Assembly: GCA_049317145.1 (NCBI GenBank)
Contig: JBMOIW010000002.1
Span: 2,121-66,120 of the forward strand
DNA: 64,000 nucleotides
Reading direction: 5' to 3'
Source: Acidimicrobiia bacterium
GTDB taxonomy: Bacteria > Actinomycetota > Acidimicrobiia > IMCC26256 > JBMOIW01
In this document: piece by piece, positions 1 to 64,000 of the stretch
Position numbering within the stretch: the first letter of the stretch is position 1
Layout of the letters: the number at the start of each line of letters is the position of its first letter
Program-made: the position numbers and the translations under genes
The notes under the pieces: model-generated
What the model was told of the DNA's origin: nothing
Databases searched by the model: none
What the model saw: only the letters and a program-made list of their open reading frames with translations

Positions 1-417
1 AACACCAACCGTGCGGTCTGACATTTTGGACGTGAGATTTTGGTCCCAGTAATGATCGATCAAGATTCGATGCTTCGCAGTGCTGTTACCGGTGGTGAAG
101 TTGCAGACTGAGGTGGTTTTCTCGGACATGCCCCGAGTGCAGTCGCCGCCGGGAAAGGTTCCCGGCCATTTGCCGTCCTTTTGACGTTCGATTCGCACCT
201 TGTAGTACTGGCCACGACCGGCTGTTTGGGTGAGCGATACCGTCACTTTGCCGTCGCCAGTCACGGTAAACGTCGTTGCGCCAACGAGATTGTTCGTGAA
301 ATCGTAACTGCCAGAAAATCCTGGGCTTGCAGTTGCGTGCGCTGCACCTGGTGCGACGGCGACCAGGCCGAGGATTGCGGTTGCTGCGGATGCAAACTTT
401 AAGACTGTGCGCTTCAT
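1..417 (-). CDS. secreted protein of unknown function (C-terminus beyond left edge)
   Basis: This frame is absent from the supplied track because it stays open to position 1. ATG at 417 gives MKRTVLKFASAATAILGLVAVAPGAAHA..., which is signal-peptide-like with an AHA cleavage-type site, followed by a Gly/Thr-rich mature part. The track ORF 86..427(-) is a different, Arg-rich frame. Confidence 0.55.
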   Translation of the reverse strand, partial: MKRTVLKFASAATAILGLVAVAPGAAHATASPGFSGSYDFTNNLVGATTFTVTGDGKVTVSLTQTAGRGQYYKVRIERQKDGKWPGTFPGGDCTRGMSEKTTSVCNFTTGNSTAKHRILIDHYWDQNLTSKMSDRTVGV

Positions 418-593
418 AGATTTTCACCCCGAGAACTTTTGCCCCGGACCTTCACGTACTACCCGTGTCGGCCTGTAAGCACCATTTCGGACATTTAGCC
501 ACGATCAGTACAGATTGCCAATGGGCCGATCGACTTATTCGCTGTCCAAAACACCCGGGGTTGAGGCCCTGACCCCCGCTACCATCGGCGTTC

Positions 594-1535
594 ATGTCCC
601 GCATCGCATTCCTGGGCCCGCCCGGCACCTTCACCGAAGAAGCGCTGCTGACCCAGGCCGATCTCGCCCAGCTTGAGCGCGCCCCCATGGCAACCGTGCC
701 CGAGGTCATCACCGCGGTCGACGAGGGTCAGACCATTCGCGGAATCGTCCCGATCGAGAACTCCATCGAGGGTTCGGTAGCCGTCACCCTCGACACCCTC
801 GCGTTCGACACCGACCTATTGATTCAGCGCGAGATCGACCTCCCGATCTCGTTGCAGCTCGCCACCAAGCCCGGTACGAAGCTCGGCGACATTCACGTCG
901 TCATGTCGCACCCACACGCGCTCGCACAGTGTCGGGTCTGGAAGTCCAACAAGCTGCCGGGTGCAGCGACCGAGGCAGCCAATTCCACCAGCGAAGCCGC
1001 GCGCCTCGTCAGCCAAACCAGTTCCGCGGACCGCGCGGCAATCTGTACGGCGTATGCAGCGAAGCTCTACGGCCTCAAGGTCTTGGCTTCCGACATCCAA
1101 GATCATTCCGGCAACCAAACGCGCTTTGTGTTGTTGGGCCGGGGCATCCCGGCGCCCACCGGCCACGACAAAACCTCGATCGTGTGTTTTCAGCGTCAGG
1201 ACAAACCTGGGTCGTTGCTCGCGATCCTCTCTGAGTTCGCGTCGCGCAACATCAACCTCACCAAACTCGAAAGCCGGCCCACCAAACACGGGCTCGGGCA
1301 GTACTGCTTTTTTATCGACTTCAACGGCCACCTCGCCGACGAACGCATCGCCGATTGTTTGCGTCATCTCGCGGCGCGACAAGCCGAGGTGAAGTTCCTA
1401 GGCTCCTATCCGGTCGCCGGCGCCGAAGCACCGTCGCAGCGCGAACAGGCCACAAAACAATGGAAACAAGCCGGTGCCTGGCTCGACGAACTGCGAGCGC
1501 AGGTGCGCCAACCTCACGAAGATCCCCAGGTGTGA
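594..1535 (+). CDS. pheA: prephenate dehydratase
   Basis: 313 aa. N-terminus 'RIAFLGPPGTFTEEA' matches the PDT domain, and the C-terminal ACT-type region carries 'ESRPTK'. A TACCAT hexamer lies 8 nt upstream of the ATG. Confidence 0.9.
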   Translation: MSRIAFLGPPGTFTEEALLTQADLAQLERAPMATVPEVITAVDEGQTIRGIVPIENSIEGSVAVTLDTLAFDTDLLIQREIDLPISLQLATKPGTKLGDIHVVMSHPHALAQCRVWKSNKLPGAATEAANSTSEAARLVSQTSSADRAAICTAYAAKLYGLKVLASDIQDHSGNQTRFVLLGRGIPAPTGHDKTSIVCFQRQDKPGSLLAILSEFASRNINLTKLESRPTKHGLGQYCFFIDFNGHLADERIADCLRHLAARQAEVKFLGSYPVAGAEAPSQREQATKQWKQAGAWLDELRAQVRQPHEDPQV

Positions 1536-1536
1536 C

Positions 1537-2793
1537 GTGATTGATCTCAAGCGATTGCGCGACGAACCCGAATATCGCGCCGGCATCGAACGCAAGCGGG
1601 TGCGGGTCGGACTTATCGACGAGTTGCTCGCGGCCGACGATCGGCGCCGCGCGCTTATCAACGATGTCGAAGCGTTGCGCGCCGAACAAAACGCAGCGAG
1701 CAAAGCGATCTCACAGGCCGCACCCGACGAACGCCCGGCCCGCATCGAAGCGGCAACCGCGCTCAAAGAACGTCTCGCAACGCTCGAACCCGATCTCGAT
1801 GCGCTGGAGGCCGAAGTGCGCGCCCTGGCGCTCACGGTGCCCAACCCTTGCGACACCGATGTGCCGAGCGGCGGCGAAGACGACGGCGAGGTCATTCGCG
1901 TCGTCGGCGACCCTCGTCCGGAGCCAACCCTCGATCATGCGGATTACGGACTGGCGATGGGCTGGATCGAACACGAACACGCCGTCGCAATGGCGGGTTC
2001 GCGCTTTGCGTACCTCATGCGCGAAGCCGTGTTGTTGGAATTCGCACTCGTCCAATACGCCATGAACACGCTGGTGCGACATGGGTTTACCCCCGTGGTC
2101 ACTCCGGTGTTGGTGCGCGAACAGACCATGGAACAAGCGGGGTTTTTCCCGACCGATCGCGCGGCGGTCTACGAAGTCGACGGCGGCGAGCTGTATCTCA
2201 CCGGGACGAGCGAAGTTCCGCTCTCGGCGCTGCACGCCGGCGACAAGCTCGATGGTGAAGCGCTACCGCTGCGTTATGCCGGGTTCTCGTCGTGTTTCCG
2301 ACGCGAGGCGGGCACCTACGGCAAAGACACGCGCGGCATTTTCCGCGTCCACCAGTTCGACAAAGTCGAGATGTTCGTCTTCGCCGATCCCGACCACTCG
2401 GACGCCGAACACGAGCGGCTGCTCGCCATCGAAGAAGAAATCATCGGCGGGCTCGGCTTTTCGTATCGCGTCGTCAACATCGCGGCGGGCGATCTCGGAC
2501 CGGCCGCCACCAAGAAATTCGACGTTGAAGTGTGGTTGCCGAGCGAAGGCCAATACCGCGAGCTCACCTCGTGTTCCAACTATCGCGACTACTCCGCGCG
2601 TCGCTTGGGAACTCGAGCCAATGTGCCGGGCAGCAAACAGCTGCGACTGGTCCACACCCTCAACGGCACAGCGTGTGCGGTGGGCCGAACACTGCTCAAT
2701 TTGTTCGAGTACTACCAGCAGCCCGATGGCAGCTTCGTAGTGCCCGAGGTCCTGCGCACCTACCTCGGCACCGACGTCATCCCCGCTCGCTGA
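1537..2793 (+). CDS. serS: seryl-tRNA synthetase
   Basis: Track ORF 1474..2793 trimmed to the in-frame GTG at 1537, just after the pheA stop. This gives 'VIDLKRLRDEPEYRAG', the canonical SerRS N-terminus. A class II core is present ('FRVHQFDKVE', 'NGTACAVGRTL'). Confidence 0.92.
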   Translation: MIDLKRLRDEPEYRAGIERKRVRVGLIDELLAADDRRRALINDVEALRAEQNAASKAISQAAPDERPARIEAATALKERLATLEPDLDALEAEVRALALTVPNPCDTDVPSGGEDDGEVIRVVGDPRPEPTLDHADYGLAMGWIEHEHAVAMAGSRFAYLMREAVLLEFALVQYAMNTLVRHGFTPVVTPVLVREQTMEQAGFFPTDRAAVYEVDGGELYLTGTSEVPLSALHAGDKLDGEALPLRYAGFSSCFRREAGTYGKDTRGIFRVHQFDKVEMFVFADPDHSDAEHERLLAIEEEIIGGLGFSYRVVNIAAGDLGPAATKKFDVEVWLPSEGQYRELTSCSNYRDYSARRLGTRANVPGSKQLRLVHTLNGTACAVGRTLLNLFEYYQQPDGSFVVPEVLRTYLGTDVIPAR

Positions 2794-2815
2794 ACAAGCG
2801 TTAGCCTCTCGCCCC

Positions 2816-2901
2816 GGAGGGATGCCGGAGTGGACGAACGGGACGGTCTTGAAAACCGTTGAGCGAGAGCTCCGTGGGTTCGAATCCCACTCCCTCCGCC
2901 A
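2816..2901 (+). tRNA. tRNA-Ser (anticodon TGA), CCA encoded
   Basis: Acceptor GGAGGGA/TCCCTCC, anticodon stem ACGGT/ACCGT with loop CTTGAAA, long variable arm, T-arm GGGTTCGAATCCC, then GCCA. Confidence 0.9.
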
Positions 2902-2905
2902 CATT

Positions 2906-3385
2906 GTGGTGCTCTCCGATACGCATTGCATGCCTGGTCGGTCGCGCCGACTCCCCGACGCGGCGTATGCGGCACTCGAGACCGCTGATCTCATCCTGCA
3001 CGCCGGCGACATCACGACGCGTCATCTCCTCGACGAACTCGAAGCGTTTGCGCCGGTGCTCGCGGTGCTGGGGAACAACGATCACGAACTCATCGGTCTG
3101 TTGCCCGAAACTCGTGAACTCACGCTTGGCGGTGTGCGCGTTGCGATGGTGCACGACAGTGGGCACAAGGACAGTCGTGCCGCGCGCATGCGTACACGGT
3201 TTCCGGACGCGGACATCGTGATCTTCGGGCATAGCCACGAACCGTGCGCGCAACGCACCGCCGAGGGTCTGGTGTTGTTCAACCCGGGATCGCCGACCGA
3301 ACGGCGCCGCGCCCCCGAACACACCATCGGTGTGCTCGACATCGCCGATGGAGCACTGCAGCGTTACGCCGTCGTATCTGTCTGA
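2906..3385 (+). CDS. metallophosphoesterase (YfcE/MJ0936-type phosphodiesterase)
   Basis: Track ORF 2822..3385 starts inside the tRNA, so it is trimmed to GTG 2906. Motifs 'VVLSDTH', 'HAGD', 'GNND' and 'GHSH' are the calcineurin-like phosphoesterase signature. Confidence 0.8.
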   Translation: MVLSDTHCMPGRSRRLPDAAYAALETADLILHAGDITTRHLLDELEAFAPVLAVLGNNDHELIGLLPETRELTLGGVRVAMVHDSGHKDSRAARMRTRFPDADIVIFGHSHEPCAQRTAEGLVLFNPGSPTERRRAPEHTIGVLDIADGALQRYAVVSV

Positions 3386-3996
3386 ACGGCGCGCCGCGCG
3401 CGAAGGAGTGCAAGGCCGGTGACGACGCAGGCCACCGCAGCGAATGCGGCGAGGATGAACCACATAATCATCCATGCCCGCGCAAACGTGCGGTCGGTGC
3501 GACCCACCGAAACAAAGTTGCCGCCGCCCCCTTGCGCGGCGACGGTGTAGAGGTCGGTCGCGGGAAGGACCACGGACCCCACACTTGTGCCCGTGCGGCG
3601 CGGCGTCCAGTAATGCTGACCGGCATCACTCGGGTTGAGAGGCACTTCGTTGCCGAGAGTGTCGTAGACGTGCACGGTCATCGTGCCGGGTTGCATGGGA
3701 AACGCTTTCGCTTGCTCCACCCACACGTCCGCAGATCCCTTGGTCAACAAGAGTTTCTCGGCGCCGGGTGCGCGTAAGCGCGGGAACGAACTCTGCGTGG
3801 TTTGCATGCCGATGTATTGCGCAACGCCGAGCACGAGGAATGTGGCGAGGGCAACGAGACTTGTCCACCAAGCGAGGGTGCGAAACGACGGCCCGGGACG
3901 CGTGGGATCGATCCCATCTCCGGTGATCCCATCCTCGGCGATCCCGTCCTCGGTCGTGAGTTGGTAGTCGGTGTTCGGAGTTGCGACGTTGCTCAA
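3364..3996 (-). CDS. bitopic membrane protein, unknown function (paralog of 3993..4607)
   Basis: 210 aa. Acidic N-tail, one TM segment (LAWWTSLVALATFLVLGVAQYIG), an extracytoplasmic domain of about 110 aa, and a C-terminal TM segment. The TTG start overlaps the upstream stop as TTGA. Confidence 0.6.
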   Translation of the reverse strand: MSNVATPNTDYQLTTEDGIAEDGITGDGIDPTRPGPSFRTLAWWTSLVALATFLVLGVAQYIGMQTTQSSFPRLRAPGAEKLLLTKGSADVWVEQAKAFPMQPGTMTVHVYDTLGNEVPLNPSDAGQHYWTPRRTGTSVGSVVLPATDLYTVAAQGGGGNFVSVGRTDRTFARAWMIMWFILAAFAAVACVVTGLALLRARRAVQTDTTA

Positions 3997-4607
3997 TGCA
4001 GCACCTGGGCATGTCGGGCGTTGGATCGTTTGACGATACCGATGATGATAAGCACGACTCCGACGAGCGCGATCAGCCCGCCGAGAAACACGCCGATCAC
4101 AATCAGCCCGATACCAATTGCGAATGCCGCAACGCCGACGTTGCCGAACGTAATGGTTTCGGCGCCGGTGCCGGTCACAATGACCTCATACGAACCGGTT
4201 GCAGGAACAACCAGGACGCCCACGAGTTTGCTGAATTGGTTGTCACCGCTGAACGTTTCGCTCGATGCGGGGGTTCGGATGACGAGTTCGTCGCCCGTGT
4301 TCGGGTCGATGACCGCGAGCGCAACTTTGTTGGGCTCTACGAAAAGCTCCGAGCGCGCTTCAAACCAGATATCAATGTTGCCTTTTTGTAAGTCGATGGT
4401 TTGCGTTGTCGGCACTTGGACACGAGGCAACTCTTCATGGTGATCGAACACCCCAATTACTTGCCACAACCCAACGCCAATTCCTGCGGTGGCGAGGACG
4501 AGCCCGATGACCAGCAAGATCAGCCCGACACGCAGGACACGCGATCCCGCTCGGCGAGTGGGCGGGTACGACTCGAGGTAGAGGGGCGGCCACGGGGTAT
4601 CGCTCAT
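3993..4607 (-). CDS. bitopic membrane protein, unknown function (paralog of 3364..3996)
   Basis: 204 aa with the same TM-domain-TM layout. Shares 'KG..D(I/V)W.E' and 'V(L/V)PATG.Y.V' with its neighbour. Confidence 0.65.
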   Translation of the reverse strand: MSDTPWPPLYLESYPPTRRAGSRVLRVGLILLVIGLVLATAGIGVGLWQVIGVFDHHEELPRVQVPTTQTIDLQKGNIDIWFEARSELFVEPNKVALAVIDPNTGDELVIRTPASSETFSGDNQFSKLVGVLVVPATGSYEVIVTGTGAETITFGNVGVAAFAIGIGLIVIGVFLGGLIALVGVVLIIIGIVKRSNARHAQVLH

Positions 4608-4669
4608 TGGGGGATTCTCGCATAGGTTGTTTGGGCCGAGGCGAGTATGCCCACCAACGCGGAGGAACC

Positions 4670-5116
4670 ATGTCCGGACCCGTGCTCCAGGTCAGCCGCA
4701 CCATTGCCGCATCCCCGCAAGCGATCTTTTCGGTGTTGGCCGATCCGGCGCAGCACCACGTGATCGACGGTTCGGGTTACGTGGGCGCCCCGCTCCGTGA
4801 TTCCCCCGAACGGCTCGCGCTCGGCGCGACGTTTGGGATGCACATGCGATTCGGCGTGCCGTACCGCATCGAAAATTCTGTCGTGGAATTCGAGGAACCG
4901 ACCCGCATTGCATGGCGCCATTTCGGCGGGCATATCTGGCGCTACGTACTCCAGTCGGGTGATGGTGGCACTTTGGTCACGGAGACCTTTGATGCGACAA
5001 CCGGGCGTGGCGGCATCTTCTATGCGCTGCTGCGGGTTACACACACCCACCCGCCGGCAATGGCGCGCACCCTGGAGCGCCTCGACCGGCTGGTGACGAC
5101 CGGATCGCCGGAGTGA
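4670..5116 (+). CDS. SRPBCC-family (polyketide cyclase/START-like) protein
   Basis: Trimmed to ATG 4670. 'MSGPVLQVSRTIAASPQAIFSVLADPAQHHVIDGSG' is the typical SRPBCC N-terminal strand-helix. Confidence 0.65.
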   Translation: MSGPVLQVSRTIAASPQAIFSVLADPAQHHVIDGSGYVGAPLRDSPERLALGATFGMHMRFGVPYRIENSVVEFEEPTRIAWRHFGGHIWRYVLQSGDGGTLVTETFDATTGRGGIFYALLRVTHTHPPAMARTLERLDRLVTTGSPE

Positions 5117-5139
5117 TGTGCCTCGTATACTGCCCACGC

Positions 5140-5161
5140 TCATCACAGTTCGCTGTGATGA
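5140..5161 (+). other. perfect 9-bp hairpin with UUCG loop, 2 nt upstream of tRNA-Ser(GCT)
   Basis: tcatcacag-ttcg-ctgtgatga. A TATACT -10-like hexamer at 5126..5131 lies just upstream. Confidence 0.5.
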
Positions 5162-5163
5162 AC

Positions 5164-5253
5164 GGAGGGCTGACCGAGTGGCCGAAGGTGCTCGCCTGCT
5201 AAGCGAGTAGGGGGAGTAAATCCTCCTCGAGGGTTCAAATCCCTCGCCCTCCG
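5164..5253 (+). tRNA. tRNA-Ser (anticodon GCT)
   Basis: Acceptor GGAGGGC/GCCCTCC, anticodon stem CTCGC/GCGAG with loop CTGCTAA, long variable arm, T-arm GGGTTCAAATCCC. No CCA is encoded. Confidence 0.9.
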
Positions 5254-5264
5254 CAACCAATTTC

Positions 5265-6806
5265 GTGCGCGAACATGAGCGAGCAGGTGTGACTGAACTG
5301 AACGACGAAACTCTCGAGCGCCATCACGGTCCCGATCCGCGTCCCGGCGCGCATTACGCCAATGGGTACGCGTGCACGCACACGGCGCTCGCAGCCAAAG
5401 ACGCACCCGAGGGCACTGCGGTGCGCTGCGCCGGTCGCTTGGTGTTGTGGCGCCCAATGGGTGGCATCGCGTTCGGCACCATCCACGATCGAACGGGTCG
5501 CGTGCAGATTTCGATTCGCAAGAACGAACTCGGCCCCGAGGTCTTTAAGGCCACGTGTGCCGCGTTGCGCATCGGGGACTTCGTCGGCATCGATGGCGCA
5601 ATGTGGACCACCGAAAAGGGGGAGTCCACCATTGGCGGTACCGAGCTGGTGTTGCTTGCGCCGAATCGGCGCCCGATGCCCGATAAGTGGGCGGGGATCT
5701 CCGACGTCGAGGCGCGTTATCGCCGACGATTCCTCGACTTGTTGTACAACGACGAATCCCGCGAGCGGTTCATGACCCGCGTGCGCGTCATTGCGTTTAT
5801 CCGCCGCTACCTCGACGACAACGGGTTTCTCGAGGTCGAAACGCCCATGCTCATTCCGGCGGCGTCGGGAGCTGCGGCCCGCCCGTTTATCACGCACCAC
5901 AACGCGCTCGACATCGACCTGTTTTTGCGAATCTCGCCCGAGACGTACCTCAAGCGACTGACTGCAGGAGGTTTGGAGCGGGTGTACGAACTCGGTCGCA
6001 ACTTTCGCAACGAAGGCATCGATGCGTCGCACCTCCAAGAGTTCACGATGCTCGAGTGGTACGCGGCGTATTGGAGCTACCTCGACAACATGGACTTCGT
6101 CGAGGCGCTCATTCGCGAGCTCGTACTCACCGTCACTGGCGGCACCACCATCGAACGCGAAGGGGTCACACTCGATTTCGGGCCGGCGTTCCCGCGTATC
6201 GATTACCGCGACGCGGTGCGCGACGGATGTGGTGTTGATCTGCGCGTCGCGCGCGATCTGGAGTCGCTGCGCGCCGAAATCAAGCGGGTGGGAATCGAGA
6301 TCGACACTGATGTTCCCACCTACGCCGCGCTCGTTGACCAGCTCTACAAAAAGACAGTGCGCCCACACTTGATCCAGCCGTGTTTCTTGGTGCATCACCC
6401 CGCCGAGCTCGTCCCGCTGGCACGTCGCAACGACGACGATCCTGCGGTGCTCGACATGTTCCAGTTCGTCGTGTTCGGTTGGGAAGTCGTCAAGGCTTAC
6501 AGCGAACTCGTAGATCCCGTTGAGCAGCGCACCCGCCTCGAAGAACAAATGGCGATGCGCGAAGCGGGCGATGACGAAACCATGATGCTCGAAGAGGATT
6601 TTCTCGAGGCCATGGAGTACGGCATGCCGCCCCAAAGTGGTTTGGGCTTTGGTATCGATCGTTTTGTGGCGTTACTTACGGGCGCACACACGTTGCGCGA
6701 CGTGGTGTTTTTCCCGCAGATGCGCGATCAGGTGCGCAACGACGCAGATGCAGACGCAGACGCAGCTGCTTCGTCAGACGACGCCGAGCTCACTCCAGAG
6801 TCGTAA
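5265..6806 (+). CDS. lysS: lysyl-tRNA synthetase, class II
   Basis: OB anticodon-binding region ('GRLVLWRPMGGIAFGTIHDRTGRVQI') and class II motifs ('ELGRNFRNEGID', 'PPQSGLGFGIDR'). GTG start (5265, or alternatively 5289). Carries an acidic (DA)n C-terminal tail. Confidence 0.9.
   Translation: MREHERAGVTELNDETLERHHGPDPRPGAHYANGYACTHTALAAKDAPEGTAVRCAGRLVLWRPMGGIAFGTIHDRTGRVQISIRKNELGPEVFKATCAALRIGDFVGIDGAMWTTEKGESTIGGTELVLLAPNRRPMPDKWAGISDVEARYRRRFLDLLYNDESRERFMTRVRVIAFIRRYLDDNGFLEVETPMLIPAASGAAARPFITHHNALDIDLFLRISPETYLKRLTAGGLERVYELGRNFRNEGIDASHLQEFTMLEWYAAYWSYLDNMDFVEALIRELVLTVTGGTTIEREGVTLDFGPAFPRIDYRDAVRDGCGVDLRVARDLESLRAEIKRVGIEIDTDVPTYAALVDQLYKKTVRPHLIQPCFLVHHPAELVPLARRNDDDPAVLDMFQFVVFGWEVVKAYSELVDPVEQRTRLEEQMAMREAGDDETMMLEEDFLEAMEYGMPPQSGLGFGIDRFVALLTGAHTLRDVVFFPQMRDQVRNDADADADAAASSDDAELTPES
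6741..6764 (+). repeat. hexanucleotide GA(C/T)GCA x4 encoding (DA)4 in the LysRS C-terminal tail
   Basis: gacgca gatgca gacgca gacgca, read directly from the sequence. Confidence 0.6.
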
Positions 6807-7341
6807 CTCGCTGCAGCTCCTGCAGGAGCAGCGCGGTAGTCGTTTCGAGCGGCTGCGTCATATCGAGCACGAGATCGGGATCAAGTTCCTCACTCCGAGC
6901 GGCAACACTGGCGACAAGATCATCGTCGAGCTCGCGTCCGGCGTGGGGAGTACCAGCGGCCCGATCGTTATCAATTCGGGCCTGCGCGACCTCGATGGTC
7001 ACATGGCAATGAACAACGAGTGCTGAAGCACCAAACTCTCGTGCGACAATGCGCACGGCCTCTGCTTCACTTCGGCGCGTGAATGGCATCCCTTCGAGGA
7101 TGACCCACCGGTTGCGTTCAAGATGGTGGACCGCTCCGCCCAACATTGCTTCGAACGCCACGAGTTTTTCGTCCTCCGTCCAGTCGCACGGAGCAAACAG
7201 CGCCGCGCGAACCTCGTCGCGCGACAGGACGCGAACGTCGATTCCTTCGCGTTGCGCGAGTGTTTGGGCGTTGCGAGCCAGGGTTGTTTTTCCTGCCCCG
7301 GGCAGGCCGGCCAGGGCAATGAGCGCAGGTCCCAACGGCAT
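6790..7341 (-). CDS. P-loop ATPase / predicted kinase (AAA_33-like)
   Basis: Walker A 'GLPGAGKTTLA' lies near the N-terminus of this 183-aa protein. The 3' end overlaps the lysS 3' end by 17 nt (convergent). Confidence 0.65.
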   Translation of the reverse strand: MPLGPALIALAGLPGAGKTTLARNAQTLAQREGIDVRVLSRDEVRAALFAPCDWTEDEKLVAFEAMLGGAVHHLERNRWVILEGMPFTRRSEAEAVRIVAREFGASALVVHCHVTIEVAQARIDNDRAAGTPHAGRELDDDLVASVAARSEELDPDLVLDMTQPLETTTALLLQELQRVTTLE

Positions 7342-7413
7342 GGCGGCAGGCTAGGTGCTCGCTGGGAGGCTTGCCGCCTACAATCGAGCGTCCTTTCCAC
7401 ACAGGTACGTGAC

Positions 7414-8217
7414 ATGCAGCAACTCACGGGCGAACGCCCCATTGAAGGCAAGACCCCGGCCGGGATTCTGGCCCTCCACGACGCCGGGTATCGCGCGGTT
7501 GCCGACGCGGCACGTCCGGGACGGTTCTTGGATGTCGGATGCGGGCTCGGGGATTACGCCGCGACGTTTGCCTCACCGAAGTGCGCGGTGTTCGGAATCG
7601 ATTACGACTCGTTGACGGCGTATCAAGCGCACGCAATCCATCCGGAGCTCTCCACGGTGTGCAGTGACGGCGCAGTGTTGCCGTGGCGCGACGCAACGTT
7701 CGACACGGTGTGTTCGTCGCATCTGATTGAACACTTCACCGACCCCGAACCCCACGTCGCAGAACTCGCGCGCGTGTGCGCGGACGATGGCGTGGTGTGC
7801 ATCGTTACCCCGAACGCACCCGCCGATTTCGAAAACCCGTATCACCTGTACTTGTTTGATCCCGCCGATTTGCAGCGCATGTTGGAACGGCACTTTGCCG
7901 ACGTGACCGTGACCGGACTCGATGGGGACGACGAACTCAAAGCCGAATTCGAACAGCGTCGGCGGTTTGGACGAGCGGTACTCAAAGCGGATGTGTTGAA
8001 CTTGCGGCATCGCTTGCCGCGGCGCGCGTACGTCGAGATGCACGCGCTGGCGCGCCGCGTTGCGTATCCGTTGGTGCGCCTGAAGCAGCGCTTCGATCGC
8101 ACACAGGGGGTCGCCGCGCCGAGCGCGGTCACTGCCGACAATTTCCATCTCACCGAGGCGATCGACGAATCCACGCTGGTCCTCTTCGCGGTTGCTCGTA
8201 AGCCGCTCCGGCCCTAA
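7414..8217 (+). CDS. class I SAM-dependent methyltransferase
   Basis: Track ORF 7123..8217 trimmed to ATG 7414. Motif I 'FLDVGCGLGDYA' and post-I 'VFGIDYD' are present. Confidence 0.8.
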   Translation: MQQLTGERPIEGKTPAGILALHDAGYRAVADAARPGRFLDVGCGLGDYAATFASPKCAVFGIDYDSLTAYQAHAIHPELSTVCSDGAVLPWRDATFDTVCSSHLIEHFTDPEPHVAELARVCADDGVVCIVTPNAPADFENPYHLYLFDPADLQRMLERHFADVTVTGLDGDDELKAEFEQRRRFGRAVLKADVLNLRHRLPRRAYVEMHALARRVAYPLVRLKQRFDRTQGVAAPSAVTADNFHLTEAIDESTLVLFAVARKPLRP

Positions 8218-8289
8218 GGCGGGACCGCCTGCAGCCGTCCGTCGCACTGGCCGGTCCCGGAGCGGCTCGCCTACACTGCTGGGCCTCAT

Positions 8290-8362
8290 GCACTCGTAGC
8301 TCAATGGATAGAGCATCTGACTACGGATCAGAAGGTTGGGAGTTCGAGTCTCTCCGAGTGCG
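8290..8362 (+). tRNA. tRNA-Arg (anticodon ACG)
   Basis: Acceptor GCACTCG/CGAGTGC, D-arm GCTCAATGGATAGAGC, anticodon stem TCTGA/TCAGA with loop CTACGGA, T-arm GGGAGTTCGAGTCTCTC. Confidence 0.9.
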
Positions 8363-8366
8363 CACC

Positions 8367-8405
8367 GCTTCGCCCGGGCCGCAAGGCTCGGGCGAAGCTG
8401 TTTTC
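8367..8405 (+). terminator. intrinsic terminator after tRNA-Arg
   Basis: A stem of about 14 bp, gcttcgcccgggcc-gcaa-ggctcgggcgaagc (GCAA loop), followed by tgttttc. Confidence 0.65.
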
Positions 8406-8561
8406 CGGATCCGGATCGGCACGATCGGCTGCGACGGGGAATTCCCGCAAGCGTTGCAGTTCTGCGTCGACAGAAGGTTCGCCGGGCCGGATTAGCCTTT
8501 CCGCATGACAGGATTTGGAACTCACCCACCCGGAAATGACGGTGTAACTCAATCTCGGCGC

Positions 8562-10148
8562 ATGTGGCTCCAGCGGTGGGTCCAACTGGGCGAAATCACT
8601 TTCTCCCAGGCCGATGCCATCGAGCGCTTCGAGATGGCAAACGCCGGGACAGTGATGCCGGGCGAAGTGGGTTCGGGGTATCAAGCGTTGTTGGGATGGG
8701 TCCAGCGTTGGCAGGCGAACAACCTGATCGCCGGGACTCAAGCATCACGGTTGTTCAGCGATCTCCAACAGGTACAAGGAGGAGCACCTCCGGCCCCGAG
8801 TGGGCGCGTTGCACCGGCGCACACGGCGACAGTGAGCGCGCCGGCTCCGGCCTCGCCGCGTGGATCGAACCTTGCAGTCATCGTCGAGTTGCTCGGGTAT
8901 GTCGGTGCCGTGTTTGTTATCGGTGCGGCGTATTGGTTGATGCGCAACGTTTGGAGCAGCATCGACGGTGTTGTTCAGGTCGTGATCATTGGCGCAATCG
9001 CTGCGCTTCTTACCGCGGGTTTTTTCGCGATTCGCGTCGGCGAGATGCCTGCGTTCGTGCGCCTACGGGCCGTTGTCGGATTAGCGGCCACGGCAACTGC
9101 CGGTGCGGTCGGCGCGGTGATCGCATCGCAGCTCCTGGACTCACGCTTTGTGGCGACGTGGGTTCTGTTGATCTCGGTGTTCGTATGTGTGCACGCCACG
9201 CTGTTGTGGCAAGGGCGGAACCGACCGCTGCAACAAATTCCAGCGCTTGCCGGAGCGATTGGTGCGACCTGGTCCGGGATGTATCTCCTCGAAACGATGT
9301 ATGGCCCATCGTCGGTCCGTGCGCTTTCGGACTATGAGTCCGTCTCGGATTACACCTACTGGCGCGGGCTCACCGGTGTTGCGCTGGTGCTTCTCGCGTT
9401 GTTGATGGTTGCTGTGTCGCGTGCTCGCAGCACCAGGATTTCCGAAATCAACTTCGGGTTCGGGATCGGAACGTTGCTGCTTTCGACGTACAGCCTGTTC
9501 CTCGGGTTCAGAACTGCCGGCATCATGGGCACACTGGTCATTGCGGGTGTGCTGCTGTTGGCAAGCGGACTGAAACGCCCCGCATGGACTGATGCCGAGC
9601 GTGTCATGTTGATCGTTGGTGGAGGGCTTACGCTGCTGGCAGTGCCCGTGTATTACGTACAACTCTGGGTGGCCGACATTCACGTTTCGGCCACATTGGT
9701 TGGGGTGACTGCGGTAGCTATTGGTGCCCTTGCGATTGTGTTGTCGAGTACCGGGGCAATGGCAAAACCGGAGCTCGCTGATGCAGCGGGAAGCTTTCTG
9801 ATTGTTGCGGGACTCAGTTTCGTGGGAGCGGACTATGACTGGTTGGCGCCGCTTGCCGGCATCGCCGTTGCAGCAGTGTTCCTCCTCGTTGGCTACCGAT
9901 TCGATCGCGTTGTGCTCCAAGTGTTTGGTTGGATCGCCCTTGTGATTTTCGGCATCTGGGAGTTCGTGTGGGTTGGCCAAACGGTCGATCTGACAGCGGT
10001 AATTGTGTTGATCATCGGGACGTTGCTGGTGGGTGCCGCCGTGTTCTTGAATCGATGGATTCAACGAGGAAAACGGCACGCTCCCGAAAGTGCGCAGGAA
10101 TCAATACCGGGTTTCCAGAGCGACTCTTCAGCACCATTTCAGAACTGA
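8562..10148 (+). CDS. polytopic membrane protein, DUF2157-like (paralog of 12985..14658)
   Basis: Trimmed to ATG 8562. Soluble N-terminus 'WLQRWVQLGEITFSQADAIERFE', a Pro/Ala linker, then more than 10 hydrophobic segments. Shares 'W(Q)xRNRPLQQ' and several blocks with the second copy. The family name is recalled, not searched. Confidence 0.65.
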   Translation: MWLQRWVQLGEITFSQADAIERFEMANAGTVMPGEVGSGYQALLGWVQRWQANNLIAGTQASRLFSDLQQVQGGAPPAPSGRVAPAHTATVSAPAPASPRGSNLAVIVELLGYVGAVFVIGAAYWLMRNVWSSIDGVVQVVIIGAIAALLTAGFFAIRVGEMPAFVRLRAVVGLAATATAGAVGAVIASQLLDSRFVATWVLLISVFVCVHATLLWQGRNRPLQQIPALAGAIGATWSGMYLLETMYGPSSVRALSDYESVSDYTYWRGLTGVALVLLALLMVAVSRARSTRISEINFGFGIGTLLLSTYSLFLGFRTAGIMGTLVIAGVLLLASGLKRPAWTDAERVMLIVGGGLTLLAVPVYYVQLWVADIHVSATLVGVTAVAIGALAIVLSSTGAMAKPELADAAGSFLIVAGLSFVGADYDWLAPLAGIAVAAVFLLVGYRFDRVVLQVFGWIALVIFGIWEFVWVGQTVDLTAVIVLIIGTLLVGAAVFLNRWIQRGKRHAPESAQESIPGFQSDSSAPFQN

Positions 10149-10225
10149 CGATCGCATTCTCAGGATTAGCGCGATACGTGCGCTACCCTGAAGGAGATTC
10201 CGGGTTTGTTGCATGAGGGGGACCG

Positions 10226-10870
10226 ATGAGGCGTTGGATTGTTGGCATCGCGGCGGTGTGTGCCGTTGGGCTGGGTGCGTGTGGATCCTCCAATGACTCC
10301 AAGTCCGCTTCCGAGCTCCCGAGTAAAGAAGCAACGGTGGATACCGGTGCGGGATCGGGAGGTTCGGGCTCGACTTCGACAACCCGCAGTTCGACGACCA
10401 GCAAGGTCGAGGTTGCGACTGACGGAACCCTGTATTCCCCTGCGGGCGATGAGTTCGCCATGCGCGTTCCGGCGTCATGGACCATGGTTCCCAATGCCGC
10501 TGCGACGGTGGCCTGGCTATTGACACCGCGGAAAGCAACCGGATTCACGTCGAACGTGAATGTGATCACGCAGAAGCCAATCAGCGCAACGTCGGATACG
10601 GCGGTGGTGAACGCAATGCGCCAGGACGCGACGAAGTCATTTTCCGATACGAAGATCCTCAACGCCGGAACAGTCAAATTGCCCGGCGGCGGCAAGATTT
10701 ACGAAATCGAGTACACCGCGACGATCTCTGGCACTTCAGTACACCTGTATCAAGTGATGTCTACGGGTGTGGACAGCACGGCATTCGCCACCCTCACGAC
10801 GGCACCCGGAGAATTTGCAACCTTCTATCCGAAGGTTCGTCCCTACATGCTGACGCTCGAAGCCAACTAG
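10226..10870 (+). CDS. lipoprotein, unknown function
   Basis: Signal peptide plus lipobox 'AVGLGAC', a Ser/Thr/Gly-rich linker, then a globular domain of about 140 aa. GAGGGGG RBS upstream. Confidence 0.75.
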   Translation: MRRWIVGIAAVCAVGLGACGSSNDSKSASELPSKEATVDTGAGSGGSGSTSTTRSSTTSKVEVATDGTLYSPAGDEFAMRVPASWTMVPNAAATVAWLLTPRKATGFTSNVNVITQKPISATSDTAVVNAMRQDATKSFSDTKILNAGTVKLPGGGKIYEIEYTATISGTSVHLYQVMSTGVDSTAFATLTTAPGEFATFYPKVRPYMLTLEAN

Positions 10871-11048
10871 CGCCGACTCGGGCCCTGCGCGCCTACCTGC
10901 CTGCTGGCGACCGGTGGAGCTGGAATTGGGAGGGTTGCTCGCTGGCGGTGTGCGGATTATTTGGTTGTCGCCCGATGACCATTTCCGTATCGTCATCGGC
11001 GAACCGTGTGCATAAGGCGAAATACGCCGGCAAGTGGTTTGGGAGCCA

Positions 11049-12947
11049 ATGCGCCTATCCTTCGCCACCTCGTTGTTCACGGATGATGCCGGATTCGAGC
11101 GTCAGCTCGTCCATGTCTACGACGAGATCGATGCGCAGATCGCAAGCGTGGTCGTCAAAGGGCGCGACGAGCTTCCCGAGTATTCGATCCTTCGGGGCCC
11201 GGCTCCGGTAGTTCATCTCGGCGAGCGGCCCCGCCTAGGTGAAGCGGCTGAGCCGGGGCGGTACGAAGCCTGGCAACCGCGCGGCGCAGGAACGGGTGTG
11301 CCGCATTATGTCGTCGATGCCACTCCGGTTGGGATCGCTGAGCTCGCCCATCGACTCGGGGGACCATCGCATTGGGCCGAGTTGGCGGAGCAAATGCGTG
11401 CGGGTCATTGGACTGAGGTGGCGCTGATCGTCGCCGATGCAATGTTTGCGACAGGAAACCTAGCGGCAGATGTCTCTCCCGCGATCGACACTGCACGCGC
11501 GATTCGCGATCAGCACATCGCCGAACATATGCACTGCGCTGCGATTGCATTCGATGCACTGTTTGCAGGAGAAATCACGCCCGCGCTCAGCGCCCTGGAA
11601 ACGACCGCGCCACGCTATTTCCACACCGTACAGCTCTGGATTACCGAGTCTGAGAGCAAGCCTGCCGACGTGCGTGCCCACTGGCGCGAGCGTCTCGCAA
11701 CACTTGTTCAAGAAGGACGCGTGGATCAGTTGTGTCGGGAAATTGATGCGATGCGTGATACACCGCTCGGACAACCGTACCAATGGGGCCATCAACTCAG
11801 TCAGGTGCAGTTGGCGCTCGTGGATGGCGCGAGCAAGCGGATGTTTGGCCCTGATGACCGTTACAAACCAGAGGTTGCTGAGGTCGGCTTTCCGAGCCGG
11901 TGGATGCGTAGCGAGACGGATCCGCAACGGCTAGTTCTTGTGGCTGCTGCATACGCGGGAGATCCCGCAGCAATGGATATCGTTGGCCGAGCGTTTCTTG
12001 GTCTGCGCGACCATGACGCGTTTATCGCCGAAACTCAAGCGGACAACCTTCGTTGGCGGCGCGCACACCCGCACGAACGCCGGGCGGCACAAGCCGGCGA
12101 TTTCGCAGTGGTACATGCAACACGATTTGCTCCCGAGCGAGATGCATCAGGGGCAGTGATCCTGCGCCCGACATTTGCAGCCACGGGATACGGACGATCA
12201 TCATTGCACTTCACGCTCAATCACGTTGTCTCATCCCACCTTTATGGTCAGTGGGACGATGCCGGGTACGTGATCCTCGCGAAACTCCCCGATGTCATTG
12301 CGGCAAACGGTCGCCCCGAGAATTTGTTCGGTGTGGATACGTGGTGGACCTGTAATCCGGGGGAGACGCTGCGAATCCCGAATGCAGTCGTGGTGCGGGG
12401 CGATCTTGATGCGCCGCTGTTTGGTCAAGAGGTTCGCAACGAGATCGTCTACAAATCGGGGAACTACACCGACGAAGATCTCGCCCACCTCCAGGAGCAA
12501 ACAGGATTTGATGCTGCAGCGCTCGACGCGCGACTCGCTGAGCATATGCGGGAATTTTCGGTGTCGGCGGAGAAGATCGAGCAGATGCGTCATGCGGAGA
12601 TCAGTACTGCGGTACGTGACGCGGTTGTCGGCAACGTGTTGCGCGAACTCGGAGTGCGGCGGATAGTTGGCTCCTATAACAACTGTTCGATGGACGCCGA
12701 GATCTCGCAACTTGCACGAGAACTTGGTTGCACCAGCGAGATGCACAACGGCTCGACATCGATGACGGTAGAGAAGACATCGATTCGGTATGCGCAAGAA
12801 GGTTTCCTGCGCTCCTATCCAACCGGCGGCCTCACCGAAGCAAATCCGAAAGCTCGACGCGTTGCGATTGCGGCGGGCGCACTGGCGCCGACAACACCAC
12901 GTCGCGTCGTGGCGCGCGAAACACTTGCAGGTCCAGAATTCGGCTAG
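11049..12947 (+). CDS. hypothetical protein (632 aa, soluble, no motif recognised)
   Basis: Long uninterrupted ORF with coding-like composition. ATG 11049 is preceded by GGGAG (alternative GTG at 11034). I could recognise no TM segment and no catalytic signature. Confidence 0.65.
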   Translation: MRLSFATSLFTDDAGFERQLVHVYDEIDAQIASVVVKGRDELPEYSILRGPAPVVHLGERPRLGEAAEPGRYEAWQPRGAGTGVPHYVVDATPVGIAELAHRLGGPSHWAELAEQMRAGHWTEVALIVADAMFATGNLAADVSPAIDTARAIRDQHIAEHMHCAAIAFDALFAGEITPALSALETTAPRYFHTVQLWITESESKPADVRAHWRERLATLVQEGRVDQLCREIDAMRDTPLGQPYQWGHQLSQVQLALVDGASKRMFGPDDRYKPEVAEVGFPSRWMRSETDPQRLVLVAAAYAGDPAAMDIVGRAFLGLRDHDAFIAETQADNLRWRRAHPHERRAAQAGDFAVVHATRFAPERDASGAVILRPTFAATGYGRSSLHFTLNHVVSSHLYGQWDDAGYVILAKLPDVIAANGRPENLFGVDTWWTCNPGETLRIPNAVVVRGDLDAPLFGQEVRNEIVYKSGNYTDEDLAHLQEQTGFDAAALDARLAEHMREFSVSAEKIEQMRHAEISTAVRDAVVGNVLRELGVRRIVGSYNNCSMDAEISQLARELGCTSEMHNGSTSMTVEKTSIRYAQEGFLRSYPTGGLTEANPKARRVAIAAGALAPTTPRRVVARETLAGPEFG

Positions 12948-12984
12948 GCGTTTGCGGGGGCTCGGTTCTGGTTACGACCAGTTC

Positions 12985-14658
12985 GTGACCCAGGCACTGC
13001 ATCTTCCTCTCGAAGAAGAACTTGATCGCTGGCAAGCGGTCGGGCTGATTTCGGCCGAGATCGCGACGGCCATCCGCACCTATGAAGCGGGCCGCCAGAT
13101 CGCACCGCCAGCAATCGCGTCGCCAATAATTGCCCCGCCAGCAGCCGTCGAGCCGGCAGGCCCTCCGCCTGTGCCCGGACGAGCCGTGCGCGTGTTGGTG
13201 GAAGTGCTTGCGTACTTCGGTTCCGCACTCGCGCTTTCGGGCGTGTTGCTCGTTCTGATCAACCAATGGTCGTCCTTCGAGACCTGGGCGCGCCTCATCA
13301 TTACGGTAAGCGCAACGGTGGTGTTCAGTGTGATCGGTGTGGCAGTTCCGGAAACGCAAGGAGGTGTGCGCGTTCGACTGCGCGCGGCACTGCTTCTTGC
13401 TGCAACGGCATCTGCGGTTGTTCTCGGTCAAGTGCTGATGCACGATGTGCGCGGCACCAATGACATTGCGGCGATTGTGTCGAGTGCCGCGTTGTGTGGC
13501 GGAGTGCTGAGTGCAGTGTTTTGGCAATGGCGAAACCGTCCGCTGCAACAAGCAACCACATATCTTGGGTTCGGTATTGGTGTCCCGTGTGCGGTCGCAG
13601 CGGGCTTCGGTGCCGGGTTCGCGGGAATCGCGGCATGGGGGCTCAGTGCACTGGTGCTCGCGTTCGCGCTGACGCGCCTCGCCCCAAACTTCGTGATGAG
13701 CGAAGCGCTTGCGCTTCCTGGGCTGGTCGTGGCGTCGATCACTATCGCGTCAAGGTGGCAAGGGGTCGGCGGGGGGATCGGCGTCGCCACGGCGTTCGCC
13801 CTTCTTGCGCTTGCGCTTGTTCCTGGGCTCGCCGCGACGCCACCCGATCGGATCCTGACCGGGGTATTCGGTGGTTGGCTACTTTTTCTGATGGGCCCTG
13901 CGACCGCGGGGTTTTTTGCGCACGATGCACCACTCGCAACGGGCATCGTGATGTGGGGACTCGGTGCTGCGCTCGCACTCGTTGGAGTATCCGGGCGTAC
14001 CCGGTTGCCGTTTGTTCCTGCCGCGCTCGGGTCAGGAATCGCAATGGCCGGTGCTGGAGTTGCTGGGGGATGGAATCCCGGTTTCGGTTGTCTCGCAGCG
14101 CTCGCGACGGCGATCGTGGTGTTGAGCGGGGCGCTCGTTTCCGGACTTGTGCGGCGCATCGACGTACAAGTTGCGCTCGGAATGACCGGTGGCGTGGGTT
14201 TCGTTGCTGCAACGATCGCGACGCTGCTGCACTTCTCTCGCGATGCCGCAGTGCTCACTGGTGTGGTCGCGTGGGTTGGTGCCGTTGCACTTTTGGTGGT
14301 TGCGGCTCGACGCTGGGTCCGACTACCCGTTGTCGTCGAGGTCGTTGCTGCGCTGCTCTTGCTTGGTGCGGCGGCAATCACGGGTCGCGAATCGCAAGGG
14401 TTCGCAACGTTGTTTGGACTCGCTACGTCGGTAGCGCTCTTGGGGTGCAGCGTGCTGCCCGGGCGCGTCCTGTACTCGCTCTTTGGGTGCGTCGGCATCG
14501 TGGTCTTTGTGCCGTGGACGATCGGATGGTTCTTCCCGGGAGAGAACCGCGCCCCACTGTTCGTTACGGTCTCCGGATTGTTAGTGCTGACCGTTGCGGT
14601 GATCTTGGGATTCAGCGGCCGTCGTTTCCGTCGGGAGCACGCGCAAGAACGTGGCTAA
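12985..14658 (+). CDS. polytopic membrane protein, DUF2157-like (paralog of 8562..10148)
   Basis: Track ORF 12790..14658 overlaps the upstream gene, so it is trimmed to GTG 12985. 'LDRWQAVGLISAEIATAIRTYE' is followed by a Pro/Ala linker and more than 10 hydrophobic segments. 'FWQWRNRPLQQ' is shared with the first copy. Confidence 0.65.
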   Translation: MTQALHLPLEEELDRWQAVGLISAEIATAIRTYEAGRQIAPPAIASPIIAPPAAVEPAGPPPVPGRAVRVLVEVLAYFGSALALSGVLLVLINQWSSFETWARLIITVSATVVFSVIGVAVPETQGGVRVRLRAALLLAATASAVVLGQVLMHDVRGTNDIAAIVSSAALCGGVLSAVFWQWRNRPLQQATTYLGFGIGVPCAVAAGFGAGFAGIAAWGLSALVLAFALTRLAPNFVMSEALALPGLVVASITIASRWQGVGGGIGVATAFALLALALVPGLAATPPDRILTGVFGGWLLFLMGPATAGFFAHDAPLATGIVMWGLGAALALVGVSGRTRLPFVPAALGSGIAMAGAGVAGGWNPGFGCLAALATAIVVLSGALVSGLVRRIDVQVALGMTGGVGFVAATIATLLHFSRDAAVLTGVVAWVGAVALLVVAARRWVRLPVVVEVVAALLLLGAAAITGRESQGFATLFGLATSVALLGCSVLPGRVLYSLFGCVGIVVFVPWTIGWFFPGENRAPLFVTVSGLLVLTVAVILGFSGRRFRREHAQERG

Positions 14659-15410
14659 GCCAACGCGCGCGGCGGAAGTTGCAGCGATTCGAGCAGGACC
14701 GCGCGGAGGTGCGCTCCGCTGGAAACAACGGTCATTGCTCCGGCTTCCATGAGTGCTGCGCCATGCGCCATGCGCCGCGCGGCTGGTACGTGTCGACCAG
14801 CGACAAACCCAATCACCGGGATGCCGGCGGCAACCGCGGCACGCACTCCTGAGCGGCTGTCTTCGACGGCGACAACGCTGCTCGTATCGGTGCCGGCTCG
14901 CTCGAGCGCGTAATGGTAGATCGCTGGGTCGGGCTTGGGTGTCGGTACCGGCAGTGTGCTCGTTGCGCTGTAGATCCGCTCGGTGCCGTCTGCATCGTGA
15001 AAGTAGTGGCGCAGTTCGGCTGCCTCGAGCGAGATGCAGACACGATCCAGTTCGCTACTTGTGACCACGGTGTTGACTGCGCCGACACTTTCGATTGTTG
15101 CTAAGGCCGTGTTGATCCCGAAAATCGCATCGACTTTGCTCAGCGCGTCGAGTGTGCGGGCGTGGTTCCGGTGCATCATTTCCTGGCGCTCGGCTTCTGT
15201 TACCGGTTCGTATTGGGCGGCGCACAACGCAATCATCTGGTCGAAGTGCATCCCAGCCCAGTCGTGGATCAATTGCTCACGCTCGTACGGCGAGAACGAC
15301 AGCGGATCGTCGAAGTGCTCGATCAGCGTGTCGATGGCAACGGCCATCGCGATGATCTCGCTGTCGACGAGTGTGCCGTCGCAGTCCCAAAAAACGTGCT
15401 GTGTAGTCAT
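14655..15410 (-). CDS. HAD-superfamily hydrolase (subfamily IA, phosphatase/phosphomutase-like)
   Basis: Motif I 'FWDCDGTLVDSE' (DxDGT) and a late 'VEDSRSG' motif. Confidence 0.8.
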   Translation of the reverse strand: MTTQHVFWDCDGTLVDSEIIAMAVAIDTLIEHFDDPLSFSPYEREQLIHDWAGMHFDQMIALCAAQYEPVTEAERQEMMHRNHARTLDALSKVDAIFGINTALATIESVGAVNTVVTSSELDRVCISLEAAELRHYFHDADGTERIYSATSTLPVPTPKPDPAIYHYALERAGTDTSSVVAVEDSRSGVRAAVAAGIPVIGFVAGRHVPAARRMAHGAALMEAGAMTVVSSGAHLRAVLLESLQLPPRALA

Positions 15411-15463
15411 GATCGAGCAACCTGCAGGGGGAAGTGGTCGTTCGGATTAATCGGCCGAGCGTG

Positions 15464-16930
15464 TTAGTTGAGGAGCTTGGTGAGTGCGTTACGTGTCCCC
15501 ATTACGTCGATTGCCTCGAGCGCTTCCGTTACCGCCCCAATCAGGGTCTGGTTGCTCGACAACGCAGGCCCGAAGATTTCTTGGACGGCGATGAGGTGCA
15601 TCGGCGCATCCGGGTTGAGCTTGGCGCGCGAAATGAGCTCCGTGCTCATCGGGTCCGTGATCTCGATGGGCTGACCTTCTTCGTCAATGGCGCGTAGGTA
15701 GCGGTACCACGCGGCAAGTGCGAAGGCGAGGTAACGAATCGAACCACCGTTGGTGAGCTGATACTCGATCGGCGGAACAATCGCGTTCGGGATCTTCTGC
15801 GAACCGTCCATGGCCAGGCGTTGGATCTTGTCGCTGATGGCCGGGTTGGAGAAGCGGTCGAGCAGCGTGCGCTTGTATTGCGTGAGATCTACGCCCGGAA
15901 CGGTCGGGACCGACGGGGTGACGTCTTCGTCCATGTAGCGCTGCACGAACTCGCGAATCAGCGGGTCGTTCATGGCAACGTCAACTTCGCGGTAGCCCAT
16001 GAGATACGAGAGATACGACAGCGCCGAATGCGATCCATTGAGCAGACGGACCTTCATCTTCTCGTAGGGTGTGACGTCGTCGACGATCTGCACGCCTACC
16101 GTCTCGAGTGCCGGTCGGCCATTGATGAAGTTGTCCTCGAGGATCCACTGGATGAACGACTCACTGGCGACGGCACAGGGGTCTTCGACTCCGAACTCGT
16201 CGCGCGCCAGCGCCACGGTGGTTTCGTTCGGCGCGGGAGTGATGCGGTCCACCATGCAGTTCGGGAACGACACGTTGGTGCGGATCCACGCTGCGGTGTC
16301 GACATCCATCGCGTCAGCGAATTGCAGCAGTACTCGAGCGGTGACGTGACCGTTTCCCGGTAGGTTGTCGCAGGACATCACGGTGACGGGGGTTCCCCGA
16401 CGTTGCATACGTGATTGCAAACCGGCGAACAACAACGCAATGGCGGAACGCGGAGTGGCGCCGGCGAGTTCGGCGGCGATCAATGGGTGGTTGCGGTCCA
16501 GGTTGCCGTGGGTGTCGTAGCAGTAGCCCTTTTCGGTGATCGTGAGCGACACAATCCGGATGGCATCGGACGCAATTGCGTCGATTACGTCTTGCGTTTG
16601 TGTAGGCGCATGGGTGAACTCGTTGATCGAGCCGATGACCTTCATAGTGTCGGTGGTGCCCGAGCGCTCAATCAGCGAGTACAGGTTCTGCTGGGCGCGC
16701 ATTGCAGTGATGAGTCCAAGGTCCGAGTCGAGGCAACCGACTCCGTGAATCATCCAGTCCTCGGCGTGCTGTTGGAGAAACTCGTGGACGTAGAGCGCTT
16801 GATGTGAGCGGTGGAATCCGCCGACGCTCATGTGCAAGATGCCGCTCTGCAACGCAGTGCGGTCGTACTGAGGAAAGGATGCGACCTTCGGGTTCTGTCT
16901 CGCTGCTGTGATCGATTGAATCGGGTTCAT
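15464..16930 (-). CDS. mannitol dehydrogenase family protein (long-chain polyol dehydrogenase)
   Basis: 'ILHMSVGGFHRSHQALY' Rossmann start and a length of about 489 aa typical of mannitol 2-dehydrogenase / fructuronate reductase. ATG 16930 overlaps the upstream stop as ATGA (the track start 16936 is a TTG). Confidence 0.85.
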   Translation of the reverse strand: MNPIQSITAARQNPKVASFPQYDRTALQSGILHMSVGGFHRSHQALYVHEFLQQHAEDWMIHGVGCLDSDLGLITAMRAQQNLYSLIERSGTTDTMKVIGSINEFTHAPTQTQDVIDAIASDAIRIVSLTITEKGYCYDTHGNLDRNHPLIAAELAGATPRSAIALLFAGLQSRMQRRGTPVTVMSCDNLPGNGHVTARVLLQFADAMDVDTAAWIRTNVSFPNCMVDRITPAPNETTVALARDEFGVEDPCAVASESFIQWILEDNFINGRPALETVGVQIVDDVTPYEKMKVRLLNGSHSALSYLSYLMGYREVDVAMNDPLIREFVQRYMDEDVTPSVPTVPGVDLTQYKRTLLDRFSNPAISDKIQRLAMDGSQKIPNAIVPPIEYQLTNGGSIRYLAFALAAWYRYLRAIDEEGQPIEITDPMSTELISRAKLNPDAPMHLIAVQEIFGPALSSNQTLIGAVTEALEAIDVMGTRNALTKLLN

Positions 16931-18594
16931 CGCCAACCAAGTCCTTCCGAGTTCGAGAGCCGCCGAGGAGCGGTCCTGAAGTATTGCTGAGTCCCTAGGT
17001 GCACTGTCGCCGGTTGCACGGTTGCTTCGAAGCCGGAACCTCCGCCGATTCCCGACCGGCCAAACGGCCCGGTAAGGATTCGAGCAGAGTTGAGTCCGGC
17101 TTGGAGCTGGTCCACAATCTGATTGGGGCCCGCAGCGCCAATTACGCGTCGGAACGCCTCGGTCAGCTTGGTGTCCGTGCGAAGACGCCGGGCTGGCGCT
17201 ACCTGGCTCAAGAAGGCTCCGGCGTTGCTATAGAGCTCGTCGGGGAGTTGTTGACTGGTGAGCCCGGCACCGACCGCAACGGGGTCAAGGATGTTGAAGC
17301 GCTCGGCGCGGTGTGCTTCGAGGTACAGCGTCCACAGCCCGACGCTCATGAGGAGGTGGTCATTGGGGAGACCGTGAGCGAAGGTGTCGGTTAGTGGGTC
17401 AAGGATGCGTTCTGGCAGCTTCTCGTAACCGTTGCGCGCCAAGCGCTCGAGGCTGTCGGCCATCGCAGTGTTCGTGAGTCGTTGGAGTACTTCGTCACCG
17501 TATTTCCGCAGCGCTTGAGGTGAGAGTCCCGCATTGGCACTCGTGTTCAAAGCCACGGTCGGGATTGCTTCGTCAAGAAAGCCGGCGATGAACGCGTGCA
17601 CGATCGGGTCTGCCATTGCCTCTGCGGTGAAGTTATATCCGCGCAGGCGGCCCAGCATGCCGAGGGCAACGTGTGCCCCATTCAGGATGCGGATTTTCAT
17701 CATGGCGTGTTGGGTAACGCCATCAACGAGTTCAGCGCCGACTTTCGTAAACTCTCGCAGGACCGGGTGGTCGCCATGCCCCGAGATGATGAGGGGATGC
17801 ATCGGCATGGGTTCGGTGAAGACCGGCCATGGATTACGTGAAGCAAGCTCAGGGTCGTAATTGGCAAGCCACTCACAGTGCGATTCGCTGGTTGTCTCAA
17901 CGATGCGGTCCACCATGGTGTTCGGGAACAGCACGCGTGATCGGAGCCAGTCCAAAAACGCGGTGTTATCGCCCCACTCGTGACCCTGGACCGGGGTGTC
18001 CTTGCGGTGCTCAACGTATGAGATCACTGCCAACCGCAGACAATCGCCATTGTCCACGATGTTGTCGAGCGACATCACCACTACTGGATCCAGGCCTGCC
18101 TCGAAACGGCGGTGCAGACCGTGGGCGACCATTCCGATTGCAGTGTTCGGGAGTTCGGCTTGGAGACACTGCACGACGTCGTCGTGATCGACCGCAAGAC
18201 CGAGCGCCGGGTTGTAGTAGTAACCGTTTTGCGTGATGGTGAGGGTGACGAGCTTGGTGTCTGGCCGTGCGATCGCTTCTACGACTGCTGCGGGATCTTC
18301 GGGAGCAATCAAGACATCCGCAATGCTGCGAACGCGTTCGGAACTAACCCCGACACCGCCGGCTATTGATGGGTCTGAGTAGCGGGTGATGACGTCGTAC
18401 TCAAAGCCAAACGGCTCGAGCTGGTGTCGCAAATCCGAAGACTTTGGGGATACGGCGATGATGCGCCGACCAACCCGATCCGCTAACACTGCAAGGTGCG
18501 CGCGGCCGAAGTGACCGGTGCCGAGGTGCACGATGCTGGGGTCACGTTCCGCACGCGGTCTGTGCTTTGACGATGCCTTATGAGCCGGGCTCAT
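16927..18594 (-). CDS. mannitol dehydrogenase family protein, divergent paralog
   Basis: 'IVHLGTGHFGRAHLAVL' plus a family-like core. Trimmed to ATG 18594; the track start 18684 would add an Arg-rich extension running into the divergent promoter region. Confidence 0.7.
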   Translation of the reverse strand: MSPAHKASSKHRPRAERDPSIVHLGTGHFGRAHLAVLADRVGRRIIAVSPKSSDLRHQLEPFGFEYDVITRYSDPSIAGGVGVSSERVRSIADVLIAPEDPAAVVEAIARPDTKLVTLTITQNGYYYNPALGLAVDHDDVVQCLQAELPNTAIGMVAHGLHRRFEAGLDPVVVMSLDNIVDNGDCLRLAVISYVEHRKDTPVQGHEWGDNTAFLDWLRSRVLFPNTMVDRIVETTSESHCEWLANYDPELASRNPWPVFTEPMPMHPLIISGHGDHPVLREFTKVGAELVDGVTQHAMMKIRILNGAHVALGMLGRLRGYNFTAEAMADPIVHAFIAGFLDEAIPTVALNTSANAGLSPQALRKYGDEVLQRLTNTAMADSLERLARNGYEKLPERILDPLTDTFAHGLPNDHLLMSVGLWTLYLEAHRAERFNILDPVAVGAGLTSQQLPDELYSNAGAFLSQVAPARRLRTDTKLTEAFRRVIGAAGPNQIVDQLQAGLNSARILTGPFGRSGIGGGSGFEATVQPATVHLGTQQYFRTAPRRLSNSEGLGWR

Positions 18595-18636
18595 TCGCAG
18601 GATCCTCCAGACGGTTCGCCCGGTGCGGGCGTGAAG

Positions 18637-18670
18637 GGTTGAATGTAGCGGTCGGCGCGCGGATTCAACC
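18637..18670. promoter_or_regulatory. inverted repeat GGTTGAAT-N18-ATTCAACC in the divergent polyol-dehydrogenase / ribokinase intergenic region (candidate operator)
   Basis: Arms at 18637..18644 and 18663..18670 were read directly from the sequence. Located between start codons 18594(-) and 18725(+). Confidence 0.3.
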
Positions 18671-18724
18671 AGGGACAGAGCCACTCATGTCCCGCTAGCA
18701 TCCCCGAATCTCTGAGGAGGACCC

Positions 18725-19639
18725 ATGAGTACCGTGTACGTTGCTGGCGCTGCTGTGATGGATGTGATCGCACATGCGGATCATCATCCCCGCACGGCTG
18801 AGACCGTAATCGGCCGTGATCTGGGCTTTTTTCCCGGTGGCAAGGGATATAACCAAGCAATCGCGGCGGCCCGGATTGGTGCGTCGACGTGGTTCATGGG
18901 CGCGGTCGGCGCAGATGCATTCGGGCGCGACCTACGCGAGTACCTCGAAGCAGAGGGTATTAATACGACGGGTATTTACACTGCGAACAGTGCAAGCGGT
19001 GCTGCATTGATCAACGTCGACACCGAGGGCCAGGTCGCCGTCAACGTGGTCTACGGCGCGAACGAACTCGCAGACCCGGGAATCCTTCAAGGCTTCTCTC
19101 CGCGTGCCGGCGATGTCTTGATTTCACAACTCGAGATTCCGTACCCCACCGTCGAAGCGTTTTTCGAGCGCGGACGCAACGTTGGCGCTCGAACGATCTG
19201 CAACCTGGCGCCTGCGCGCGAAGCCAACGATCGCATTGTCGAGCTCTCCGACATCGTGGTTGTCAACGAAGTCGAACTGTCGTTTTTCTCGGGCGTTCCG
19301 ATCACGGACGACGCAAGTCGCGAAGATGTTGCGGCCGCGGCACTCAAGTTGCGTCGCTTTGACGAACAGTGGATCGTGGCGACGCTCGGACGTCGTGGCG
19401 CAGTCGCGGTCCATGCGGACGACATCTTCGAGATTCCAGGGGTTACGGTCGAAGTTCGAAACACCATCGGTGCTGGCGATTGTTTTGTGGGCTCGATGGG
19501 CGCCTGTTTGGCCCGCGGGAGCGGCGTCGTTGATGCAATCCAATATGCCAATGCCGCGGCAGCGATCAGCGTGCAGCGGGACGGTGCCGGACCGGCGATG
19601 CCCTTCGGAGACGAAGTCGACGCGTTTCTGACGCGGTAG
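18725..19639 (+). CDS. rbsK: ribokinase / PfkB-family sugar kinase
   Basis: 'FPGGKGYNQAIAAARIG' (the GG motif region) and C-terminal 'NTIGAGDCFVG'. GAGGAGG RBS upstream. Confidence 0.8.
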   Translation: MSTVYVAGAAVMDVIAHADHHPRTAETVIGRDLGFFPGGKGYNQAIAAARIGASTWFMGAVGADAFGRDLREYLEAEGINTTGIYTANSASGAALINVDTEGQVAVNVVYGANELADPGILQGFSPRAGDVLISQLEIPYPTVEAFFERGRNVGARTICNLAPAREANDRIVELSDIVVVNEVELSFFSGVPITDDASREDVAAAALKLRRFDEQWIVATLGRRGAVAVHADDIFEIPGVTVEVRNTIGAGDCFVGSMGACLARGSGVVDAIQYANAAAAISVQRDGAGPAMPFGDEVDAFLTR

Positions 19640-19719
19640 TGCACGGGGTCCACCAACGCCCCGAACCGGGTCCCGCGCCGCCTAACCTCCTCCCGGAAAC
19701 CCCAACGGAGGATTCACGC

Positions 19720-20385
19720 ATGTGGAGTGTGTTGCTACGGACACTTCCGTATGCAGCCGTAAACGCGGCGAGTCCAACTATTCCGATTGCGGCGTTTGCG
19801 TTCTTGACGATTCCCGGGCGGGGACGCCGCGCGTTGCTTTGGTACTTCCTTGGTTGCACCGTCGTCGTCGTTGCGGTGACGGTCAGCATCATGTTCCTCG
19901 TTGGGCCCGGCACGCTCCCCCGACACATTCGTGATCACATCCCTACGTGGGCCGATGGCGTATTGGGGTTGGGCCTTTTGATCAGCGGTCTCTATATATG
20001 GAAGCGCGGCCGCCGACCACGAACCAAGCCGTCGACGCCGCGCACCCATGTCAGTGCGGCTGCGATTGTTGGCGTGGGCGCGTACATGGAACTGATCAAC
20101 CTCGTGACGCCACCTGCGTACATCACGGGCATCGTCATCGTGAAAACCCGCGACCTTTCCCCCGTTGCGTCCGCCATCGTGGTATGTGTGGACGCACTTA
20201 TCGTTCTCCTCCCCGTAGCGGTGCTCGCATTGCTCGCGGTTGGTTGGCCGCAGCGGGTCGAGGTCATCACCAACCGGGTCCGGGTGCTGGCCGAGCGGTA
20301 TGGGCACGAATGCTTGGTCGCATTGCTCGTAGGTTCGGGCCTGTACTTTCTCGGACGCTGGGGGTGGGATCTTGCCCTGTGGTAG
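19720..20385 (+). CDS. integral membrane protein (GAP/Sap-like family), tandem copy 1
   Basis: Trimmed to ATG 19720. About 6 hydrophobic segments. Its N-terminal segment 'AAVNAASPTIPIAAFAFL' parallels 'AIGGAVSPMVMATCILVL' in the neighbour. Confidence 0.55.
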   Translation: MWSVLLRTLPYAAVNAASPTIPIAAFAFLTIPGRGRRALLWYFLGCTVVVVAVTVSIMFLVGPGTLPRHIRDHIPTWADGVLGLGLLISGLYIWKRGRRPRTKPSTPRTHVSAAAIVGVGAYMELINLVTPPAYITGIVIVKTRDLSPVASAIVVCVDALIVLLPVAVLALLAVGWPQRVEVITNRVRVLAERYGHECLVALLVGSGLYFLGRWGWDLALW

Positions 20386-20433
20386 CTGGGTGGTTGCCAG
20401 TGGTTGCGCAGCGCGGTCCAAAGGAGCGCATTG

Positions 20434-21108
20434 ATGGGAAATGCACTACTCGAGATGTTGCCGCTCGCAATTGGAGGGGCAGTCAGCCCCATGGTGATGG
20501 CAACATGCATTTTGGTGCTCGCCGCTCCACAGCACGGCCGGCGCAACGGGATTGCGTTCGTCGCAGGGACACTGACGTTTTCCGTATCGTTCTGCATCGC
20601 CGTGTTGCTTCTGATGCAACACATTGGGCCGGTGCATCGAACCCAAACCGAGGTTCGCTCCGGCGCAATGGTTGACCTTGGCATCGGCGTGCTCCTGGCA
20701 CTGTGGGCGACGGTGCGCGTTCTGCGCGGTCCGAAGCCCGTGAAGGAATCGCGGACCAACCAAGCAAAGCGGTCGCTCGGCGTGGTCGGCGCATGGGTAC
20801 TTGGTATTGCGTTGATGGCCGTCAACTTTTCGACGTTGCCGCTCTACGCGCTCGCGTTACGTCAGATCGATCACGCGCGTCTTGCCGGGGCACAGATGAC
20901 GGTGCTGGTTGCGCTGCTGACGTTGATTGTGTTGGTGCCAGCATGGCTGCCGGTTGCAATCACAATCATCGCTCCGCGAAATTCCCAACGCGCACTCGCA
21001 TCGCTCAACACATTCTTTGCGCGGCATAGCTACATCGTGGTGACGGTCATTCTCGCAGTGTTCGGCGCGTTCCTGATCGTGCGAGCCGGCCCGAAGCTCT
21101 GGCCGTAG
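20434..21108 (+). CDS. integral membrane protein (GAP/Sap-like family), tandem copy 2
   Basis: Trimmed to ATG 20434 ('MGNALLEMLPLAIGGAVSPMV'). About 6 hydrophobic segments. Confidence 0.55.
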   Translation: MGNALLEMLPLAIGGAVSPMVMATCILVLAAPQHGRRNGIAFVAGTLTFSVSFCIAVLLLMQHIGPVHRTQTEVRSGAMVDLGIGVLLALWATVRVLRGPKPVKESRTNQAKRSLGVVGAWVLGIALMAVNFSTLPLYALALRQIDHARLAGAQMTVLVALLTLIVLVPAWLPVAITIIAPRNSQRALASLNTFFARHSYIVVTVILAVFGAFLIVRAGPKLWP

Positions 21109-21594
21109 TTAGCCGATTGCGGCTTCGATGGCGGTGCGCACCTCTGGCGCGTCCGGTGCAGTTTGCGGGGCAAACCGGGCCACGATGCTGCCGTCGCGAC
21201 CGATCACGAACTTTTCGAAGTTCCAACGAATGTCGCCGGTGTACCCCTCGGCGTCTGGCGTCGCAGTGAGTTCTCCGTAGAGCGCATTGCGTGCGTCACC
21301 GTTGACCTCGATTTTCTCGGAGAGCGGAAATGTCACGCCGTAGGTAGTGGAACAAAACGCTTGGATCTCTTCGGGAGTGCCGGGTTCTTGCTCGAGAAAC
21401 TGATTGCACGGGAACCCGATGACGGTGAACCCCTGATCGGCGTACTCTCGCTGTAGGGCCTCAAGCGCGCCGTATTGAGGAGTAAGACCACACTTCGAAG
21501 CGACGTTCACGAACAGCGCAGCCTTGCCGCGAGCGTGGGCGAGGACATCGTTGCTGCCGTCAAGGGCGTTGAGGGAAAAGTCTGTCGTGGCCAT
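21109..21594 (-). CDS. glutathione peroxidase
   Basis: Track ORF extends to 21843 and is trimmed to ATG 21594 (161 aa). 'VNVASKCGLTPQY' and 'IGFPCNQFLEQEPG' are the GPx signatures, with a Cys active site. Confidence 0.9.
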   Translation of the reverse strand: MATTDFSLNALDGSNDVLAHARGKAALFVNVASKCGLTPQYGALEALQREYADQGFTVIGFPCNQFLEQEPGTPEEIQAFCSTTYGVTFPLSEKIEVNGDARNALYGELTATPDAEGYTGDIRWNFEKFVIGRDGSIVARFAPQTAPDAPEVRTAIEAAIG

Positions 21595-21672
21595 GGTGCG
21601 CTCCGTGTTCTGCGGGTCGAGAAGGAATCGCCGATAGCATCGCACGCTGTGACTGCCGTTGAGACCGAATCG

Positions 21673-22704
21673 GTGAGCCGCGGGGTGGATTTTCGTCGCA
21701 CCCTCATTCCGGCCGTGGTCTCTCGACTCGTGTGCGCAATATTTATCCTCGGAACGGCCTCGTGGGGGAAGTCGTGGACCTGGTTTGGGTTCTCGAAGTG
21801 GGATGGCGATTGGTACACACGAATCGCTCAGCTCGGATACCACGCTCCGCCGGTCGAAGGTGGACAGACTCCGTGGCCGTTTTTTCCGCTATTCCCGATG
21901 ATCTTGCGGGCGTTCTACGTCGTGGGGATCAATGAGCGCCTGACCGGGGTGCTGCTTTCGAACGTGTTGTTCTGGGTGGCGCTGGCCGGGGTGCATCGCA
22001 TTGCGCGCAAGCATGTGAGCGCAAGTGCGACGACGTATGCCGTATGGGCGTTGGCGTTGTTTCCATCGTCGTTCGTATTTTCGATGCTCTACCCCTCATC
22101 GTTGTTTCTTGCTGCTTCGGTATGGGCGTTCGTTTGGATTGAGGAACGGCGTGATTTCCCTGCGGGAATCGCAGTCCTTGCTGCTGCAATGGTGCGACCC
22201 AACGGCGCCGTCGTCGCAGTTGCAGCCGTCGTTGCGTTGTGGCGCACACCGCGTCGGGTTGCGATCGTGATTGGACCAGCAGTGGCAGTTGTGGTGCTGT
22301 GGATGGCGTACTGCTGGCAGCAGACCGGCGACCCAATTATTTTTCTCACGGCAAAGTCCGGGTGGGCCGAAGTCAGCATCGTCGATGCGCTCACCGGTGG
22401 CATGAAGTGGGCCGCGCTGCCACACCTGGTTATGGCGATCGCGGCGATGGGTGTCGTGGCCTGGAAACGTCGACGCCTGCCGCTGAGTTGGAGTGTGCTG
22501 ACCGTCCTGCAACTCGTCCCAAGCCTCGTGCTCGGCATGGTCGGTTTGGCGCGCTACGCCAACGAGTGTTTCCCGCCGTTTGTTGCCGCCGGTGAAGTGT
22601 TGGCGGAAGTGCGGCGCCCATTGCGGATTGCTGCCTTTGTGCTCGCCGTGGTTGGGTTGTTTCTCTTTACGTTGGCTGTGATTCGCTATTCGCTGGTTCC
22701 CTAG
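21673..22704 (+). CDS. membrane glycosyltransferase, PIG-V/mannosyltransferase-like
   Basis: 'WDGDWYTRIAQLGY' followed by many TM segments. The start (GTG 21673 or 21685) was chosen to clear the divergent gpx gene. Confidence 0.6.
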   Translation: MSRGVDFRRTLIPAVVSRLVCAIFILGTASWGKSWTWFGFSKWDGDWYTRIAQLGYHAPPVEGGQTPWPFFPLFPMILRAFYVVGINERLTGVLLSNVLFWVALAGVHRIARKHVSASATTYAVWALALFPSSFVFSMLYPSSLFLAASVWAFVWIEERRDFPAGIAVLAAAMVRPNGAVVAVAAVVALWRTPRRVAIVIGPAVAVVVLWMAYCWQQTGDPIIFLTAKSGWAEVSIVDALTGGMKWAALPHLVMAIAAMGVVAWKRRRLPLSWSVLTVLQLVPSLVLGMVGLARYANECFPPFVAAGEVLAEVRRPLRIAAFVLAVVGLFLFTLAVIRYSLVP

Positions 22705-22725
22705 CGCTGGAAGCTTGTTGTCGCG

Positions 22726-23937
22726 ATGAAAACGCCTTTACCGATGAAGCCACCCGTGCCAGCAGGCGCCGACGTTCACGCCCACACGCAGACAGTGGGA
22801 TGGCTCGAACTCTTCTTTGATCTTGTCGTTGTCGCCGCGGTAGTCGCTTTTTCGGATGCAATTTCCTCGCATCCGACCGTAGAAAACTTGTTTTGGGTTG
22901 CCGCAGCATTTGTTGGCGTGTGGCTGGTCTGGTTCGGGACGGTGTTCTGTTTCAACCAGGATCGACGTGAGGAAGCATGGGACCGGGCCATCGTTGTTGC
23001 AGCGATGGTTGCACTATCGGTTGGCGCAATCGCAGTCGGTGAAGGTCCCAGTGAGCGCCGCTACCTCGTGGGCACCGCATATGTCGTCATGCTGGTAGCG
23101 CTTGCCATGTTGAACTTGCGGGCGAGCACCGTGAATTCTCAACACCGGCAATTCATTCTGGAGCGCGCAGTGTTGTGCGGGTTGGCAGCAGTAATGATTG
23201 GCGGTTCGATGGTCTTCCCGCCGCCCTGGCACATCGCCGGTTGGTGGAGCGCCATTGCTCTGGTGGGCCTCTTGTGGTTTGCGCACGCATGGCGTAGCCG
23301 CTCGGAAATTCCGCCAGTCGACACGGTGCACCTGGCGGAGCGTATGGGGCTCCTTACGATCATTGTGTTGGGTGAAGCATTTGTGAAGCTGGCAATTGTG
23401 GCGTCCGGCGAAGCGATCGACTTCCTCGACGTCTCCGTAGTAGTGGCGATGTTCCTGAGCGTGTTCGGTGTCTTTTGGGTGTACTTCGACGACGTGCCAC
23501 GTGCAGGAATTGCCGAGTCGCCGCTTCGACGATTCTTCTATTTCACGGGGCACGTGGTGATGCAAGCCGCATGCGTTGGCCTTGCCATCGGCATGGCAGG
23601 ATTGATCGTGAGCCCGCACGGCGTCCTTAGCATCAAAGTTGCAACGCTTAGCGCTGGCTCGCTCGCCACGATCTATCTCGGGTGTGCGCTCATCGGTCCG
23701 GGCACGCGACGCGTGGGGGTAGCGCGCCTGACCATCTTGCGCATCGCAACTGCAGGACTGCTGCTCGCGACGATTCCTGTGTTGCTCACCGTGGAGTGGG
23801 TTGGTCCGGTATCCACTGCGTTTGCTCTTGCGGTGGTCGTGTTGGTGCACGGTGCACTCGCGCAGCGCCTACGCGACAACACAAGTACTCCACCTGGTTT
23901 CGCGAACGCGTCTGCCGAGCTTTCGAGTGAGCTGTAG
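22726..23937 (+). CDS. low-temperature-requirement protein A (LtrA) family membrane protein
   Basis: 'WLELFFDLVVVAAVVAFSD' is the LtrA N-terminal hallmark. About 10 TM segments. Confidence 0.75.
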   Translation: MKTPLPMKPPVPAGADVHAHTQTVGWLELFFDLVVVAAVVAFSDAISSHPTVENLFWVAAAFVGVWLVWFGTVFCFNQDRREEAWDRAIVVAAMVALSVGAIAVGEGPSERRYLVGTAYVVMLVALAMLNLRASTVNSQHRQFILERAVLCGLAAVMIGGSMVFPPPWHIAGWWSAIALVGLLWFAHAWRSRSEIPPVDTVHLAERMGLLTIIVLGEAFVKLAIVASGEAIDFLDVSVVVAMFLSVFGVFWVYFDDVPRAGIAESPLRRFFYFTGHVVMQAACVGLAIGMAGLIVSPHGVLSIKVATLSAGSLATIYLGCALIGPGTRRVGVARLTILRIATAGLLLATIPVLLTVEWVGPVSTAFALAVVVLVHGALAQRLRDNTSTPPGFANASAELSSEL

Positions 23938-24705
23938 TTACGCCGTTGCCCAGGCAGTAGGTCCGCAGTTCTGGACGCCTTTGCCCCCAGTCGGGACGAG
24001 CGCCGGGAGCGCCAGGGCGGTGAGGGCGGACGGGTCTAACTGGCAGTTTTGGTAGACGAAGGTGGGCGCTGCTCCACCCGCCGTTGGGAGCCCCACCAAA
24101 TTCACTTGTACCCCAGTGATGGAAAAGAGTGCTTTCGCGATTCCCGAAGGTGTGCTGAACGTAACCACTACATAGTTTCCGGCGCACTGCGCGCTTCGTG
24201 CAGTGATCCCTTGCGTTGCCCGCTGAACAGTGAATTGACTCAGCATCTTCTGCAAGAGCGGTGTTGGGCTGCAGCTCGTCGGGTTGTTGTTCGCTGGTCC
24301 GGCGTTTGTTGGGCTCGGGGATGCTGTGGTGCGTGTGACGCGTGTCGCACCAACGCTTTGTCCATTGATGTCGGTACCATCAATTGCGATTCGGTGAGCT
24401 GTGCCATCGCAAGGCAGTTCTACGACGATGGTTCCGCTCTCGCCAATGTCCTGCGCCACGTGGATGGAGTCAACAAAGATTCCGAGGCTCCGCACGTCGC
24501 GAGTTGTCCAGGTCACCTCTACTCGACCTTGGGTGCAATCTGCGACGGCGGGAACAGCGAAGCGCGTGACGCCTGGTCCCGAGTCAACAGCGATTGGTGT
24601 GGTCGTCGTTGTCGATGTTTTCGACGTTGACTTGTTCCCAGAACACCCGGCGAGAAGAAGCAGTAAGGCTCCGCTCATCATAAGGATTTTGGACTGTGTT
24701 TGCAT
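23938..24705 (-). CDS. lipoprotein, unknown function
   Basis: Lipobox 'LLLLAGCSG', a poly-Thr linker, and two Cys-containing globular halves. The stop abuts the ltrA stop. Confidence 0.7.
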   Translation of the reverse strand: MQTQSKILMMSGALLLLLAGCSGNKSTSKTSTTTTTPIAVDSGPGVTRFAVPAVADCTQGRVEVTWTTRDVRSLGIFVDSIHVAQDIGESGTIVVELPCDGTAHRIAIDGTDINGQSVGATRVTRTTASPSPTNAGPANNNPTSCSPTPLLQKMLSQFTVQRATQGITARSAQCAGNYVVVTFSTPSGIAKALFSITGVQVNLVGLPTAGGAAPTFVYQNCQLDPSALTALALPALVPTGGKGVQNCGPTAWATA

Positions 24706-24770
24706 CGCGGCCCCCGAAATGACGACGAGCGGAGGCTATCCGGATCGGGCGTCGCGCGGTATGCAAGCCG

Positions 24771-25796
24771 ATGGAGGGGCACTACCATTCTTTCGTGCGT
24801 TCGCCGATTGTCCTCACCCTCGGACTCTTGTTCGTCTTTGCGGGTGCATGCTCCGTAGAGCATGCGACGGATACCAAAAGGCCCATGCCGACGTCGCTCC
24901 AATCTGACGAACCGACGTCGCCCCCGCCGGAACCACCAACCCAATCAGTCGTTACCAACAATTCCCCCGTCACGGTCGAAGCGCTTCCGACAGAAGCAGA
25001 CTCGCGTGAACGACTCCTGAGACTCCGAACGACGACGGGTGGTGAATCGCGTACCTGGCTCATTGCCCAACAGCAAGAATCCGAACCACCAGGAGGACCT
25101 CGGCCGTTCTTGATCGTCCTTCACGGTGTCGGAGGGAACGGTCCGGCGATGAGAACCTTGGGTTTCGAGGAGTTGGCTGGCTCGACAGTGATTGCGTATC
25201 CCGACGCGGTGGACGGGAGCTGGAACGATGAACGAACCGGTGTTGACTCACGAGCGCATCGAGAACACGTCGACGACGTGCGCTTCATTGGTCAGATTGT
25301 GGAGGATGCAAAAACCCGCTTTGGGATTGATCCGCTGCGCGTCTTCATCGTTGGGGTATCAAACGGCGGAATCATGGCGGCATACATTGGCTGTTCGTCC
25401 TCGGTAGTGATCCGAGCAATTGCCCTCGTCAACGCGATGGCCCCAGCAAATCTTCCGCAAACGTGTCGCGCCCAGCCGCCCATTGCAACGTTGATTGTTC
25501 ACGGGTCGCAGGACAAAACCGTTCCCGCTGCAGGAGGGCCTGTGGCGGCAAACGCCGGCCGCGCGCGAGGCTCGGTGATGTCGTTGACGGACTACTTTGC
25601 TCTCCTGCTCGCACGGTCCGGATGCTCGGGAAAAGATGTAACCACCACGGCGCGGGTGCAGCGGTGGAGCGGACGTGAGTGTGTGCATGGGCCCGAACCC
25701 GTCGCCAATGTTGTGTTCGATGGTGCGCATTCGTGGTTTGTGCCACCGATGTTTCCCACCACCGCAACTGTCTGGTTCTTTCTCACAGCGCAATAG
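24771..25796 (+). CDS. secreted alpha/beta hydrolase, PHB-depolymerase/LpqC-type esterase
   Basis: Lipobox-like 'FVFAGAC'. 'LIVLHGVGGNG' and the nucleophile elbow 'GVSNGG' are as in COG3509-type esterases. Confidence 0.7.
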   Translation: MEGHYHSFVRSPIVLTLGLLFVFAGACSVEHATDTKRPMPTSLQSDEPTSPPPEPPTQSVVTNNSPVTVEALPTEADSRERLLRLRTTTGGESRTWLIAQQQESEPPGGPRPFLIVLHGVGGNGPAMRTLGFEELAGSTVIAYPDAVDGSWNDERTGVDSRAHREHVDDVRFIGQIVEDAKTRFGIDPLRVFIVGVSNGGIMAAYIGCSSSVVIRAIALVNAMAPANLPQTCRAQPPIATLIVHGSQDKTVPAAGGPVAANAGRARGSVMSLTDYFALLLARSGCSGKDVTTTARVQRWSGRECVHGPEPVANVVFDGAHSWFVPPMFPTTATVWFFLTAQ

Positions 25797-25862
25797 GGTT
25801 CGACGTCTGTCCGTAACCCAACACGGTGCCCGCTCATAGCTCCGCGCAACAGCGTGGGCCCG

Positions 25863-28265
25863 TTACCGCGTGATTTGTGCGCTCTCGGTGTAGATCTTGG
25901 AGAACATCGTTGTGAGTTCGTTATAGATGGCGTCGTCATTTGTGAATGCATCCGTCGTGTTTACGACGATCACTAAATCTGAAGCGGGAGCATATTGAAT
26001 AAAGGTGTACGCAGTGTTAAATCCGTATGCTTTGACCTGCACCTTCCCGTCAGAATCCGTGGTACACGGACAGAACACGTTGAGTCCTGGCCCGATCCCG
26101 GTCGTGGTGTTGGCCCCGAGCATTGCGGCCATTGAAGAGTTCTTCAAAACGGACTGATCGCGGATGAGGGCGTTGGTCCAGACCATGAGGTCATGGACAG
26201 TCGAGATCAAACCGCCAGTGGAAAAATGCGGTGCTCCAGCACTCGGAGGGGTGGGGACAGTCGAAGTCAGACTGAGCGGAGTGAGGAGTTCGCCTCGCAA
26301 CATGGATTCGAATGAGCGGCCGTAGACCTGCTCCAAGAGAAACCCAAGCACTAAGTAGTTCGAGCTCGAGTACTCCTGTCGCGTGCCGGGGGCAAAAGCC
26401 AGTGGTTCCGCTTGGGCCGCGAGGAGGGCCGCAGCCGGAGAAGCAATGCTTGCCGGGTTTTCGCGATATTGGCGAGTGTCCCGATATGCACGCAATCCTG
26501 TGCCGTGCTGCAACAGTTCACGAACGGTGAACTGGGTGGCGTACGTGAACTGAGGAACCGCTTGAAGCGGTGGCAGGGGCGCATCGAGGCTCAAACGATC
26601 CTCCTCAATCGCTTTGTAGACGAGGGCCGCGGTAAATGTTTTTGTGACGCTCGATATTGCAAACGTGTCATCGGATCGGAGCGGTTGGGTGCCGTCCACT
26701 GTTCCACTTGCGAAAGTCCATGACCATGCGCCGGGACGCATAACACCGATCTGAAGGCCCTGCATCTTCGCGGATGTCAAAAATTCGGTTATTGCACTTT
26801 TCAACCCGGCAGCCTTGAGCTCGTCAAGCGCCGGTGCGAGTTGATTTTCGTTGTGCTCAGCGGTGGCAGTATCTCGGCGCGATGTAATTGGTGCGATTGT
26901 CTGGAGCGCGCCAGAAGTGTTTGCGCTGTTATCGGACTTGCCGTTCGTGCTAGAGATCACGAGCGGCTTTGGCGCTTGAGAAGGCACGCGGGGAGCGGCA
27001 GCGGCGCGTTCGGGCACATTCTGGTAATTGAGGATGCTGACTATTAGGCACACGATGCCTGTAGTGACCGCAACACGCACTGCGAGTGGAGTACGAGTTG
27101 CTTGTGCGGTGCGCCATTTGTGGCGCGACGTGTCCGCAGCGGAGGGAGGTGAGAAGCGGCGCGCCAGTGGCCACACGCGCGGCCGACGTCCTCCGGCGCG
27201 ATCTTCAATCCAGCCAAACAGTGCGACAAACACCAGCGTGCACAGTGTCACCACGAAGAGCACTGCCGGCAGCTCGAGTTCCGTGGGCACTCGCAGCGGG
27301 CGAATAAGTGCCCATGCACATACAACTCCAGCAGAATGCCACAAGTAAATCGTCAGGGTACGTTGGGTTATCCAGCCGATGACAGGCGTGATGACGCGCA
27401 GCTTGGAAAAGGCGACTACCCACGGTGCTCCGGCGAATGCCAGCGCGAGCCAGGCGAAACCGATGAAGAGGTGCGCCGGATGCGAGTTGTTTACAACGCC
27501 GTCCGGCACCGGCTGCGTGAAACACCAGACCGCTCCGGCAATCCCGGAAATACCAGCGAGTCCGAACCACTGCTTGCGGGTGATCCGGTCGAGTCCGCGT
27601 TGACGGTGCACGAATCCGAGAAGGAAAAACACCGAGTAGAGGGCAAGGTCCCCGACGATCCAGGGCAGCTCCGGAACCGAACGAAATACGGAAACGAAAG
27701 CGGTCCAACGACCAAGGAAGTCGAGCGCGAACACCAACGTCAGCGCCGTGCCGAAGGTTGCGACTTTCGAACGGCGGAGCGCTTTCATGAGCAGCGGGCT
27801 CAACAGCAGTAACCACAAGAGCGTGCGGAGGTACCACAGCGGAGCGGAAAGGTATCCACCCTCCCAAGTCGAACCTTTCGGATCGCTGAGGGGCACGAGC
27901 CAAACGATGATCCGATGCCAAGGAACACGAGTGTCGGGTGTGTCGAGGGCAATCGCTGCGACGATCATCACGCCGTAAGCGCCGGCGGTAAATGCCCAGA
28001 GGGGAATGAGCAATCGTTTGGCTCGGTCCAACAGCACCCTGCGCGCAGCTTGATTTGCGAGCGATTTGGCCAGCAAGCTCCCCGTGACAAAAAACATTGC
28101 CGGAACCGCAGAAAAGAAGTACGTGATCACCGCAGCGCCGAAGGTGTGCCAGAGAACAACGCGAATGATTGCAATTGCTCGGATGGCGTCGAGGAATTGC
28201 TCGCGCGACGCGGCAGAGCTGACCTTCGGCGGGCAGTAGAGGCGGCGGGGACGCACATGGAGCAC
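25863..28265 (-). CDS. fusion protein: acyltransferase-3 (AT3) membrane domain + C-terminal beta-lactamase/PBP-like serine hydrolase
   Basis: The N-terminal half has about 10 TM segments and 'FLDAIRAIAIIRVVLWH' (AT3 start). The C-terminal half has SxxK ('SSVTKTF') and 'YSSSNY'. The first canonical start after the upstream gene is GTG 28265, so the start is uncertain. The 3' part is visibly more A/T-rich than its surroundings. Confidence 0.7.
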   Translation of the reverse strand: MLHVRPRRLYCPPKVSSAASREQFLDAIRAIAIIRVVLWHTFGAAVITYFFSAVPAMFFVTGSLLAKSLANQAARRVLLDRAKRLLIPLWAFTAGAYGVMIVAAIALDTPDTRVPWHRIIVWLVPLSDPKGSTWEGGYLSAPLWYLRTLLWLLLLSPLLMKALRRSKVATFGTALTLVFALDFLGRWTAFVSVFRSVPELPWIVGDLALYSVFFLLGFVHRQRGLDRITRKQWFGLAGISGIAGAVWCFTQPVPDGVVNNSHPAHLFIGFAWLALAFAGAPWVVAFSKLRVITPVIGWITQRTLTIYLWHSAGVVCAWALIRPLRVPTELELPAVLFVVTLCTLVFVALFGWIEDRAGGRRPRVWPLARRFSPPSAADTSRHKWRTAQATRTPLAVRVAVTTGIVCLIVSILNYQNVPERAAAAPRVPSQAPKPLVISSTNGKSDNSANTSGALQTIAPITSRRDTATAEHNENQLAPALDELKAAGLKSAITEFLTSAKMQGLQIGVMRPGAWSWTFASGTVDGTQPLRSDDTFAISSVTKTFTAALVYKAIEEDRLSLDAPLPPLQAVPQFTYATQFTVRELLQHGTGLRAYRDTRQYRENPASIASPAAALLAAQAEPLAFAPGTRQEYSSSNYLVLGFLLEQVYGRSFESMLRGELLTPLSLTSTVPTPPSAGAPHFSTGGLISTVHDLMVWTNALIRDQSVLKNSSMAAMLGANTTTGIGPGLNVFCPCTTDSDGKVQVKAYGFNTAYTFIQYAPASDLVIVVNTTDAFTNDDAIYNELTTMFSKIYTESAQITR

Positions 28266-28383
28266 GCAAGAGGGGTCGGCCGCTTCATCGTTTGGCGCGT
28301 GCCGGAGCCGAGCTGAATTTCGCGTAATGACCGCTGATGCGCACGATGCGCAAGCAGGACTGCGGTGTTGTACCTCAGGTGCC

Positions 28384-30219
28384 TTAGTTGGCGGTGGGGG
28401 GCAACGTCGGAACCTCGGGGGCAAACACGCGCGTGAGACCCTCGGTCTCCATGCCTGCTTGGGTCTGTTGCTCGCGTGTTGCACGAATGACGGCGCTCTC
28501 GTTGCGCGCTACCCATTCGCGGTGGCCAACTCGTACCACCAGCGCGCTCGACGCAAAGGGGTGCCCTCGGGTGATACCGGTGAGCGCTCCGCGATCTGGA
28601 AGCTCGCCGATGATCGTTGCAGATCCGCCCTTCAGTAAGGAGTCGTAAAACTCTTGCTGGACACGCGAGAGTGAACCGGTCATCCACTTTACTTCTACGG
28701 AAAGGAATAGTTCCCGCTCGATTGCGCGGAGTCGCTGCTCTCGGCGGACGCGTGTTTGATCAGCCAGATCGATCACTTCGAGCTCATGGAGTAGCTCAGC
28801 ACGAGATTGGCGCAGCTGTTCCCCGCGCGGTCCGGCGCGCATAGCCAGGATGTCGATGTCCGTCTGCGACTTACCAACGCGAACATCAACTCGGCGACCA
28901 ATGATCTGGTATCCCATACGCACAACTTCATGTTCGGCGCAGGGTTGTGCCACGGTCGAGCCGAGCAGGATGGAGATTTCGGGAATTACATGGGCATACG
29001 TGCCGTACGCGGAGTACACCGTGGGTACTGCGGTTGCAGTGTCAACCATCGGCATACTGCGGTGCGGGAGTCCGAGGGCTGCACGTTCATGGTCGAGCGC
29101 TACGCTCTCTGCGACGAGTTCATCCCGCTGCAGTTCGAGCTGTATGCCCATATGTTCGATTGCCGTGCGTTCCATCTCAAGGCGATTGCGTTCGTGGGCA
29201 AGGAAGTCTCGCTCGACCCGTAACCGGCGTGCCTCACGCTCGAGGTCGCGTTCGGAGGGCGGGCGGGAGTATTCCGGATGTTGTTCGAGGAATGCATCGC
29301 GAGCGAGTACGTCGTTATGGAGGTGGACGCGTTTGGTTTCTAAACGTTGCAGTTGCACTTCAAGTCGTGCGCAGTGGCGTTCGAGGTAGGTGATGCGGTG
29401 TTGCGTGTCGGACATCGGTGAACGGGAACGGGAACGTGCATCAGGGAGCGGAGTCGTGCGCAGATCGGCGAGGCTGGCGAGCGCAGTGTCGAGTTGCTGA
29501 GTGACTTCATGCAGGCGTTGCTCGGTCTCGTAGAGCTCGAACGATCGGTCCGGCGGGACGACGGCCGGACCAAGAATGCGCTCGACGAGCGCGGGTACTT
29601 CGTTCCAGGAGCGGGCGCGCATCCAGCTGCCGAGACTCTGGTTGTAGGGTTGGTCGAAGATGATGTGCGGGACTGCGTTGCGGCGGAAATCGTCAATACT
29701 GGAAACCGCGTCATCGATGAACAGATCAGCGTGCACCATGGACTTGGCAGAACTGCCAAAGTGATCGCCTACGAAGAGCACCGGGCCTTCAGGAAACCCA
29801 TTTTGTGTGAGCGCGTATTCGGTTTGTTGGGGAACATCCAGGATTCGCGGTCGCGCCGTGACGTAGCGGATCCGGTATCCGGCGTCCTCCAAAGCGTGCA
29901 GCGTTTCGGCTGCGCCGGCGATTGCGGGAACGTTCTGGGAAAACCCACGTCCAAGAGCAAACTGCTCAATCGCGAGAAATTCTTCCGGCGTCACCCCCCA
30001 CTCGGGTGCAAACCAGCTCACGCGCGTCGCGAGATTATTGGCACGCACGTACAGGCGACCCGGTTGATTTGCGCGGATCCACTCTGCGGCGTGCTGCCGT
30101 AATCCTTTCGAGTATTCGAAACAAACGTTGTCGAGAGTGACTGCAATGATCGGCTGCCGGGCAGCAACTTCTGAAGTTTTCGGCGTTACTTCTCGCGCTG
30201 GTTGAATGATGCCGCTCAC
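28384..30219 (-). CDS. three-part protein: NT5C/HAD-like N-domain, long coiled coil, C-terminal VRR-NUC / PD-(D/E)xK-like module
   Basis: GTG 30219 with AGGGAG 4 nt upstream. N-domain has 'IIAVTLDNVCFEY ... LFIDDAVSSIDDF' (5'(3')-deoxyribonucleotidase-like layout). Residues of about 225-400 are heptad-rich ('LEVQLQRLETKRVHL', 'RLRVERDFLAHERNRLEMERTAIE'). C-terminus has 'DIDILAMR ... LSVEVKWMTGSLSRVQQEFYDSLLKGG'. Confidence 0.7.
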   Translation of the reverse strand: MSGIIQPAREVTPKTSEVAARQPIIAVTLDNVCFEYSKGLRQHAAEWIRANQPGRLYVRANNLATRVSWFAPEWGVTPEEFLAIEQFALGRGFSQNVPAIAGAAETLHALEDAGYRIRYVTARPRILDVPQQTEYALTQNGFPEGPVLFVGDHFGSSAKSMVHADLFIDDAVSSIDDFRRNAVPHIIFDQPYNQSLGSWMRARSWNEVPALVERILGPAVVPPDRSFELYETEQRLHEVTQQLDTALASLADLRTTPLPDARSRSRSPMSDTQHRITYLERHCARLEVQLQRLETKRVHLHNDVLARDAFLEQHPEYSRPPSERDLEREARRLRVERDFLAHERNRLEMERTAIEHMGIQLELQRDELVAESVALDHERAALGLPHRSMPMVDTATAVPTVYSAYGTYAHVIPEISILLGSTVAQPCAEHEVVRMGYQIIGRRVDVRVGKSQTDIDILAMRAGPRGEQLRQSRAELLHELEVIDLADQTRVRREQRLRAIERELFLSVEVKWMTGSLSRVQQEFYDSLLKGGSATIIGELPDRGALTGITRGHPFASSALVVRVGHREWVARNESAVIRATREQQTQAGMETEGLTRVFAPEVPTLPPTAN

Positions 30220-30291
30220 GCCACTCCCTGGCTTGTGTTGGTTCGCAAAGTTCTACACGCCGTTGAAACCGGGGTCACAACGGATTGGTCC

Positions 30292-32880
30292 TCATCGCCA
30301 AATTTCGCGCACTACCGGCGTCGGCCCGAGCCGATCGCCGAGTCGTATTGCGGCTGGATCGAGGATGTTGCCGCTCATGATCGTGCCACCATTGGCCGCA
30401 AGTCGAGGGTGCCCAGCGCGCTGTGCCCTGGTGAGCGAACCTTTTCCGCCCTTGACTTCTTTGACGTAGACGCCACGGGGATGACGAATGACGAAATCCG
30501 CTTCAAAAAAGATGCCGTCCCCGACGTCAATCACAACGTGATCGGCGAGCACTTCCTCGCCGGCCATCGCTGAGGCGGCGAGGGCGTAACGCTCTGCCAT
30601 ATCGCCGAACGCCTTAGCCAGCGGTGGGTCGATGGCGTTGAGTTCAGCGAAATCGCGATGGACGCTGAGAACTTTTTGTTGGACCGCGTCCGCTACAGCA
30701 ATATCGGACTGCTGAGCACACTTGGCGATCTGGCGTTTGAGTGCAATGAGTCGTTGGTGGTCTTCCTCGCGAGCTCGAGCAATAGCGATGCGTTTCCTTT
30801 TCCCCAATCGATGGGATTCCAGAGCGACGTCATATTCGGCGATACGCGCTTCATAACTTGTGCGACGTGCTTCGAGACGATCCTGCATAGTCTGCAGCGG
30901 GTTGCTCGAACCTGAAATGTCGACAAGGACATCGAGTGCCATGCGCGCAGCGCGTGAGCGGCCGAGTCGCCGCACCAGGAGCGCTTGGGGGTCTTGGCCG
31001 GGGAGTGCAGCGGGACTGGGCTCTACCAACATCGTGTTGCGATGCACGCCGCGCGAGAGCGCGGTGTACGCCTCTTCGCGTGTGGCGTGTGGCGAGACGA
31101 GGTAAATGGCCTCGCCCACTTTTAGGGCTTGGGCATCGTGCACCGTGAGCGCGTATGCGTGCTGCACTTGGCCGGTCGTGAGATACGAGGCAGGAACGTT
31201 CCGCACGACGGTGCGTTGGCCGGAGCGGATTGCCACGGTGATCGCGCCGGTTTTGGTATTCACCTTTGTTACCCGGGCGAGAGTCCCGGTCTGAATCTGC
31301 AAGTACGACGCCGTAAAAAGCAAGAGCACGTCGTCACCGGCAGCGATTGCAAATCCGGAATCGGCAGTGAGCTCAGGTCCCTGCAGTCGTCCGCACGCGC
31401 GCAGTGCTTGCCGGGTGAGGTTGTTGAGTTCCGCAACGCTCGACGGGTCGCCGGCGAGAATAAGGCAATGGCTCTCGATGCTCGGCGGGTCAGCGGTCGG
31501 ATCGAGATTCGCTGTTCGTACCCAGTGAGCGGCGGCGGTTTCGCGCGCATGGTCAGCGGATTCCGCAGCGATAACGCGCTTGTGTTCGCTGTATTGCTGG
31601 AGCGCAGTCCCGATATCGCCGGAGCGAAGATCGAGGAGTGCAGCTCGCTCCCATGCTTTGCTCTGGCGTCGAGTCCCACTTAAGTGCTGCGTATCGGGCC
31701 GTCTCCGCTCGAGCGCGGCGAGCGCTCCGGCAGCCTCGTCGGCAGCCATCTGAAACGGGTCACCGATCAGAACAACTTTTGCACCAGATGTACCGGTAAT
31801 GCGGAACAAGCGATCAAGCATGCGAGTACCGATGCACGAGGCTTCATCGACGATCACCACAGTATTTTCCAGGAGCGCCGCTTGATCCTGCTCGACGAGC
31901 GCGTGCAGTGGAATTGTTGGGATCCCAGTCTTTTCCGCGAACCGGCCCAACGCAACGGGGCGAAGAGCGGTACCAACAACGGGGATCCCGGCCGCGCCCC
32001 AAATGTCACGGGCGGCTTCCATGAGGTTCGTCTTGCCCGCGCCAGCCGAACCAATCAGCAAGTCAACACCGTTGCCTGAGGTCGTAAGAAACTCGAGTAC
32101 TGCGCAGCGTTCCTCGTTGATGCGTTTCGCGCCGGTGACGCGTCGCCACTCATGGAGCACATGTTCGGCGACTTCTGGATCTACCTGGCAGATGCCAGAT
32201 GCGCGCGTATCCTCCGCGTGGGTAATTACTCGAAGCTCGGTCGCAAGCATTTCGTTGGTTGTGAAGCGACGGGATTCAAGTGCACCAGCGCCGTTTAGGA
32301 GGATTCCTTCCTGCGCCAAGAACTCATCGGCGAGCGCAACGGTGTTCTCTACAGTGAGTGCGGTTTCGCTGACGCGGGCAATCTCGCGGATGACGTGCTC
32401 GCGACGGAACGTTGGATGCGCCTTTGTCAGTCCTTCGGCCCCGGCGAGATGGGCAAAGAGTGGGTTCGGATCGAAACCCGCTGCCGGACCAGTGGGCGAT
32501 TGCTGTCTTTGCGTTGCGAGCAGCGCAGCTATGTGGCGGTCATGAAGGTGTTGCAGGAGCTCCGCAGTGCTTTCGAGCAATTCGGGATGGAGGTGCCCCA
32601 GCCGTGAACCGACGGCGGGGATGTCGTGGCTGAGTTCCAGACGAGTAGTGATCCCAGTTTCGTGGTGGCGAGTGGTTGCGACACCGAGGACGCCCTGTTG
32701 CAGCACCTCGCGCTCGAGGTAGAGCAAGCAGGCATCGACTCCTGCACGATGCGCGTCGCGCAGAGTGTCATCGGGCGGAAATATTGGACTCGTTGCATCA
32801 TCGAGTGGTGTGACGAGCTCGATCGCAATTTCCGATCCGCGTAGGAGATGGCTGGTGAGTGCTTCTTGGTGATCGAGCAC
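30292..32880 (-). CDS. MobF/TrwC-like relaxase remnant fused to a RecD/TraA-type P-loop helicase and a C-terminal VRR-NUC-like module
   Basis: 'LRDAHRAGVDACLLYLEREV' matches the TrwC-domain core. Walker A 'GSAGAGKT', Walker B 'VVIVDEAS' and 'LIGDPFQM' are present. C-terminus has 'EADFVIRHPRGVYVKEVKGGKGSLTRAQ...ANGG'. The first canonical start is GTG 32880, but homology continues upstream (see findings). Confidence 0.8.
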   Translation of the reverse strand: MLDHQEALTSHLLRGSEIAIELVTPLDDATSPIFPPDDTLRDAHRAGVDACLLYLEREVLQQGVLGVATTRHHETGITTRLELSHDIPAVGSRLGHLHPELLESTAELLQHLHDRHIAALLATQRQQSPTGPAAGFDPNPLFAHLAGAEGLTKAHPTFRREHVIREIARVSETALTVENTVALADEFLAQEGILLNGAGALESRRFTTNEMLATELRVITHAEDTRASGICQVDPEVAEHVLHEWRRVTGAKRINEERCAVLEFLTTSGNGVDLLIGSAGAGKTNLMEAARDIWGAAGIPVVGTALRPVALGRFAEKTGIPTIPLHALVEQDQAALLENTVVIVDEASCIGTRMLDRLFRITGTSGAKVVLIGDPFQMAADEAAGALAALERRRPDTQHLSGTRRQSKAWERAALLDLRSGDIGTALQQYSEHKRVIAAESADHARETAAAHWVRTANLDPTADPPSIESHCLILAGDPSSVAELNNLTRQALRACGRLQGPELTADSGFAIAAGDDVLLLFTASYLQIQTGTLARVTKVNTKTGAITVAIRSGQRTVVRNVPASYLTTGQVQHAYALTVHDAQALKVGEAIYLVSPHATREEAYTALSRGVHRNTMLVEPSPAALPGQDPQALLVRRLGRSRAARMALDVLVDISGSSNPLQTMQDRLEARRTSYEARIAEYDVALESHRLGKRKRIAIARAREEDHQRLIALKRQIAKCAQQSDIAVADAVQQKVLSVHRDFAELNAIDPPLAKAFGDMAERYALAASAMAGEEVLADHVVIDVGDGIFFEADFVIRHPRGVYVKEVKGGKGSLTRAQRAGHPRLAANGGTIMSGNILDPAAIRLGDRLGPTPVVREIWR

Positions 32881-33188
32881 GAGGCCGGATAGCCCGAGGA
32901 GGTCGGCGCCGGAACCTACCCAACGGACCTGAGTGCCCTGAGCCGATGCTCGTTTTGTTTTCGCCGGGGGGAGAAATGCCGAAGTCGAGATGCCGCATTT
33001 TGGCAGCGGTCGAAACTTCCGCCAACGGTGTATAACGACTGTTCAGCATGAGTTCACCAGTTGGGAGTTCTCTTTGCGAATTCGTTGAACCGGGCTGGGG
33101 ACATCGGGGTGGAGGATGCAAGGGGACGAGCGATGGGTAACGCTGCTCAGTTAGGGGATTGTGGCTTTTGCGGTCTAGCCTGACGCCG

Positions 33189-34784
33189 ATGTCCGAGATT
33201 TTTGCGAACGCCGAGGGCGATCAGGCTGTTGGATCTTTTTCGCATCGTGGTCCGTGGTTAGTGGATCCAACGGAGATGCGTTGGCGTCGGGGCACTGACG
33301 AGCTCCGGTTACGTACCCGGGCCGAAATTCCGCGCTTGTTGGCCAAACGGACGGTCCCGCCGATTCGTCGCCTCATTCGGATTGTGACTTCGATCGGCTG
33401 GGCGCTCGGTGCCTGGTATCTGTTCGATCGAGGCCGGGAACGATCTCGAGCCGAGTTGTCGCGCCGGTTGCGAATCACCTTCGAAGGGTTGGGGTCCACG
33501 TTCGTGAAACTCGGCCAGATCATTTCTTCCGGAGAAGGATTGTTTCCCGACGAGTTGGTGCGGGAGTTTCGACTCTTGCGGGACCGAGTGGCGCCTGAAT
33601 CTTTTGCCGAGATTCGCGAGGTTGTCGAGCGCGATCTCGGTGCGCCGCTCTCCGAGGTTTTCGCCCGCTTCGACGAAACCCCGATTGCAGCCGCTTCCAT
33701 AGCGCAGGTGCATGCGGCAACGTTGCTTACCGGTGAGGAAGTTGTCGTCAAAGTGCAACGGCCTCGGGTCGAACGACTGGTGCGCGAAGACATCGAAGCG
33801 TTGGCCTGGCTTGCGCCGCGATTCGTTGGCCGTATTCCCGTTGCCGCGTTGGCAAATCCACCGGCACTGGTCGAACTCTTCACCGAGACAATCGTCGAAG
33901 AGCTGGACTTTCGCCTCGAGGCGGAGAACATGCTCGATGTGGCGCAGGTTCTTGCCGAAACTGAACAACGCGCCATCATTGTGGCGCGACCGCACCCGAC
34001 CTTGGTGACGCGTCGGGTGCTCGTTATGGAGCGCCTCTCAGGGTTTCATTTTGACGACGTCGAGTCCATTCGCGACGCGGGGATCGACACGTATGCATTA
34101 GTGCGCGCCGGACTCATTGCGTTCATGGAAGGGGCACTGCTCTTTGGGGTGTTCCACGGTGATCTGCACAGCGGAAACCTCTTCGTTCGTCCCGATGGAA
34201 CAACCGCGCTGCTGGATTTCGGGATTACCGGTCGGCTCGACGAGCGCAAGCGACTTGCGTTCCTGCGCTTACTTGTCATGGGAACTGCCGGCGATGTGGG
34301 TGGGCAGATTCGCGGATTGATCGAGCTCGGCGCGTTCCCGCCCGATACGGATGTCGATGCCGTGGTCGAAGATTTGCAGCTCAATCAGCCAGCAAAAGAT
34401 CCGACGCGAATGTCCGCTGACGAGCTGACCGAAGAGCTCAAGGCGCTTACGAAGAAATTGCTGGCGTACGGCGCACGAATTCCCAAAGAACTCATGCTCT
34501 TTGTGAAGAACATGGTGTTTCTCGATGGCGCAACTGGAGCGCTTGCTCCGGATCTCGACATCCTGGCGGAAATCCAGCACGTCTATATGTATTTCGCGCA
34601 AACCCATGGTGAGCGGATTTTGCGCGAGCTGGGGATGGATCCAACCCAGTTCGTTGATCTCGATCTTGATGCGGTGAAGAACTCAATAGGTGTAGCTGCC
34701 GACGTAGAGTCGCTGACGTTTCGCGATTTGCGCGAGCGCCGCGACATGATTCGTAAGCGCTTAGGCGGCCGCGAACTTGCGTAG
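33189..34784 (+). CDS. ABC1/UbiB-family atypical kinase
   Basis: 'FVKLGQIISSGEGLFPDELVREF', 'ASIAQVHAA' and 'FHGDLHSGNLFV' are ABC1 hallmarks. Trimmed to ATG 33189. Confidence 0.88.
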   Translation: MSEIFANAEGDQAVGSFSHRGPWLVDPTEMRWRRGTDELRLRTRAEIPRLLAKRTVPPIRRLIRIVTSIGWALGAWYLFDRGRERSRAELSRRLRITFEGLGSTFVKLGQIISSGEGLFPDELVREFRLLRDRVAPESFAEIREVVERDLGAPLSEVFARFDETPIAAASIAQVHAATLLTGEEVVVKVQRPRVERLVREDIEALAWLAPRFVGRIPVAALANPPALVELFTETIVEELDFRLEAENMLDVAQVLAETEQRAIIVARPHPTLVTRRVLVMERLSGFHFDDVESIRDAGIDTYALVRAGLIAFMEGALLFGVFHGDLHSGNLFVRPDGTTALLDFGITGRLDERKRLAFLRLLVMGTAGDVGGQIRGLIELGAFPPDTDVDAVVEDLQLNQPAKDPTRMSADELTEELKALTKKLLAYGARIPKELMLFVKNMVFLDGATGALAPDLDILAEIQHVYMYFAQTHGERILRELGMDPTQFVDLDLDAVKNSIGVAADVESLTFRDLRERRDMIRKRLGGRELA

Positions 34785-34796
34785 TTCGAGTGGTCG

Positions 34797-35432
34797 CTAG
34801 CTTCGCGGGAACCGGCTATTCGAACGCACCAATTCCACGACGACCGGGGTCGTGGTGTCCGGCGAACCGGCAGGGTATGGCGGCTGCGGGTCGTACTCGA
34901 TACTGAGCTGGATGCCTTGGGCTATCAGCTCACCTTCGAGCAGCCCAGCCAACGTGAGCGCCATATCGATACCGGCCGATACGCCGGCCGCAGTAATGAT
35001 GTTGTCTTCAACGCACACGCGTTCATCGACAACGTCGGCGCCCATTGCTCTCAGTTCCTCGCGTGCGAGCCAATGCGTTGTGGCCGGGACACCCTCGAGA
35101 ATGCCCGCTGCGCCCAAGATGAGTGCGCCGGTGCATACCGAAACCGTCCATTGGGCGTGGGCGTGTGCTTCGCGTATCCAGTCGATTGCCACGGCGTCGT
35201 TTCGGATTGCCCGTTCGCCCGGGCCCCCGGGAATGATGAGTACATCCGGATGGGGCACGTCGGACAACGCATGCTCGGCGACGATTCCGCACGAACCTTG
35301 TCCGGTGAACTTCACGCCCGGGGTGGTGGCAACGAACTTCACGTCCGCTTCGGGGAGTCGACTCAGAACTTCGTACGGCCCGATCGCGTCGAGCGCAGTA
35401 ACCCCGTCGTAGAGCAGGATCGCAAGTTCCAC
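34797..35432 (-). CDS. DJ-1/PfpI family protein
   Basis: 'ILLYDGVTALDAIGPYEV' and the nucleophile elbow 'SVCTGALILGAAG'. Confidence 0.85.
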   Translation of the reverse strand: MELAILLYDGVTALDAIGPYEVLSRLPEADVKFVATTPGVKFTGQGSCGIVAEHALSDVPHPDVLIIPGGPGERAIRNDAVAIDWIREAHAHAQWTVSVCTGALILGAAGILEGVPATTHWLAREELRAMGADVVDERVCVEDNIITAAGVSAGIDMALTLAGLLEGELIAQGIQLSIEYDPQPPYPAGSPDTTTPVVVELVRSNSRFPRS

Positions 35433-35497
35433 CGCCCGAAAGGCTACCCGCTCGTTTCGATCACTGTGGCCAGGGGTTTTGGAGGGACTGCGAGATA

Positions 35498-36493
35498 GTG
35501 GCTGATCTGACGACTACGGTGCCGGGCGTGCAGTCCTTGCTGACGTTGAGCGCAATTCCAAGCCCGGCCAACGGGGTGTTGCATCTGGGGCCGGTGCCAA
35601 TTCACATGTACGGCGTGTGCATCGCCATTGGTGTACTCATTGCTGTGTGGATTGCCGAGCGTCGTTGGGCCGCTCGTGGCCATGATCCGGCAGAAATCGC
35701 ATCGATGGCGCTTTGGATTGTGGGCGCTGGCATTGTGGGCGCGCGTGTGTATCACCTCTTCACCGGATATCGCTGGTCCGATGGCGGCTTTTGGGGAACC
35801 TTTGCAATTTGGAAAGGTGGGCTTTCCATCTGGGGGGCAGTCCTTGGTGGAACGATCGCCGTCGTCGTGCTGGCGCGCGTAAAGCATCTCGACGTGCTTG
35901 CGCTCATGGATGCCATCGGTCCTTCGGTAGCAGTTGCGCAGGCATGTGGACGCTGGGGGAATTACTTCAACCAAGAACTGTTCGGAAGACCCTCAACCTT
36001 GCCGTGGGCGATCGAGATTGACCCGGTGCATCGGCCGCTGGGCTATGAGCAGTATTCGACCTTTCAGCCGACGTTTTTGTACGAGTCGATCTGGTGTTTG
36101 GTCGTGTTTGGGCTGATCGTGCTGTTGGAGCGCCGCACGCGTCTTCGTAAAGGGCAAGCATTTGCGGCGTATTTGGTCTTGTACCCGTTCGGGAGATTCT
36201 TTTTCGAGAACATGCGAACGGACCAAGCGTCGGTGATCCTCGGCCTTCGACTCAACGCCTGGGTCTCGCTGCTTGTGATGGCCTTTGGCGCCGGATGGTT
36301 TGTGTGGCTGGGTCGGAAGGGCTCGTCGTATTCCGATGGGTTCCCGATTCGAACGTTGCCGGCCAATTGGCGCCGTGCCAACGGAACGGGCACATCGGTT
36401 CCGCAGACCGAAGGTGGTGCGATGTCGCAGTCGGGAGCTGAAGCCGAAGCCGAAGCCGAAGCTGAGCCCGAAGCTGATGAGGCTTCCGCCTAG
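35498..36493 (+). CDS. lgt: prolipoprotein diacylglyceryl transferase
   Basis: 'HMYGVCIAIGVL', 'GGLSIWG' and 'GRWGNYFNQELFGRP' are Lgt signatures. Carries an acidic (EA)n C-terminal tail. Confidence 0.9.
   Translation: MADLTTTVPGVQSLLTLSAIPSPANGVLHLGPVPIHMYGVCIAIGVLIAVWIAERRWAARGHDPAEIASMALWIVGAGIVGARVYHLFTGYRWSDGGFWGTFAIWKGGLSIWGAVLGGTIAVVVLARVKHLDVLALMDAIGPSVAVAQACGRWGNYFNQELFGRPSTLPWAIEIDPVHRPLGYEQYSTFQPTFLYESIWCLVVFGLIVLLERRTRLRKGQAFAAYLVLYPFGRFFFENMRTDQASVILGLRLNAWVSLLVMAFGAGWFVWLGRKGSSYSDGFPIRTLPANWRRANGTGTSVPQTEGGAMSQSGAEAEAEAEAEPEADEASA
36440..36475 (+). repeat. hexanucleotide GAAGCC-type repeat (3 perfect + 3 imperfect units) encoding (EA)n in the Lgt tail
   Basis: gaagcc gaagcc gaagcc gaagct gagccc gaagct, read directly from the sequence. 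Confidence 0.6.
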
Positions 36494-36522
36494 GCTCACA
36501 CTCCGGTCCTGAGGAGGACAAC

Positions 36523-37278
36523 ATGGCTGCAGTTCCCGTTTCGAGTGACGCTTCGACCGATGCCGCTCGGGCATTCGACGTGTACAAGATCTATGGCACG
36601 GGTGAATCCGAAGTACGCGCCCTTGATGGCATCAACGTGTCATTTGCGCGCAGTCGTTTCACCGCCATCATGGGTCCGTCTGGATCTGGAAAATCAACGC
36701 TGCTGCATTGCATGGCAGGACTCGATCGGGTCTCTCGCGGAAAGATCTTCATCGGCGACGACGAAATCTCGGCAATGACCGAGCGGGATCTCACGCTGAT
36801 CCGTCGCGACAAACTCGGCTTTGTGTTTCAGTCGTTCAACCTGATCCCAACGCTCAACGCCGTCGAAAACATCACGCTTCCGATGTCGCTCGCCGGGCGT
36901 AAGCCTGATGCCGAATGGCTCAATACAGTGATTGACACCGTGAACCTACGCAATCGCTTGACGCATCGTCCCTCTGAGTTGTCGGGTGGACAACAGCAGC
37001 GCGTTGCAGTGGCGCGTGCGTTGGCGAGCAAGCCGCAGATGATCTTCGCCGACGAACCCACCGGAAACTTAGATTCCAAGTCCGGAGTTGAGATCCTGCA
37101 GTTCATGCGCAAAGCGGTAGACGACTTTGCGCAGACAATCGTCATGGTCACCCACGATCCCAACGCCGCGAGCTATGCCGATCGTGTGGTCTTTCTCGCC
37201 GACGGCACCATCGTCGACGAGCTGACGGAGCCCACGGCACAGGCAATCTTGGGCCGTATGGCCAAGCTCGGCGAGTAA
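36523..37278 (+). CDS. ABC transporter ATP-binding protein (MacB/LolD/FtsE-like)
   Basis: Walker A 'GPSGSGKST', signature 'LSGGQQQRVAVARAL', Walker B 'IFADEPTGNLD'. Confidence 0.9.
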   Translation: MAAVPVSSDASTDAARAFDVYKIYGTGESEVRALDGINVSFARSRFTAIMGPSGSGKSTLLHCMAGLDRVSRGKIFIGDDEISAMTERDLTLIRRDKLGFVFQSFNLIPTLNAVENITLPMSLAGRKPDAEWLNTVIDTVNLRNRLTHRPSELSGGQQQRVAVARALASKPQMIFADEPTGNLDSKSGVEILQFMRKAVDDFAQTIVMVTHDPNAASYADRVVFLADGTIVDELTEPTAQAILGRMAKLGE

Positions 37279-37281
37279 GCG

Positions 37282-40017
37282 ATGTGGAAGGTCACGCTCC
37301 GCGGTGTGTGGGGCAAGAAAATCCGGTTCTTGCTCACGGGTCTCGCCGTCATCCTCGGTGTTGCATTCATGGTGGGCACCCTGGTGTTCACCGACACGAC
37401 GCGCGCGACATTTGACGACCTGTTCTCCAACGTCAACCGCGGCACCGACACAGTCGTCCGAGGGAAAAAAGCATTTGATTCCAACTTTGGCGAACAGCGC
37501 GCAAAAGTGCCCGAAGGTGTCGTACGAGTGGTGCAGGGCGTCGAAGGGGTTCGGGCCGCCGAAGGCGGCGTGCAAACGTACGCGCAGCTCGTAAAGAAAG
37601 ACGGAAAAGCGCTTACTACCGGAGGCGCTCCAAACCTGGGGTTCAACTACCCGCGAGTTGCGGAGCTCAACCCGTTTGTCCTCCAGCCAGGGAGTCAGGC
37701 CCCCGAAACCGCAGACGAGATTGTGATCGATGCGGGAAGTGCTCGTGCTACTGGGTATGGCGTCGGCGACTCGGTGACGGTGCTTACTCTCGAGAAGCCC
37801 AAGCAGTATCGGATTACCGGAGTTGGAAAATTTGGCACGGTCGACAGCCCGGGTGGAGCGACCGTTGTTCTGTTCACCCAGGCAGAAGCGCAGCGGGTCG
37901 CGGGCGTGCCAGGTCAGTTCGACATCGTGTCGGTTGTTGGTGACTCCGGAGTTAGTCAAGTGGTGCTCGCCGAGCGAATTCGTCGGGCGTTGACGGATCC
38001 GAACGTGGAGGTGCTGACCGGCGCGGCCTACACGAAAGAGACGCAAGATCAGATCGCAAAGTCGTTCCAGTTCTTTAACACGTTTTTGTTTGTCTTTGCC
38101 GGTGTGGCGCTCTTCGTTGGCGTGTTTCTTATCTACAACACCTTTACGATCGTGGTCACGCAGCGGTTGCGCGAACTTGCACTCCTGCGGGCACTCGGCG
38201 CAAAGCAGGGACAAATAGTTCGGTCGGTATTGCTCGAGTCCGTTGTTGTTGGGATGCTTGCGTCCATCGCGGGGATTGTTGTCGGAATTGGCTTGTCGCA
38301 AGTGCTCAAAGCTGGTCTCAGTGCGGCGGGTATCGATCTGCCTTCCAGCGGCATCGTCGTTCTGCCAAACACCGTGATCACTGGGCTGGTGGTTGGGCTT
38401 GCGATTACCGTGCTCTCGAGCATTGTTCCCGCCGTGCGCGCCGGGCGTATTCCGCCGATGGCGGCACTGCGCGAGGGTGGCGTGGAAGCAAGTCGTCGGA
38501 ACGGTCGATTTGGAGTTGCGCTGGGCCGGTTGATCACGGGTGGGGTGATCACCGCAATTGGCGCATCTGCGTTGTTGGTTGGACTCTTTGCAACGCCGGA
38601 GAATGCAATTGCGTATGTGGGTGCAGGGGCAATCATCATCTTCGTTGGTGTCTTCGTGCTCGCGCCAACGTTTGCTCGTCCGCTGAGCCGCGCGCTCGGG
38701 GCCGCACCCGTTGGTGCTCTTGTGGCGGCGGTTGCGGTGTTGCTGGGTGCCGGCGGTGTCGGCCTCCTGATCGGGGGTGGGTTGAACGCCCGTCGGCTCG
38801 GTGGCCAATTGGTGCTTGTGCTGGTTGCGGCAGCGATGTTGGGCGGGGTCGCAGTTCTCATGTTTCGAGCCGGGCGCTCGGCGTTCACGATGGCCGGCGG
38901 GCTCGGGCGGCAGAACGCAATGCGGAGCCCGCGGCGCACTGCGGCGACCGCCTCGGCGCTCATGATTGGCGTAGCGCTCGTAGCGTTTATTGCGGTGTTC
39001 GCGCAATCAATCAAGGCTTCGACGGGCAAGATCGTCGATGACGCGTTCCGAGCCGATTTAGTAGTCGCCGCTGCGAATTTCCAGGCAGGCCTCTCGCCAA
39101 CGTTGGCGGAACAGATCGGTGCACAACCGGAGGTCGCCGTAGCGGCAGCGCTGCGCATCGGGGTTGCTCGGGTGGATGGTTCCCCGGGGCTGATCGGTGC
39201 GGGAGACCCCGTCAAAATCGCCGAAGCATTCAATCTTTCCAGCACGGGCAATTTCGTCGGGCTCACGTCGCAGGGACTTGCAGTCGCAGACTCGACCATG
39301 AAAACCAAGGGCTGGAACGTTGGAGACATGGTTCCAGTGCTGTTTGCTCGGACGGGTGAACGAGAGTTTCGCATCGAAGCGACATACAAAGCCGGTGCGA
39401 TCGGTATCGCTGGTCCCCCCGTGAACTACTTCATGTCGAATGCGGCGTACGCAGCAAACTTTCCGCCATCCGGTGATCTACAGATTGCGATCATCTTGGC
39501 GCCGGGAGTGAGTGATCAACGAGCCAAAGAAGTGATTGCGCCGATTGTTGATCAATATCCATCGGCGGAGCTTCAAGATCAAACCGGATATAAGCGTGCG
39601 CAGGAAGCGCAGATCAATCAGCTAGTGAACCTGATTTTCGGCCTGCTCGCGTTGGCGATCCTGATCGCAGTGCTGGGCATCGCCAACACGCTCGGGCTTT
39701 CGATCTACGAGCGAAGGAGCGAGATCGGGTTATTGCGTGCCGTCGGGATGACCCGAGCACAGTTGCGTGACGCGATTCGCTGGGAGTCAGTGATTGTTGC
39801 GCTCTTTGGGACTGTGCTGGGCTTTGTTGTCGGGGTGTTCTTCGGCTGGGCGGTGGTTCAAGCGCTCAAGGAAGACGGAATTTCGACCCTCGCGATTCCG
39901 TATACGACCTTGGGGGTGGTGGTCATTCTCGCAGTGCTGTCGGGAATTCTCGCTGCAGTCATACCGGCACGCCGCGCCGCTCGTATGAAGGTGTTGGACG
40001 CGATCGCGTCGAAGTGA
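37282..40017 (+). CDS. ABC transporter permease with two FtsX/MacB-type domains
   Basis: 911 aa with an N-terminal TM segment, large periplasmic domains and two 4-TM FtsX-like blocks. Starts 3 nt after the ATPase gene. Confidence 0.85.
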
Positions 40018-40512
40018 CTATTCGCCGCCGAGCTTGGCGTCTTTTGCCCGCACGTCATCGTGCATGCGGTCTTGGAACGCCACCATTCCTTTGCGGAGGT
40101 GTTCGTCGGTCATGGCGAGCATGCGAACGGCGAGCAGTCCAGCGTTGCGCGCGTTGCCGACGCCGACCGTTGCAACCGGAATTCCGCTTGGCATCTGCAC
40201 GATGGAGAGCAGTGAGTCCATACCGTCCAGCGGAGCAAGGGATACCGGTACGCCGATCACCGGCAGCGGAGTCATCGATGCCGTCATGCCCGGTAGGTGC
40301 GCGGCTCCGCCAGCGCCCGCGATGATCACGCGGATTCCGCGTTCGGCCGCGGTGCGGGCGTATTCGGTCATCACGTCTGGCGTGCGATGGGCCGAGACGA
40401 TGCGTACCTCGTGAGGAATGTCGAACTCCGTGAGGATGTCGATGGCACCTTGCATCACGGGCAGATCGGAATCGCTGCCCATGATGACGCCGACGAGCGG
40501 TTGTGATGCCAT
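40018..40512 (-). CDS. purE: 5-(carboxyamino)imidazole ribonucleotide mutase
   Basis: '[14 protein letters not shown]', 'SAHRTP' and '[10 protein letters not shown]'. Confidence 0.92.
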
Positions 40513-40524
40513 CGTGCTCCTCGC

Positions 40525-41520
40525 TTAGCGCCGGGTGCGCTCGAGCTCGGTCTGTTCCATCTTGAGGTCGTGCTGGTACATCCGCTCGACCAATTCGGGG
40601 AACGAAACTTTGGGCTGCCAGCCAAGCTTGGTACGGGCCTTGGTTGCGTCGCCGAGCAGCAAGTCGACTTCGGCGGGACGATCGAAACGCTCATCGTGAG
40701 TGACGTACGGCTCCCAGCTCTCGTAGCCGGCCAGGTCGAATGCCACATCGAGGAACTCGCGAATCGAGTGGGTTTCGCCTGTCGCAACGACGTAATCGTC
40801 GGGCTCGTCTTGTTGGAGCATCAGCCACATCGCTTCGACGTAGTCACCGGCGTAACCCCAGTCGCGGCGTGCGTCGAGGTTGCCGAGGCTGATCGTGTCC
40901 TGGAGCCCCAGCTTGATGCGCGCAAGGCTGTTGGTGATCTTGCGGGTCACGAACTCCAGACCACGCTTTTCGCCTTCGTGGTTGAAGAGGATGCCGGAGC
41001 TTGCGTGCATGCCGTACGACTCGCGGTAGTTCATGGTCATGTAGTGCCCGAACACCTTCGCCACACCGTACGGGGAGCGTGGGTGGAATGGTGTCGTTTC
41101 TTTCTGCGGGGTCTCGCGCACCTTGCCGAACATCTCGGAGCTCGAGGCTTGGTAGAAGCGGATCGGGTTGTTTTCCGTGCCGCCGACGATGCGCACTGCG
41201 TCGAGCATGCGCAACACGCCCAGGCCAGTGATGTCGCCGGTGAGCTCAGGCTGCTTAAAGGACAGTTGCACGAAGCTGATAGCGCCCAGGTTGTAAACCT
41301 CGTCGGGCTGGACTTGTTCGACCGCAGCAATCAACGAACCGAGGTCCTGCAAGTCGCCATCGACAAACTCGATCGCCGGGTTTTCCTGCAGCACCATCTG
41401 GGCCTTCGGGTTGTTCTGGCCGCGGATCAGCCCGTAGACCTGGTAGCCCTTGCTCGTGAGGAGCTCGGCCAGGTGACGACCGTCTTGTCCGGTAATTCCA
41501 GTGATCAGTGCGCGCTTCAT
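40525..41520 (-). CDS. gmd: GDP-mannose 4,6-dehydratase
   Basis: Track ORF trimmed to ATG 41520. '[18 protein letters not shown]', '[10 protein letters not shown]', 'SPYGVAK' and '[11 protein letters not shown]'. Confidence 0.92.
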
Positions 41521-41533
41521 GGAGTGCCTTCTT

Positions 41534-41980
41534 TCATTGCAGGTCGGTGCGACGATCCCAATCGGGATCGAGTTGGTACAAAAATTCTTGGCAACGTTGG
41601 GCCTCGTCGGTTTCGCCGATGAGTGCCGCGGCGGTGTGGAGCCCATTGAGGCAGCGGAGGAATCCGCGATTGGTCGGGTAATGCCAACGGACGAAGCCCG
41701 AGCCTCGCCAACCGTTTTGCCGCAACGTATCGAGCCCACGGTGGTAGCCCACCCGGAAATACGCGTACTGCTCGATCGGATCGCGGGCGTATTCGGCCAG
41801 GTGCGACCAGGCTTCGAGTGAACGGGGAGCGGCCGAGACGATCTGAGCAAAGCGAGCCCGCCGTTCGTCTTCGGGAAGTTGGTAGGCCGCAGCGATCGCG
41901 GCCGCGGTAGCCGCTGTTTCCGGGGGCAGCACCGTGTCTGGGAGGCCTTCGGGGGTGAGGTGTATGGGAGCGTCGTTCAT
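41534..41980 (-). CDS. DUF3151-like conserved actinobacterial protein
   Basis: 148 aa. '[45 protein letters not shown]'. The family name is recalled, not searched. Confidence 0.7.
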
Positions 41981-42054
41981 CGAAGCCAGATGCTAGGGCA
42001 TTGCACCCAGCCGACGTCGGGGCGAGATGTTGCGTCGCTCGTTACGATCGGGGC

Positions 42055-42708
42055 ATGGATCTGAGCTCCCTGGGCACTGTTGTCGTGCTCGTGCGCCATG
42101 CAGTGACCCCTCACACCAACACGATTCTGACCGGGCGCGCCCCTGGCGTCTCGTTGTCCGATGAAGGGCGTGCCCAAGCGGACGCGTTGGCTAAGCGGTT
42201 GGCACAGCTACCGATTACGGCACTGTACGCGAGCCCCATCGAACGCACGATGGAGACCGCGGGCGCAATCGGTGCGGCCTGTGGACTGTCGGTGCAGCAA
42301 CACGTCGGCGTCATCGAGGTCGACTACGGCGATTGGACCGGAGGTGTCCTTGCCGAGCTTGCGCAACATGATCTTTGGAAGCAGGTCCAGCGGAGTCCTT
42401 CGCGTGTTCGTTTTCCCGGTGGCGAATCGCTTGCCGAAATGCAAACGCGCGTCGTGCACGCGATCGACGAAATCGCTGCGCAGCATCGCGGCGAGGTCAT
42501 TGTGATTGTGTCGCATGCGGATCCGATTCGAGCAGCAGTTGCGGCGTATACCGGCTTGCATCTCGACTTGTACCACCGCCTGATCATCCTGCCTGCCTCG
42601 GTCACTGCGCTAGCACTGTCCGACGAAATCACGATGCTCTTGACGTGCAACGACACCGGTGCGTTACCGGGAACTGGTGCTGCTACAACACCCAAGGAAC
42701 CAGCATGA
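42055..42708 (+). CDS. histidine phosphatase family protein (MSMEG_4193-type putative phosphomutase)
   Basis: 'VVLVRHAVTPHT' (RHG-type motif) and a late 'VSHADPIRA'. Trimmed to ATG 42055. Confidence 0.8.
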   Translation: MDLSSLGTVVVLVRHAVTPHTNTILTGRAPGVSLSDEGRAQADALAKRLAQLPITALYASPIERTMETAGAIGAACGLSVQQHVGVIEVDYGDWTGGVLAELAQHDLWKQVQRSPSRVRFPGGESLAEMQTRVVHAIDEIAAQHRGEVIVIVSHADPIRAAVAAYTGLHLDLYHRLIILPASVTALALSDEITMLLTCNDTGALPGTGAATTPKEPA

Positions 42709-43247
42709 GCGAAGTGCTGGAGTTTGATGGAGTTGATGCCATCGGTACCGGCGCCATCGGAGTGCCCGGGCAGCGCGCGTTTTATCTCCAAGCGCGTAAA
42801 GGCAACTCGCAACTCACGGTGCTCGTCGAAAAAGAACAAATTGCGATGCTGACGCGGGAAGCAACCGAGTTTCTCGATCGGCTGGCAGAGGAATTCCCGG
42901 AGGATCCGAGCGACGTGGGTGCGGTGCTCGGCATGGAGGCCGACTTGCGGGAACCCACGGTTCCGTTGTTTCGAGTTCGTGTCATCGGGATCGGGTTTGA
43001 TCCGTCGCGGCGACAGATGCTCCTGGAGTTGCGGGAACATCAGGCCGAAACGGATCTCGGCCCAGGGCCGATGTTTGACGGTGACAAGCAAACTGATGGG
43101 TATATTGCCCGCGTCTACGCCTCGCGCGCGCAAGTTCGCGCCATGTGTGCGCGCGGTGAAGAGGCGGTAGCCGCAGGACGTCCACCGTGTCCCCTGTGCT
43201 TTGGTCCGATGAACGTGGACGGACATCAGTGTCCGCGTTGGAACTGA
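42705..43247 (+). CDS. DUF3090-family protein (C-terminal Zn-ribbon-like CxxC...HxC)
   Basis: ATG 42705 overlaps the upstream stop (ATGA). 'GAIGVPGQRAFYLQAR' and C-terminal 'CPLCFGPMNVDGHQCPRWN'. Confidence 0.75.
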   Translation: MSEVLEFDGVDAIGTGAIGVPGQRAFYLQARKGNSQLTVLVEKEQIAMLTREATEFLDRLAEEFPEDPSDVGAVLGMEADLREPTVPLFRVRVIGIGFDPSRRQMLLELREHQAETDLGPGPMFDGDKQTDGYIARVYASRAQVRAMCARGEEAVAAGRPPCPLCFGPMNVDGHQCPRWN

Positions 43248-43250
43248 TGC

Positions 43251-44003
43251 ATGTTTGTTCACGCTGACGGCACACCGGTGGAGCTGCCGGACCCGGACTG
43301 CAGGCTGGAAGTTTCGCTTGAGGTGTTGCAGCACGGTGCAGTCGAAATCTTGGGTCGTATCCCTGGTTCATCGAACTCTGCGTTCTTGAGCATCGTGACC
43401 CACGAAGGCCTTGCGCTCAGTGCGATCTTCAAACCCGGCGAGGGCGAGTATCCCCTGTGGGACTTTTCTGAAGGCCACCTGTATCGGCGCGAAATTGCGG
43501 CGTTCCATCTGAGCGAGTTGCTCCAGTGGGATCTCGTTCCGGCGACGGTGTTACGCGTAGATCAACCCGCTGGGCCTGGTTCTTTGCAACATACCGTGAC
43601 CCACGATCCGAACGAGCATTTTTTTACGCTGTTCGAAGATTACGCGGAACAGTTTCAGAAGTTTGCGGTATTCGATGTGTTGGCGAATAATGCGGACCGC
43701 AAGGGCGGGCACTGCATTCGGGCGTTGCGGTCAGATCGCATCGTTGGTATCGATCACGGACTTACGTTTCACGTCGATCCCAAACTCCGCACCGTCATCT
43801 GGCAATTCGGCGGTGAACCTGTTCCGGATGAATTACTCGAAGACGTTGCGCGGGTGCTCCCCGAGTTGCCGTCGGCGTTGGCGCCTTGGATTAGCGATCG
43901 GGAAGCGCAGGCGACGATCGAACGTGCCGTCGCGTTGTTGGAAACGCGAATCTTTCCGGACGCAGGTGATGATCCGCGTCGGTACCCCTGGCCGTTGATC
44001 TAA
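43251..44003 (+). CDS. SCO1664-family protein (PI3/4-kinase-like fold)
   Basis: 'FDVLANNADRKGGHC' and 'GIDHGLTFH'. Starts 3 nt after DUF3090. Confidence 0.75.
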   Translation: MFVHADGTPVELPDPDCRLEVSLEVLQHGAVEILGRIPGSSNSAFLSIVTHEGLALSAIFKPGEGEYPLWDFSEGHLYRREIAAFHLSELLQWDLVPATVLRVDQPAGPGSLQHTVTHDPNEHFFTLFEDYAEQFQKFAVFDVLANNADRKGGHCIRALRSDRIVGIDHGLTFHVDPKLRTVIWQFGGEPVPDELLEDVARVLPELPSALAPWISDREAQATIERAVALLETRIFPDAGDDPRRYPWPLI

Positions 44004-44006
44004 GCA

Positions 44007-44312
44007 CTAGTCGTTGGCGATGACGAACGCAGGATCGCGAAAGAATCGTGATCGCGGCACACAAACGTCCGCGCCCGTTGCGTGGTCGACCGGGAAATCT
44101 TCGAGGATGACATGCGGTCCGTATGCGACGACGCGTGTCCCGGGGCACGCGCTTCGGATTGCTGTCAGCTGACCGCCGTAACGGGCAAGATCCACGACCA
44201 CCGTGTCGAAGCTGGCGGCCTCTTCAGGGGCGCGCACAAACGTGGTGCCGGGGATGGCCGACTCCAGACGGGAACGATCCCAGAGATCGTCGACGAATGC
44301 GGCAATCCGCAC
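44007..44312 (-). CDS. hypothetical protein (101 aa)
   Basis: ORF starts 3 nt after the FrhB-like gene on the same strand. Coding-like composition, no motif recognised. Confidence 0.45.
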   Translation of the reverse strand: MRIAAFVDDLWDRSRLESAIPGTTFVRAPEEAASFDTVVVDLARYGGQLTAIRSACPGTRVVAYGPHVILEDFPVDHATGADVCVPRSRFFRDPAFVIAND

Positions 44313-44315
44313 GCG

Positions 44316-45488
44316 CTACGCCTCCACGGGCGTGGGAGGAACCGGGAGGTAGGGCTCGGCGACCCGTGCCGGCGCATTGATGAAGGCCACCTCCGGCCAG
44401 CGCGCGCGTTGTTTTTTTGCCAATTTGTGCATGAGTTCAATTGCCCCGGGATCGTCGTCGCCGGGGCGAATGTGCAATGCGCCGTCAGCAACCATGCGAT
44501 CAATGAGTTCGCGGCCGGTGTCCGTACGCACCACCGTGAGTGTCCAATCGTTGAACGCGCCAATGCCACCGGTCGAGATGTCGGCATGTTCTGCAGCAAA
44601 GTCCGGGCAGGTCTTGCAACCTTCGCGAGTGAACGCGTGGCATTCCTTGAGCGGCACTTCGACGTAGCGGCCGTCGTGCGTCCAGATCTGGAGCTTGCCT
44701 TTGATGTTCATCTTCTTGATGACCGCACGTGGCAGGTCATATTGCTTTTCGAGCAACTCTTCGAAGATTGCGTCGTCGAACGTTTTGGAGCAGAGCAAAC
44801 CGATATTGAGCGATAGTCGCCGTCCCGGTTTGCCGGCCTTGCGTTGTTTCATTACCGGTGGCACCGACGATTGACAGCTCATCCCGACGAGCGCAATGCG
44901 TTCGTCCTCTTTGTTGAGTTCCGAGTACGCCAGCGTGTTCGCTGAATAGGTGTAACGGCTGCCGGCGGCGGCGAGGACTTCGGCGCGTGTGCGCGCAACG
45001 CCCGGGATCGCTTTCCAGGTCGAGCCGTCGCCTTCGAGATAACTCACCAGCGCCGCATCGATGAGATCGTGTTCGAGCGCGTACACGAGAATCGCAGAGA
45101 CCAAGCCGCCATCTTGCCCGGCTTGATGGAGCTCGGTGTCGGCCGCACGCGCCAGGAAGATGTCTTTGCACACGCCGGAGACTTCTTCGGGGAGACGTGT
45201 CCGGCCGAAGAGAAACTCGTCGATCTCGGGTTCCCACGCGCGGAACCGAGGGCACGCCCGGGTGCAACTCGTGCAACCCTTGTCCCCGTGTGAACAGTCC
45301 GCAGGCCCGCCGTACTCCTCAAGTTGGAATGGTTTATAGACGCCGTTCGCATCGTCGTAGCCGAGGACATCGTGGGGACACGCAATGACGCAGCCCGCGC
45401 AACCAGTGCAAAGACCGGACGTCACAACCTCGTCGTAGAGATGCTTCCATTGAAACTTTTCCGTTGCCATAACCGGAGAGTCTTCCAT
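44316..45488 (-). CDS. coenzyme F420 hydrogenase/dehydrogenase beta-subunit (FrhB/FdhB) family protein
   Basis: N-terminal ferredoxin-type cluster 'CTGCAGCVIACPHDV ... CTSCTRACP', followed by FrhB-like N and C domains. Trimmed to ATG 45488 (alternative 45470) to clear the divergent DUF4190 gene. Confidence 0.7.
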   Translation of the reverse strand: MEDSPVMATEKFQWKHLYDEVVTSGLCTGCAGCVIACPHDVLGYDDANGVYKPFQLEEYGGPADCSHGDKGCTSCTRACPRFRAWEPEIDEFLFGRTRLPEEVSGVCKDIFLARAADTELHQAGQDGGLVSAILVYALEHDLIDAALVSYLEGDGSTWKAIPGVARTRAEVLAAAGSRYTYSANTLAYSELNKEDERIALVGMSCQSSVPPVMKQRKAGKPGRRLSLNIGLLCSKTFDDAIFEELLEKQYDLPRAVIKKMNIKGKLQIWTHDGRYVEVPLKECHAFTREGCKTCPDFAAEHADISTGGIGAFNDWTLTVVRTDTGRELIDRMVADGALHIRPGDDDPGAIELMHKLAKKQRARWPEVAFINAPARVAEPYLPVPPTPVEA

Positions 45489-45544
45489 GCCGATCAAGGG
45501 GTCGATTAAGGTTCGGCTGGTCGCAATTGGCTTGAGGGGGAGGC

Positions 45545-45946
45545 ATGGCGCAACCACCGGAATGGGAGCAACCCCAGGCGGGTTTCCCGATCCCACCACC
45601 GCCACCACCGCCCGGTCCCGCGCTTCCGATGCCGGGCTCCATTGTGGGACCCTACGGTCAACCACCAGTAGTAGGGGCACGAACGGACGGAAACGCGATT
45701 GCGTCCTTGTGCTGCTCGCTGGGCTTTCTCGCGATTGGGTGTTTGGGCATCGTTACGTCAATCCTGGCGATCGTCTTCGCCGCGAAAGCAGAACGCAACA
45801 TTGCGGCCAGCGGTGGCACGCTCGGCGGTGCCGGTCTGGCGAAAGCCGGAAAGATCATCGGTTGGATCGGAATCGGTCTCTGTGTCGCTGGTGTCGTTCT
45901 GTACGCGCTGATCGCTGTCTTTATCTTAAGCAGCAGCCCGAACTAG
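45545..45946 (+). CDS. DUF4190-type small membrane protein with Pro-rich N-terminus
   Basis: 'PIPPPPPPPGP' followed by two TM helices ('NAIASLCCSLGFLAIGCLGIVTSILAIVFA', 'GWIGIGLCVAGVVLYALIAVFIL'). Confidence 0.7.
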   Translation: MAQPPEWEQPQAGFPIPPPPPPPGPALPMPGSIVGPYGQPPVVGARTDGNAIASLCCSLGFLAIGCLGIVTSILAIVFAAKAERNIAASGGTLGGAGLAKAGKIIGWIGIGLCVAGVVLYALIAVFILSSSPN

Positions 45947-45950
45947 ACGA

Positions 45951-46169
45951 TTACGACGCATCGTCCAGCGCAATCGAGGCAACGTCGTAGCCGGCGGCAT
46001 CGATCGCGGCGATAATCGCCGCATCGGACGTATCTCCGTCAACAACGACGGTCTTGTTCGCAATGCTCACTTCCGCGTGCGTAATTCCGTCGGTTGTGCG
46101 CAACTCGTGCTCGATCGCCTGCTTGCAGTGATTGCACGAAATGCCCGGGACCGAAACGAGGCGAGTCAT
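45951..46169 (-). CDS. copZ: heavy-metal-associated (HMA) copper chaperone
   Basis: Only the last 72 codons of track ORF 45951..47291 are real. 'MTRLVSVPGISCNHCKQAIEHEL' carries the CxxC metal site. Confidence 0.8.
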   Translation of the reverse strand: MTRLVSVPGISCNHCKQAIEHELRTTDGITHAEVSIANKTVVVDGDTSDAAIIAAIDAAGYDVASIALDDAS

Positions 46170-46262
46170 GACGAACAGTCTTGCAGACGGGCTGGAACAC
46201 ACCGAAGCGATTGGCGGTTGAGACAGACATCGGGACGTTGCGCCCGTTAGCGTCGGAGACCA

Positions 46263-48515
46263 ATGGGAATGCGCGCAGCACACACGGACGAGCAGCGGAT
46301 TGATCTCCCCATCGAAGGGATGACCTGCGCATCCTGCGCAGCCCGCATCGAACGCGGCTTGCGCAAGTTGGACGGGGTTTGTGACGCATCCGTGAACTAC
46401 GCAACCGCGCAGGCAACGGTGCGGTACCAGCCGCAGCTCGTCGATACGCAATCGTTTCGCTCGACCATCGAGCGCCTCGGATATCGCGTTCCGGAAGTGG
46501 AAACTGATGATCCTGAAGCCAACGCGCTGAAGGACGTCCGGATCCGCTTGATTGTTGCGGTGGCGCTCTCGACACCGGTGATTGCCATCTCCATGATCCC
46601 GGGGTTGCAGTTCTCCGGGTGGGCGTGGGTCTGCGCGGTATTGAGCGCGCCGGTTGTGGCCTGGTGCGGATGGCCGTTTCACCGCGCTGCGTTCGTCAAC
46701 GCGCGCCACGCCACGGCCACGATGGACACCCTCGTATCGATCGGCACGCTTGCCGCGTGGGGATGGTCGCTGTACGCCCTCGTCGTATTGGGCGCAGGCA
46801 GCGCTGGCATGGAGATGGTGATCCCGCACCCCTTTGCGACAGATGCAATGAACGCGCACGTGTATTTCGAAACTGCAGCCGCGATCATTTCGCTGATCCT
46901 GCTGGGCCGATTCTTTGAGTTGCGGTCGCGCCACCGATCCGGCGCCGCGTTGCGCGCGCTGCTGGCCTTGGGTGCGACCGATGCGGAACTCGAAAACGGC
47001 GACCGGGTGCCGGCCGCGAGTCTCGAAGTCGGCGATCGTTTTGTTGTGCGTCCCGGTATGCAGATCGCTACCGATGGCGTTGTCGTCGCCGGCGCATCGG
47101 CGGTGAATATTGCAATGTTGACTGGTGAGCCTGTACCCGTGGACGTGAGCGCTGGTGACGACGTGTTTGGGGCAACGGTCAACGTGTCGGGGCGTCTTGT
47201 AATCGAAGCGCGGCGCGTCGGTGCCGATACCGTGCTTGCACAGATCGCGCGATTGGTCACCCAAGCTCAGGGCAGCAAAGCGCCGATTCAACGGCTTGCC
47301 GATCGCATTGCTCGCGTATTTGTTCCGATTGTGTTGCTCATTTCGCTTGCGACGCTGGTGTTGTGGCTCCTCACTACGGGCAGTGTGGAGGCGGCAATAA
47401 CCGCTGCGGTGGCAGTGCTCATCATTGCTTGCCCCTGCGCGCTGGGGCTTGCGACTCCGACAGCAATCATGGTGGGCACGGGTCGGGCGGCCCAGTTAGG
47501 CATCGTGATTCGTGGTGGTGAAGTGCTCGAAGCAACGCAACGTGTCGATGCAATCGTGCTCGACAAAACCGGCACGCTTACACAGGGAGCGTTGCGGGTC
47601 GTCGGTATTGCCACGGCTCCTGGTGTCACAACGGAAGAGGCGCTGCGGGTGATTGCAAGTGCCGACGCCGGAAGCGAGCATCCCATCGCGCGAGCAATCG
47701 TGGCCGAAGCGGGCGCCCGAGGCCTCGACTTGTTGCCAGCAGCTGATTTTGTGAATACACCGGGAGCGGGAGTACGCGCCACGATCGATGGAGAACTCGT
47801 GCGGATCGGGCGTGCAGCGTTCGTCGGGGAGCTGCATCCAGAGCTCGCACGCTCCCTTGAAGTGCCGGAAAACACGGCAGCAACAATCATCTATGGAGCT
47901 TGGGGTGACGCGTGCAGCGCTGCGGTTGTCCTCGAGGACACCATAAAGCCCGACGCAAAGGCTGCGGTATCAGCGCTGCAAAAACTGGGATTGCGAACAA
48001 TCCTGGTGACGGGAGATCAGCCGGGGCCTGCGCAGCGGGTTGCGCACGCCGTCGGTGTCGACGAGGTAATCGCTGACGCGCGACCCGAGGCCAAACAAGC
48101 GGTAGTGCGCGCATTGCAAGAGAAGGGATCGGTTGTTGCAGTGGTTGGTGATGGCGTCAATGATGCTCCTGCATTGGCGGCAGCCGATCTCGGAATCGCA
48201 ATTGGCACCGGAACGGATGTGGCGATTCAGGCCAGCGACATCACGCTCGTATCCGGCGATCCTGCTGCGATCCCGGATGCGATTCTCTTGGCGCGGCGCA
48301 CGCTCGCCATCATCAAGGGCAACCTGTTTTGGGCGTTTGCGTACAACGTTGCGGCCATACCGCTGGCTGCAATCGGGATTCTTAATCCGGTGATTGCGGC
48401 GGCAGCGATGGGGTTTTCGAGCGTGTTCGTGGTGAGCAATTCGTTGCGCTTGCGTCGATGTACCGGCATACGCGTGCCAAGCGGGTTCAGCGAATCGCCA
48501 AGATCCCCGCAGTAA
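46263..48515 (+). CDS. copA: copper-translocating P-type ATPase
   Basis: HMA 'GMTCASCAARIE', 'CPCALGLATP', 'DKTGTLT' and 'GDGVNDAPAL'. Confidence 0.92.
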   Translation: MGMRAAHTDEQRIDLPIEGMTCASCAARIERGLRKLDGVCDASVNYATAQATVRYQPQLVDTQSFRSTIERLGYRVPEVETDDPEANALKDVRIRLIVAVALSTPVIAISMIPGLQFSGWAWVCAVLSAPVVAWCGWPFHRAAFVNARHATATMDTLVSIGTLAAWGWSLYALVVLGAGSAGMEMVIPHPFATDAMNAHVYFETAAAIISLILLGRFFELRSRHRSGAALRALLALGATDAELENGDRVPAASLEVGDRFVVRPGMQIATDGVVVAGASAVNIAMLTGEPVPVDVSAGDDVFGATVNVSGRLVIEARRVGADTVLAQIARLVTQAQGSKAPIQRLADRIARVFVPIVLLISLATLVLWLLTTGSVEAAITAAVAVLIIACPCALGLATPTAIMVGTGRAAQLGIVIRGGEVLEATQRVDAIVLDKTGTLTQGALRVVGIATAPGVTTEEALRVIASADAGSEHPIARAIVAEAGARGLDLLPAADFVNTPGAGVRATIDGELVRIGRAAFVGELHPELARSLEVPENTAATIIYGAWGDACSAAVVLEDTIKPDAKAAVSALQKLGLRTILVTGDQPGPAQRVAHAVGVDEVIADARPEAKQAVVRALQEKGSVVAVVGDGVNDAPALAAADLGIAIGTGTDVAIQASDITLVSGDPAAIPDAILLARRTLAIIKGNLFWAFAYNVAAIPLAAIGILNPVIAAAAMGFSSVFVVSNSLRLRRCTGIRVPSGFSESPRSPQ

Positions 48516-49809
48516 CGATGAGCCCCACTGCGATGAAGGCCGCGGCCCCGGTGATCGTTAGGGATAGCCAGCCTGAGCGGTGCTCACCCATGATGCGTTT
48601 GTCGCGCGCCAGGATCATCATCAGGACAATCAGCGGCGGTGCACACACGCCGTTGAGGATTGCGGCGTAGTACAGCCCCCGGATCGGATCGAGCCCACCG
48701 AAGCCAAGGGCGAGCCCAATCGCCATGCTGAGCAAGATCACGGTATAGAAACCGCGCGCTTGCCGAAAGTGGGACGACAAGCCTTCATGCCAACCGAATA
48801 CCTCGGCTACTGCGTACGCCGTCGCTCCCGCTAACACCGGGACGGCGAGGAGACCAAGGCCAACGATGCCAAGGGCGAACACTGCGCCAGCAAGATTGCC
48901 GGCGATGGGTTGCAGGGCCTCGGCCGCCTGCGCAGGCGTGTTGATTTGCGTGATCCCAGCCGGATGGAGGGTCAGCGCCGAGGCCACGATGATGGCGAAC
49001 GCGATGAGGACCGCCGAAACCATCCCGCCAATCACATCGACTCGCATTGCGGTGAGGTGTTGCGGGCGCACATCAGGAGTGGCCCGCGGCGCGACCTCAC
49101 CTTCTTCTTCGACCTCTTCGCTTGCCTGCCAGAAAAACAGATAGGGCGAAATGGTGGTACCAAACACGGCAATAAGTGCAATGAGTTCCCCCCGAGTGCC
49201 GCTGAAGGTGGGTATCAGCGCGGCACGAAGCACTTCGAGCCAATCGGCGTTCACCATGAACAGCACCACGAGATACGCGCCGAGGGAAAGCGCAAGCCAG
49301 CGCAAGATCTTGCTGTAGCGATGGTAGGGAACAAATACCTCGAGTGTGACAATGACGAGGGCAAAGCCGACAGTCCACACCGCAGGATTCACCGGAGCAA
49401 CGACTGCCGTCGCCGCACCCATTGCTTGTAAATCGGCGGCGATATTAAAGGTGTTGGCAATAGCGACTAACAGCACTGCAAACAGCACAATGAGTTTGGG
49501 AAACCGGCGGCGCATGAGCACGCCGAGTCCCTGCGCGGACACCAATCCGATACGCGCAGCCAGTTCCTGAACGGCGATTGCCAATGGACCGACTGCGAGC
49601 GCAGACCACGACAATGCAAGCCCGAACGCGGCGCCGACTTGCGAGTAGGTGCCGATGCCGGACGGATCGTCGTCCGCGGCACCGGTGACCAGACCAGGCC
49701 CAAGACGTTTGAAATACCCGTGCCCGCGCAGTGTCCTGCGCGTCGGATGGTGATGTCGCCAACGCCGCAGTAGTCGTGCGCGCGGCGTTGGGATCAGGGG
49801 CGTGGGCAC
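48487..49809 (-). CDS. NRAMP-family divalent metal transporter
   Basis: 'GPGLVTGAADDDPSGIGTYSQVGA' plus about 11 TM segments. GTG start. The 3' end overlaps copA by 29 nt (convergent). Confidence 0.85.
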   Translation of the reverse strand: MPTPLIPTPRARLLRRWRHHHPTRRTLRGHGYFKRLGPGLVTGAADDDPSGIGTYSQVGAAFGLALSWSALAVGPLAIAVQELAARIGLVSAQGLGVLMRRRFPKLIVLFAVLLVAIANTFNIAADLQAMGAATAVVAPVNPAVWTVGFALVIVTLEVFVPYHRYSKILRWLALSLGAYLVVLFMVNADWLEVLRAALIPTFSGTRGELIALIAVFGTTISPYLFFWQASEEVEEEGEVAPRATPDVRPQHLTAMRVDVIGGMVSAVLIAFAIIVASALTLHPAGITQINTPAQAAEALQPIAGNLAGAVFALGIVGLGLLAVPVLAGATAYAVAEVFGWHEGLSSHFRQARGFYTVILLSMAIGLALGFGGLDPIRGLYYAAILNGVCAPPLIVLMMILARDKRIMGEHRSGWLSLTITGAAAFIAVGLIVTAGILAIR

Positions 49810-49870
49810 CGATGCAGTATGTCCGAACCGCAGGAGAGAAATCGGAGTTTGTGAGTAGGCTTTGGCCCCG

Positions 49871-50728
49871 ATGGAAATTCGTCAGCTGTTTGGGCTTGCG
49901 CCAACGTTGAGCTTCGAGTTCTTCCCTCCGAAGACGGCAGAAGCAGAAATGACGTTCGCTGCCACGCTGCAGGACTTGTCGACGCTAACGCCGTCATTTG
50001 TTTCTGTGACCTACGGCGCTGGCGGTTCGACGCGGGAGCGGACCCACGAAATTGTCGTGCGGCTGCTTGAAACGACCCCACTGCTTCCCATGATGCATCT
50101 CACCTGCGCCGGGCATTCGCGGGCGGAGCTGGTGGGAATGCTCGAGACGTACCGCGCCCAGGGACTCGCCAATGTGTTGGCATTGCGGGGGGATCCGCCG
50201 CCGGAGCTTGGGCTTCCTCCGGGTGATCTTTCGCACGCACGCGACCTGGTTGCGTTGTGCCGGGAAATCGGCGGCTTCTGTGTGGCGGTTGCGGCGCACC
50301 CGGAAGGGCATCCATTGTGCCCGGACCCGGACCTCGACCGCGAGCGTCAAGCGGAGAAACTACGCGACGCAGACTTTGCGGTCACGCAGTTCTTTTTCGA
50401 TGTCGACGTCTACACGCGATTCGTCGACGACATGGCCGCACGCGGCGTGACGACGCCAATTGTGCCCGGGATCATGCCGGTGACGAACCTTTCGCAAGTG
50501 GCGCGCATGGCGCAGTTGTCCGGCGCAGCGTTTCCCGCATGGCTCGAAGCGCGGCTCGCTCAAGGCGGAGACGATCCCGAGGGTGTGCGCGCAATCGGTA
50601 TCGAAGTAGCGACTGAACTGTGCGACGCGTTATTGCGCGCGGGTGCGCCGGGACTCCATCTCTACACCCTCAACCGTGCGAGCGCGACGCGCGCCATTGT
50701 GAGCAACTTGGGACTGCGTGTTCGGTAG
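49871..50728 (+). CDS. metF: methylenetetrahydrofolate reductase
   Basis: 'SFEFFPPKT' and 'SVTYGAGGSTRERT'. Starts at ATG 49871 (the track TTG at 49862 is an alternative). Confidence 0.9.
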   Translation: MEIRQLFGLAPTLSFEFFPPKTAEAEMTFAATLQDLSTLTPSFVSVTYGAGGSTRERTHEIVVRLLETTPLLPMMHLTCAGHSRAELVGMLETYRAQGLANVLALRGDPPPELGLPPGDLSHARDLVALCREIGGFCVAVAAHPEGHPLCPDPDLDRERQAEKLRDADFAVTQFFFDVDVYTRFVDDMAARGVTTPIVPGIMPVTNLSQVARMAQLSGAAFPAWLEARLAQGGDDPEGVRAIGIEVATELCDALLRAGAPGLHLYTLNRASATRAIVSNLGLRVR

Positions 50729-50812
50729 TAATGGAACGAGCTTTGCGGACGGTTACCGGTCAACACAACGCGAGCGGGCGGCAGCCCGGCACGGGTTTTC
50801 CGTTCTTGTCGG

Positions 50813-50844
50813 ATCGCAGCCGTGTCCGTGCCTGCGGCTGCGAT
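50813..50844 (+). terminator. possible terminator hairpin downstream of metF
   Basis: atcgcagccg-N12-cggctgcgat followed by ttgtcgg. The U-tract is weak. Confidence 0.3.
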
Positions 50845-50884
50845 TTGTCGGCGATTCTTGCGTAGCGCTTGTACCATTGCCGCG

Positions 50885-51184
50885 ATGAGTCCCCTCCCAT
50901 TCCTAATCAATGAGGACGAGCTGCGTTCGATCTGTTTACGCTATGGGATCGCTCGCCTTGAACTCTTTGGCTCAATGGTACGAGGCGACGCGACGCCGCA
51001 AAGCGATGTGGATCTCCTCTACGAATTGAGCCCGAATGCAACTCTGGGCTGGGAAATTGATGCGCTGGAACAGGAGTTGAGCGAACTCTTCGGGCGCTCC
51101 GTAGATCTTGTGGCGAAACGCGCACTTCATCGCCGGTTGCGTGCGCGCGTGCTGGCGGAAGTAGTTGAGTTGTATGCAGCGTGA
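50885..51184 (+). CDS. mntA: nucleotidyltransferase-family antitoxin (MntA-type)
   Basis: 'LELFGSMVRGDATPQSDVDLLYEL' (GSxxRG...DxD). Trimmed to ATG 50885. Confidence 0.8.
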   Translation: MSPLPFLINEDELRSICLRYGIARLELFGSMVRGDATPQSDVDLLYELSPNATLGWEIDALEQELSELFGRSVDLVAKRALHRRLRARVLAEVVELYAA

Positions 51185-51518
51185 TCTTGTTCTGCTCGAC
51201 GAGATCATTGATGCGTGCAGCCGCGGCGTTGAACTCACCCGTGGGCTCGATCAAGCAGCGCTCGAAGCGGATGAGATTTGACGCGATGCATTACTGTGGA
51301 ACTTCTCGGTTCTCGGTGAGGCAATCTCGCAGTTGTCAGCGGAGACAAAAGGTTCTCGCCCAGAAATCCCTTGGGCTCGGCCAATCGCGCTGCGAAATCG
51401 CATCGTCCACGGAAACTGGTCGATCGATTTCGAGATTCTCTGCAACACCGCCCGTGCCGATGTGCCAGGTCTTTTGAATCAGATGCTCGAAATCCGCGCC
51501 GCGCTCGCTGAGGAGTAG
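51174..51518 (+). pseudogene. hepT: HepT/DUF86-type toxin gene interrupted by an in-frame TGA (51279..51281)
   Basis: A single frame from ATG 51174 (11-nt overlap with mntA) reads 'MQRDLVLLDEIIDACSRGVELTRGLDQAALEADEI*RDALLWNFSVLGEAISQL...PWARPIALRNRIVHGNWSIDFEIL...'. There is one internal stop, and the active-site region reads RNRIVHGN where Rx4HxY is expected. Confidence 0.7.
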
Positions 51519-51622
51519 TGCGTTACCAGCTCGTGATACGACGTCACTCAAGTACAGGGGCTGAATGCTGGTAGCGGCAGTGGGTTGAACACAACACGCG
51601 AGGGCGTATTCGCAGGTACGAA

Positions 51623-51652
51623 GTTGCCCCGCGCCATTTGGCACGGGGCAAC
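51623..51652 (-). terminator. GC-rich hairpin immediately 3' of tRNA-Ser(CGA)
   Basis: gttgccccg-N12-cggggcaac. No clear U-tract. Confidence 0.4.
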
Positions 51653-51654
51653 GA

Positions 51655-51742
51655 TGGCGGAGGGAGTGGGATTTGAACCCACGGTGACTTGCGCCACAAT
51701 GGTTTTCGAGACCATCCGATTCGGCCGCTCTCGCATCCCTCC
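51655..51742 (-). tRNA. tRNA-Ser (anticodon CGA), CCA encoded
   Basis: The reverse complement is GGAGGGATGCGAGAGCGGCCGAATCGGATGGTCTCGAAAACCATTGTGGCGCAAGTCACCGTGGGTTCAAATCCCACTCCCTCCGCCA. Anticodon stem ATGGT/ACCAT with loop CTCGAAA. Confidence 0.9.
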
Positions 51743-51784
51743 GGGCGGGCAGTGTAATGAGTTCGCCGCGCGGAGTGCCTTGGC

Positions 51785-52246
51785 CTAGCGCCGAGACGTG
51801 AAAAACGCCGTCAGGAGTGCTGCGGCATCCTCGCTGCGGAGGCCGCGCTGGATGGGGAATTCGTGGTTGAGGCGAGGGTCCGCTCCGAGGTTGTAGACGC
51901 TGCCGAGCGCTCCAGCTTTTTGGTCGCCCGCACCGAATACCACGGCGCCGATGCGCGCGTTCACGAGTGCGCCGGCACACATCGGGCATGGTTCCAGGGT
52001 CACGACGCATGCGTATTCGTCGAGCCGCCACGAACCGACAATTCTTGCGGCATCGCGCAGTGCAAGCACCTCGGCGTGCGCGCAGGGATCGTTAAGGAGC
52101 TCGCGTTCGTTATGGCGTGCCGCAATGATGCGCCCAGTCGTGCGTTCGACAATCACCGCACCGATCGGTACGTCGCCATGCTGCACAGCGGCGTCAGCCT
52201 CAGCGAGTGCAACGTCCATGGCAGCGGCGACGGCCTCGGGGTTCAT
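51785..52246 (-). CDS. tadA: tRNA-specific adenosine deaminase
   Basis: Trimmed to ATG 52246 (153 aa). 'CAHAEVLALR' (HAE) and 'TLEPCPMCAGAL' (PCxxC). Confidence 0.9.
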   Translation of the reverse strand: MNPEAVAAAMDVALAEADAAVQHGDVPIGAVIVERTTGRIIAARHNERELLNDPCAHAEVLALRDAARIVGSWRLDEYACVVTLEPCPMCAGALVNARIGAVVFGAGDQKAGALGSVYNLGADPRLNHEFPIQRGLRSEDAAALLTAFFTSRR

Positions 52247-52253
52247 GCACTGC

Positions 52254-52259
52254 AGCGTA
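52254..52259 (-). promoter_or_regulatory. putative -10 (TACGCT) 7 nt upstream of the tadA ATG (leaderless-type arrangement)
   Basis: The minus strand reads TTTTC-TACGCT-GCAGTGC-ATG. Confidence 0.3.
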
Positions 52260-52270
52260 GAAAAGTTGTC

Positions 52271-52295
52271 GGGCCGGGTGCAGTGCACCCGGCCC
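52271..52295 (-). terminator. GC-rich hairpin 3' of tRNA-Ser(GGA)
   Basis: Near-perfect palindrome gggccgggtgca-g-tgcacccggccc. On the minus strand it is followed by GACAACTTTT. Confidence 0.45.
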
Positions 52296-52300
52296 TTGAG

Positions 52301-52385
52301 CGGAGGGAGTGGGATTCGAACCCACGGTGAGTTTCCCCACACACGCGTTCCAGGCGTGCCGATTCGGCCGCTCTCGCATCCCTCC
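52301..52385 (-). tRNA. tRNA-Ser (anticodon GGA)
   Basis: The reverse complement is GGAGGGATGCGAGAGCGGCCGAATCGGCACGCCTGGAACGCGTGTGTGGGGAAACTCACCGTGGGTTCGAATCCCACTCCCTCCG. Anticodon stem CACGC/GCGTG with loop CTGGAAC. No CCA is encoded. Confidence 0.9.
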
Positions 52386-52388
52386 AGT

Positions 52389-52516
52389 GGCCCGCCGGAC
52401 CGCTCGGTCAGGCAACCCGGCGGCACCCGGAACGTTCCGCTGAGAGCTGCTTCCTTCCGGACCTGACTCGATTCACGGGTTTCCGTCGCGCCGGACCCGA
52501 CCGTGGCCGGCGGGCC
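52389..52516 (-). ncRNA. ffs: signal recognition particle RNA (4.5S / small SRP RNA)
   Basis: The minus strand carries the domain IV hallmark GUCAGGUCCGGAAGGAAGCAGC (reverse complement of 52446..52467, GGAA tetraloop) and a 3'-side GGGUGCCGCCGGGUUGCCUGAC. The terminal helix GGCCCGCCGG/CCGGCGGGCC sets the approximate ends. Confidence 0.75.
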
Positions 52517-52523
52517 GGTCGGG

Positions 52524-52529
52524 AGTGTA
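52524..52529 (-). promoter_or_regulatory. putative -10 (TACACT) for ffs
   Basis: The minus strand reads TACACT-cccgacc-GGCCCGCCGG, placing the hexamer 7 nt before the predicted SRP RNA 5' end. Confidence 0.3.
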
Positions 52530-52540
52530 CCGGGCCGGGA

Positions 52541-52546
52541 TAGTGT
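52541..52546 (+). promoter_or_regulatory. putative -10 (TAGTGT) 7 nt upstream of the dnaX GTG (leaderless-type arrangement)
   Basis: TAGTGT-cggcgcc-GTG(52554), read directly from the sequence. Confidence 0.3.
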
Positions 52547-52553
52547 CGGCGCC

Positions 52554-54353
52554 GTGGCGCATCAATCTCTCTACCGAAAGTACCGGCCCCAGCGTTTCGA
52601 CGAGCTGGTGGGGCAGGAACACATCAGCGCAGCGTTGCGCAATGCGGTCCGGGAGGACCGGGTCGGGCATGCCTACTTGTTCTCAGGCCCACGGGGCACC
52701 GGCAAGACGACGAGTGCCCGGATCTTGGCCAAAGCGTTGAACTGTGCCGAACGCGCAACCGACGGTGAGCCGTGCGGAAAATGCGAAGCCTGTCTCGCCG
52801 TCGCTTCCGGAACATCGTTCGACGTCATCGAAATCGACGCCGCTTCCAATAACGGTGTCGATGAGATGCGCGAGCTCATCGAGAAGGTGGCGTATCGCAG
52901 CGCGGGCGGCGGACGCAAGGTGTACATCATCGACGAGGTGCACGAGCTGACGGGGCGCGCATCGAACGCCTTGCTCAAGACACTCGAAGAGCCACCGGAT
53001 CACGTCATCTTCGTGCTCGCAACGACGAACCCCGAGAAGGTGCTGCCGACCATTCGTTCGCGAACGCAGCACTTCGAATTCACGTTGCTGACGCAGGCCC
53101 AGCTCGTGGAGCACCTCGCCAGCGTCGTTGCCCAAGAACAAATCGAAGCGGACCCGGCAGCGTTGGATGCAGTGGCGCGTCGCGCTGCTGGTTCCGTGCG
53201 CGATGCGCTTTCGCTACTCGACCAAGCAATTGCGCATGGTGCGCTCGAGGGTGATGCGGTCGCCGAATTGTTTGGCGGTACGCCGTTCGCACAACGCCTT
53301 GCCATTTTGCAGGCCATTCACTCCGAAGATGCAGCATTGGTTCTCACGGAGTGCAATACCTTGCTCGAGGCCGGCAACGATGCACGTCGGGTCGCCGAGG
53401 ATCTGTTGCACTGCGCGCGGGATGCGTTTGTTGTCACCGCCGCGCGGGGACAAGTACGTGTCGATGTGCCCACCGAAGATGCGGTACAGCTCGAAGTGGT
53501 GGGACGTGATCTTGGTCCCGCAGGGACGATCCGCATCATCGAAACGTTGGGGCGTGCAATCGCGGACATGCGTGGCGCTGAAACTGCCGATCCACGGCTT
53601 GTTCTCGAAGTCGCGCTCATTACGTTGGCTCGTCGCGATGCCGGGACGTCCCTTCAGGCGCTGGCGGATCGGGTCGACCGACTCGAACGCGGCGCAGGCG
53701 CGTCGCGAGGTGATGCAGGAACTCGTCCCGCGCCGGCTGATGCTTCGTCCGCCGCGTCGTCCGCTCCGTCGGTATCGGTTTCGTCGGCTTCGACGACAAC
53801 GCCAACGCGCAGCGCCAGCGGGCCAAAGGCCGCGCTCGGAGCACTGCGCGCGTCGCGGGCGACACCAGCCGAACCCGAAGTTGCCGCAGCACCAGCAGTT
53901 GCGGCAGCGCCCGCGGCCACAACGCCATCGGGTCCGCTCGAGTTGGAGGAGATCATCACGGTATGGCCGGCAGTGCTCGGCGATCTTCCGATCGCAACGC
54001 GTTCTTCCGTCCAGGCCGCGTTGCCCATTCGTATCGAAGACAACAACGTCATCGTCTTCGGAGTCCCAAGCGCGGTCATCGAGGCAGCAAAGCCGCGGTT
54101 CCAGCGCGCGGCAGGCCCGATTCGCGAAGCGTTTTTGGCGCGTCTTGGACGCGAACCACGCTTCAAGCTTGTGGTGCACGAAGTCGAGGTTCCGCAAGCC
54201 ATGCCGAGCGATGCCGATGCAGTCATTGAAGAAATCGATGCCGAAGAGGTTGCACAACTCGAGACCGTTCGACCCAACGATCCGGCCCACACCCCTGTTG
54301 GGCGTTTGCTCGAATCGTTTGGCGGCGAAGTCATTGACGAGCAGCCGCGCTAA
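52554..54353 (+). CDS. dnaX: DNA polymerase III subunits gamma/tau
   Basis: Trimmed to GTG 52554. 'LYRKYRPQRFDELVGQEH', 'GPRGTGKTT' and 'IIDEVHEL'. The C-terminal region is Ala/Ser/Pro-rich. Confidence 0.9.
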   Translation: MAHQSLYRKYRPQRFDELVGQEHISAALRNAVREDRVGHAYLFSGPRGTGKTTSARILAKALNCAERATDGEPCGKCEACLAVASGTSFDVIEIDAASNNGVDEMRELIEKVAYRSAGGGRKVYIIDEVHELTGRASNALLKTLEEPPDHVIFVLATTNPEKVLPTIRSRTQHFEFTLLTQAQLVEHLASVVAQEQIEADPAALDAVARRAAGSVRDALSLLDQAIAHGALEGDAVAELFGGTPFAQRLAILQAIHSEDAALVLTECNTLLEAGNDARRVAEDLLHCARDAFVVTAARGQVRVDVPTEDAVQLEVVGRDLGPAGTIRIIETLGRAIADMRGAETADPRLVLEVALITLARRDAGTSLQALADRVDRLERGAGASRGDAGTRPAPADASSAASSAPSVSVSSASTTTPTRSASGPKAALGALRASRATPAEPEVAAAPAVAAAPAATTPSGPLELEEIITVWPAVLGDLPIATRSSVQAALPIRIEDNNVIVFGVPSAVIEAAKPRFQRAAGPIREAFLARLGREPRFKLVVHEVEVPQAMPSDADAVIEEIDAEEVAQLETVRPNDPAHTPVGRLLESFGGEVIDEQPR

Positions 54354-54378
54354 CCGAATTCAGGAGTAGGAGAGACTC

Positions 54379-54711
54379 GTGGCCAACCAGAAGCAGATCA
54401 ATCAGATGATGCGCCAAGTGCAGCAGATGCAGCGCGACATGGCTGCCGCACAAGAGGCGCTGGCGACGGAGACCGTTGAGGGCACTGCCGGTGGCGGAAT
54501 GGTGACCGCGACGGTGACCGGCGCCGGCGAATTGGTCGCCGTTGCTATCAAGCCCGAGGTCGTGGATCCCGACGACATCGAGACCCTCGAAGACTTGGTT
54601 CTTGCCGCAGTGAACAATGCACTCAAAGCCAGTCAGGGCTTGCAACAACAGCGTCTTGGTTCGGTAACGGGCGGCCTCGATATGGGCGCGCTCGGCGGGC
54701 TGCTCGGCTGA
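54379..54711 (+). CDS. ybaB: YbaB/EbfC-family nucleoid-associated protein
   Basis: 110 aa. '[19 protein letters not shown]...[16 protein letters not shown]'. Sits in the dnaX-ybaB-recR synteny. Confidence 0.9.
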
Positions 54712-54712
54712 C

Positions 54713-55315
54713 GTGGCCGGGTACTACGAGGGTCCGATCCAGACTCTGATCGACGAACTTGGTCGCCTCCCTGGCGTTGGCCCGAAATCCGCACAACGCA
54801 TTGCGTTCCATTTGCTGAAAGTGCCGACCGAAGACACGCGTCGACTTGCCGATGCAATTACCGATGCGAAAGCCCGGGTGACGTGGTGCGGGCGCTGCTT
54901 CAATCTGGCTGATGGTGATTTTTGCGCGATTTGTCGCGATGAGCGACGCGACACTGCGGTGCTGTGCATCGTCGAAGAGCCGCGCGATGTTGTGGCGATC
55001 GAGCGAACCCAAGAGTTCAAAGGTCGCTACCACGTGCTGCAGGGCGCAATTAGTCCGATCGAAGGGGTTGGCCCGGAGCAACTTCGGATCCGCGAACTCT
55101 TGGCCCGCATCAGCGAAGAGGGAACCGATGAGGTCATCTTGGCCACCAATCCCAACATCGAAGGGGAAGCCACTGCGATGTATCTCGTCCGGCTTCTCAA
55201 GCCGCTTGGGGTCAAAGTGACACGCATTGCGAGCGGTCTGCCCGTCGGTGGGGATCTTGAATATGCCGACGAAATCACCTTGGGTCGCGCACTCGAAGGT
55301 CGTCGCGAAATGTAG
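54713..55315 (+). CDS. recR: recombination protein RecR
   Basis: '[17 protein letters not shown]' (HhH), a C4 zinc finger 'CGRCFNL...CAIC', and a Toprim region. Confidence 0.92.
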
Positions 55316-55323
55316 GAATGTGC

Positions 55324-56463
55324 CTACGCGTCGGCAAGCGCGCGGGTAATGACTTTGCCAACGGCTTCATGTTCAACGAGAAAACCGTCGTGGCCGGCCA
55401 TGGACCCGATTATTTCCACGCCGGTGACGCCGGGAATGAGGTGTGCGAGTTCGTACTGCTGCCGTAGCGGGTACAACCGATCGCTCGAAACTCCGGCAAT
55501 CGTGGTTTCGGCGGTAATGCGTGCCAGTGCGGCGGCAACACCACCGCGGTGGCGACCGACATCGTGATGGTTCATGGCGCGCGTGAGTGAGACATAGGTG
55601 TTGGCATCGAAGCGTTTCACCAGTTTCTCGGCGTGATAGTCGAGGTAGCTCTCAATCGCGTAGCGCCCGCCGTCGAGCGGGTCTTCATCGCCCTGCGGAA
55701 GACGGGCAAAGCGTGTGTGGAACTCAAGTTCGGAGCGGTAGCTCACTTGGCCAATTGCACGCGCCAGCATCATCCCGGCGTGCGGGCCGGCTCCAGGTTC
55801 TGCGTCGTAGTAATCCCCGTTACGAAAGTTCGGGTCCGCAGCAATGGCGCGCATTTGCATGGCACCGAGCGCGATTTGTTCGGCGCTCGACGCGGCACAC
55901 GTGCTAATCGCTACGCAACGCGCAACGCGTTCGGGGAAGCTGACCGCCCACTCGAGTGCGCGCATCCCGCCCATCGATCCGCCGATAACTGCCGCCCAAC
56001 GATCAATGCCGAGCGCATTGGCGAGTGCTGCTTCGATGACGGTTTGATCGCGCACTGTGGTGACCGGGAACCGCGAACCAAACGGTTTGCCGTCGGGTGC
56101 GAGCGATGACGGACCAGTCGTACCTTGGCAACCGCCGATGACGTTCGGGCACACCACAAAGAAGCGATCGGTATCGATTGCTTTCCCGGGGCCGATGAGA
56201 TCGTCCCACCAGCCGGGAGTGATGTGGCCGTGGCCTGCTTTTCCTGCGGCGTGGCTATCACCCGAAAACGCGTGGAGTACCAACACCGCATTGGAAGTGT
56301 CAGCGTTGCGTTCCCCCCACGTTTCGTACGCGATGGTCACGTCCGAAAGAAAGCCACCGGATTCGAGTGCGTGAGGCCGTTCGCGAAAGAGCGCGGCGAA
56401 CTGTCGGCGTCCGGGGAAGTCTTCGGGCTTCCATGCCCCGGTCACTGGGAGCAATGTGGCCAT
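55324..56463 (-). CDS. metX: homoserine O-acetyltransferase
   Basis: 'VLVLHAFSGDSHAAG' and 'VIGGSMGGMRALEWA', in the alpha/beta-hydrolase MetX pattern. Confidence 0.9.
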   Translation of the reverse strand: MATLLPVTGAWKPEDFPGRRQFAALFRERPHALESGGFLSDVTIAYETWGERNADTSNAVLVLHAFSGDSHAAGKAGHGHITPGWWDDLIGPGKAIDTDRFFVVCPNVIGGCQGTTGPSSLAPDGKPFGSRFPVTTVRDQTVIEAALANALGIDRWAAVIGGSMGGMRALEWAVSFPERVARCVAISTCAASSAEQIALGAMQMRAIAADPNFRNGDYYDAEPGAGPHAGMMLARAIGQVSYRSELEFHTRFARLPQGDEDPLDGGRYAIESYLDYHAEKLVKRFDANTYVSLTRAMNHHDVGRHRGGVAAALARITAETTIAGVSSDRLYPLRQQYELAHLIPGVTGVEIIGSMAGHDGFLVEHEAVGKVITRALADA

Positions 56464-56537
56464 GGTGTGTTGATCGGCGCTCTCTCCGCCCGGATGACCC
56501 TCTCGGAACCGATCCCAGGGCGGGGAAGGTCGGTTGC

Positions 56538-57824
56538 CTATCGCTGGGATTGCTCCAGCGCCGAGGCGAGGTCCTCGAGGATATCGGAGATGGTCTCGAT
56601 CCCGATCGAGAGCCGCACCATCCCGGGGTGGACCCCGGCGGTGAGCTGCTCGGCCTCGGTGAGCTGCGCGTGGGTGGTGCTCGCGGGGTGAATCACCAAA
56701 CTCCGGACGTCGCCCACGTTGGCGAGATGACTAAAGAGCTTGAGCGATTCAACGAACTTGGCCCCTGCAGCTTTGCCACCCACAATGCCGAACGACATGA
56801 TTGCGCCACCACCCTTGGGCGCGTACTTGCGTTGGTTGGCATTCCATGGACTCGACGCAAGACCGGGGTACGAAACCCATTCGACTTCGGGACGCGCTTC
56901 TAAGAACTCGGCAACTGCAGTGGCGTTGGCGACATGGCGTTCCATACGTAGTGACAATGTCTCGATGCCTTGCAAAATGAGGAACGCATTCATCGGAGCG
57001 ATCGCAGCACCAATGTCGCGCAAGAGTTGGACGCGCGCTTTGGCAATGTAGGCCGCGTTGCCGAGCGCTTCGCTATAGACCAGCCCGTGATAACTCGGAT
57101 CCGGTTCGGTGAAGTTGGGGAAACGTCCGCTGGCTGCGTAATCAAAGGTGCCACCGTCAACAATGATTCCGGCAATCGTGGTGCCGTGCCCGCCTAAAAA
57201 TTTTGTAGCGGAGTGAATGACGATATTTGCACCCCAGCGCAGCGGGTTGACCAAATACGGAGATGCGAGCGTGTTGTCGACAATGAGTGGGACGCCTGCT
57301 TCGCGCGCGACGCCGGCGACGCCTTCGATGTCGAGTACATCGCCTTTCGGGTTTCCAATCGTTTCACCATAGAGCGCTTTGGTGTTAGGACGGATTGCTT
57401 TGCGCCACGAATCAAGGTCATCGGCGTCATCGACAAAGTCAACCTCGATGCCGAGCTTGGGCAAGGTGTAGTGAAAGAGGTTGTAGGTACCTCCATAGAG
57501 CGATGCGCTCGACACGACGTGGTCGCCGGATTGCGCCAGGTTCAGCAGCGCCATCGTCTCGGCGGCTTGTCCGGAGGCAACCGCCAGCGCCCCGATGCCC
57601 CCTTCGAGGTCGGCGACCCGCGCCTCGAGCGCGCCTTGCGTGGGATTCATGATGCGGGTGTAGATGTTGCCGGACTCCGCCAACCCGAAGAGGTTCGCGG
57701 CATGTTCAGTGTCGCGAAACACATAGCTCGTGGTCTGATAGATCGGTACCGCTCGGGCCCCAGTTGTTGGATCCGGCTCGGTTCCGGCGTGGATTTGGCG
57801 GGTCTCGAAACCCCAGTCAGTCAT
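56538..57824 (-). CDS. metY: O-acetylhomoserine aminocarboxypropyltransferase (sulfhydrylase)
   Basis: A PLP enzyme of the Cys/Met metabolism family. 'IHSATKFLGGHG' carries the PLP lysine. 428 aa. Confidence 0.9.
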   Translation of the reverse strand: MTDWGFETRQIHAGTEPDPTTGARAVPIYQTTSYVFRDTEHAANLFGLAESGNIYTRIMNPTQGALEARVADLEGGIGALAVASGQAAETMALLNLAQSGDHVVSSASLYGGTYNLFHYTLPKLGIEVDFVDDADDLDSWRKAIRPNTKALYGETIGNPKGDVLDIEGVAGVAREAGVPLIVDNTLASPYLVNPLRWGANIVIHSATKFLGGHGTTIAGIIVDGGTFDYAASGRFPNFTEPDPSYHGLVYSEALGNAAYIAKARVQLLRDIGAAIAPMNAFLILQGIETLSLRMERHVANATAVAEFLEARPEVEWVSYPGLASSPWNANQRKYAPKGGGAIMSFGIVGGKAAGAKFVESLKLFSHLANVGDVRSLVIHPASTTHAQLTEAEQLTAGVHPGMVRLSIGIETISDILEDLASALEQSQR

Positions 57825-57839
57825 GTGGGCTCCTTAGGA

Positions 57840-57873
57840 GCGGAGAGTTCGTGCGGAGAGTCCTTGCGGAGTG
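57840..57873 (-). promoter_or_regulatory. three 13-nt-phased CUC(UC)CGC (anti-SD-like) repeats in the metY 5' leader
   Basis: On the plus strand, gcggagagt begins at 57840 and 57853, and gcggagtg begins at 57866. On the mRNA these lie just upstream of the AAGGAG SD (about 7 nt before ATG 57824). Confidence 0.35.
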
Positions 57874-58009
57874 TAAACCCGAGGCATTGGCAATTCTTCA
57901 TCTCAAATGTTTTTTGGCCGAGGGTCATTGCGTTGAGTGCGTTTTATGCCTAGAACATGGCGGTTATCGACCGCCGGGTGTCCGGCCTTGACGAAATGAG
58001 AACATCACA

Positions 58010-58369
58010 ATGAGCAGCGTTCCGCCGCCTCCCCCGCCTCCGCCGCCATCGGCTCCAATGCCTCCGATGGGTGGTGGCGCTCCCGCACCGGGTGGCCAAA
58101 TCCAGAACTACCTGGTGCTGAACATCATCGGGACTGCGTTTGCCGTTCTGTGTTGCTGCTTTGTCGGGGGGATCCCGGGCATTATCGGCATCGTTTTCTC
58201 GACGCAGGTCAACAAACTGGCGGCAAGCGGTGACATGGCCGGTGCAATGAGCAAGGCAAACACTGCCAAGATCCTTGGCATCATTAGCATCGCGCTTGGT
58301 GCGCTTGGGCTCGTAGGTTGGATCATCAACATTGTTACGGGTGGCTGGAATTTCAGTACCTCGAACTAA
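58010..58369 (+). CDS. CD225/dispanin-family small membrane protein with poly-Pro N-terminus
   Basis: 'PPPPPPPPP' followed by 'NIIGTAFAVLCCCFVGGIPGIIGIVFSTQV...GDMAGAMSKANTAK', the CD225 pattern. Confidence 0.75.
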   Translation: MSSVPPPPPPPPPSAPMPPMGGGAPAPGGQIQNYLVLNIIGTAFAVLCCCFVGGIPGIIGIVFSTQVNKLAASGDMAGAMSKANTAKILGIISIALGALGLVGWIINIVTGGWNFSTSN

Positions 58370-58373
58370 TGCG

Positions 58374-58799
58374 ATGAACACTGTTACTGCGGCCCGTCGA
58401 CTTCCTGCGAGTGTTGCTCCACTCGCCGTCGGCGCGGCCGCAGTCGCAGGGTGTGCGTTTGTCGCGATGAACGATCCGTCGCACGCGCGGCTTTGGGTCT
58501 GTCCGTTCAAAGCGATGACCGGCCTGCCGTGCCCCGGATGCGGAGCAACTCGGGCGGCATATCAATTGATGCAGGGCAATATTGGCGCCGCGATTCAGTT
58601 CAACGCGGTCGCGGTGTTTTTAGTGTTCCCGCTGTTGATTGCGTTGTATGTGCTGTGGGCGCTACCACGTCTCGGCGGCCCGCAATTGGTCAAGCTGCGC
58701 ATGCCCACATGGGCGGCCTGGACACTGCTAGCAATAACGCTGACCTGGTGGACCGTGCGGCTGTTGCCGTTTGAGCCGTTCCTTGGCTTGCGCGTCTAA
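58374..58799 (+). CDS. DUF2752-family membrane protein
   Basis: 'CPFKAMTGLPCPGCGATRA' hallmark. Trimmed to ATG 58374. Confidence 0.8.
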   Translation: MNTVTAARRLPASVAPLAVGAAAVAGCAFVAMNDPSHARLWVCPFKAMTGLPCPGCGATRAAYQLMQGNIGAAIQFNAVAVFLVFPLLIALYVLWALPRLGGPQLVKLRMPTWAAWTLLAITLTWWTVRLLPFEPFLGLRV

Positions 58800-58820
58800 C
58801 GCGCTACCAGCCTCGCTCGA

Positions 58821-59249
58821 TTACTTCACAAAACGAAATGCAAACGGCGCTTTGTATTGCTCGCCTTTGTTCGCCGCTACGGATCCCATAATCGCGATCA
58901 CCAGTCCATAAATTCCGGCGCCGAGTGCAACCAGCCACACGAGGACGCCGAAGAGGGTGATGAGAACGCTGATCACAAGCGGTAGTAACGCACCGAGAAT
59001 TGCCGTAATAAACCAGAATGCAAAGCCCGCCGCAACGCCGATCGCAACGGTGATGAAGACATTCAGCGATTCGACTGCGTTGGCGCGAACAAATTGAGAG
59101 TCCTTGCCCTTGGTTAACATGATGATCAGCGGAGCAAGGAAACCGAGTCCGCAGCCCACGAAGTTCACGATGAGCGCGCCGAGCCACGCGAACATGCCCC
59201 AGGTCTTGTCGTCGCTGGTGGGTCCAGTGGGCGGAACGGGGACGGTCAT
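58821..59249 (-). CDS. DUF4870-family membrane protein, copy 1
   Basis: 'DDKTWGMFAWLGALI...LAPLIIMLTKGKDSQFVRANAVESLNVFITV'. Confidence 0.75.
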   Translation of the reverse strand: MTVPVPPTGPTSDDKTWGMFAWLGALIVNFVGCGLGFLAPLIIMLTKGKDSQFVRANAVESLNVFITVAIGVAAGFAFWFITAILGALLPLVISVLITLFGVLVWLVALGAGIYGLVIAIMGSVAANKGEQYKAPFAFRFVK

Positions 59250-59302
59250 GGTCTTCTCCTGGTCGACGCAGTTCGGGCTGGATCATATGACGCATCGAGT
59301 CT

Positions 59303-59343
59303 GAGAAAAGGAAGCGCCCCCGGGTCAACAACCGGGGGCGCTT
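59303..59343 (-). terminator. intrinsic terminator between the two DUF4870 genes
   Basis: 12-bp stem aagcgcccccgg-N8-ccgggggcgctt. On the minus strand it is followed by CCTTTTCTC. Confidence 0.6.
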
Positions 59344-59365
59344 TCGACTTGCGGTACAGCGTGAG

Positions 59366-59713
59366 TTACTTGACCATGCGGATGTTGACTGGGCAGCGGT
59401 ATTCCTCGCCGGCGTAGGCCTTAATCGCGCCCATGATGCAGAAGATGATGTGCACGATGGCTGCAGCCAACACGATCAGAATCCCAACGAGGATGATGGT
59501 CAGAATGAAGCCGACGACATACGCGATGGCGATCACGATGCCGAAGTTCAGTGCTTCGACCGAGTTGGCCCGGACAAACGGCGACTCTTTGCCCTTTGTC
59601 AGCATGACCACCAATGGGCCAATGATCGGGAAGAAGTAGGCGGCACCCCAGGCGATCAAGCCCCAGGTCTTGTCGTCGCTCGATACGCCGCCGGCGGGCG
59701 GGACTGCAGTCAT
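59366..59713 (-). CDS. DUF4870-family membrane protein, copy 2
   Basis: Track ORF trimmed to ATG 59713. 'DDKTWGLIAWGAAYFFPIIGPLVVMLTKGKESPFVRANSVEALNFGIVI'. Confidence 0.75.
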   Translation of the reverse strand: MTAVPPAGGVSSDDKTWGLIAWGAAYFFPIIGPLVVMLTKGKESPFVRANSVEALNFGIVIAIAYVVGFILTIILVGILIVLAAAIVHIIFCIMGAIKAYAGEEYRCPVNIRMVK

Positions 59714-59891
59714 GGATTTCCCCCTTGTCTGTGCCCGCAAGCACAGCGCCGCGGAACGTGGGTCAGCATAGGCGGGCGTTAGCGCGGCAGAAGCGTTTCT
59801 GTTGGGTCGGGAGGATCCTGGCGCGGTGGAAGCGCCCGACCTATGGTGCGCTCCTTCGGCAGAAGTGCCAGGCAATGCAGGGAGGCAACTG

Positions 59892-60554
59892 GTGTTACCC
59901 GAGACAGTCCACGTCGGTACGTTGACCTTCACAGTCGCCCGCCTCGAAGCGAGCCCGGAGCTCCATGGCGAAACCCAGTTTCGCCATTCACGGATCCTTG
60001 TGCACCCCAGCCTCAAAGGCGAGATGGCGGTCGGAATCTTCGTGCACGAACTCTGCCATGCCATTGCGTATTGCGCAGGCCAGCATCGCAGCGACACCCG
60101 CGGCGAGGAGTACGTCACCAATCTCGGTCACATCGTCCATGGGTTAGCCAAGGGCAATCCTGCCTTGGTCGACTACATGACGGGGATCGGACCCATCCCC
60201 GCCGAGATCACGGTGTTCCCGTTCCCAATCCGCGTGCGCAGTGTTGCTGCGTCCGAACTTGCACCGGATGACTTCAGCGAGCTCGACGAGGAGAATCTTT
60301 TGATTCGTGTCGCCGACGACGTTGCACCCGAGGTTGGGTGTTGGGAGATTACGACGCAAGCGCTGACGTTTGCTTTTCGTCGAACGAAGGCGGCCGCAAC
60401 CGCCGATCGCCAAGTCGAGTTGCTCACACCCGTCGCTGGATTATTGATCGACACAATCCGCCGCAATCCCGAGGTTGCCGCAATTCTTTCCGAACCGATT
60501 CGGCGAGAGACGGTACTGCGCGCGGTTTCGGAGGAAAACGATCTTGCGGTATAG
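59892..60554 (+). CDS. hypothetical protein with HExxH zinc-metallopeptidase-like motif
   Basis: GTG 59892 lies 6 nt after GGAGG. 'MAVGIFVHELCHAIAY' contains HELCH. The rest is unassigned. Confidence 0.55.
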   Translation: MLPETVHVGTLTFTVARLEASPELHGETQFRHSRILVHPSLKGEMAVGIFVHELCHAIAYCAGQHRSDTRGEEYVTNLGHIVHGLAKGNPALVDYMTGIGPIPAEITVFPFPIRVRSVAASELAPDDFSELDEENLLIRVADDVAPEVGCWEITTQALTFAFRRTKAAATADRQVELLTPVAGLLIDTIRRNPEVAAILSEPIRRETVLRAVSEENDLAV

Positions 60555-60563
60555 CACTGGCGT

Positions 60564-61307
60564 CTAGTCGCGTCGCGCCTTTGCTGCCACGACTCCTTCT
60601 AGAAAGCTCTCCGGATGCCAGTTGGTTGGCGCGCCCGTAACGAGGGGTTGAATACGCGCTGCCAATTGCTCAGCCAGATGCACCCGTGCCCCGAATGCAA
60701 TTTGCGTACGGCGTTCAATAAACGATCGGATCACCGCAGTATCGCGAGGAGAAACCCGGCTGACGTCCCATCGTAAGAACGGAGCATTTGGCGCATACGC
60801 TGCGGGCTGCAAACGAGCGCGTCGAGTAAGTATCGGGCGTTCGTCGTAGATCACGAGTGTCCCGGCGGCAAGATCGCCCAAGCGCTGATTGCTCGGTGAG
60901 GCGAATGCACTCGCTACTGCGAGAACCGGGAGCCCGAACACTTCGATCGGCCAGAACAGACCACGAATAGCCGCTGCGACGAAGTCAATCCGACCGCCGT
61001 CGAGACGCGTGACGCGCAGTCCCACTGCCATGTGCCCTAAGGTTCGGCCACGGAAATCACTTTCGAAGACGACGTGGTACCCCCAGATGACGGCAAAGCT
61101 GGTAACGGTCCACACCGCAATCCCGAGCGCGTCGGTTAGTACTGCGCTGAAGAAACCGAGTCCGAACAGAACCAGGAGCAACGCAGCAGCGAGGGCCATG
61201 ACATCAATTGCCGTGGCACAAAATCGGGAACCGACACCAGCAACGTTGACGGAAAAATCGATTCCTTCCGGAGTCTCGATTCGATGATGGTTGAGGACTG
61301 AGGTCAT
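60564..61307 (-). CDS. RDD-family membrane protein
   Basis: 'TPEGIDFSVNVAGVGSRFCATAIDV' and TM segments. Start is ATG 61307 (alternative 61331). Confidence 0.75.
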   Translation of the reverse strand: MTSVLNHHRIETPEGIDFSVNVAGVGSRFCATAIDVMALAAALLLVLFGLGFFSAVLTDALGIAVWTVTSFAVIWGYHVVFESDFRGRTLGHMAVGLRVTRLDGGRIDFVAAAIRGLFWPIEVFGLPVLAVASAFASPSNQRLGDLAAGTLVIYDERPILTRRARLQPAAYAPNAPFLRWDVSRVSPRDTAVIRSFIERRTQIAFGARVHLAEQLAARIQPLVTGAPTNWHPESFLEGVVAAKARRD

Positions 61308-62303
61308 ATGAATCTCGAGCGCTTTGTGCAACGCCGCTCCGCCGACTGGCTCGAGCTCGAAACGCTGCTCTTGAATACCGGCGGTCGGGCACGACTACTC
61401 AAGGTGTCGGGCGTGCGGCGCATGTTTGCACTGTACCGGGCGGCAGCGGCCGATCTTGCCTATGCCCGTCGCGAGTTTCCGGGCGAACCCGAAGTCTTGC
61501 GGCTTGACGATCTGGTGCGCCGAGCGAGCCAAACCGTGTACGGCGGGGTGCGCACGAAACGCTGGAACCCGCTGACGTGGCTCACGACCGGTCTGTGGCG
61601 CTGCATTGCCGAACGCCCGCTTGCAGTTCTCGTGTGTGTCCTGGCGTTGATGGGCCCATTCGTCCTGTCCGCAGTTTGGGCCAATCTCGATCCGGTGAAT
61701 GCCTCCGTGCTCGCACCAGCGGGCACGGAAAGTGTCGTGCAACGCGAGTCCGCAAACTTCCAGCTTTCCCCCGAAGAAAAAGCCGCGGTCTCAGCGCAGA
61801 TCTTCACCAACAACATTCAAATTGCATTCCTCGTCTTCGTTGCTGGTATCGCCGCGGGTATCGGGTCGATTGCGATGTTGATGTATCAAGGCGTCGTGCT
61901 GGGGGCGATATTTGGCCTCACGATTCAAGCAGGGAACAGCGCAGTGCTCTGGCAGTTTGTTGTACCCCACGGGTTCCTCGAATTGTCGTGCATCATCGTT
62001 GCGGGAGTTGCGGGGCTCCGCCTCGGATGGACGCTCGTCGATCCCGGCTATCGTTCGAGGGCGCAAGCACTGCGCGAAGAGTCACTCGCCGCAGTCCAGA
62101 TCGTGTTGGGGGTTGCGCTCACCCTTTTGCTATGTGGGATCTTCGAGGGCTCGATCAGCACCGCAGGCCTACCAACCCCGCTCGGGATTACTGTCGGTGT
62201 GTTGCTTGCGGGGTTGTTTTGGACGCTGGTCGTTGTCCGCGGCCGCATCGGTCGTGGGCAACAAGCCGTTGGATCAGATTCGGTTTCGGCGCTTGGCGTC
62301 TAG
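61308..62303 (+). CDS. SpoIIM-like (DUF95) membrane protein
   Basis: N-terminal soluble helix bundle 'FVQRRSADWLELETLL...YRAAAADLAYARREFP' followed by about 6 TM segments. Confidence 0.7.
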   Translation: MNLERFVQRRSADWLELETLLLNTGGRARLLKVSGVRRMFALYRAAAADLAYARREFPGEPEVLRLDDLVRRASQTVYGGVRTKRWNPLTWLTTGLWRCIAERPLAVLVCVLALMGPFVLSAVWANLDPVNASVLAPAGTESVVQRESANFQLSPEEKAAVSAQIFTNNIQIAFLVFVAGIAAGIGSIAMLMYQGVVLGAIFGLTIQAGNSAVLWQFVVPHGFLELSCIIVAGVAGLRLGWTLVDPGYRSRAQALREESLAAVQIVLGVALTLLLCGIFEGSISTAGLPTPLGITVGVLLAGLFWTLVVVRGRIGRGQQAVGSDSVSALGV

Positions 62304-63590
62304 ATACGCGGCGACTACGGATTCGGAGAACGTCGCAATGGGCGCCTCTATAACCTGAGCTCCTGATCGCTGAAGATTGGCCACGACGAGCGACCTCGCT
62401 TCGAGCACGTCCAGCGCGGCAGACGCCAGGTAACTGTCCCGTACGCCGCGTGGTGGAATGGTCAGCGTTGCGCTCAGCTCTGGGTCAGCGATCGAAGCGA
62501 TGACCACGCGATGCTTGCGGATGAGCCACGGCATTGCATCCAAGAGCGGTCGTGCGGCTCGCTCCTCGACCAGGTCGGTAAACACGCACACAAATGCACG
62601 CTTGCGGCGGCTCACGATGCGGAATGCAAGCTCGTAATCCGAGTCCGTCAAGCGCGGTTCGAGGTCAAAACTCGCGCGGACAACCCGTTCGCCGGCATCG
62701 CGTCGGGGTGTGACTTCGCGACGAACTTGGTCGTCGAACGCGAGAAATCCGGCACGATCTCCGACAACGTCGGCAGAACGAACCAATGCGGCGACCGCGT
62801 CGAGCGTCACGTCGAGTCGAGTCAAATTCCCGATTGGCGCGGCGAGGAGGCGACCGCAGTCCACAACAGCAATGACGTCGCGGTCTTGTTCGATGCGGAA
62901 TTGATTGCTCATCGGTTTGGCAACTCGAGCGGTGGCGCGCCAATTCACTTGGCGGATGTCGTCATCGGGCTGATAATCGCGAACTGCTTCAAATTCGGTG
63001 CCAAGGCCGAGCGGGCCGCGCCGGATACGACTCGGATCACTGAAGCGATTGCGGCGCACTCGCGCCACGATCCGTTCGGCGGCGATCACATCAGGAAACA
63101 CCAGTATTTCTGCACTGGGGACGCCAAGTCGGCGCCATGAGGCCAATCCCAACGGGCCCGTAATGCGCATGACGAGCTCGGGCAGGGTGTGGCGACCTCG
63201 GCGTATGCCGGTAATGGAAGCTGCTAACGGTGCACTGTCGATGCTCGGATTGACGGCGAGATCTGCCGTCGATGGTTGTCGCAAGAGCGCCCGACTTGCT
63301 GGGGGAGGGCTCGCGTCGGCCGCAAGTTCTACTGGGACGCCGCGCGGCAAGATCGCGGATACCTTCCGCGACGCAGCGGTCTGGCCTCGTGCTGCAATCG
63401 CGTCGACGACAATGAGCCCAAACAATATGAATGCAAACGCATAACTGAAGATTGGCGGCACCAAGATTGCGAAGGGGGCAGCAACCGTAATGATCCATGC
63501 TGTGCGGGTGGTTGGACCCACGGGGCCAACGATGCACACAACCGCGGCGAGGCCAATGACCCCAAGGCCGATGAGGAGCCAGAGCGGCAT
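62274..63590 (-). CDS. DUF58 domain-containing protein
   Basis: Trimmed to ATG 63590 (TAATG overlap with the moxR stop). Two N-terminal TM segments. 'GTEFEAVRDYQPDDDIRQVNWRATAR' is the DUF58 hallmark. Confidence 0.8.
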   Translation of the reverse strand: MPLWLLIGLGVIGLAAVVCIVGPVGPTTRTAWIITVAAPFAILVPPIFSYAFAFILFGLIVVDAIAARGQTAASRKVSAILPRGVPVELAADASPPPASRALLRQPSTADLAVNPSIDSAPLAASITGIRRGRHTLPELVMRITGPLGLASWRRLGVPSAEILVFPDVIAAERIVARVRRNRFSDPSRIRRGPLGLGTEFEAVRDYQPDDDIRQVNWRATARVAKPMSNQFRIEQDRDVIAVVDCGRLLAAPIGNLTRLDVTLDAVAALVRSADVVGDRAGFLAFDDQVRREVTPRRDAGERVVRASFDLEPRLTDSDYELAFRIVSRRKRAFVCVFTDLVEERAARPLLDAMPWLIRKHRVVIASIADPELSATLTIPPRGVRDSYLASAALDVLEARSLVVANLQRSGAQVIEAPIATFSESVVAAYLDAKRRNRI

Positions 63591-64000
63591 TAGCGTGGAA
63601 CCGCGATCGAGGTCACTGCTGCTTGAATCGCTTGGACTGCCTGGTAGCCCTCGAGCTCCGCTTCGGGAGTAAGCAAAATGCGGTGACGCAGCACCGCTGG
63701 TGCCATCCACGCAACGTCGTCGGGCGTGACGAACGAACGTCCAAGCAGCCGAGCACCTGCCTTTGCTGCGGCTAACAAGTGCACTGCTGCACGTGGGCTC
63801 GCTCCCGTACTCACGCTCGGAAGTTCGCGCGTGCGACGCGCCAGCAACGCAACGTACCGGGCCACTTCGGGAGAAACCGTTGTGGCATCAACCTCGGCGC
63901 GTAACGCAAGCAGCTCATCGGCGTTCGTTACGGCGCGAACATCCGCGAGCGTGGTCGGTTCAACTCCGGAGTGGGTGAGCTCGAGCATTGCGATCTCGCT
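63590..64000 (-). CDS. MoxR-family AAA+ ATPase (C-terminal part; N-terminus beyond right edge)
   Basis: The frame is open to position 64000. 'SPRAAVHLLAAAKAGARLLGRSFVTPDDVAWMAPAVLRHRILL' is the MoxR lid/C-terminal region. Confidence 0.85.
   Translation of the reverse strand, partial: SEIAMLELTHSGVEPTTLADVRAVTNADELLALRAEVDATTVSPEVARYVALLARRTRELPSVSTGASPRAAVHLLAAAKAGARLLGRSFVTPDDVAWMAPAVLRHRILLTPEAELEGYQAVQAIQAAVTSIAVPR

Follow-up and report, generated by a model that had tools for sequence, protein, structure and literature searches.

The closest database relatives of the larger of the two proteins described here, outside its own family, are the MobF relaxases, whose relaxase-helicase members TrwC of R388, TraA of Ti plasmids and TraI of F possess a homologous SF1B helicase half. 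In TrwC, the catalytic tyrosine or tyrosines lie in the Y18/Y26 region. A motor of the same type is found in RecD2 and Pif1, and Dna2 joins an SF1B motor and a PD-(D/E)xK-type module in one polypeptide, its nuclease being N-terminal, RecB-like and equipped with an Fe-S cluster. A helicase and at least one PD-(D/E)xK-type nuclease are also the parts list of defence systems such as Nhi, Hachiman (HamAB) and Gabija (GajAB) and of the PADLOC candidate PDC-S68, and the two-gene operon is a layout that these helicase-plus-nuclease systems have in common with the locus presented here. To our knowledge, no described system of this kind uses a motor derived from a relaxase or is partnered by an NT5C protein. 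Literature searches likewise found no described system combining a helicase-nuclease with a nucleotidase-nuclease and no system-specific PADLOC model matched, in agreement with the first-pass annotation, which knew of no system with such a composition.

The window, that is the whole 64-kb stretch of DNA that we analysed, comes from contig JBMOIW010000002.1 of an Acidimicrobiia bacterium (assembly GCA_049317145.1). It carries two co-directional genes on the minus strand that are separated by 72 nt, an arrangement already recognised at first pass and recovered here at the same coordinates. Gene 1 (30292..32880, minus strand, 862 aa) encodes a vestigial relaxase, an SF1B helicase, a coiled coil and a NERD-like nuclease module, and gene 2 (28384..30219, minus strand, 611 aa) an NT5C-like HAD domain, a long coiled coil and a nuclease-like module. 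In the NCBI annotation they figure as 'AAA family ATPase' (MFZ4514821.1) and '5' nucleotidase, NT5C type' (MFZ4514820.1), respectively. The intergenic spacer (30220..30291, minus strand) contains, ahead of the GTG start of gene 2, an AGGGAG-type ribosome-binding site that is conserved in orthologous loci, as is the length of the spacer itself (67-77 nt). Promoter, terminator, repeat and Rfam scans around the gene pair yielded nothing informative. Taken together, the two genes have the appearance of a functional DNA-cutting machine whose composition has no described precedent.

The central part of the gene 1 protein (residues 151-640; 30961..32430, minus strand) is a TraA/RecD2-type SF1B helicase, as determined from AAA_30, TraA_Ti, invariant columns and Foldseek. 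It matches Pfam AAA_30 with an E-value of 7.5e-41 and NCBIfam TraA_Ti with an E-value of 2e-65, the latter over profile positions 259-742 only, which correspond to the helicase half. The Walker A (GSAGAGKT, 277-284), Walker B (DE, 345-346) and GDPxQ (373-377) motifs, from which a TraA/RecD-type P-loop helicase had initially been proposed, are all present and invariant, and the same is true across the family of RRQ (404-406), SRG (609-611), motifs III and IV and the arginine of motif VI. Motif V is degenerate throughout the family, so that we infer translocation by the gene 1 protein with less than certainty. Foldseek searches with the AF2 model returned RecD2 (E 1.9e-14) and TraI (5n8o, E 7.7e-10). 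The helicase half is 34-36% identical to Acidimicrobiia MobF relaxases, and sequence identity to RecD2, Pif1 and Dna2 is only about 20%. On the evidence of its motifs, the TraA/RecD2-type ATPase-helicase core of gene 1 is intact. It is followed by a predicted coiled-coil linker (residues ~641-750; 30631..30960, minus strand), made of long helices that DSSP placed at residues 643-734 of the AF2 model with pLDDT values up to 85.

The first 150 residues of the gene 1 protein (32431..32880, minus strand) correspond to a vestigial MobF relaxase domain of the TrwC type, identified by alignment and Foldseek. The first-pass annotation had read this region as a TrwC/MobF-like relaxase core. One part of that reading stands, since LRDAHRAGVDACLLYLEREV aligns to the MobF relaxase 'AHDxAVxAALxYLE' helix, but only a vestige is left and the catalytic elements are absent. 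When four members of the gene 1 family were aligned with four genuine MobF relaxases, the AH..AV..L.YLE helix was found to be kept and the helices flanking the remnant still aligned, whereas the catalytic Tyr segment, the APKSVS motif and the HRTSRxxDPxLHTH triad were missing, along with about 130 residues, in all four members of the family. The positions aligned to HxTSRxxDPxLHTH read TTRHHETGITTRLELSHD in the window copy and differ again in the orthologues; in this alignment the metal-binding His triad has left no conserved HxH in the family. As the family only begins at W.G.GA..LGL or beyond it, none of its members has the segment that bears the tyrosine. The relaxase profile PF08751 found no match in gene 1 in the Pfam scan, and the AF2 model matched the TrwC relaxase domain (1omh_A) with a Foldseek E-value of 1.7e-3.

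The W.G.GA..LGL motif is encoded in two orthologues of gene 1 (L001 and L002). In the window it is matched by an in-frame remnant, RWVGSGADLLGLSGL (32881..32925, minus strand), which lies upstream of the annotated GTG and is probably untranslated because no ATG, GTG or TTG precedes it; the window copy has lost the start codon that would take in this first relaxase motif. All members share this vestigial architecture, so truncation of the relaxase is ancient and stable. We conclude from the sequence that gene 1 is derived from the MobF family without being a functional member of it, and that no catalytic element survives in its HUH relaxase domain. Gene 1 resembles MobF relaxases in its recognisable relaxase helices and W.G.GA..LGL motif, and differs from them in having neither catalytic tyrosines nor a His triad, with ~130 residues deleted, in having acquired a C-terminal coiled coil and a NERD-like module, and in being chromosomal and syntenic, with no T4CP, T4SS or oriT context. 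It is to be noted that the loss of all catalytic residues from the relaxase had escaped the first reading.

The C-terminal part of the gene 1 protein (residues ~751-862; 30292..30630, minus strand) was assigned, from motifs and profiles, to a putative NERD/VRR-NUC-like PD-(D/E)xK module. No other part of the protein is as well conserved (75, 60 and 52% identity), and the module has the invariant residues E775, D795, E808-x-K810 (E808-V-K810) and Q820 and an invariant C-terminal PTPVVRE.W tail. The homologous region of the gene 2 protein (residues ~396-572; 28504..29034, minus strand) shows invariant T453-D454-x-D456, E509-V-K511, L517-S518 and Q521, and carries a helical insertion of ~45 residues between the D strand and the ExK strand. 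That the two modules are related, as proposed at the outset, was borne out by hhalign (probability 85%, E 6.4e-6); when the full-length proteins were compared, the C-terminal modules were the only aligned region, with a weak score (probability 8.6%, E 0.0039). Like NERD and VRR-NUC domains, both have a D..E-V-K motif followed by an L-S/T-x-x-Q helix and a GG strand; unlike them, they share a C-terminal strand (PVVRE.W / LVxRV..E) for which we know of no counterpart in these families.

The VRR-NUC/PD-(D/E)xK-like nature ascribed to these C-termini holds for the invariant D..E-V-K..Q residues, but all profile matches are below threshold: NERD (PF08378) matches five of five members (best E 1.2e-4, 20.7 bits against a cutoff of 22.1), VRR_NUC (PF08774) three of seven (best E 0.007, 13.6 bits against 23.8) and a PHROG Holliday-junction-resolvase family a single one (0.003). 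The predicted secondary-structure order of the modules, alpha-beta-beta-beta-alpha-beta, fits the PD-(D/E)xK core with pLDDT below 50 in both; in the AF2 model of gene 1, the order alpha-beta-beta-beta-alpha was obtained, likewise at low pLDDT. The AF2 models of the full-length proteins were built from alignments of 3-4 sequences (mean pLDDT 59.9 and 52.6), and Foldseek on the whole models bore out the helicase, relaxase and HAD parts only. Searches of PDB sequences with profiles of both modules gave chance matches only. A large protein search with the profile of the gene 2 module had a 99-aa fragment as its sole return, and thus found no distant relatives of this module. A PD-(D/E)xK fold is therefore suggested just by the motifs, the predicted order of secondary-structure elements and the sub-threshold profile matches. 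With this predicted module, gene 1 would be organised like Dna2, a motor and a nuclease in one polypeptide, with the difference that its nuclease-like module is C-terminal and NERD/VRR-NUC-like; unlike RecD2, Pif1 or Dna2, it comes with a second subunit bearing a paralogous copy of the module.

Gene 2 opens with an NT5C-type HAD domain (residues 23-212; 29584..30153, minus strand), whose match to NT5C (PF06941; 68.2 bits, cutoff 24.8, E 1.1e-18) is well above threshold and agrees with the 5'(3')-deoxyribonucleotidase-like layout initially described. Motifs II (T121), III (K159) and IV (D169-D170) are invariant, and the AF2 model gave Foldseek matches to HAD phosphatases. The domain shares with the NT5C/mdN-cdN 5'(3')-deoxyribonucleotidases the HAD fold, motifs II-IV and, in the orthologues, the DxDxV motif I; unlike in these enzymes, it is fused to a coiled coil of ~170 residues and a nuclease-like module. 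The coiled coil is predicted as three long helices (residues ~225-382; 29074..29547, minus strand; DSSP on the AF2 model) with weak matches to SMC/JetC coiled coils, so that in both proteins the models agree with the long helical segment first proposed. A further peculiarity, overlooked initially, is confined to the window genome: in the orthologue alignment, the nucleophile aspartate of HAD motif I (DxDxV) is replaced there by threonine (Thr28, codon ACT, 30136..30138, minus strand). Motif I thus reads T28-L-D-N-V in the window and D-L-D-N-V in six of six orthologues, and the ACT codon is two base changes away from GAY. Together with the lost upstream start of gene 1, this may reflect early erosion in the window genome.

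The gene pair was found outside plasmids and ICEs on five independent contigs. The two genes are adjacent in the window and in three further loci (L001, L002 and L085), and both are also present on one 143-kb contig. The pair recurs in the same synteny on all five related contigs whose length allowed a judgement. ABC1, DJ-1 and Lgt are found to one side and the lipoprotein and LtrA genes to the other, and housekeeping genes flank the pair wherever the surrounding sequence could be read. Gene order and spacer length are kept in these five loci, and both genes are full length, in spite of identities down to 33-44%. The one unsaturated comparison (L001 against L083, dS 0.15) gave a dN/dS of 0.17, and in all other comparisons of orthologues pN was far below pS. 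On these sequence comparisons, the pair is under purifying selection. The base composition (GC) of the pair is that of its host, and the locus is apparently inherited vertically.

In the window, Pfam scans agreed with the neighbours first reported, a ubiB-like gene (ABC1/UbiB) on one side and an AT3/beta-lactamase fusion on the other. They also found no T4CP, T4SS, integrase, Rep or Par in the larger ORFs across the 64 kb (several ORFs having no match), in line with the earlier statement that transfer machinery is absent, and no defence or mobile genes near the pair among the same ORFs. Precomputed Pfam annotations of two orthologous contigs (L001 and L085) list housekeeping genes only. No att-like repeats were found flanking the pair. 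Neither a viral-contig scan with the gene 2 alignment nor tblastn of both C-terminal parts against phages returned anything. On plasmids, the C-terminal part of gene 1 had no match and full-length gene 2 gave one weak match that was confined to the NT5C domain, so that neither the coiled-coil nor the nuclease parts of the two genes had a relative in the plasmid and phage searches.

We tentatively favour, although at less than even odds, a model in which the pair is one conserved chromosomal operon encoding a two-protein DNA-processing machine exapted from a MobF relaxase-helicase and without DNA-transfer function. Such a machine would most likely be a heteromeric, ATP-driven helicase-nuclease. 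The coiled coils would pair the gene 1 and gene 2 proteins and thereby join the two paralogous nuclease modules as a heterodimer, dimerisation being usual for PD-(D/E)xK endonucleases. The gene 1 helicase would load on single-stranded DNA or on a 5' tail, possibly with help from the vestigial relaxase fold, which would then serve to bind ssDNA, and would translocate 5' to 3', feeding DNA to the nucleases. The HAD domain of gene 2 might dephosphorylate the released dNMPs or only bind nucleotide, the latter option fitting the window genome because the HAD nucleophile is threonine there. As for its purpose, destruction of invading or aberrant DNA, be it conjugative, plasmid or phage, is favoured but unproven. 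Should this model hold, the locus would be a clear case of relaxase exaptation, in which the strand-transferase chemistry was deleted, the motor kept and a nuclease added, and it would represent a new architecture among helicase-nuclease machines. That such a protein is paired with a nucleotidase-like subunit bearing a copy of its partner's nuclease-like module appears not to have been described.

The same machine could have a housekeeping role, as a lineage-specific helicase-nuclease that serves recombination, DNA repair or the handling of replication intermediates with a logic comparable to that of Dna2, AddAB or AdnAB and belongs to a vertical core gene set; we regard this as possible though on balance unlikely. 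It would account for a chromosomal site between housekeeping genes that is fixed in every readable locus, for purifying selection on both genes, for the native base composition and for the lack of defence or mobile neighbours in the window, and no member of the clade devoid of the pair was found. Against it stands, in the first place, an extremely narrow range, the family being limited to a handful of uncultured Acidimicrobiia contigs. Among 1.84 billion representatives, the gene 2 family comprises five full-length clusters and one fragment; the C-terminal module shared by the two genes was otherwise found only in a short-contig protein (P0128), the other matches listed being essentially stand-alone NT5C proteins of ~200 aa that match via the NT5C domain only. 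A scan of metagenome DNA with the gene 2 alignment added one short contig (L083).

When genomes were scanned with ABC1, the pair was next to this gene in none of 80 loci from other Acidimicrobiia and Actinomycetota species, which also speaks against a core function. The ABC1 genes of these 80 genomes share no more than 58-72% identity with that of the window, and the genomes are much GC-richer, so that this result is not a case of variable presence among close relatives. In the clade that carries the pair, by comparison, GC is about 60% and ABC1 is at least 73% identical to the window's gene. No relatives of the flanking genes with at least 90% identity were found among 15 billion sequences, and the 90% clusters of ABC1 and DJ-1 contain the window's own proteins only. 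Further points that do not favour housekeeping are the rate at which the pair evolves, 3-4 times that of the flanking core genes (dN 0.56-0.70 as compared to 0.13-0.19 for ABC1, DJ-1 and Lgt), the loss of the HAD nucleophile that is tolerated in the window genome, and the mobile-element origin of the relaxase, which is more typical of conflict systems.

The exapted machine that we favour could even be an undescribed immune system against mobile DNA, made by capturing a conjugative relaxase. In that case, incoming ssDNA, whether transferred-strand or rolling-circle, would still be the substrate that the catalytically dead HUH fold and the TraA-type motor recognise and load onto. The paralogous nucleases, tied together by the coiled coils, would then degrade it, and the dNMPs so released would be dephosphorylated or sensed by the nucleotidase domain. 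If true, the invader's own initiator protein would have been turned into a system directed against conjugation or phages. A defence role of the pair, put forward in the first-pass annotation, is plausible but unsupported: unlike the helicase-plus-nuclease defence systems, the locus lies outside any defence island, being syntenic and apparently vertical among housekeeping genes. Stable synteny over deep divergence is unusual for defence loci, and together with the lack of defence or mobile neighbours and of any match to a system-specific model it counts against defence. In PADLOC-DB v2, gene 1 matched generic RecD-type models only (typeIV_RecD, 3.8e-12; PDC-S68, 3e-11 over short stretches), gene 2 matched nothing better than an E-value of 0.037, and no match covered the nuclease, coiled-coil or NT5C parts. 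The fast evolution of the pair is matched by that of the neighbouring LtrA and lipoprotein genes (dN 0.46-0.52), which also counts against defence. Overall, we consider the immune system made from a captured relaxase to have a low probability.

It is improbable that the two genes lie side by side but do not act together, in which case gene 2 would be an oddly tailed enzyme of the nucleotide pool and gene 1 an orphan helicase in its own right. The NT5C domain is indeed commonly a stand-alone enzyme, but adjacency, order and spacer length are the same in the five judgeable loci at 33-44% identity, a homologous C-terminal module is common to both proteins and was otherwise found only in P0128, and in both models long coiled coils directly precede this module. 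The fallback reading of the first-pass annotation, by which the pair is what decay has left of an integrated conjugative element or plasmid, is largely refuted and very unlikely to be correct. The MobF origin of gene 1, its eroded relaxase domain and the two further lesions of the window copy (lost upstream start and D28T) would be compatible with decay. The orthologues, however, have full-length ORFs down to 33-44% identity and are under purifying selection (dN/dS 0.17, pN far below pS), the pair therefore not being the tail of a decaying ICE; moreover, the helicase and D..ExK motifs are invariant, the vestigial architecture is identical in all members, and no other element genes, att repeats or shift in base composition were found. 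Finally, that gene 1 is an active orphan MobF relaxase mobilising DNA in trans via a T4SS encoded elsewhere is scarcely credible in spite of its nearest relatives outside the family being MobF relaxases, as the missing PF08751 match, the absent Tyr-bearing N-terminal segment and replaced His triad in all members, a C-terminal nuclease-like module that has no counterpart in 119 relaxase-type matches, and the lack of T4CP or T4SS in the window argue strongly, at the level of sequence, against a site-specific nicking relaxase.

A third gene was also considered. The conserved downstream orf255 encodes a secreted lipoprotein with a lipobox, and it was rejected as a part of the system because two inserted genes split it from the pair in the window genome.

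The two co-directional genes described in the first-pass annotation were both present, on this contig of an uncultured Acidimicrobiia bacterium, as minus-strand ORFs 72 nt apart: gene 1 (30292-32880, 862 aa; NCBI product "AAA family ATPase") and gene 2 (28384-30219, 611 aa; NCBI product "5' nucleotidase, NT5C type"). GC content does not differ between the pair (0.59-0.62) and the window as a whole, and no direct or inverted repeats pointing to insertion flank the two genes. Among the larger ORFs of the 64 kb subjected to Pfam scans, several had no match and those matched were ordinary chromosomal genes alone (PheA, SerRS, a LysRS-type synthetase, purE, dnaX, metF, Nramp, a P-type ATPase, Lgt, an ABC/FtsX transporter, DJ-1, ABC1/UbiB, LtrA and an AT3 plus beta-lactamase fusion). 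T4CP, T4SS, integrase, Rep and Par were all unmatched in these scans, in agreement with the earlier claim that the window carries no transfer machinery. The only Rfam matches, to four tRNAs and the SRP RNA, lie away from the pair.

The helicase half of gene 1 matches Pfam AAA_30 (7.5e-41) and NCBIfam TraA_Ti (2e-65, confined to profile positions 259-742), and its AF2 model matches RecD2 (1.9e-14), Pif1 and F TraI (7.7e-10). Across the gene 1 family there is no variation in Walker A, Walker B, GDPxQ, RRQ or the motif VI arginine; motif V is degenerate. The N-terminal 150 residues had no match in the Pfam scan; they could nevertheless be aligned with true MobF relaxases of Acidimicrobiia, and the model has a weak match to the relaxase domain of TrwC (1omh, 1.7e-3). 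This alignment identified a surviving W.G.GA..LGL motif and AH..AV..L.YLE helix, while the catalytic-tyrosine segment preceding W.G.GA..LGL, the APKSVS motif, the HRTSRxxDPxLHTH triad and ~130 further relaxase residues are missing in 4/4 members. Since all catalytic elements are lost in every member, gene 1 is excluded as an active relaxase. In the window, the W.G.GA..LGL remnant (32881-32925, minus strand) shares the reading frame of gene 1 and immediately precedes its annotated GTG, and the stretch from the preceding stop codon to the remnant holds no ATG, GTG or TTG; either the start codon was lost or a non-canonical start is in use. The segment is translatable in the orthologues on contigs L001 and L002. 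The called L002 gene (844) begins too far downstream, and a GTG near position 616 would take in the motif.

Gene 2 carries an NT5C-type HAD domain (residues 23-212, 1.1e-18), its model matching HAD phosphatases, followed by three long helices (about 225-382, AF2 model). The nucleophile Asp of HAD motif I is needed for phosphatase activity. This residue is kept in 6/6 orthologues and replaced only in the window copy, where codon 28 (30136-30138, minus strand) reads ACT, a Thr requiring two base changes in an otherwise intact gene. Judged from sequence and established HAD chemistry, Thr28 should abolish phosphatase activity, and the window nucleotidase is thus predicted to be catalytically dead.

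Both proteins had been proposed to end in a related nuclease-like module, and profile-profile comparison supports this (probability 85%, E 6.4e-6, over 50 columns from the EVK motif on), a weaker alignment reaching back over the preceding helix and D strand. The gene 1 module (~110 residues) follows the long helices after the helicase (about 643-734, AF2 model) and is conserved better than any other part of gene 1 (75, 60 and 52% identity versus 60, 46 and 45% for the helicase), with invariant E775, D795, E808-x-K810, Q820 and a terminal PTPVVRE.W. All five members fall just under the Pfam NERD threshold (best E 1.2e-4, 20.7 bits versus 22.1). The gene 2 module (residues about 396-572), with invariant T-D-x-D, E-V-K, L-S and Q, matches VRR_NUC weakly (3/7 members, best E 0.007) and, in one member, a PHROG Holliday-junction-resolvase family (0.003). 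Both modules are predicted to run alpha-beta-beta-beta-alpha-beta, that of gene 2 being interrupted by a helical hairpin; AF2 pLDDT is below 50 in both and the nuclease fold is thus putative.

An exhaustive HMMER search over 1.84 billion representatives recovered the full gene 2 architecture in five clusters and one fragment only; the other matches listed were via the NT5C domain only, nearly all in proteins of roughly 200 aa. The sole occurrence found of the C-terminal module outside the NT5C fusion was P0128, a 302-aa protein on a 1.2-kb (1234-bp) ENA contig. In P0128 the module (E 1.7e-25) is fused to the opening ~110 residues of a Pol I-type 5'-3' exonuclease; this could be a genuine alternative fusion or an artefact of chimeric assembly. 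For gene 1, the search gave three full-length relatives, all without a relaxase domain, the next matches being genuine MobF relaxases (34-36% identity, helicase only), none with the C-terminal module. Searches of plasmids, phages and viral contigs yielded nothing related to the coiled-coil or nuclease portions of gene 1 or gene 2, the sole match being a weak plasmid one to the NT5C domain of gene 2.

Gene context was readable on four contigs besides the window. The order ABC1, helicase, NT5C protein, AT3-beta-lactamase is identical in the window and L002. L001 (40 kb) reads ABC1, helicase, NT5C protein, lipoprotein, HDAC, LtrA, with DJ-1, Lgt and the ABC/FtsX transporter beyond ABC1 as in the window neighbourhood, and L085 reads helicase C-terminus, NT5C protein, lipoprotein, LtrA. 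Cluster-mates of both proteins also occur together on a 143-kb contig, and wherever a contig is long enough to judge, neither gene is found alone. The spacer measures 67-77 nt throughout and contains a conserved ribosome-binding site. The lipoprotein, a conserved secreted protein with the lipobox LAGCS, linkers rich in Thr and Pro and an invariant GGKGVQNCGP at its C-terminus, lies directly 3' of gene 2 in L001 (14791-15570) and L085 (2772-3548); in the window (23938-28265) an alpha/beta-hydrolase gene and the AT3-beta-lactamase fusion separate the two, and the fusion directly follows gene 2 in L002, so that this boundary of the pair was rearranged within the clade. The pair is absent within 10 kb of ABC1 in 80/80 GTDB species whose ABC1 is 58-72% identical, all distant, GC-rich organisms; no closer relatives were found in collections. 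None of the window's pair-side genes (the pair, AT3-beta-lactamase, hydrolase, lipoprotein orf255, LtrA, orf409) was found upstream of ABC1 in these 80 loci, whereas an Lgt homologue was found downstream of it in roughly half of them; the pair thus sits at a break in synteny. Several of these records are labelled Bifidobacterium breve or Solirubrobacterales with ABC1 64-69% identical to the Acidimicrobiia one, which suggests mis-binned contigs.

Both genes are functional and under selection. The one unsaturated comparison, gene 2 of L001 against that of L083, gave a dN/dS of 0.17 at dS 0.15, and all others gave pN 0.19-0.46 versus pS 0.65-0.75. Between the window and L001, dN reached 0.56 for gene 1 and 0.70 for gene 2, compared to 0.13-0.19 for ABC1, DJ-1 and Lgt, 0.52 for LtrA and 0.46 for orf255: the pair evolves faster than its core neighbours, not uniquely so.

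Taken as a stable two-gene module, the pair has parts that point to an ATP-driven helicase-nuclease. The coiled coils that precede the homologous modules would mediate association of the two proteins, and the modules could form a nuclease heterodimer fed with DNA by the 5'-3' SF1B motor. What is left of the relaxase fold, although catalytically dead, may still serve as an ssDNA-binding domain, and the HAD domain may dephosphorylate dNMP products or merely bind a nucleotide, its catalysis presumably being dispensable in at least one genome given Thr28. Literature searches turned up no described system made of these parts; the pair resembles two-component helicase-nucleases and exapted relaxases, among which its architecture is novel. 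The first-pass reading of a candidate undescribed system is partly supported: the pair is real, conserved and new in architecture, but its suggested role in defence against invading DNA is unproven. Derivation from a mobile-element initiator, rarity, faster evolution than core neighbours and the parts list are consistent with that role. PADLOC returned generic RecD-type matches only. Alternatively, the helicase-nuclease could serve lineage-specific repair or recombination, as would be suggested by its constant chromosomal site, with housekeeping genes on either side, and by the absence of any defence-island signal. Conserved synteny and purifying selection, together with the intact ORFs and invariant motifs, refute the earlier suggestion of a decaying ICE tail. 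The significance of the module is bounded by a tiny, uncultured host range and by key domains lacking a confident structure.

Elsewhere in the window, in the interval 8290-14658, a tRNA gene (8290-8362) is directly followed by a block without Pfam matches. The block encodes a pair of paralogous membrane proteins with multiple passes (8505-10148 and 12790-14658), which have the motif W..WV..G.I in common at their N-termini, as well as a lipoprotein (10226-10870) and a soluble protein of 637 aa (11034-12947), and these genes account for the strong negative AT skew of the region. Two tandem mannitol-dehydrogenase-family paralogues (15464-18684) adjoin a PfkB sugar kinase (18725-19639), probably forming a small gene cluster for the use of polyols or hexuronates.
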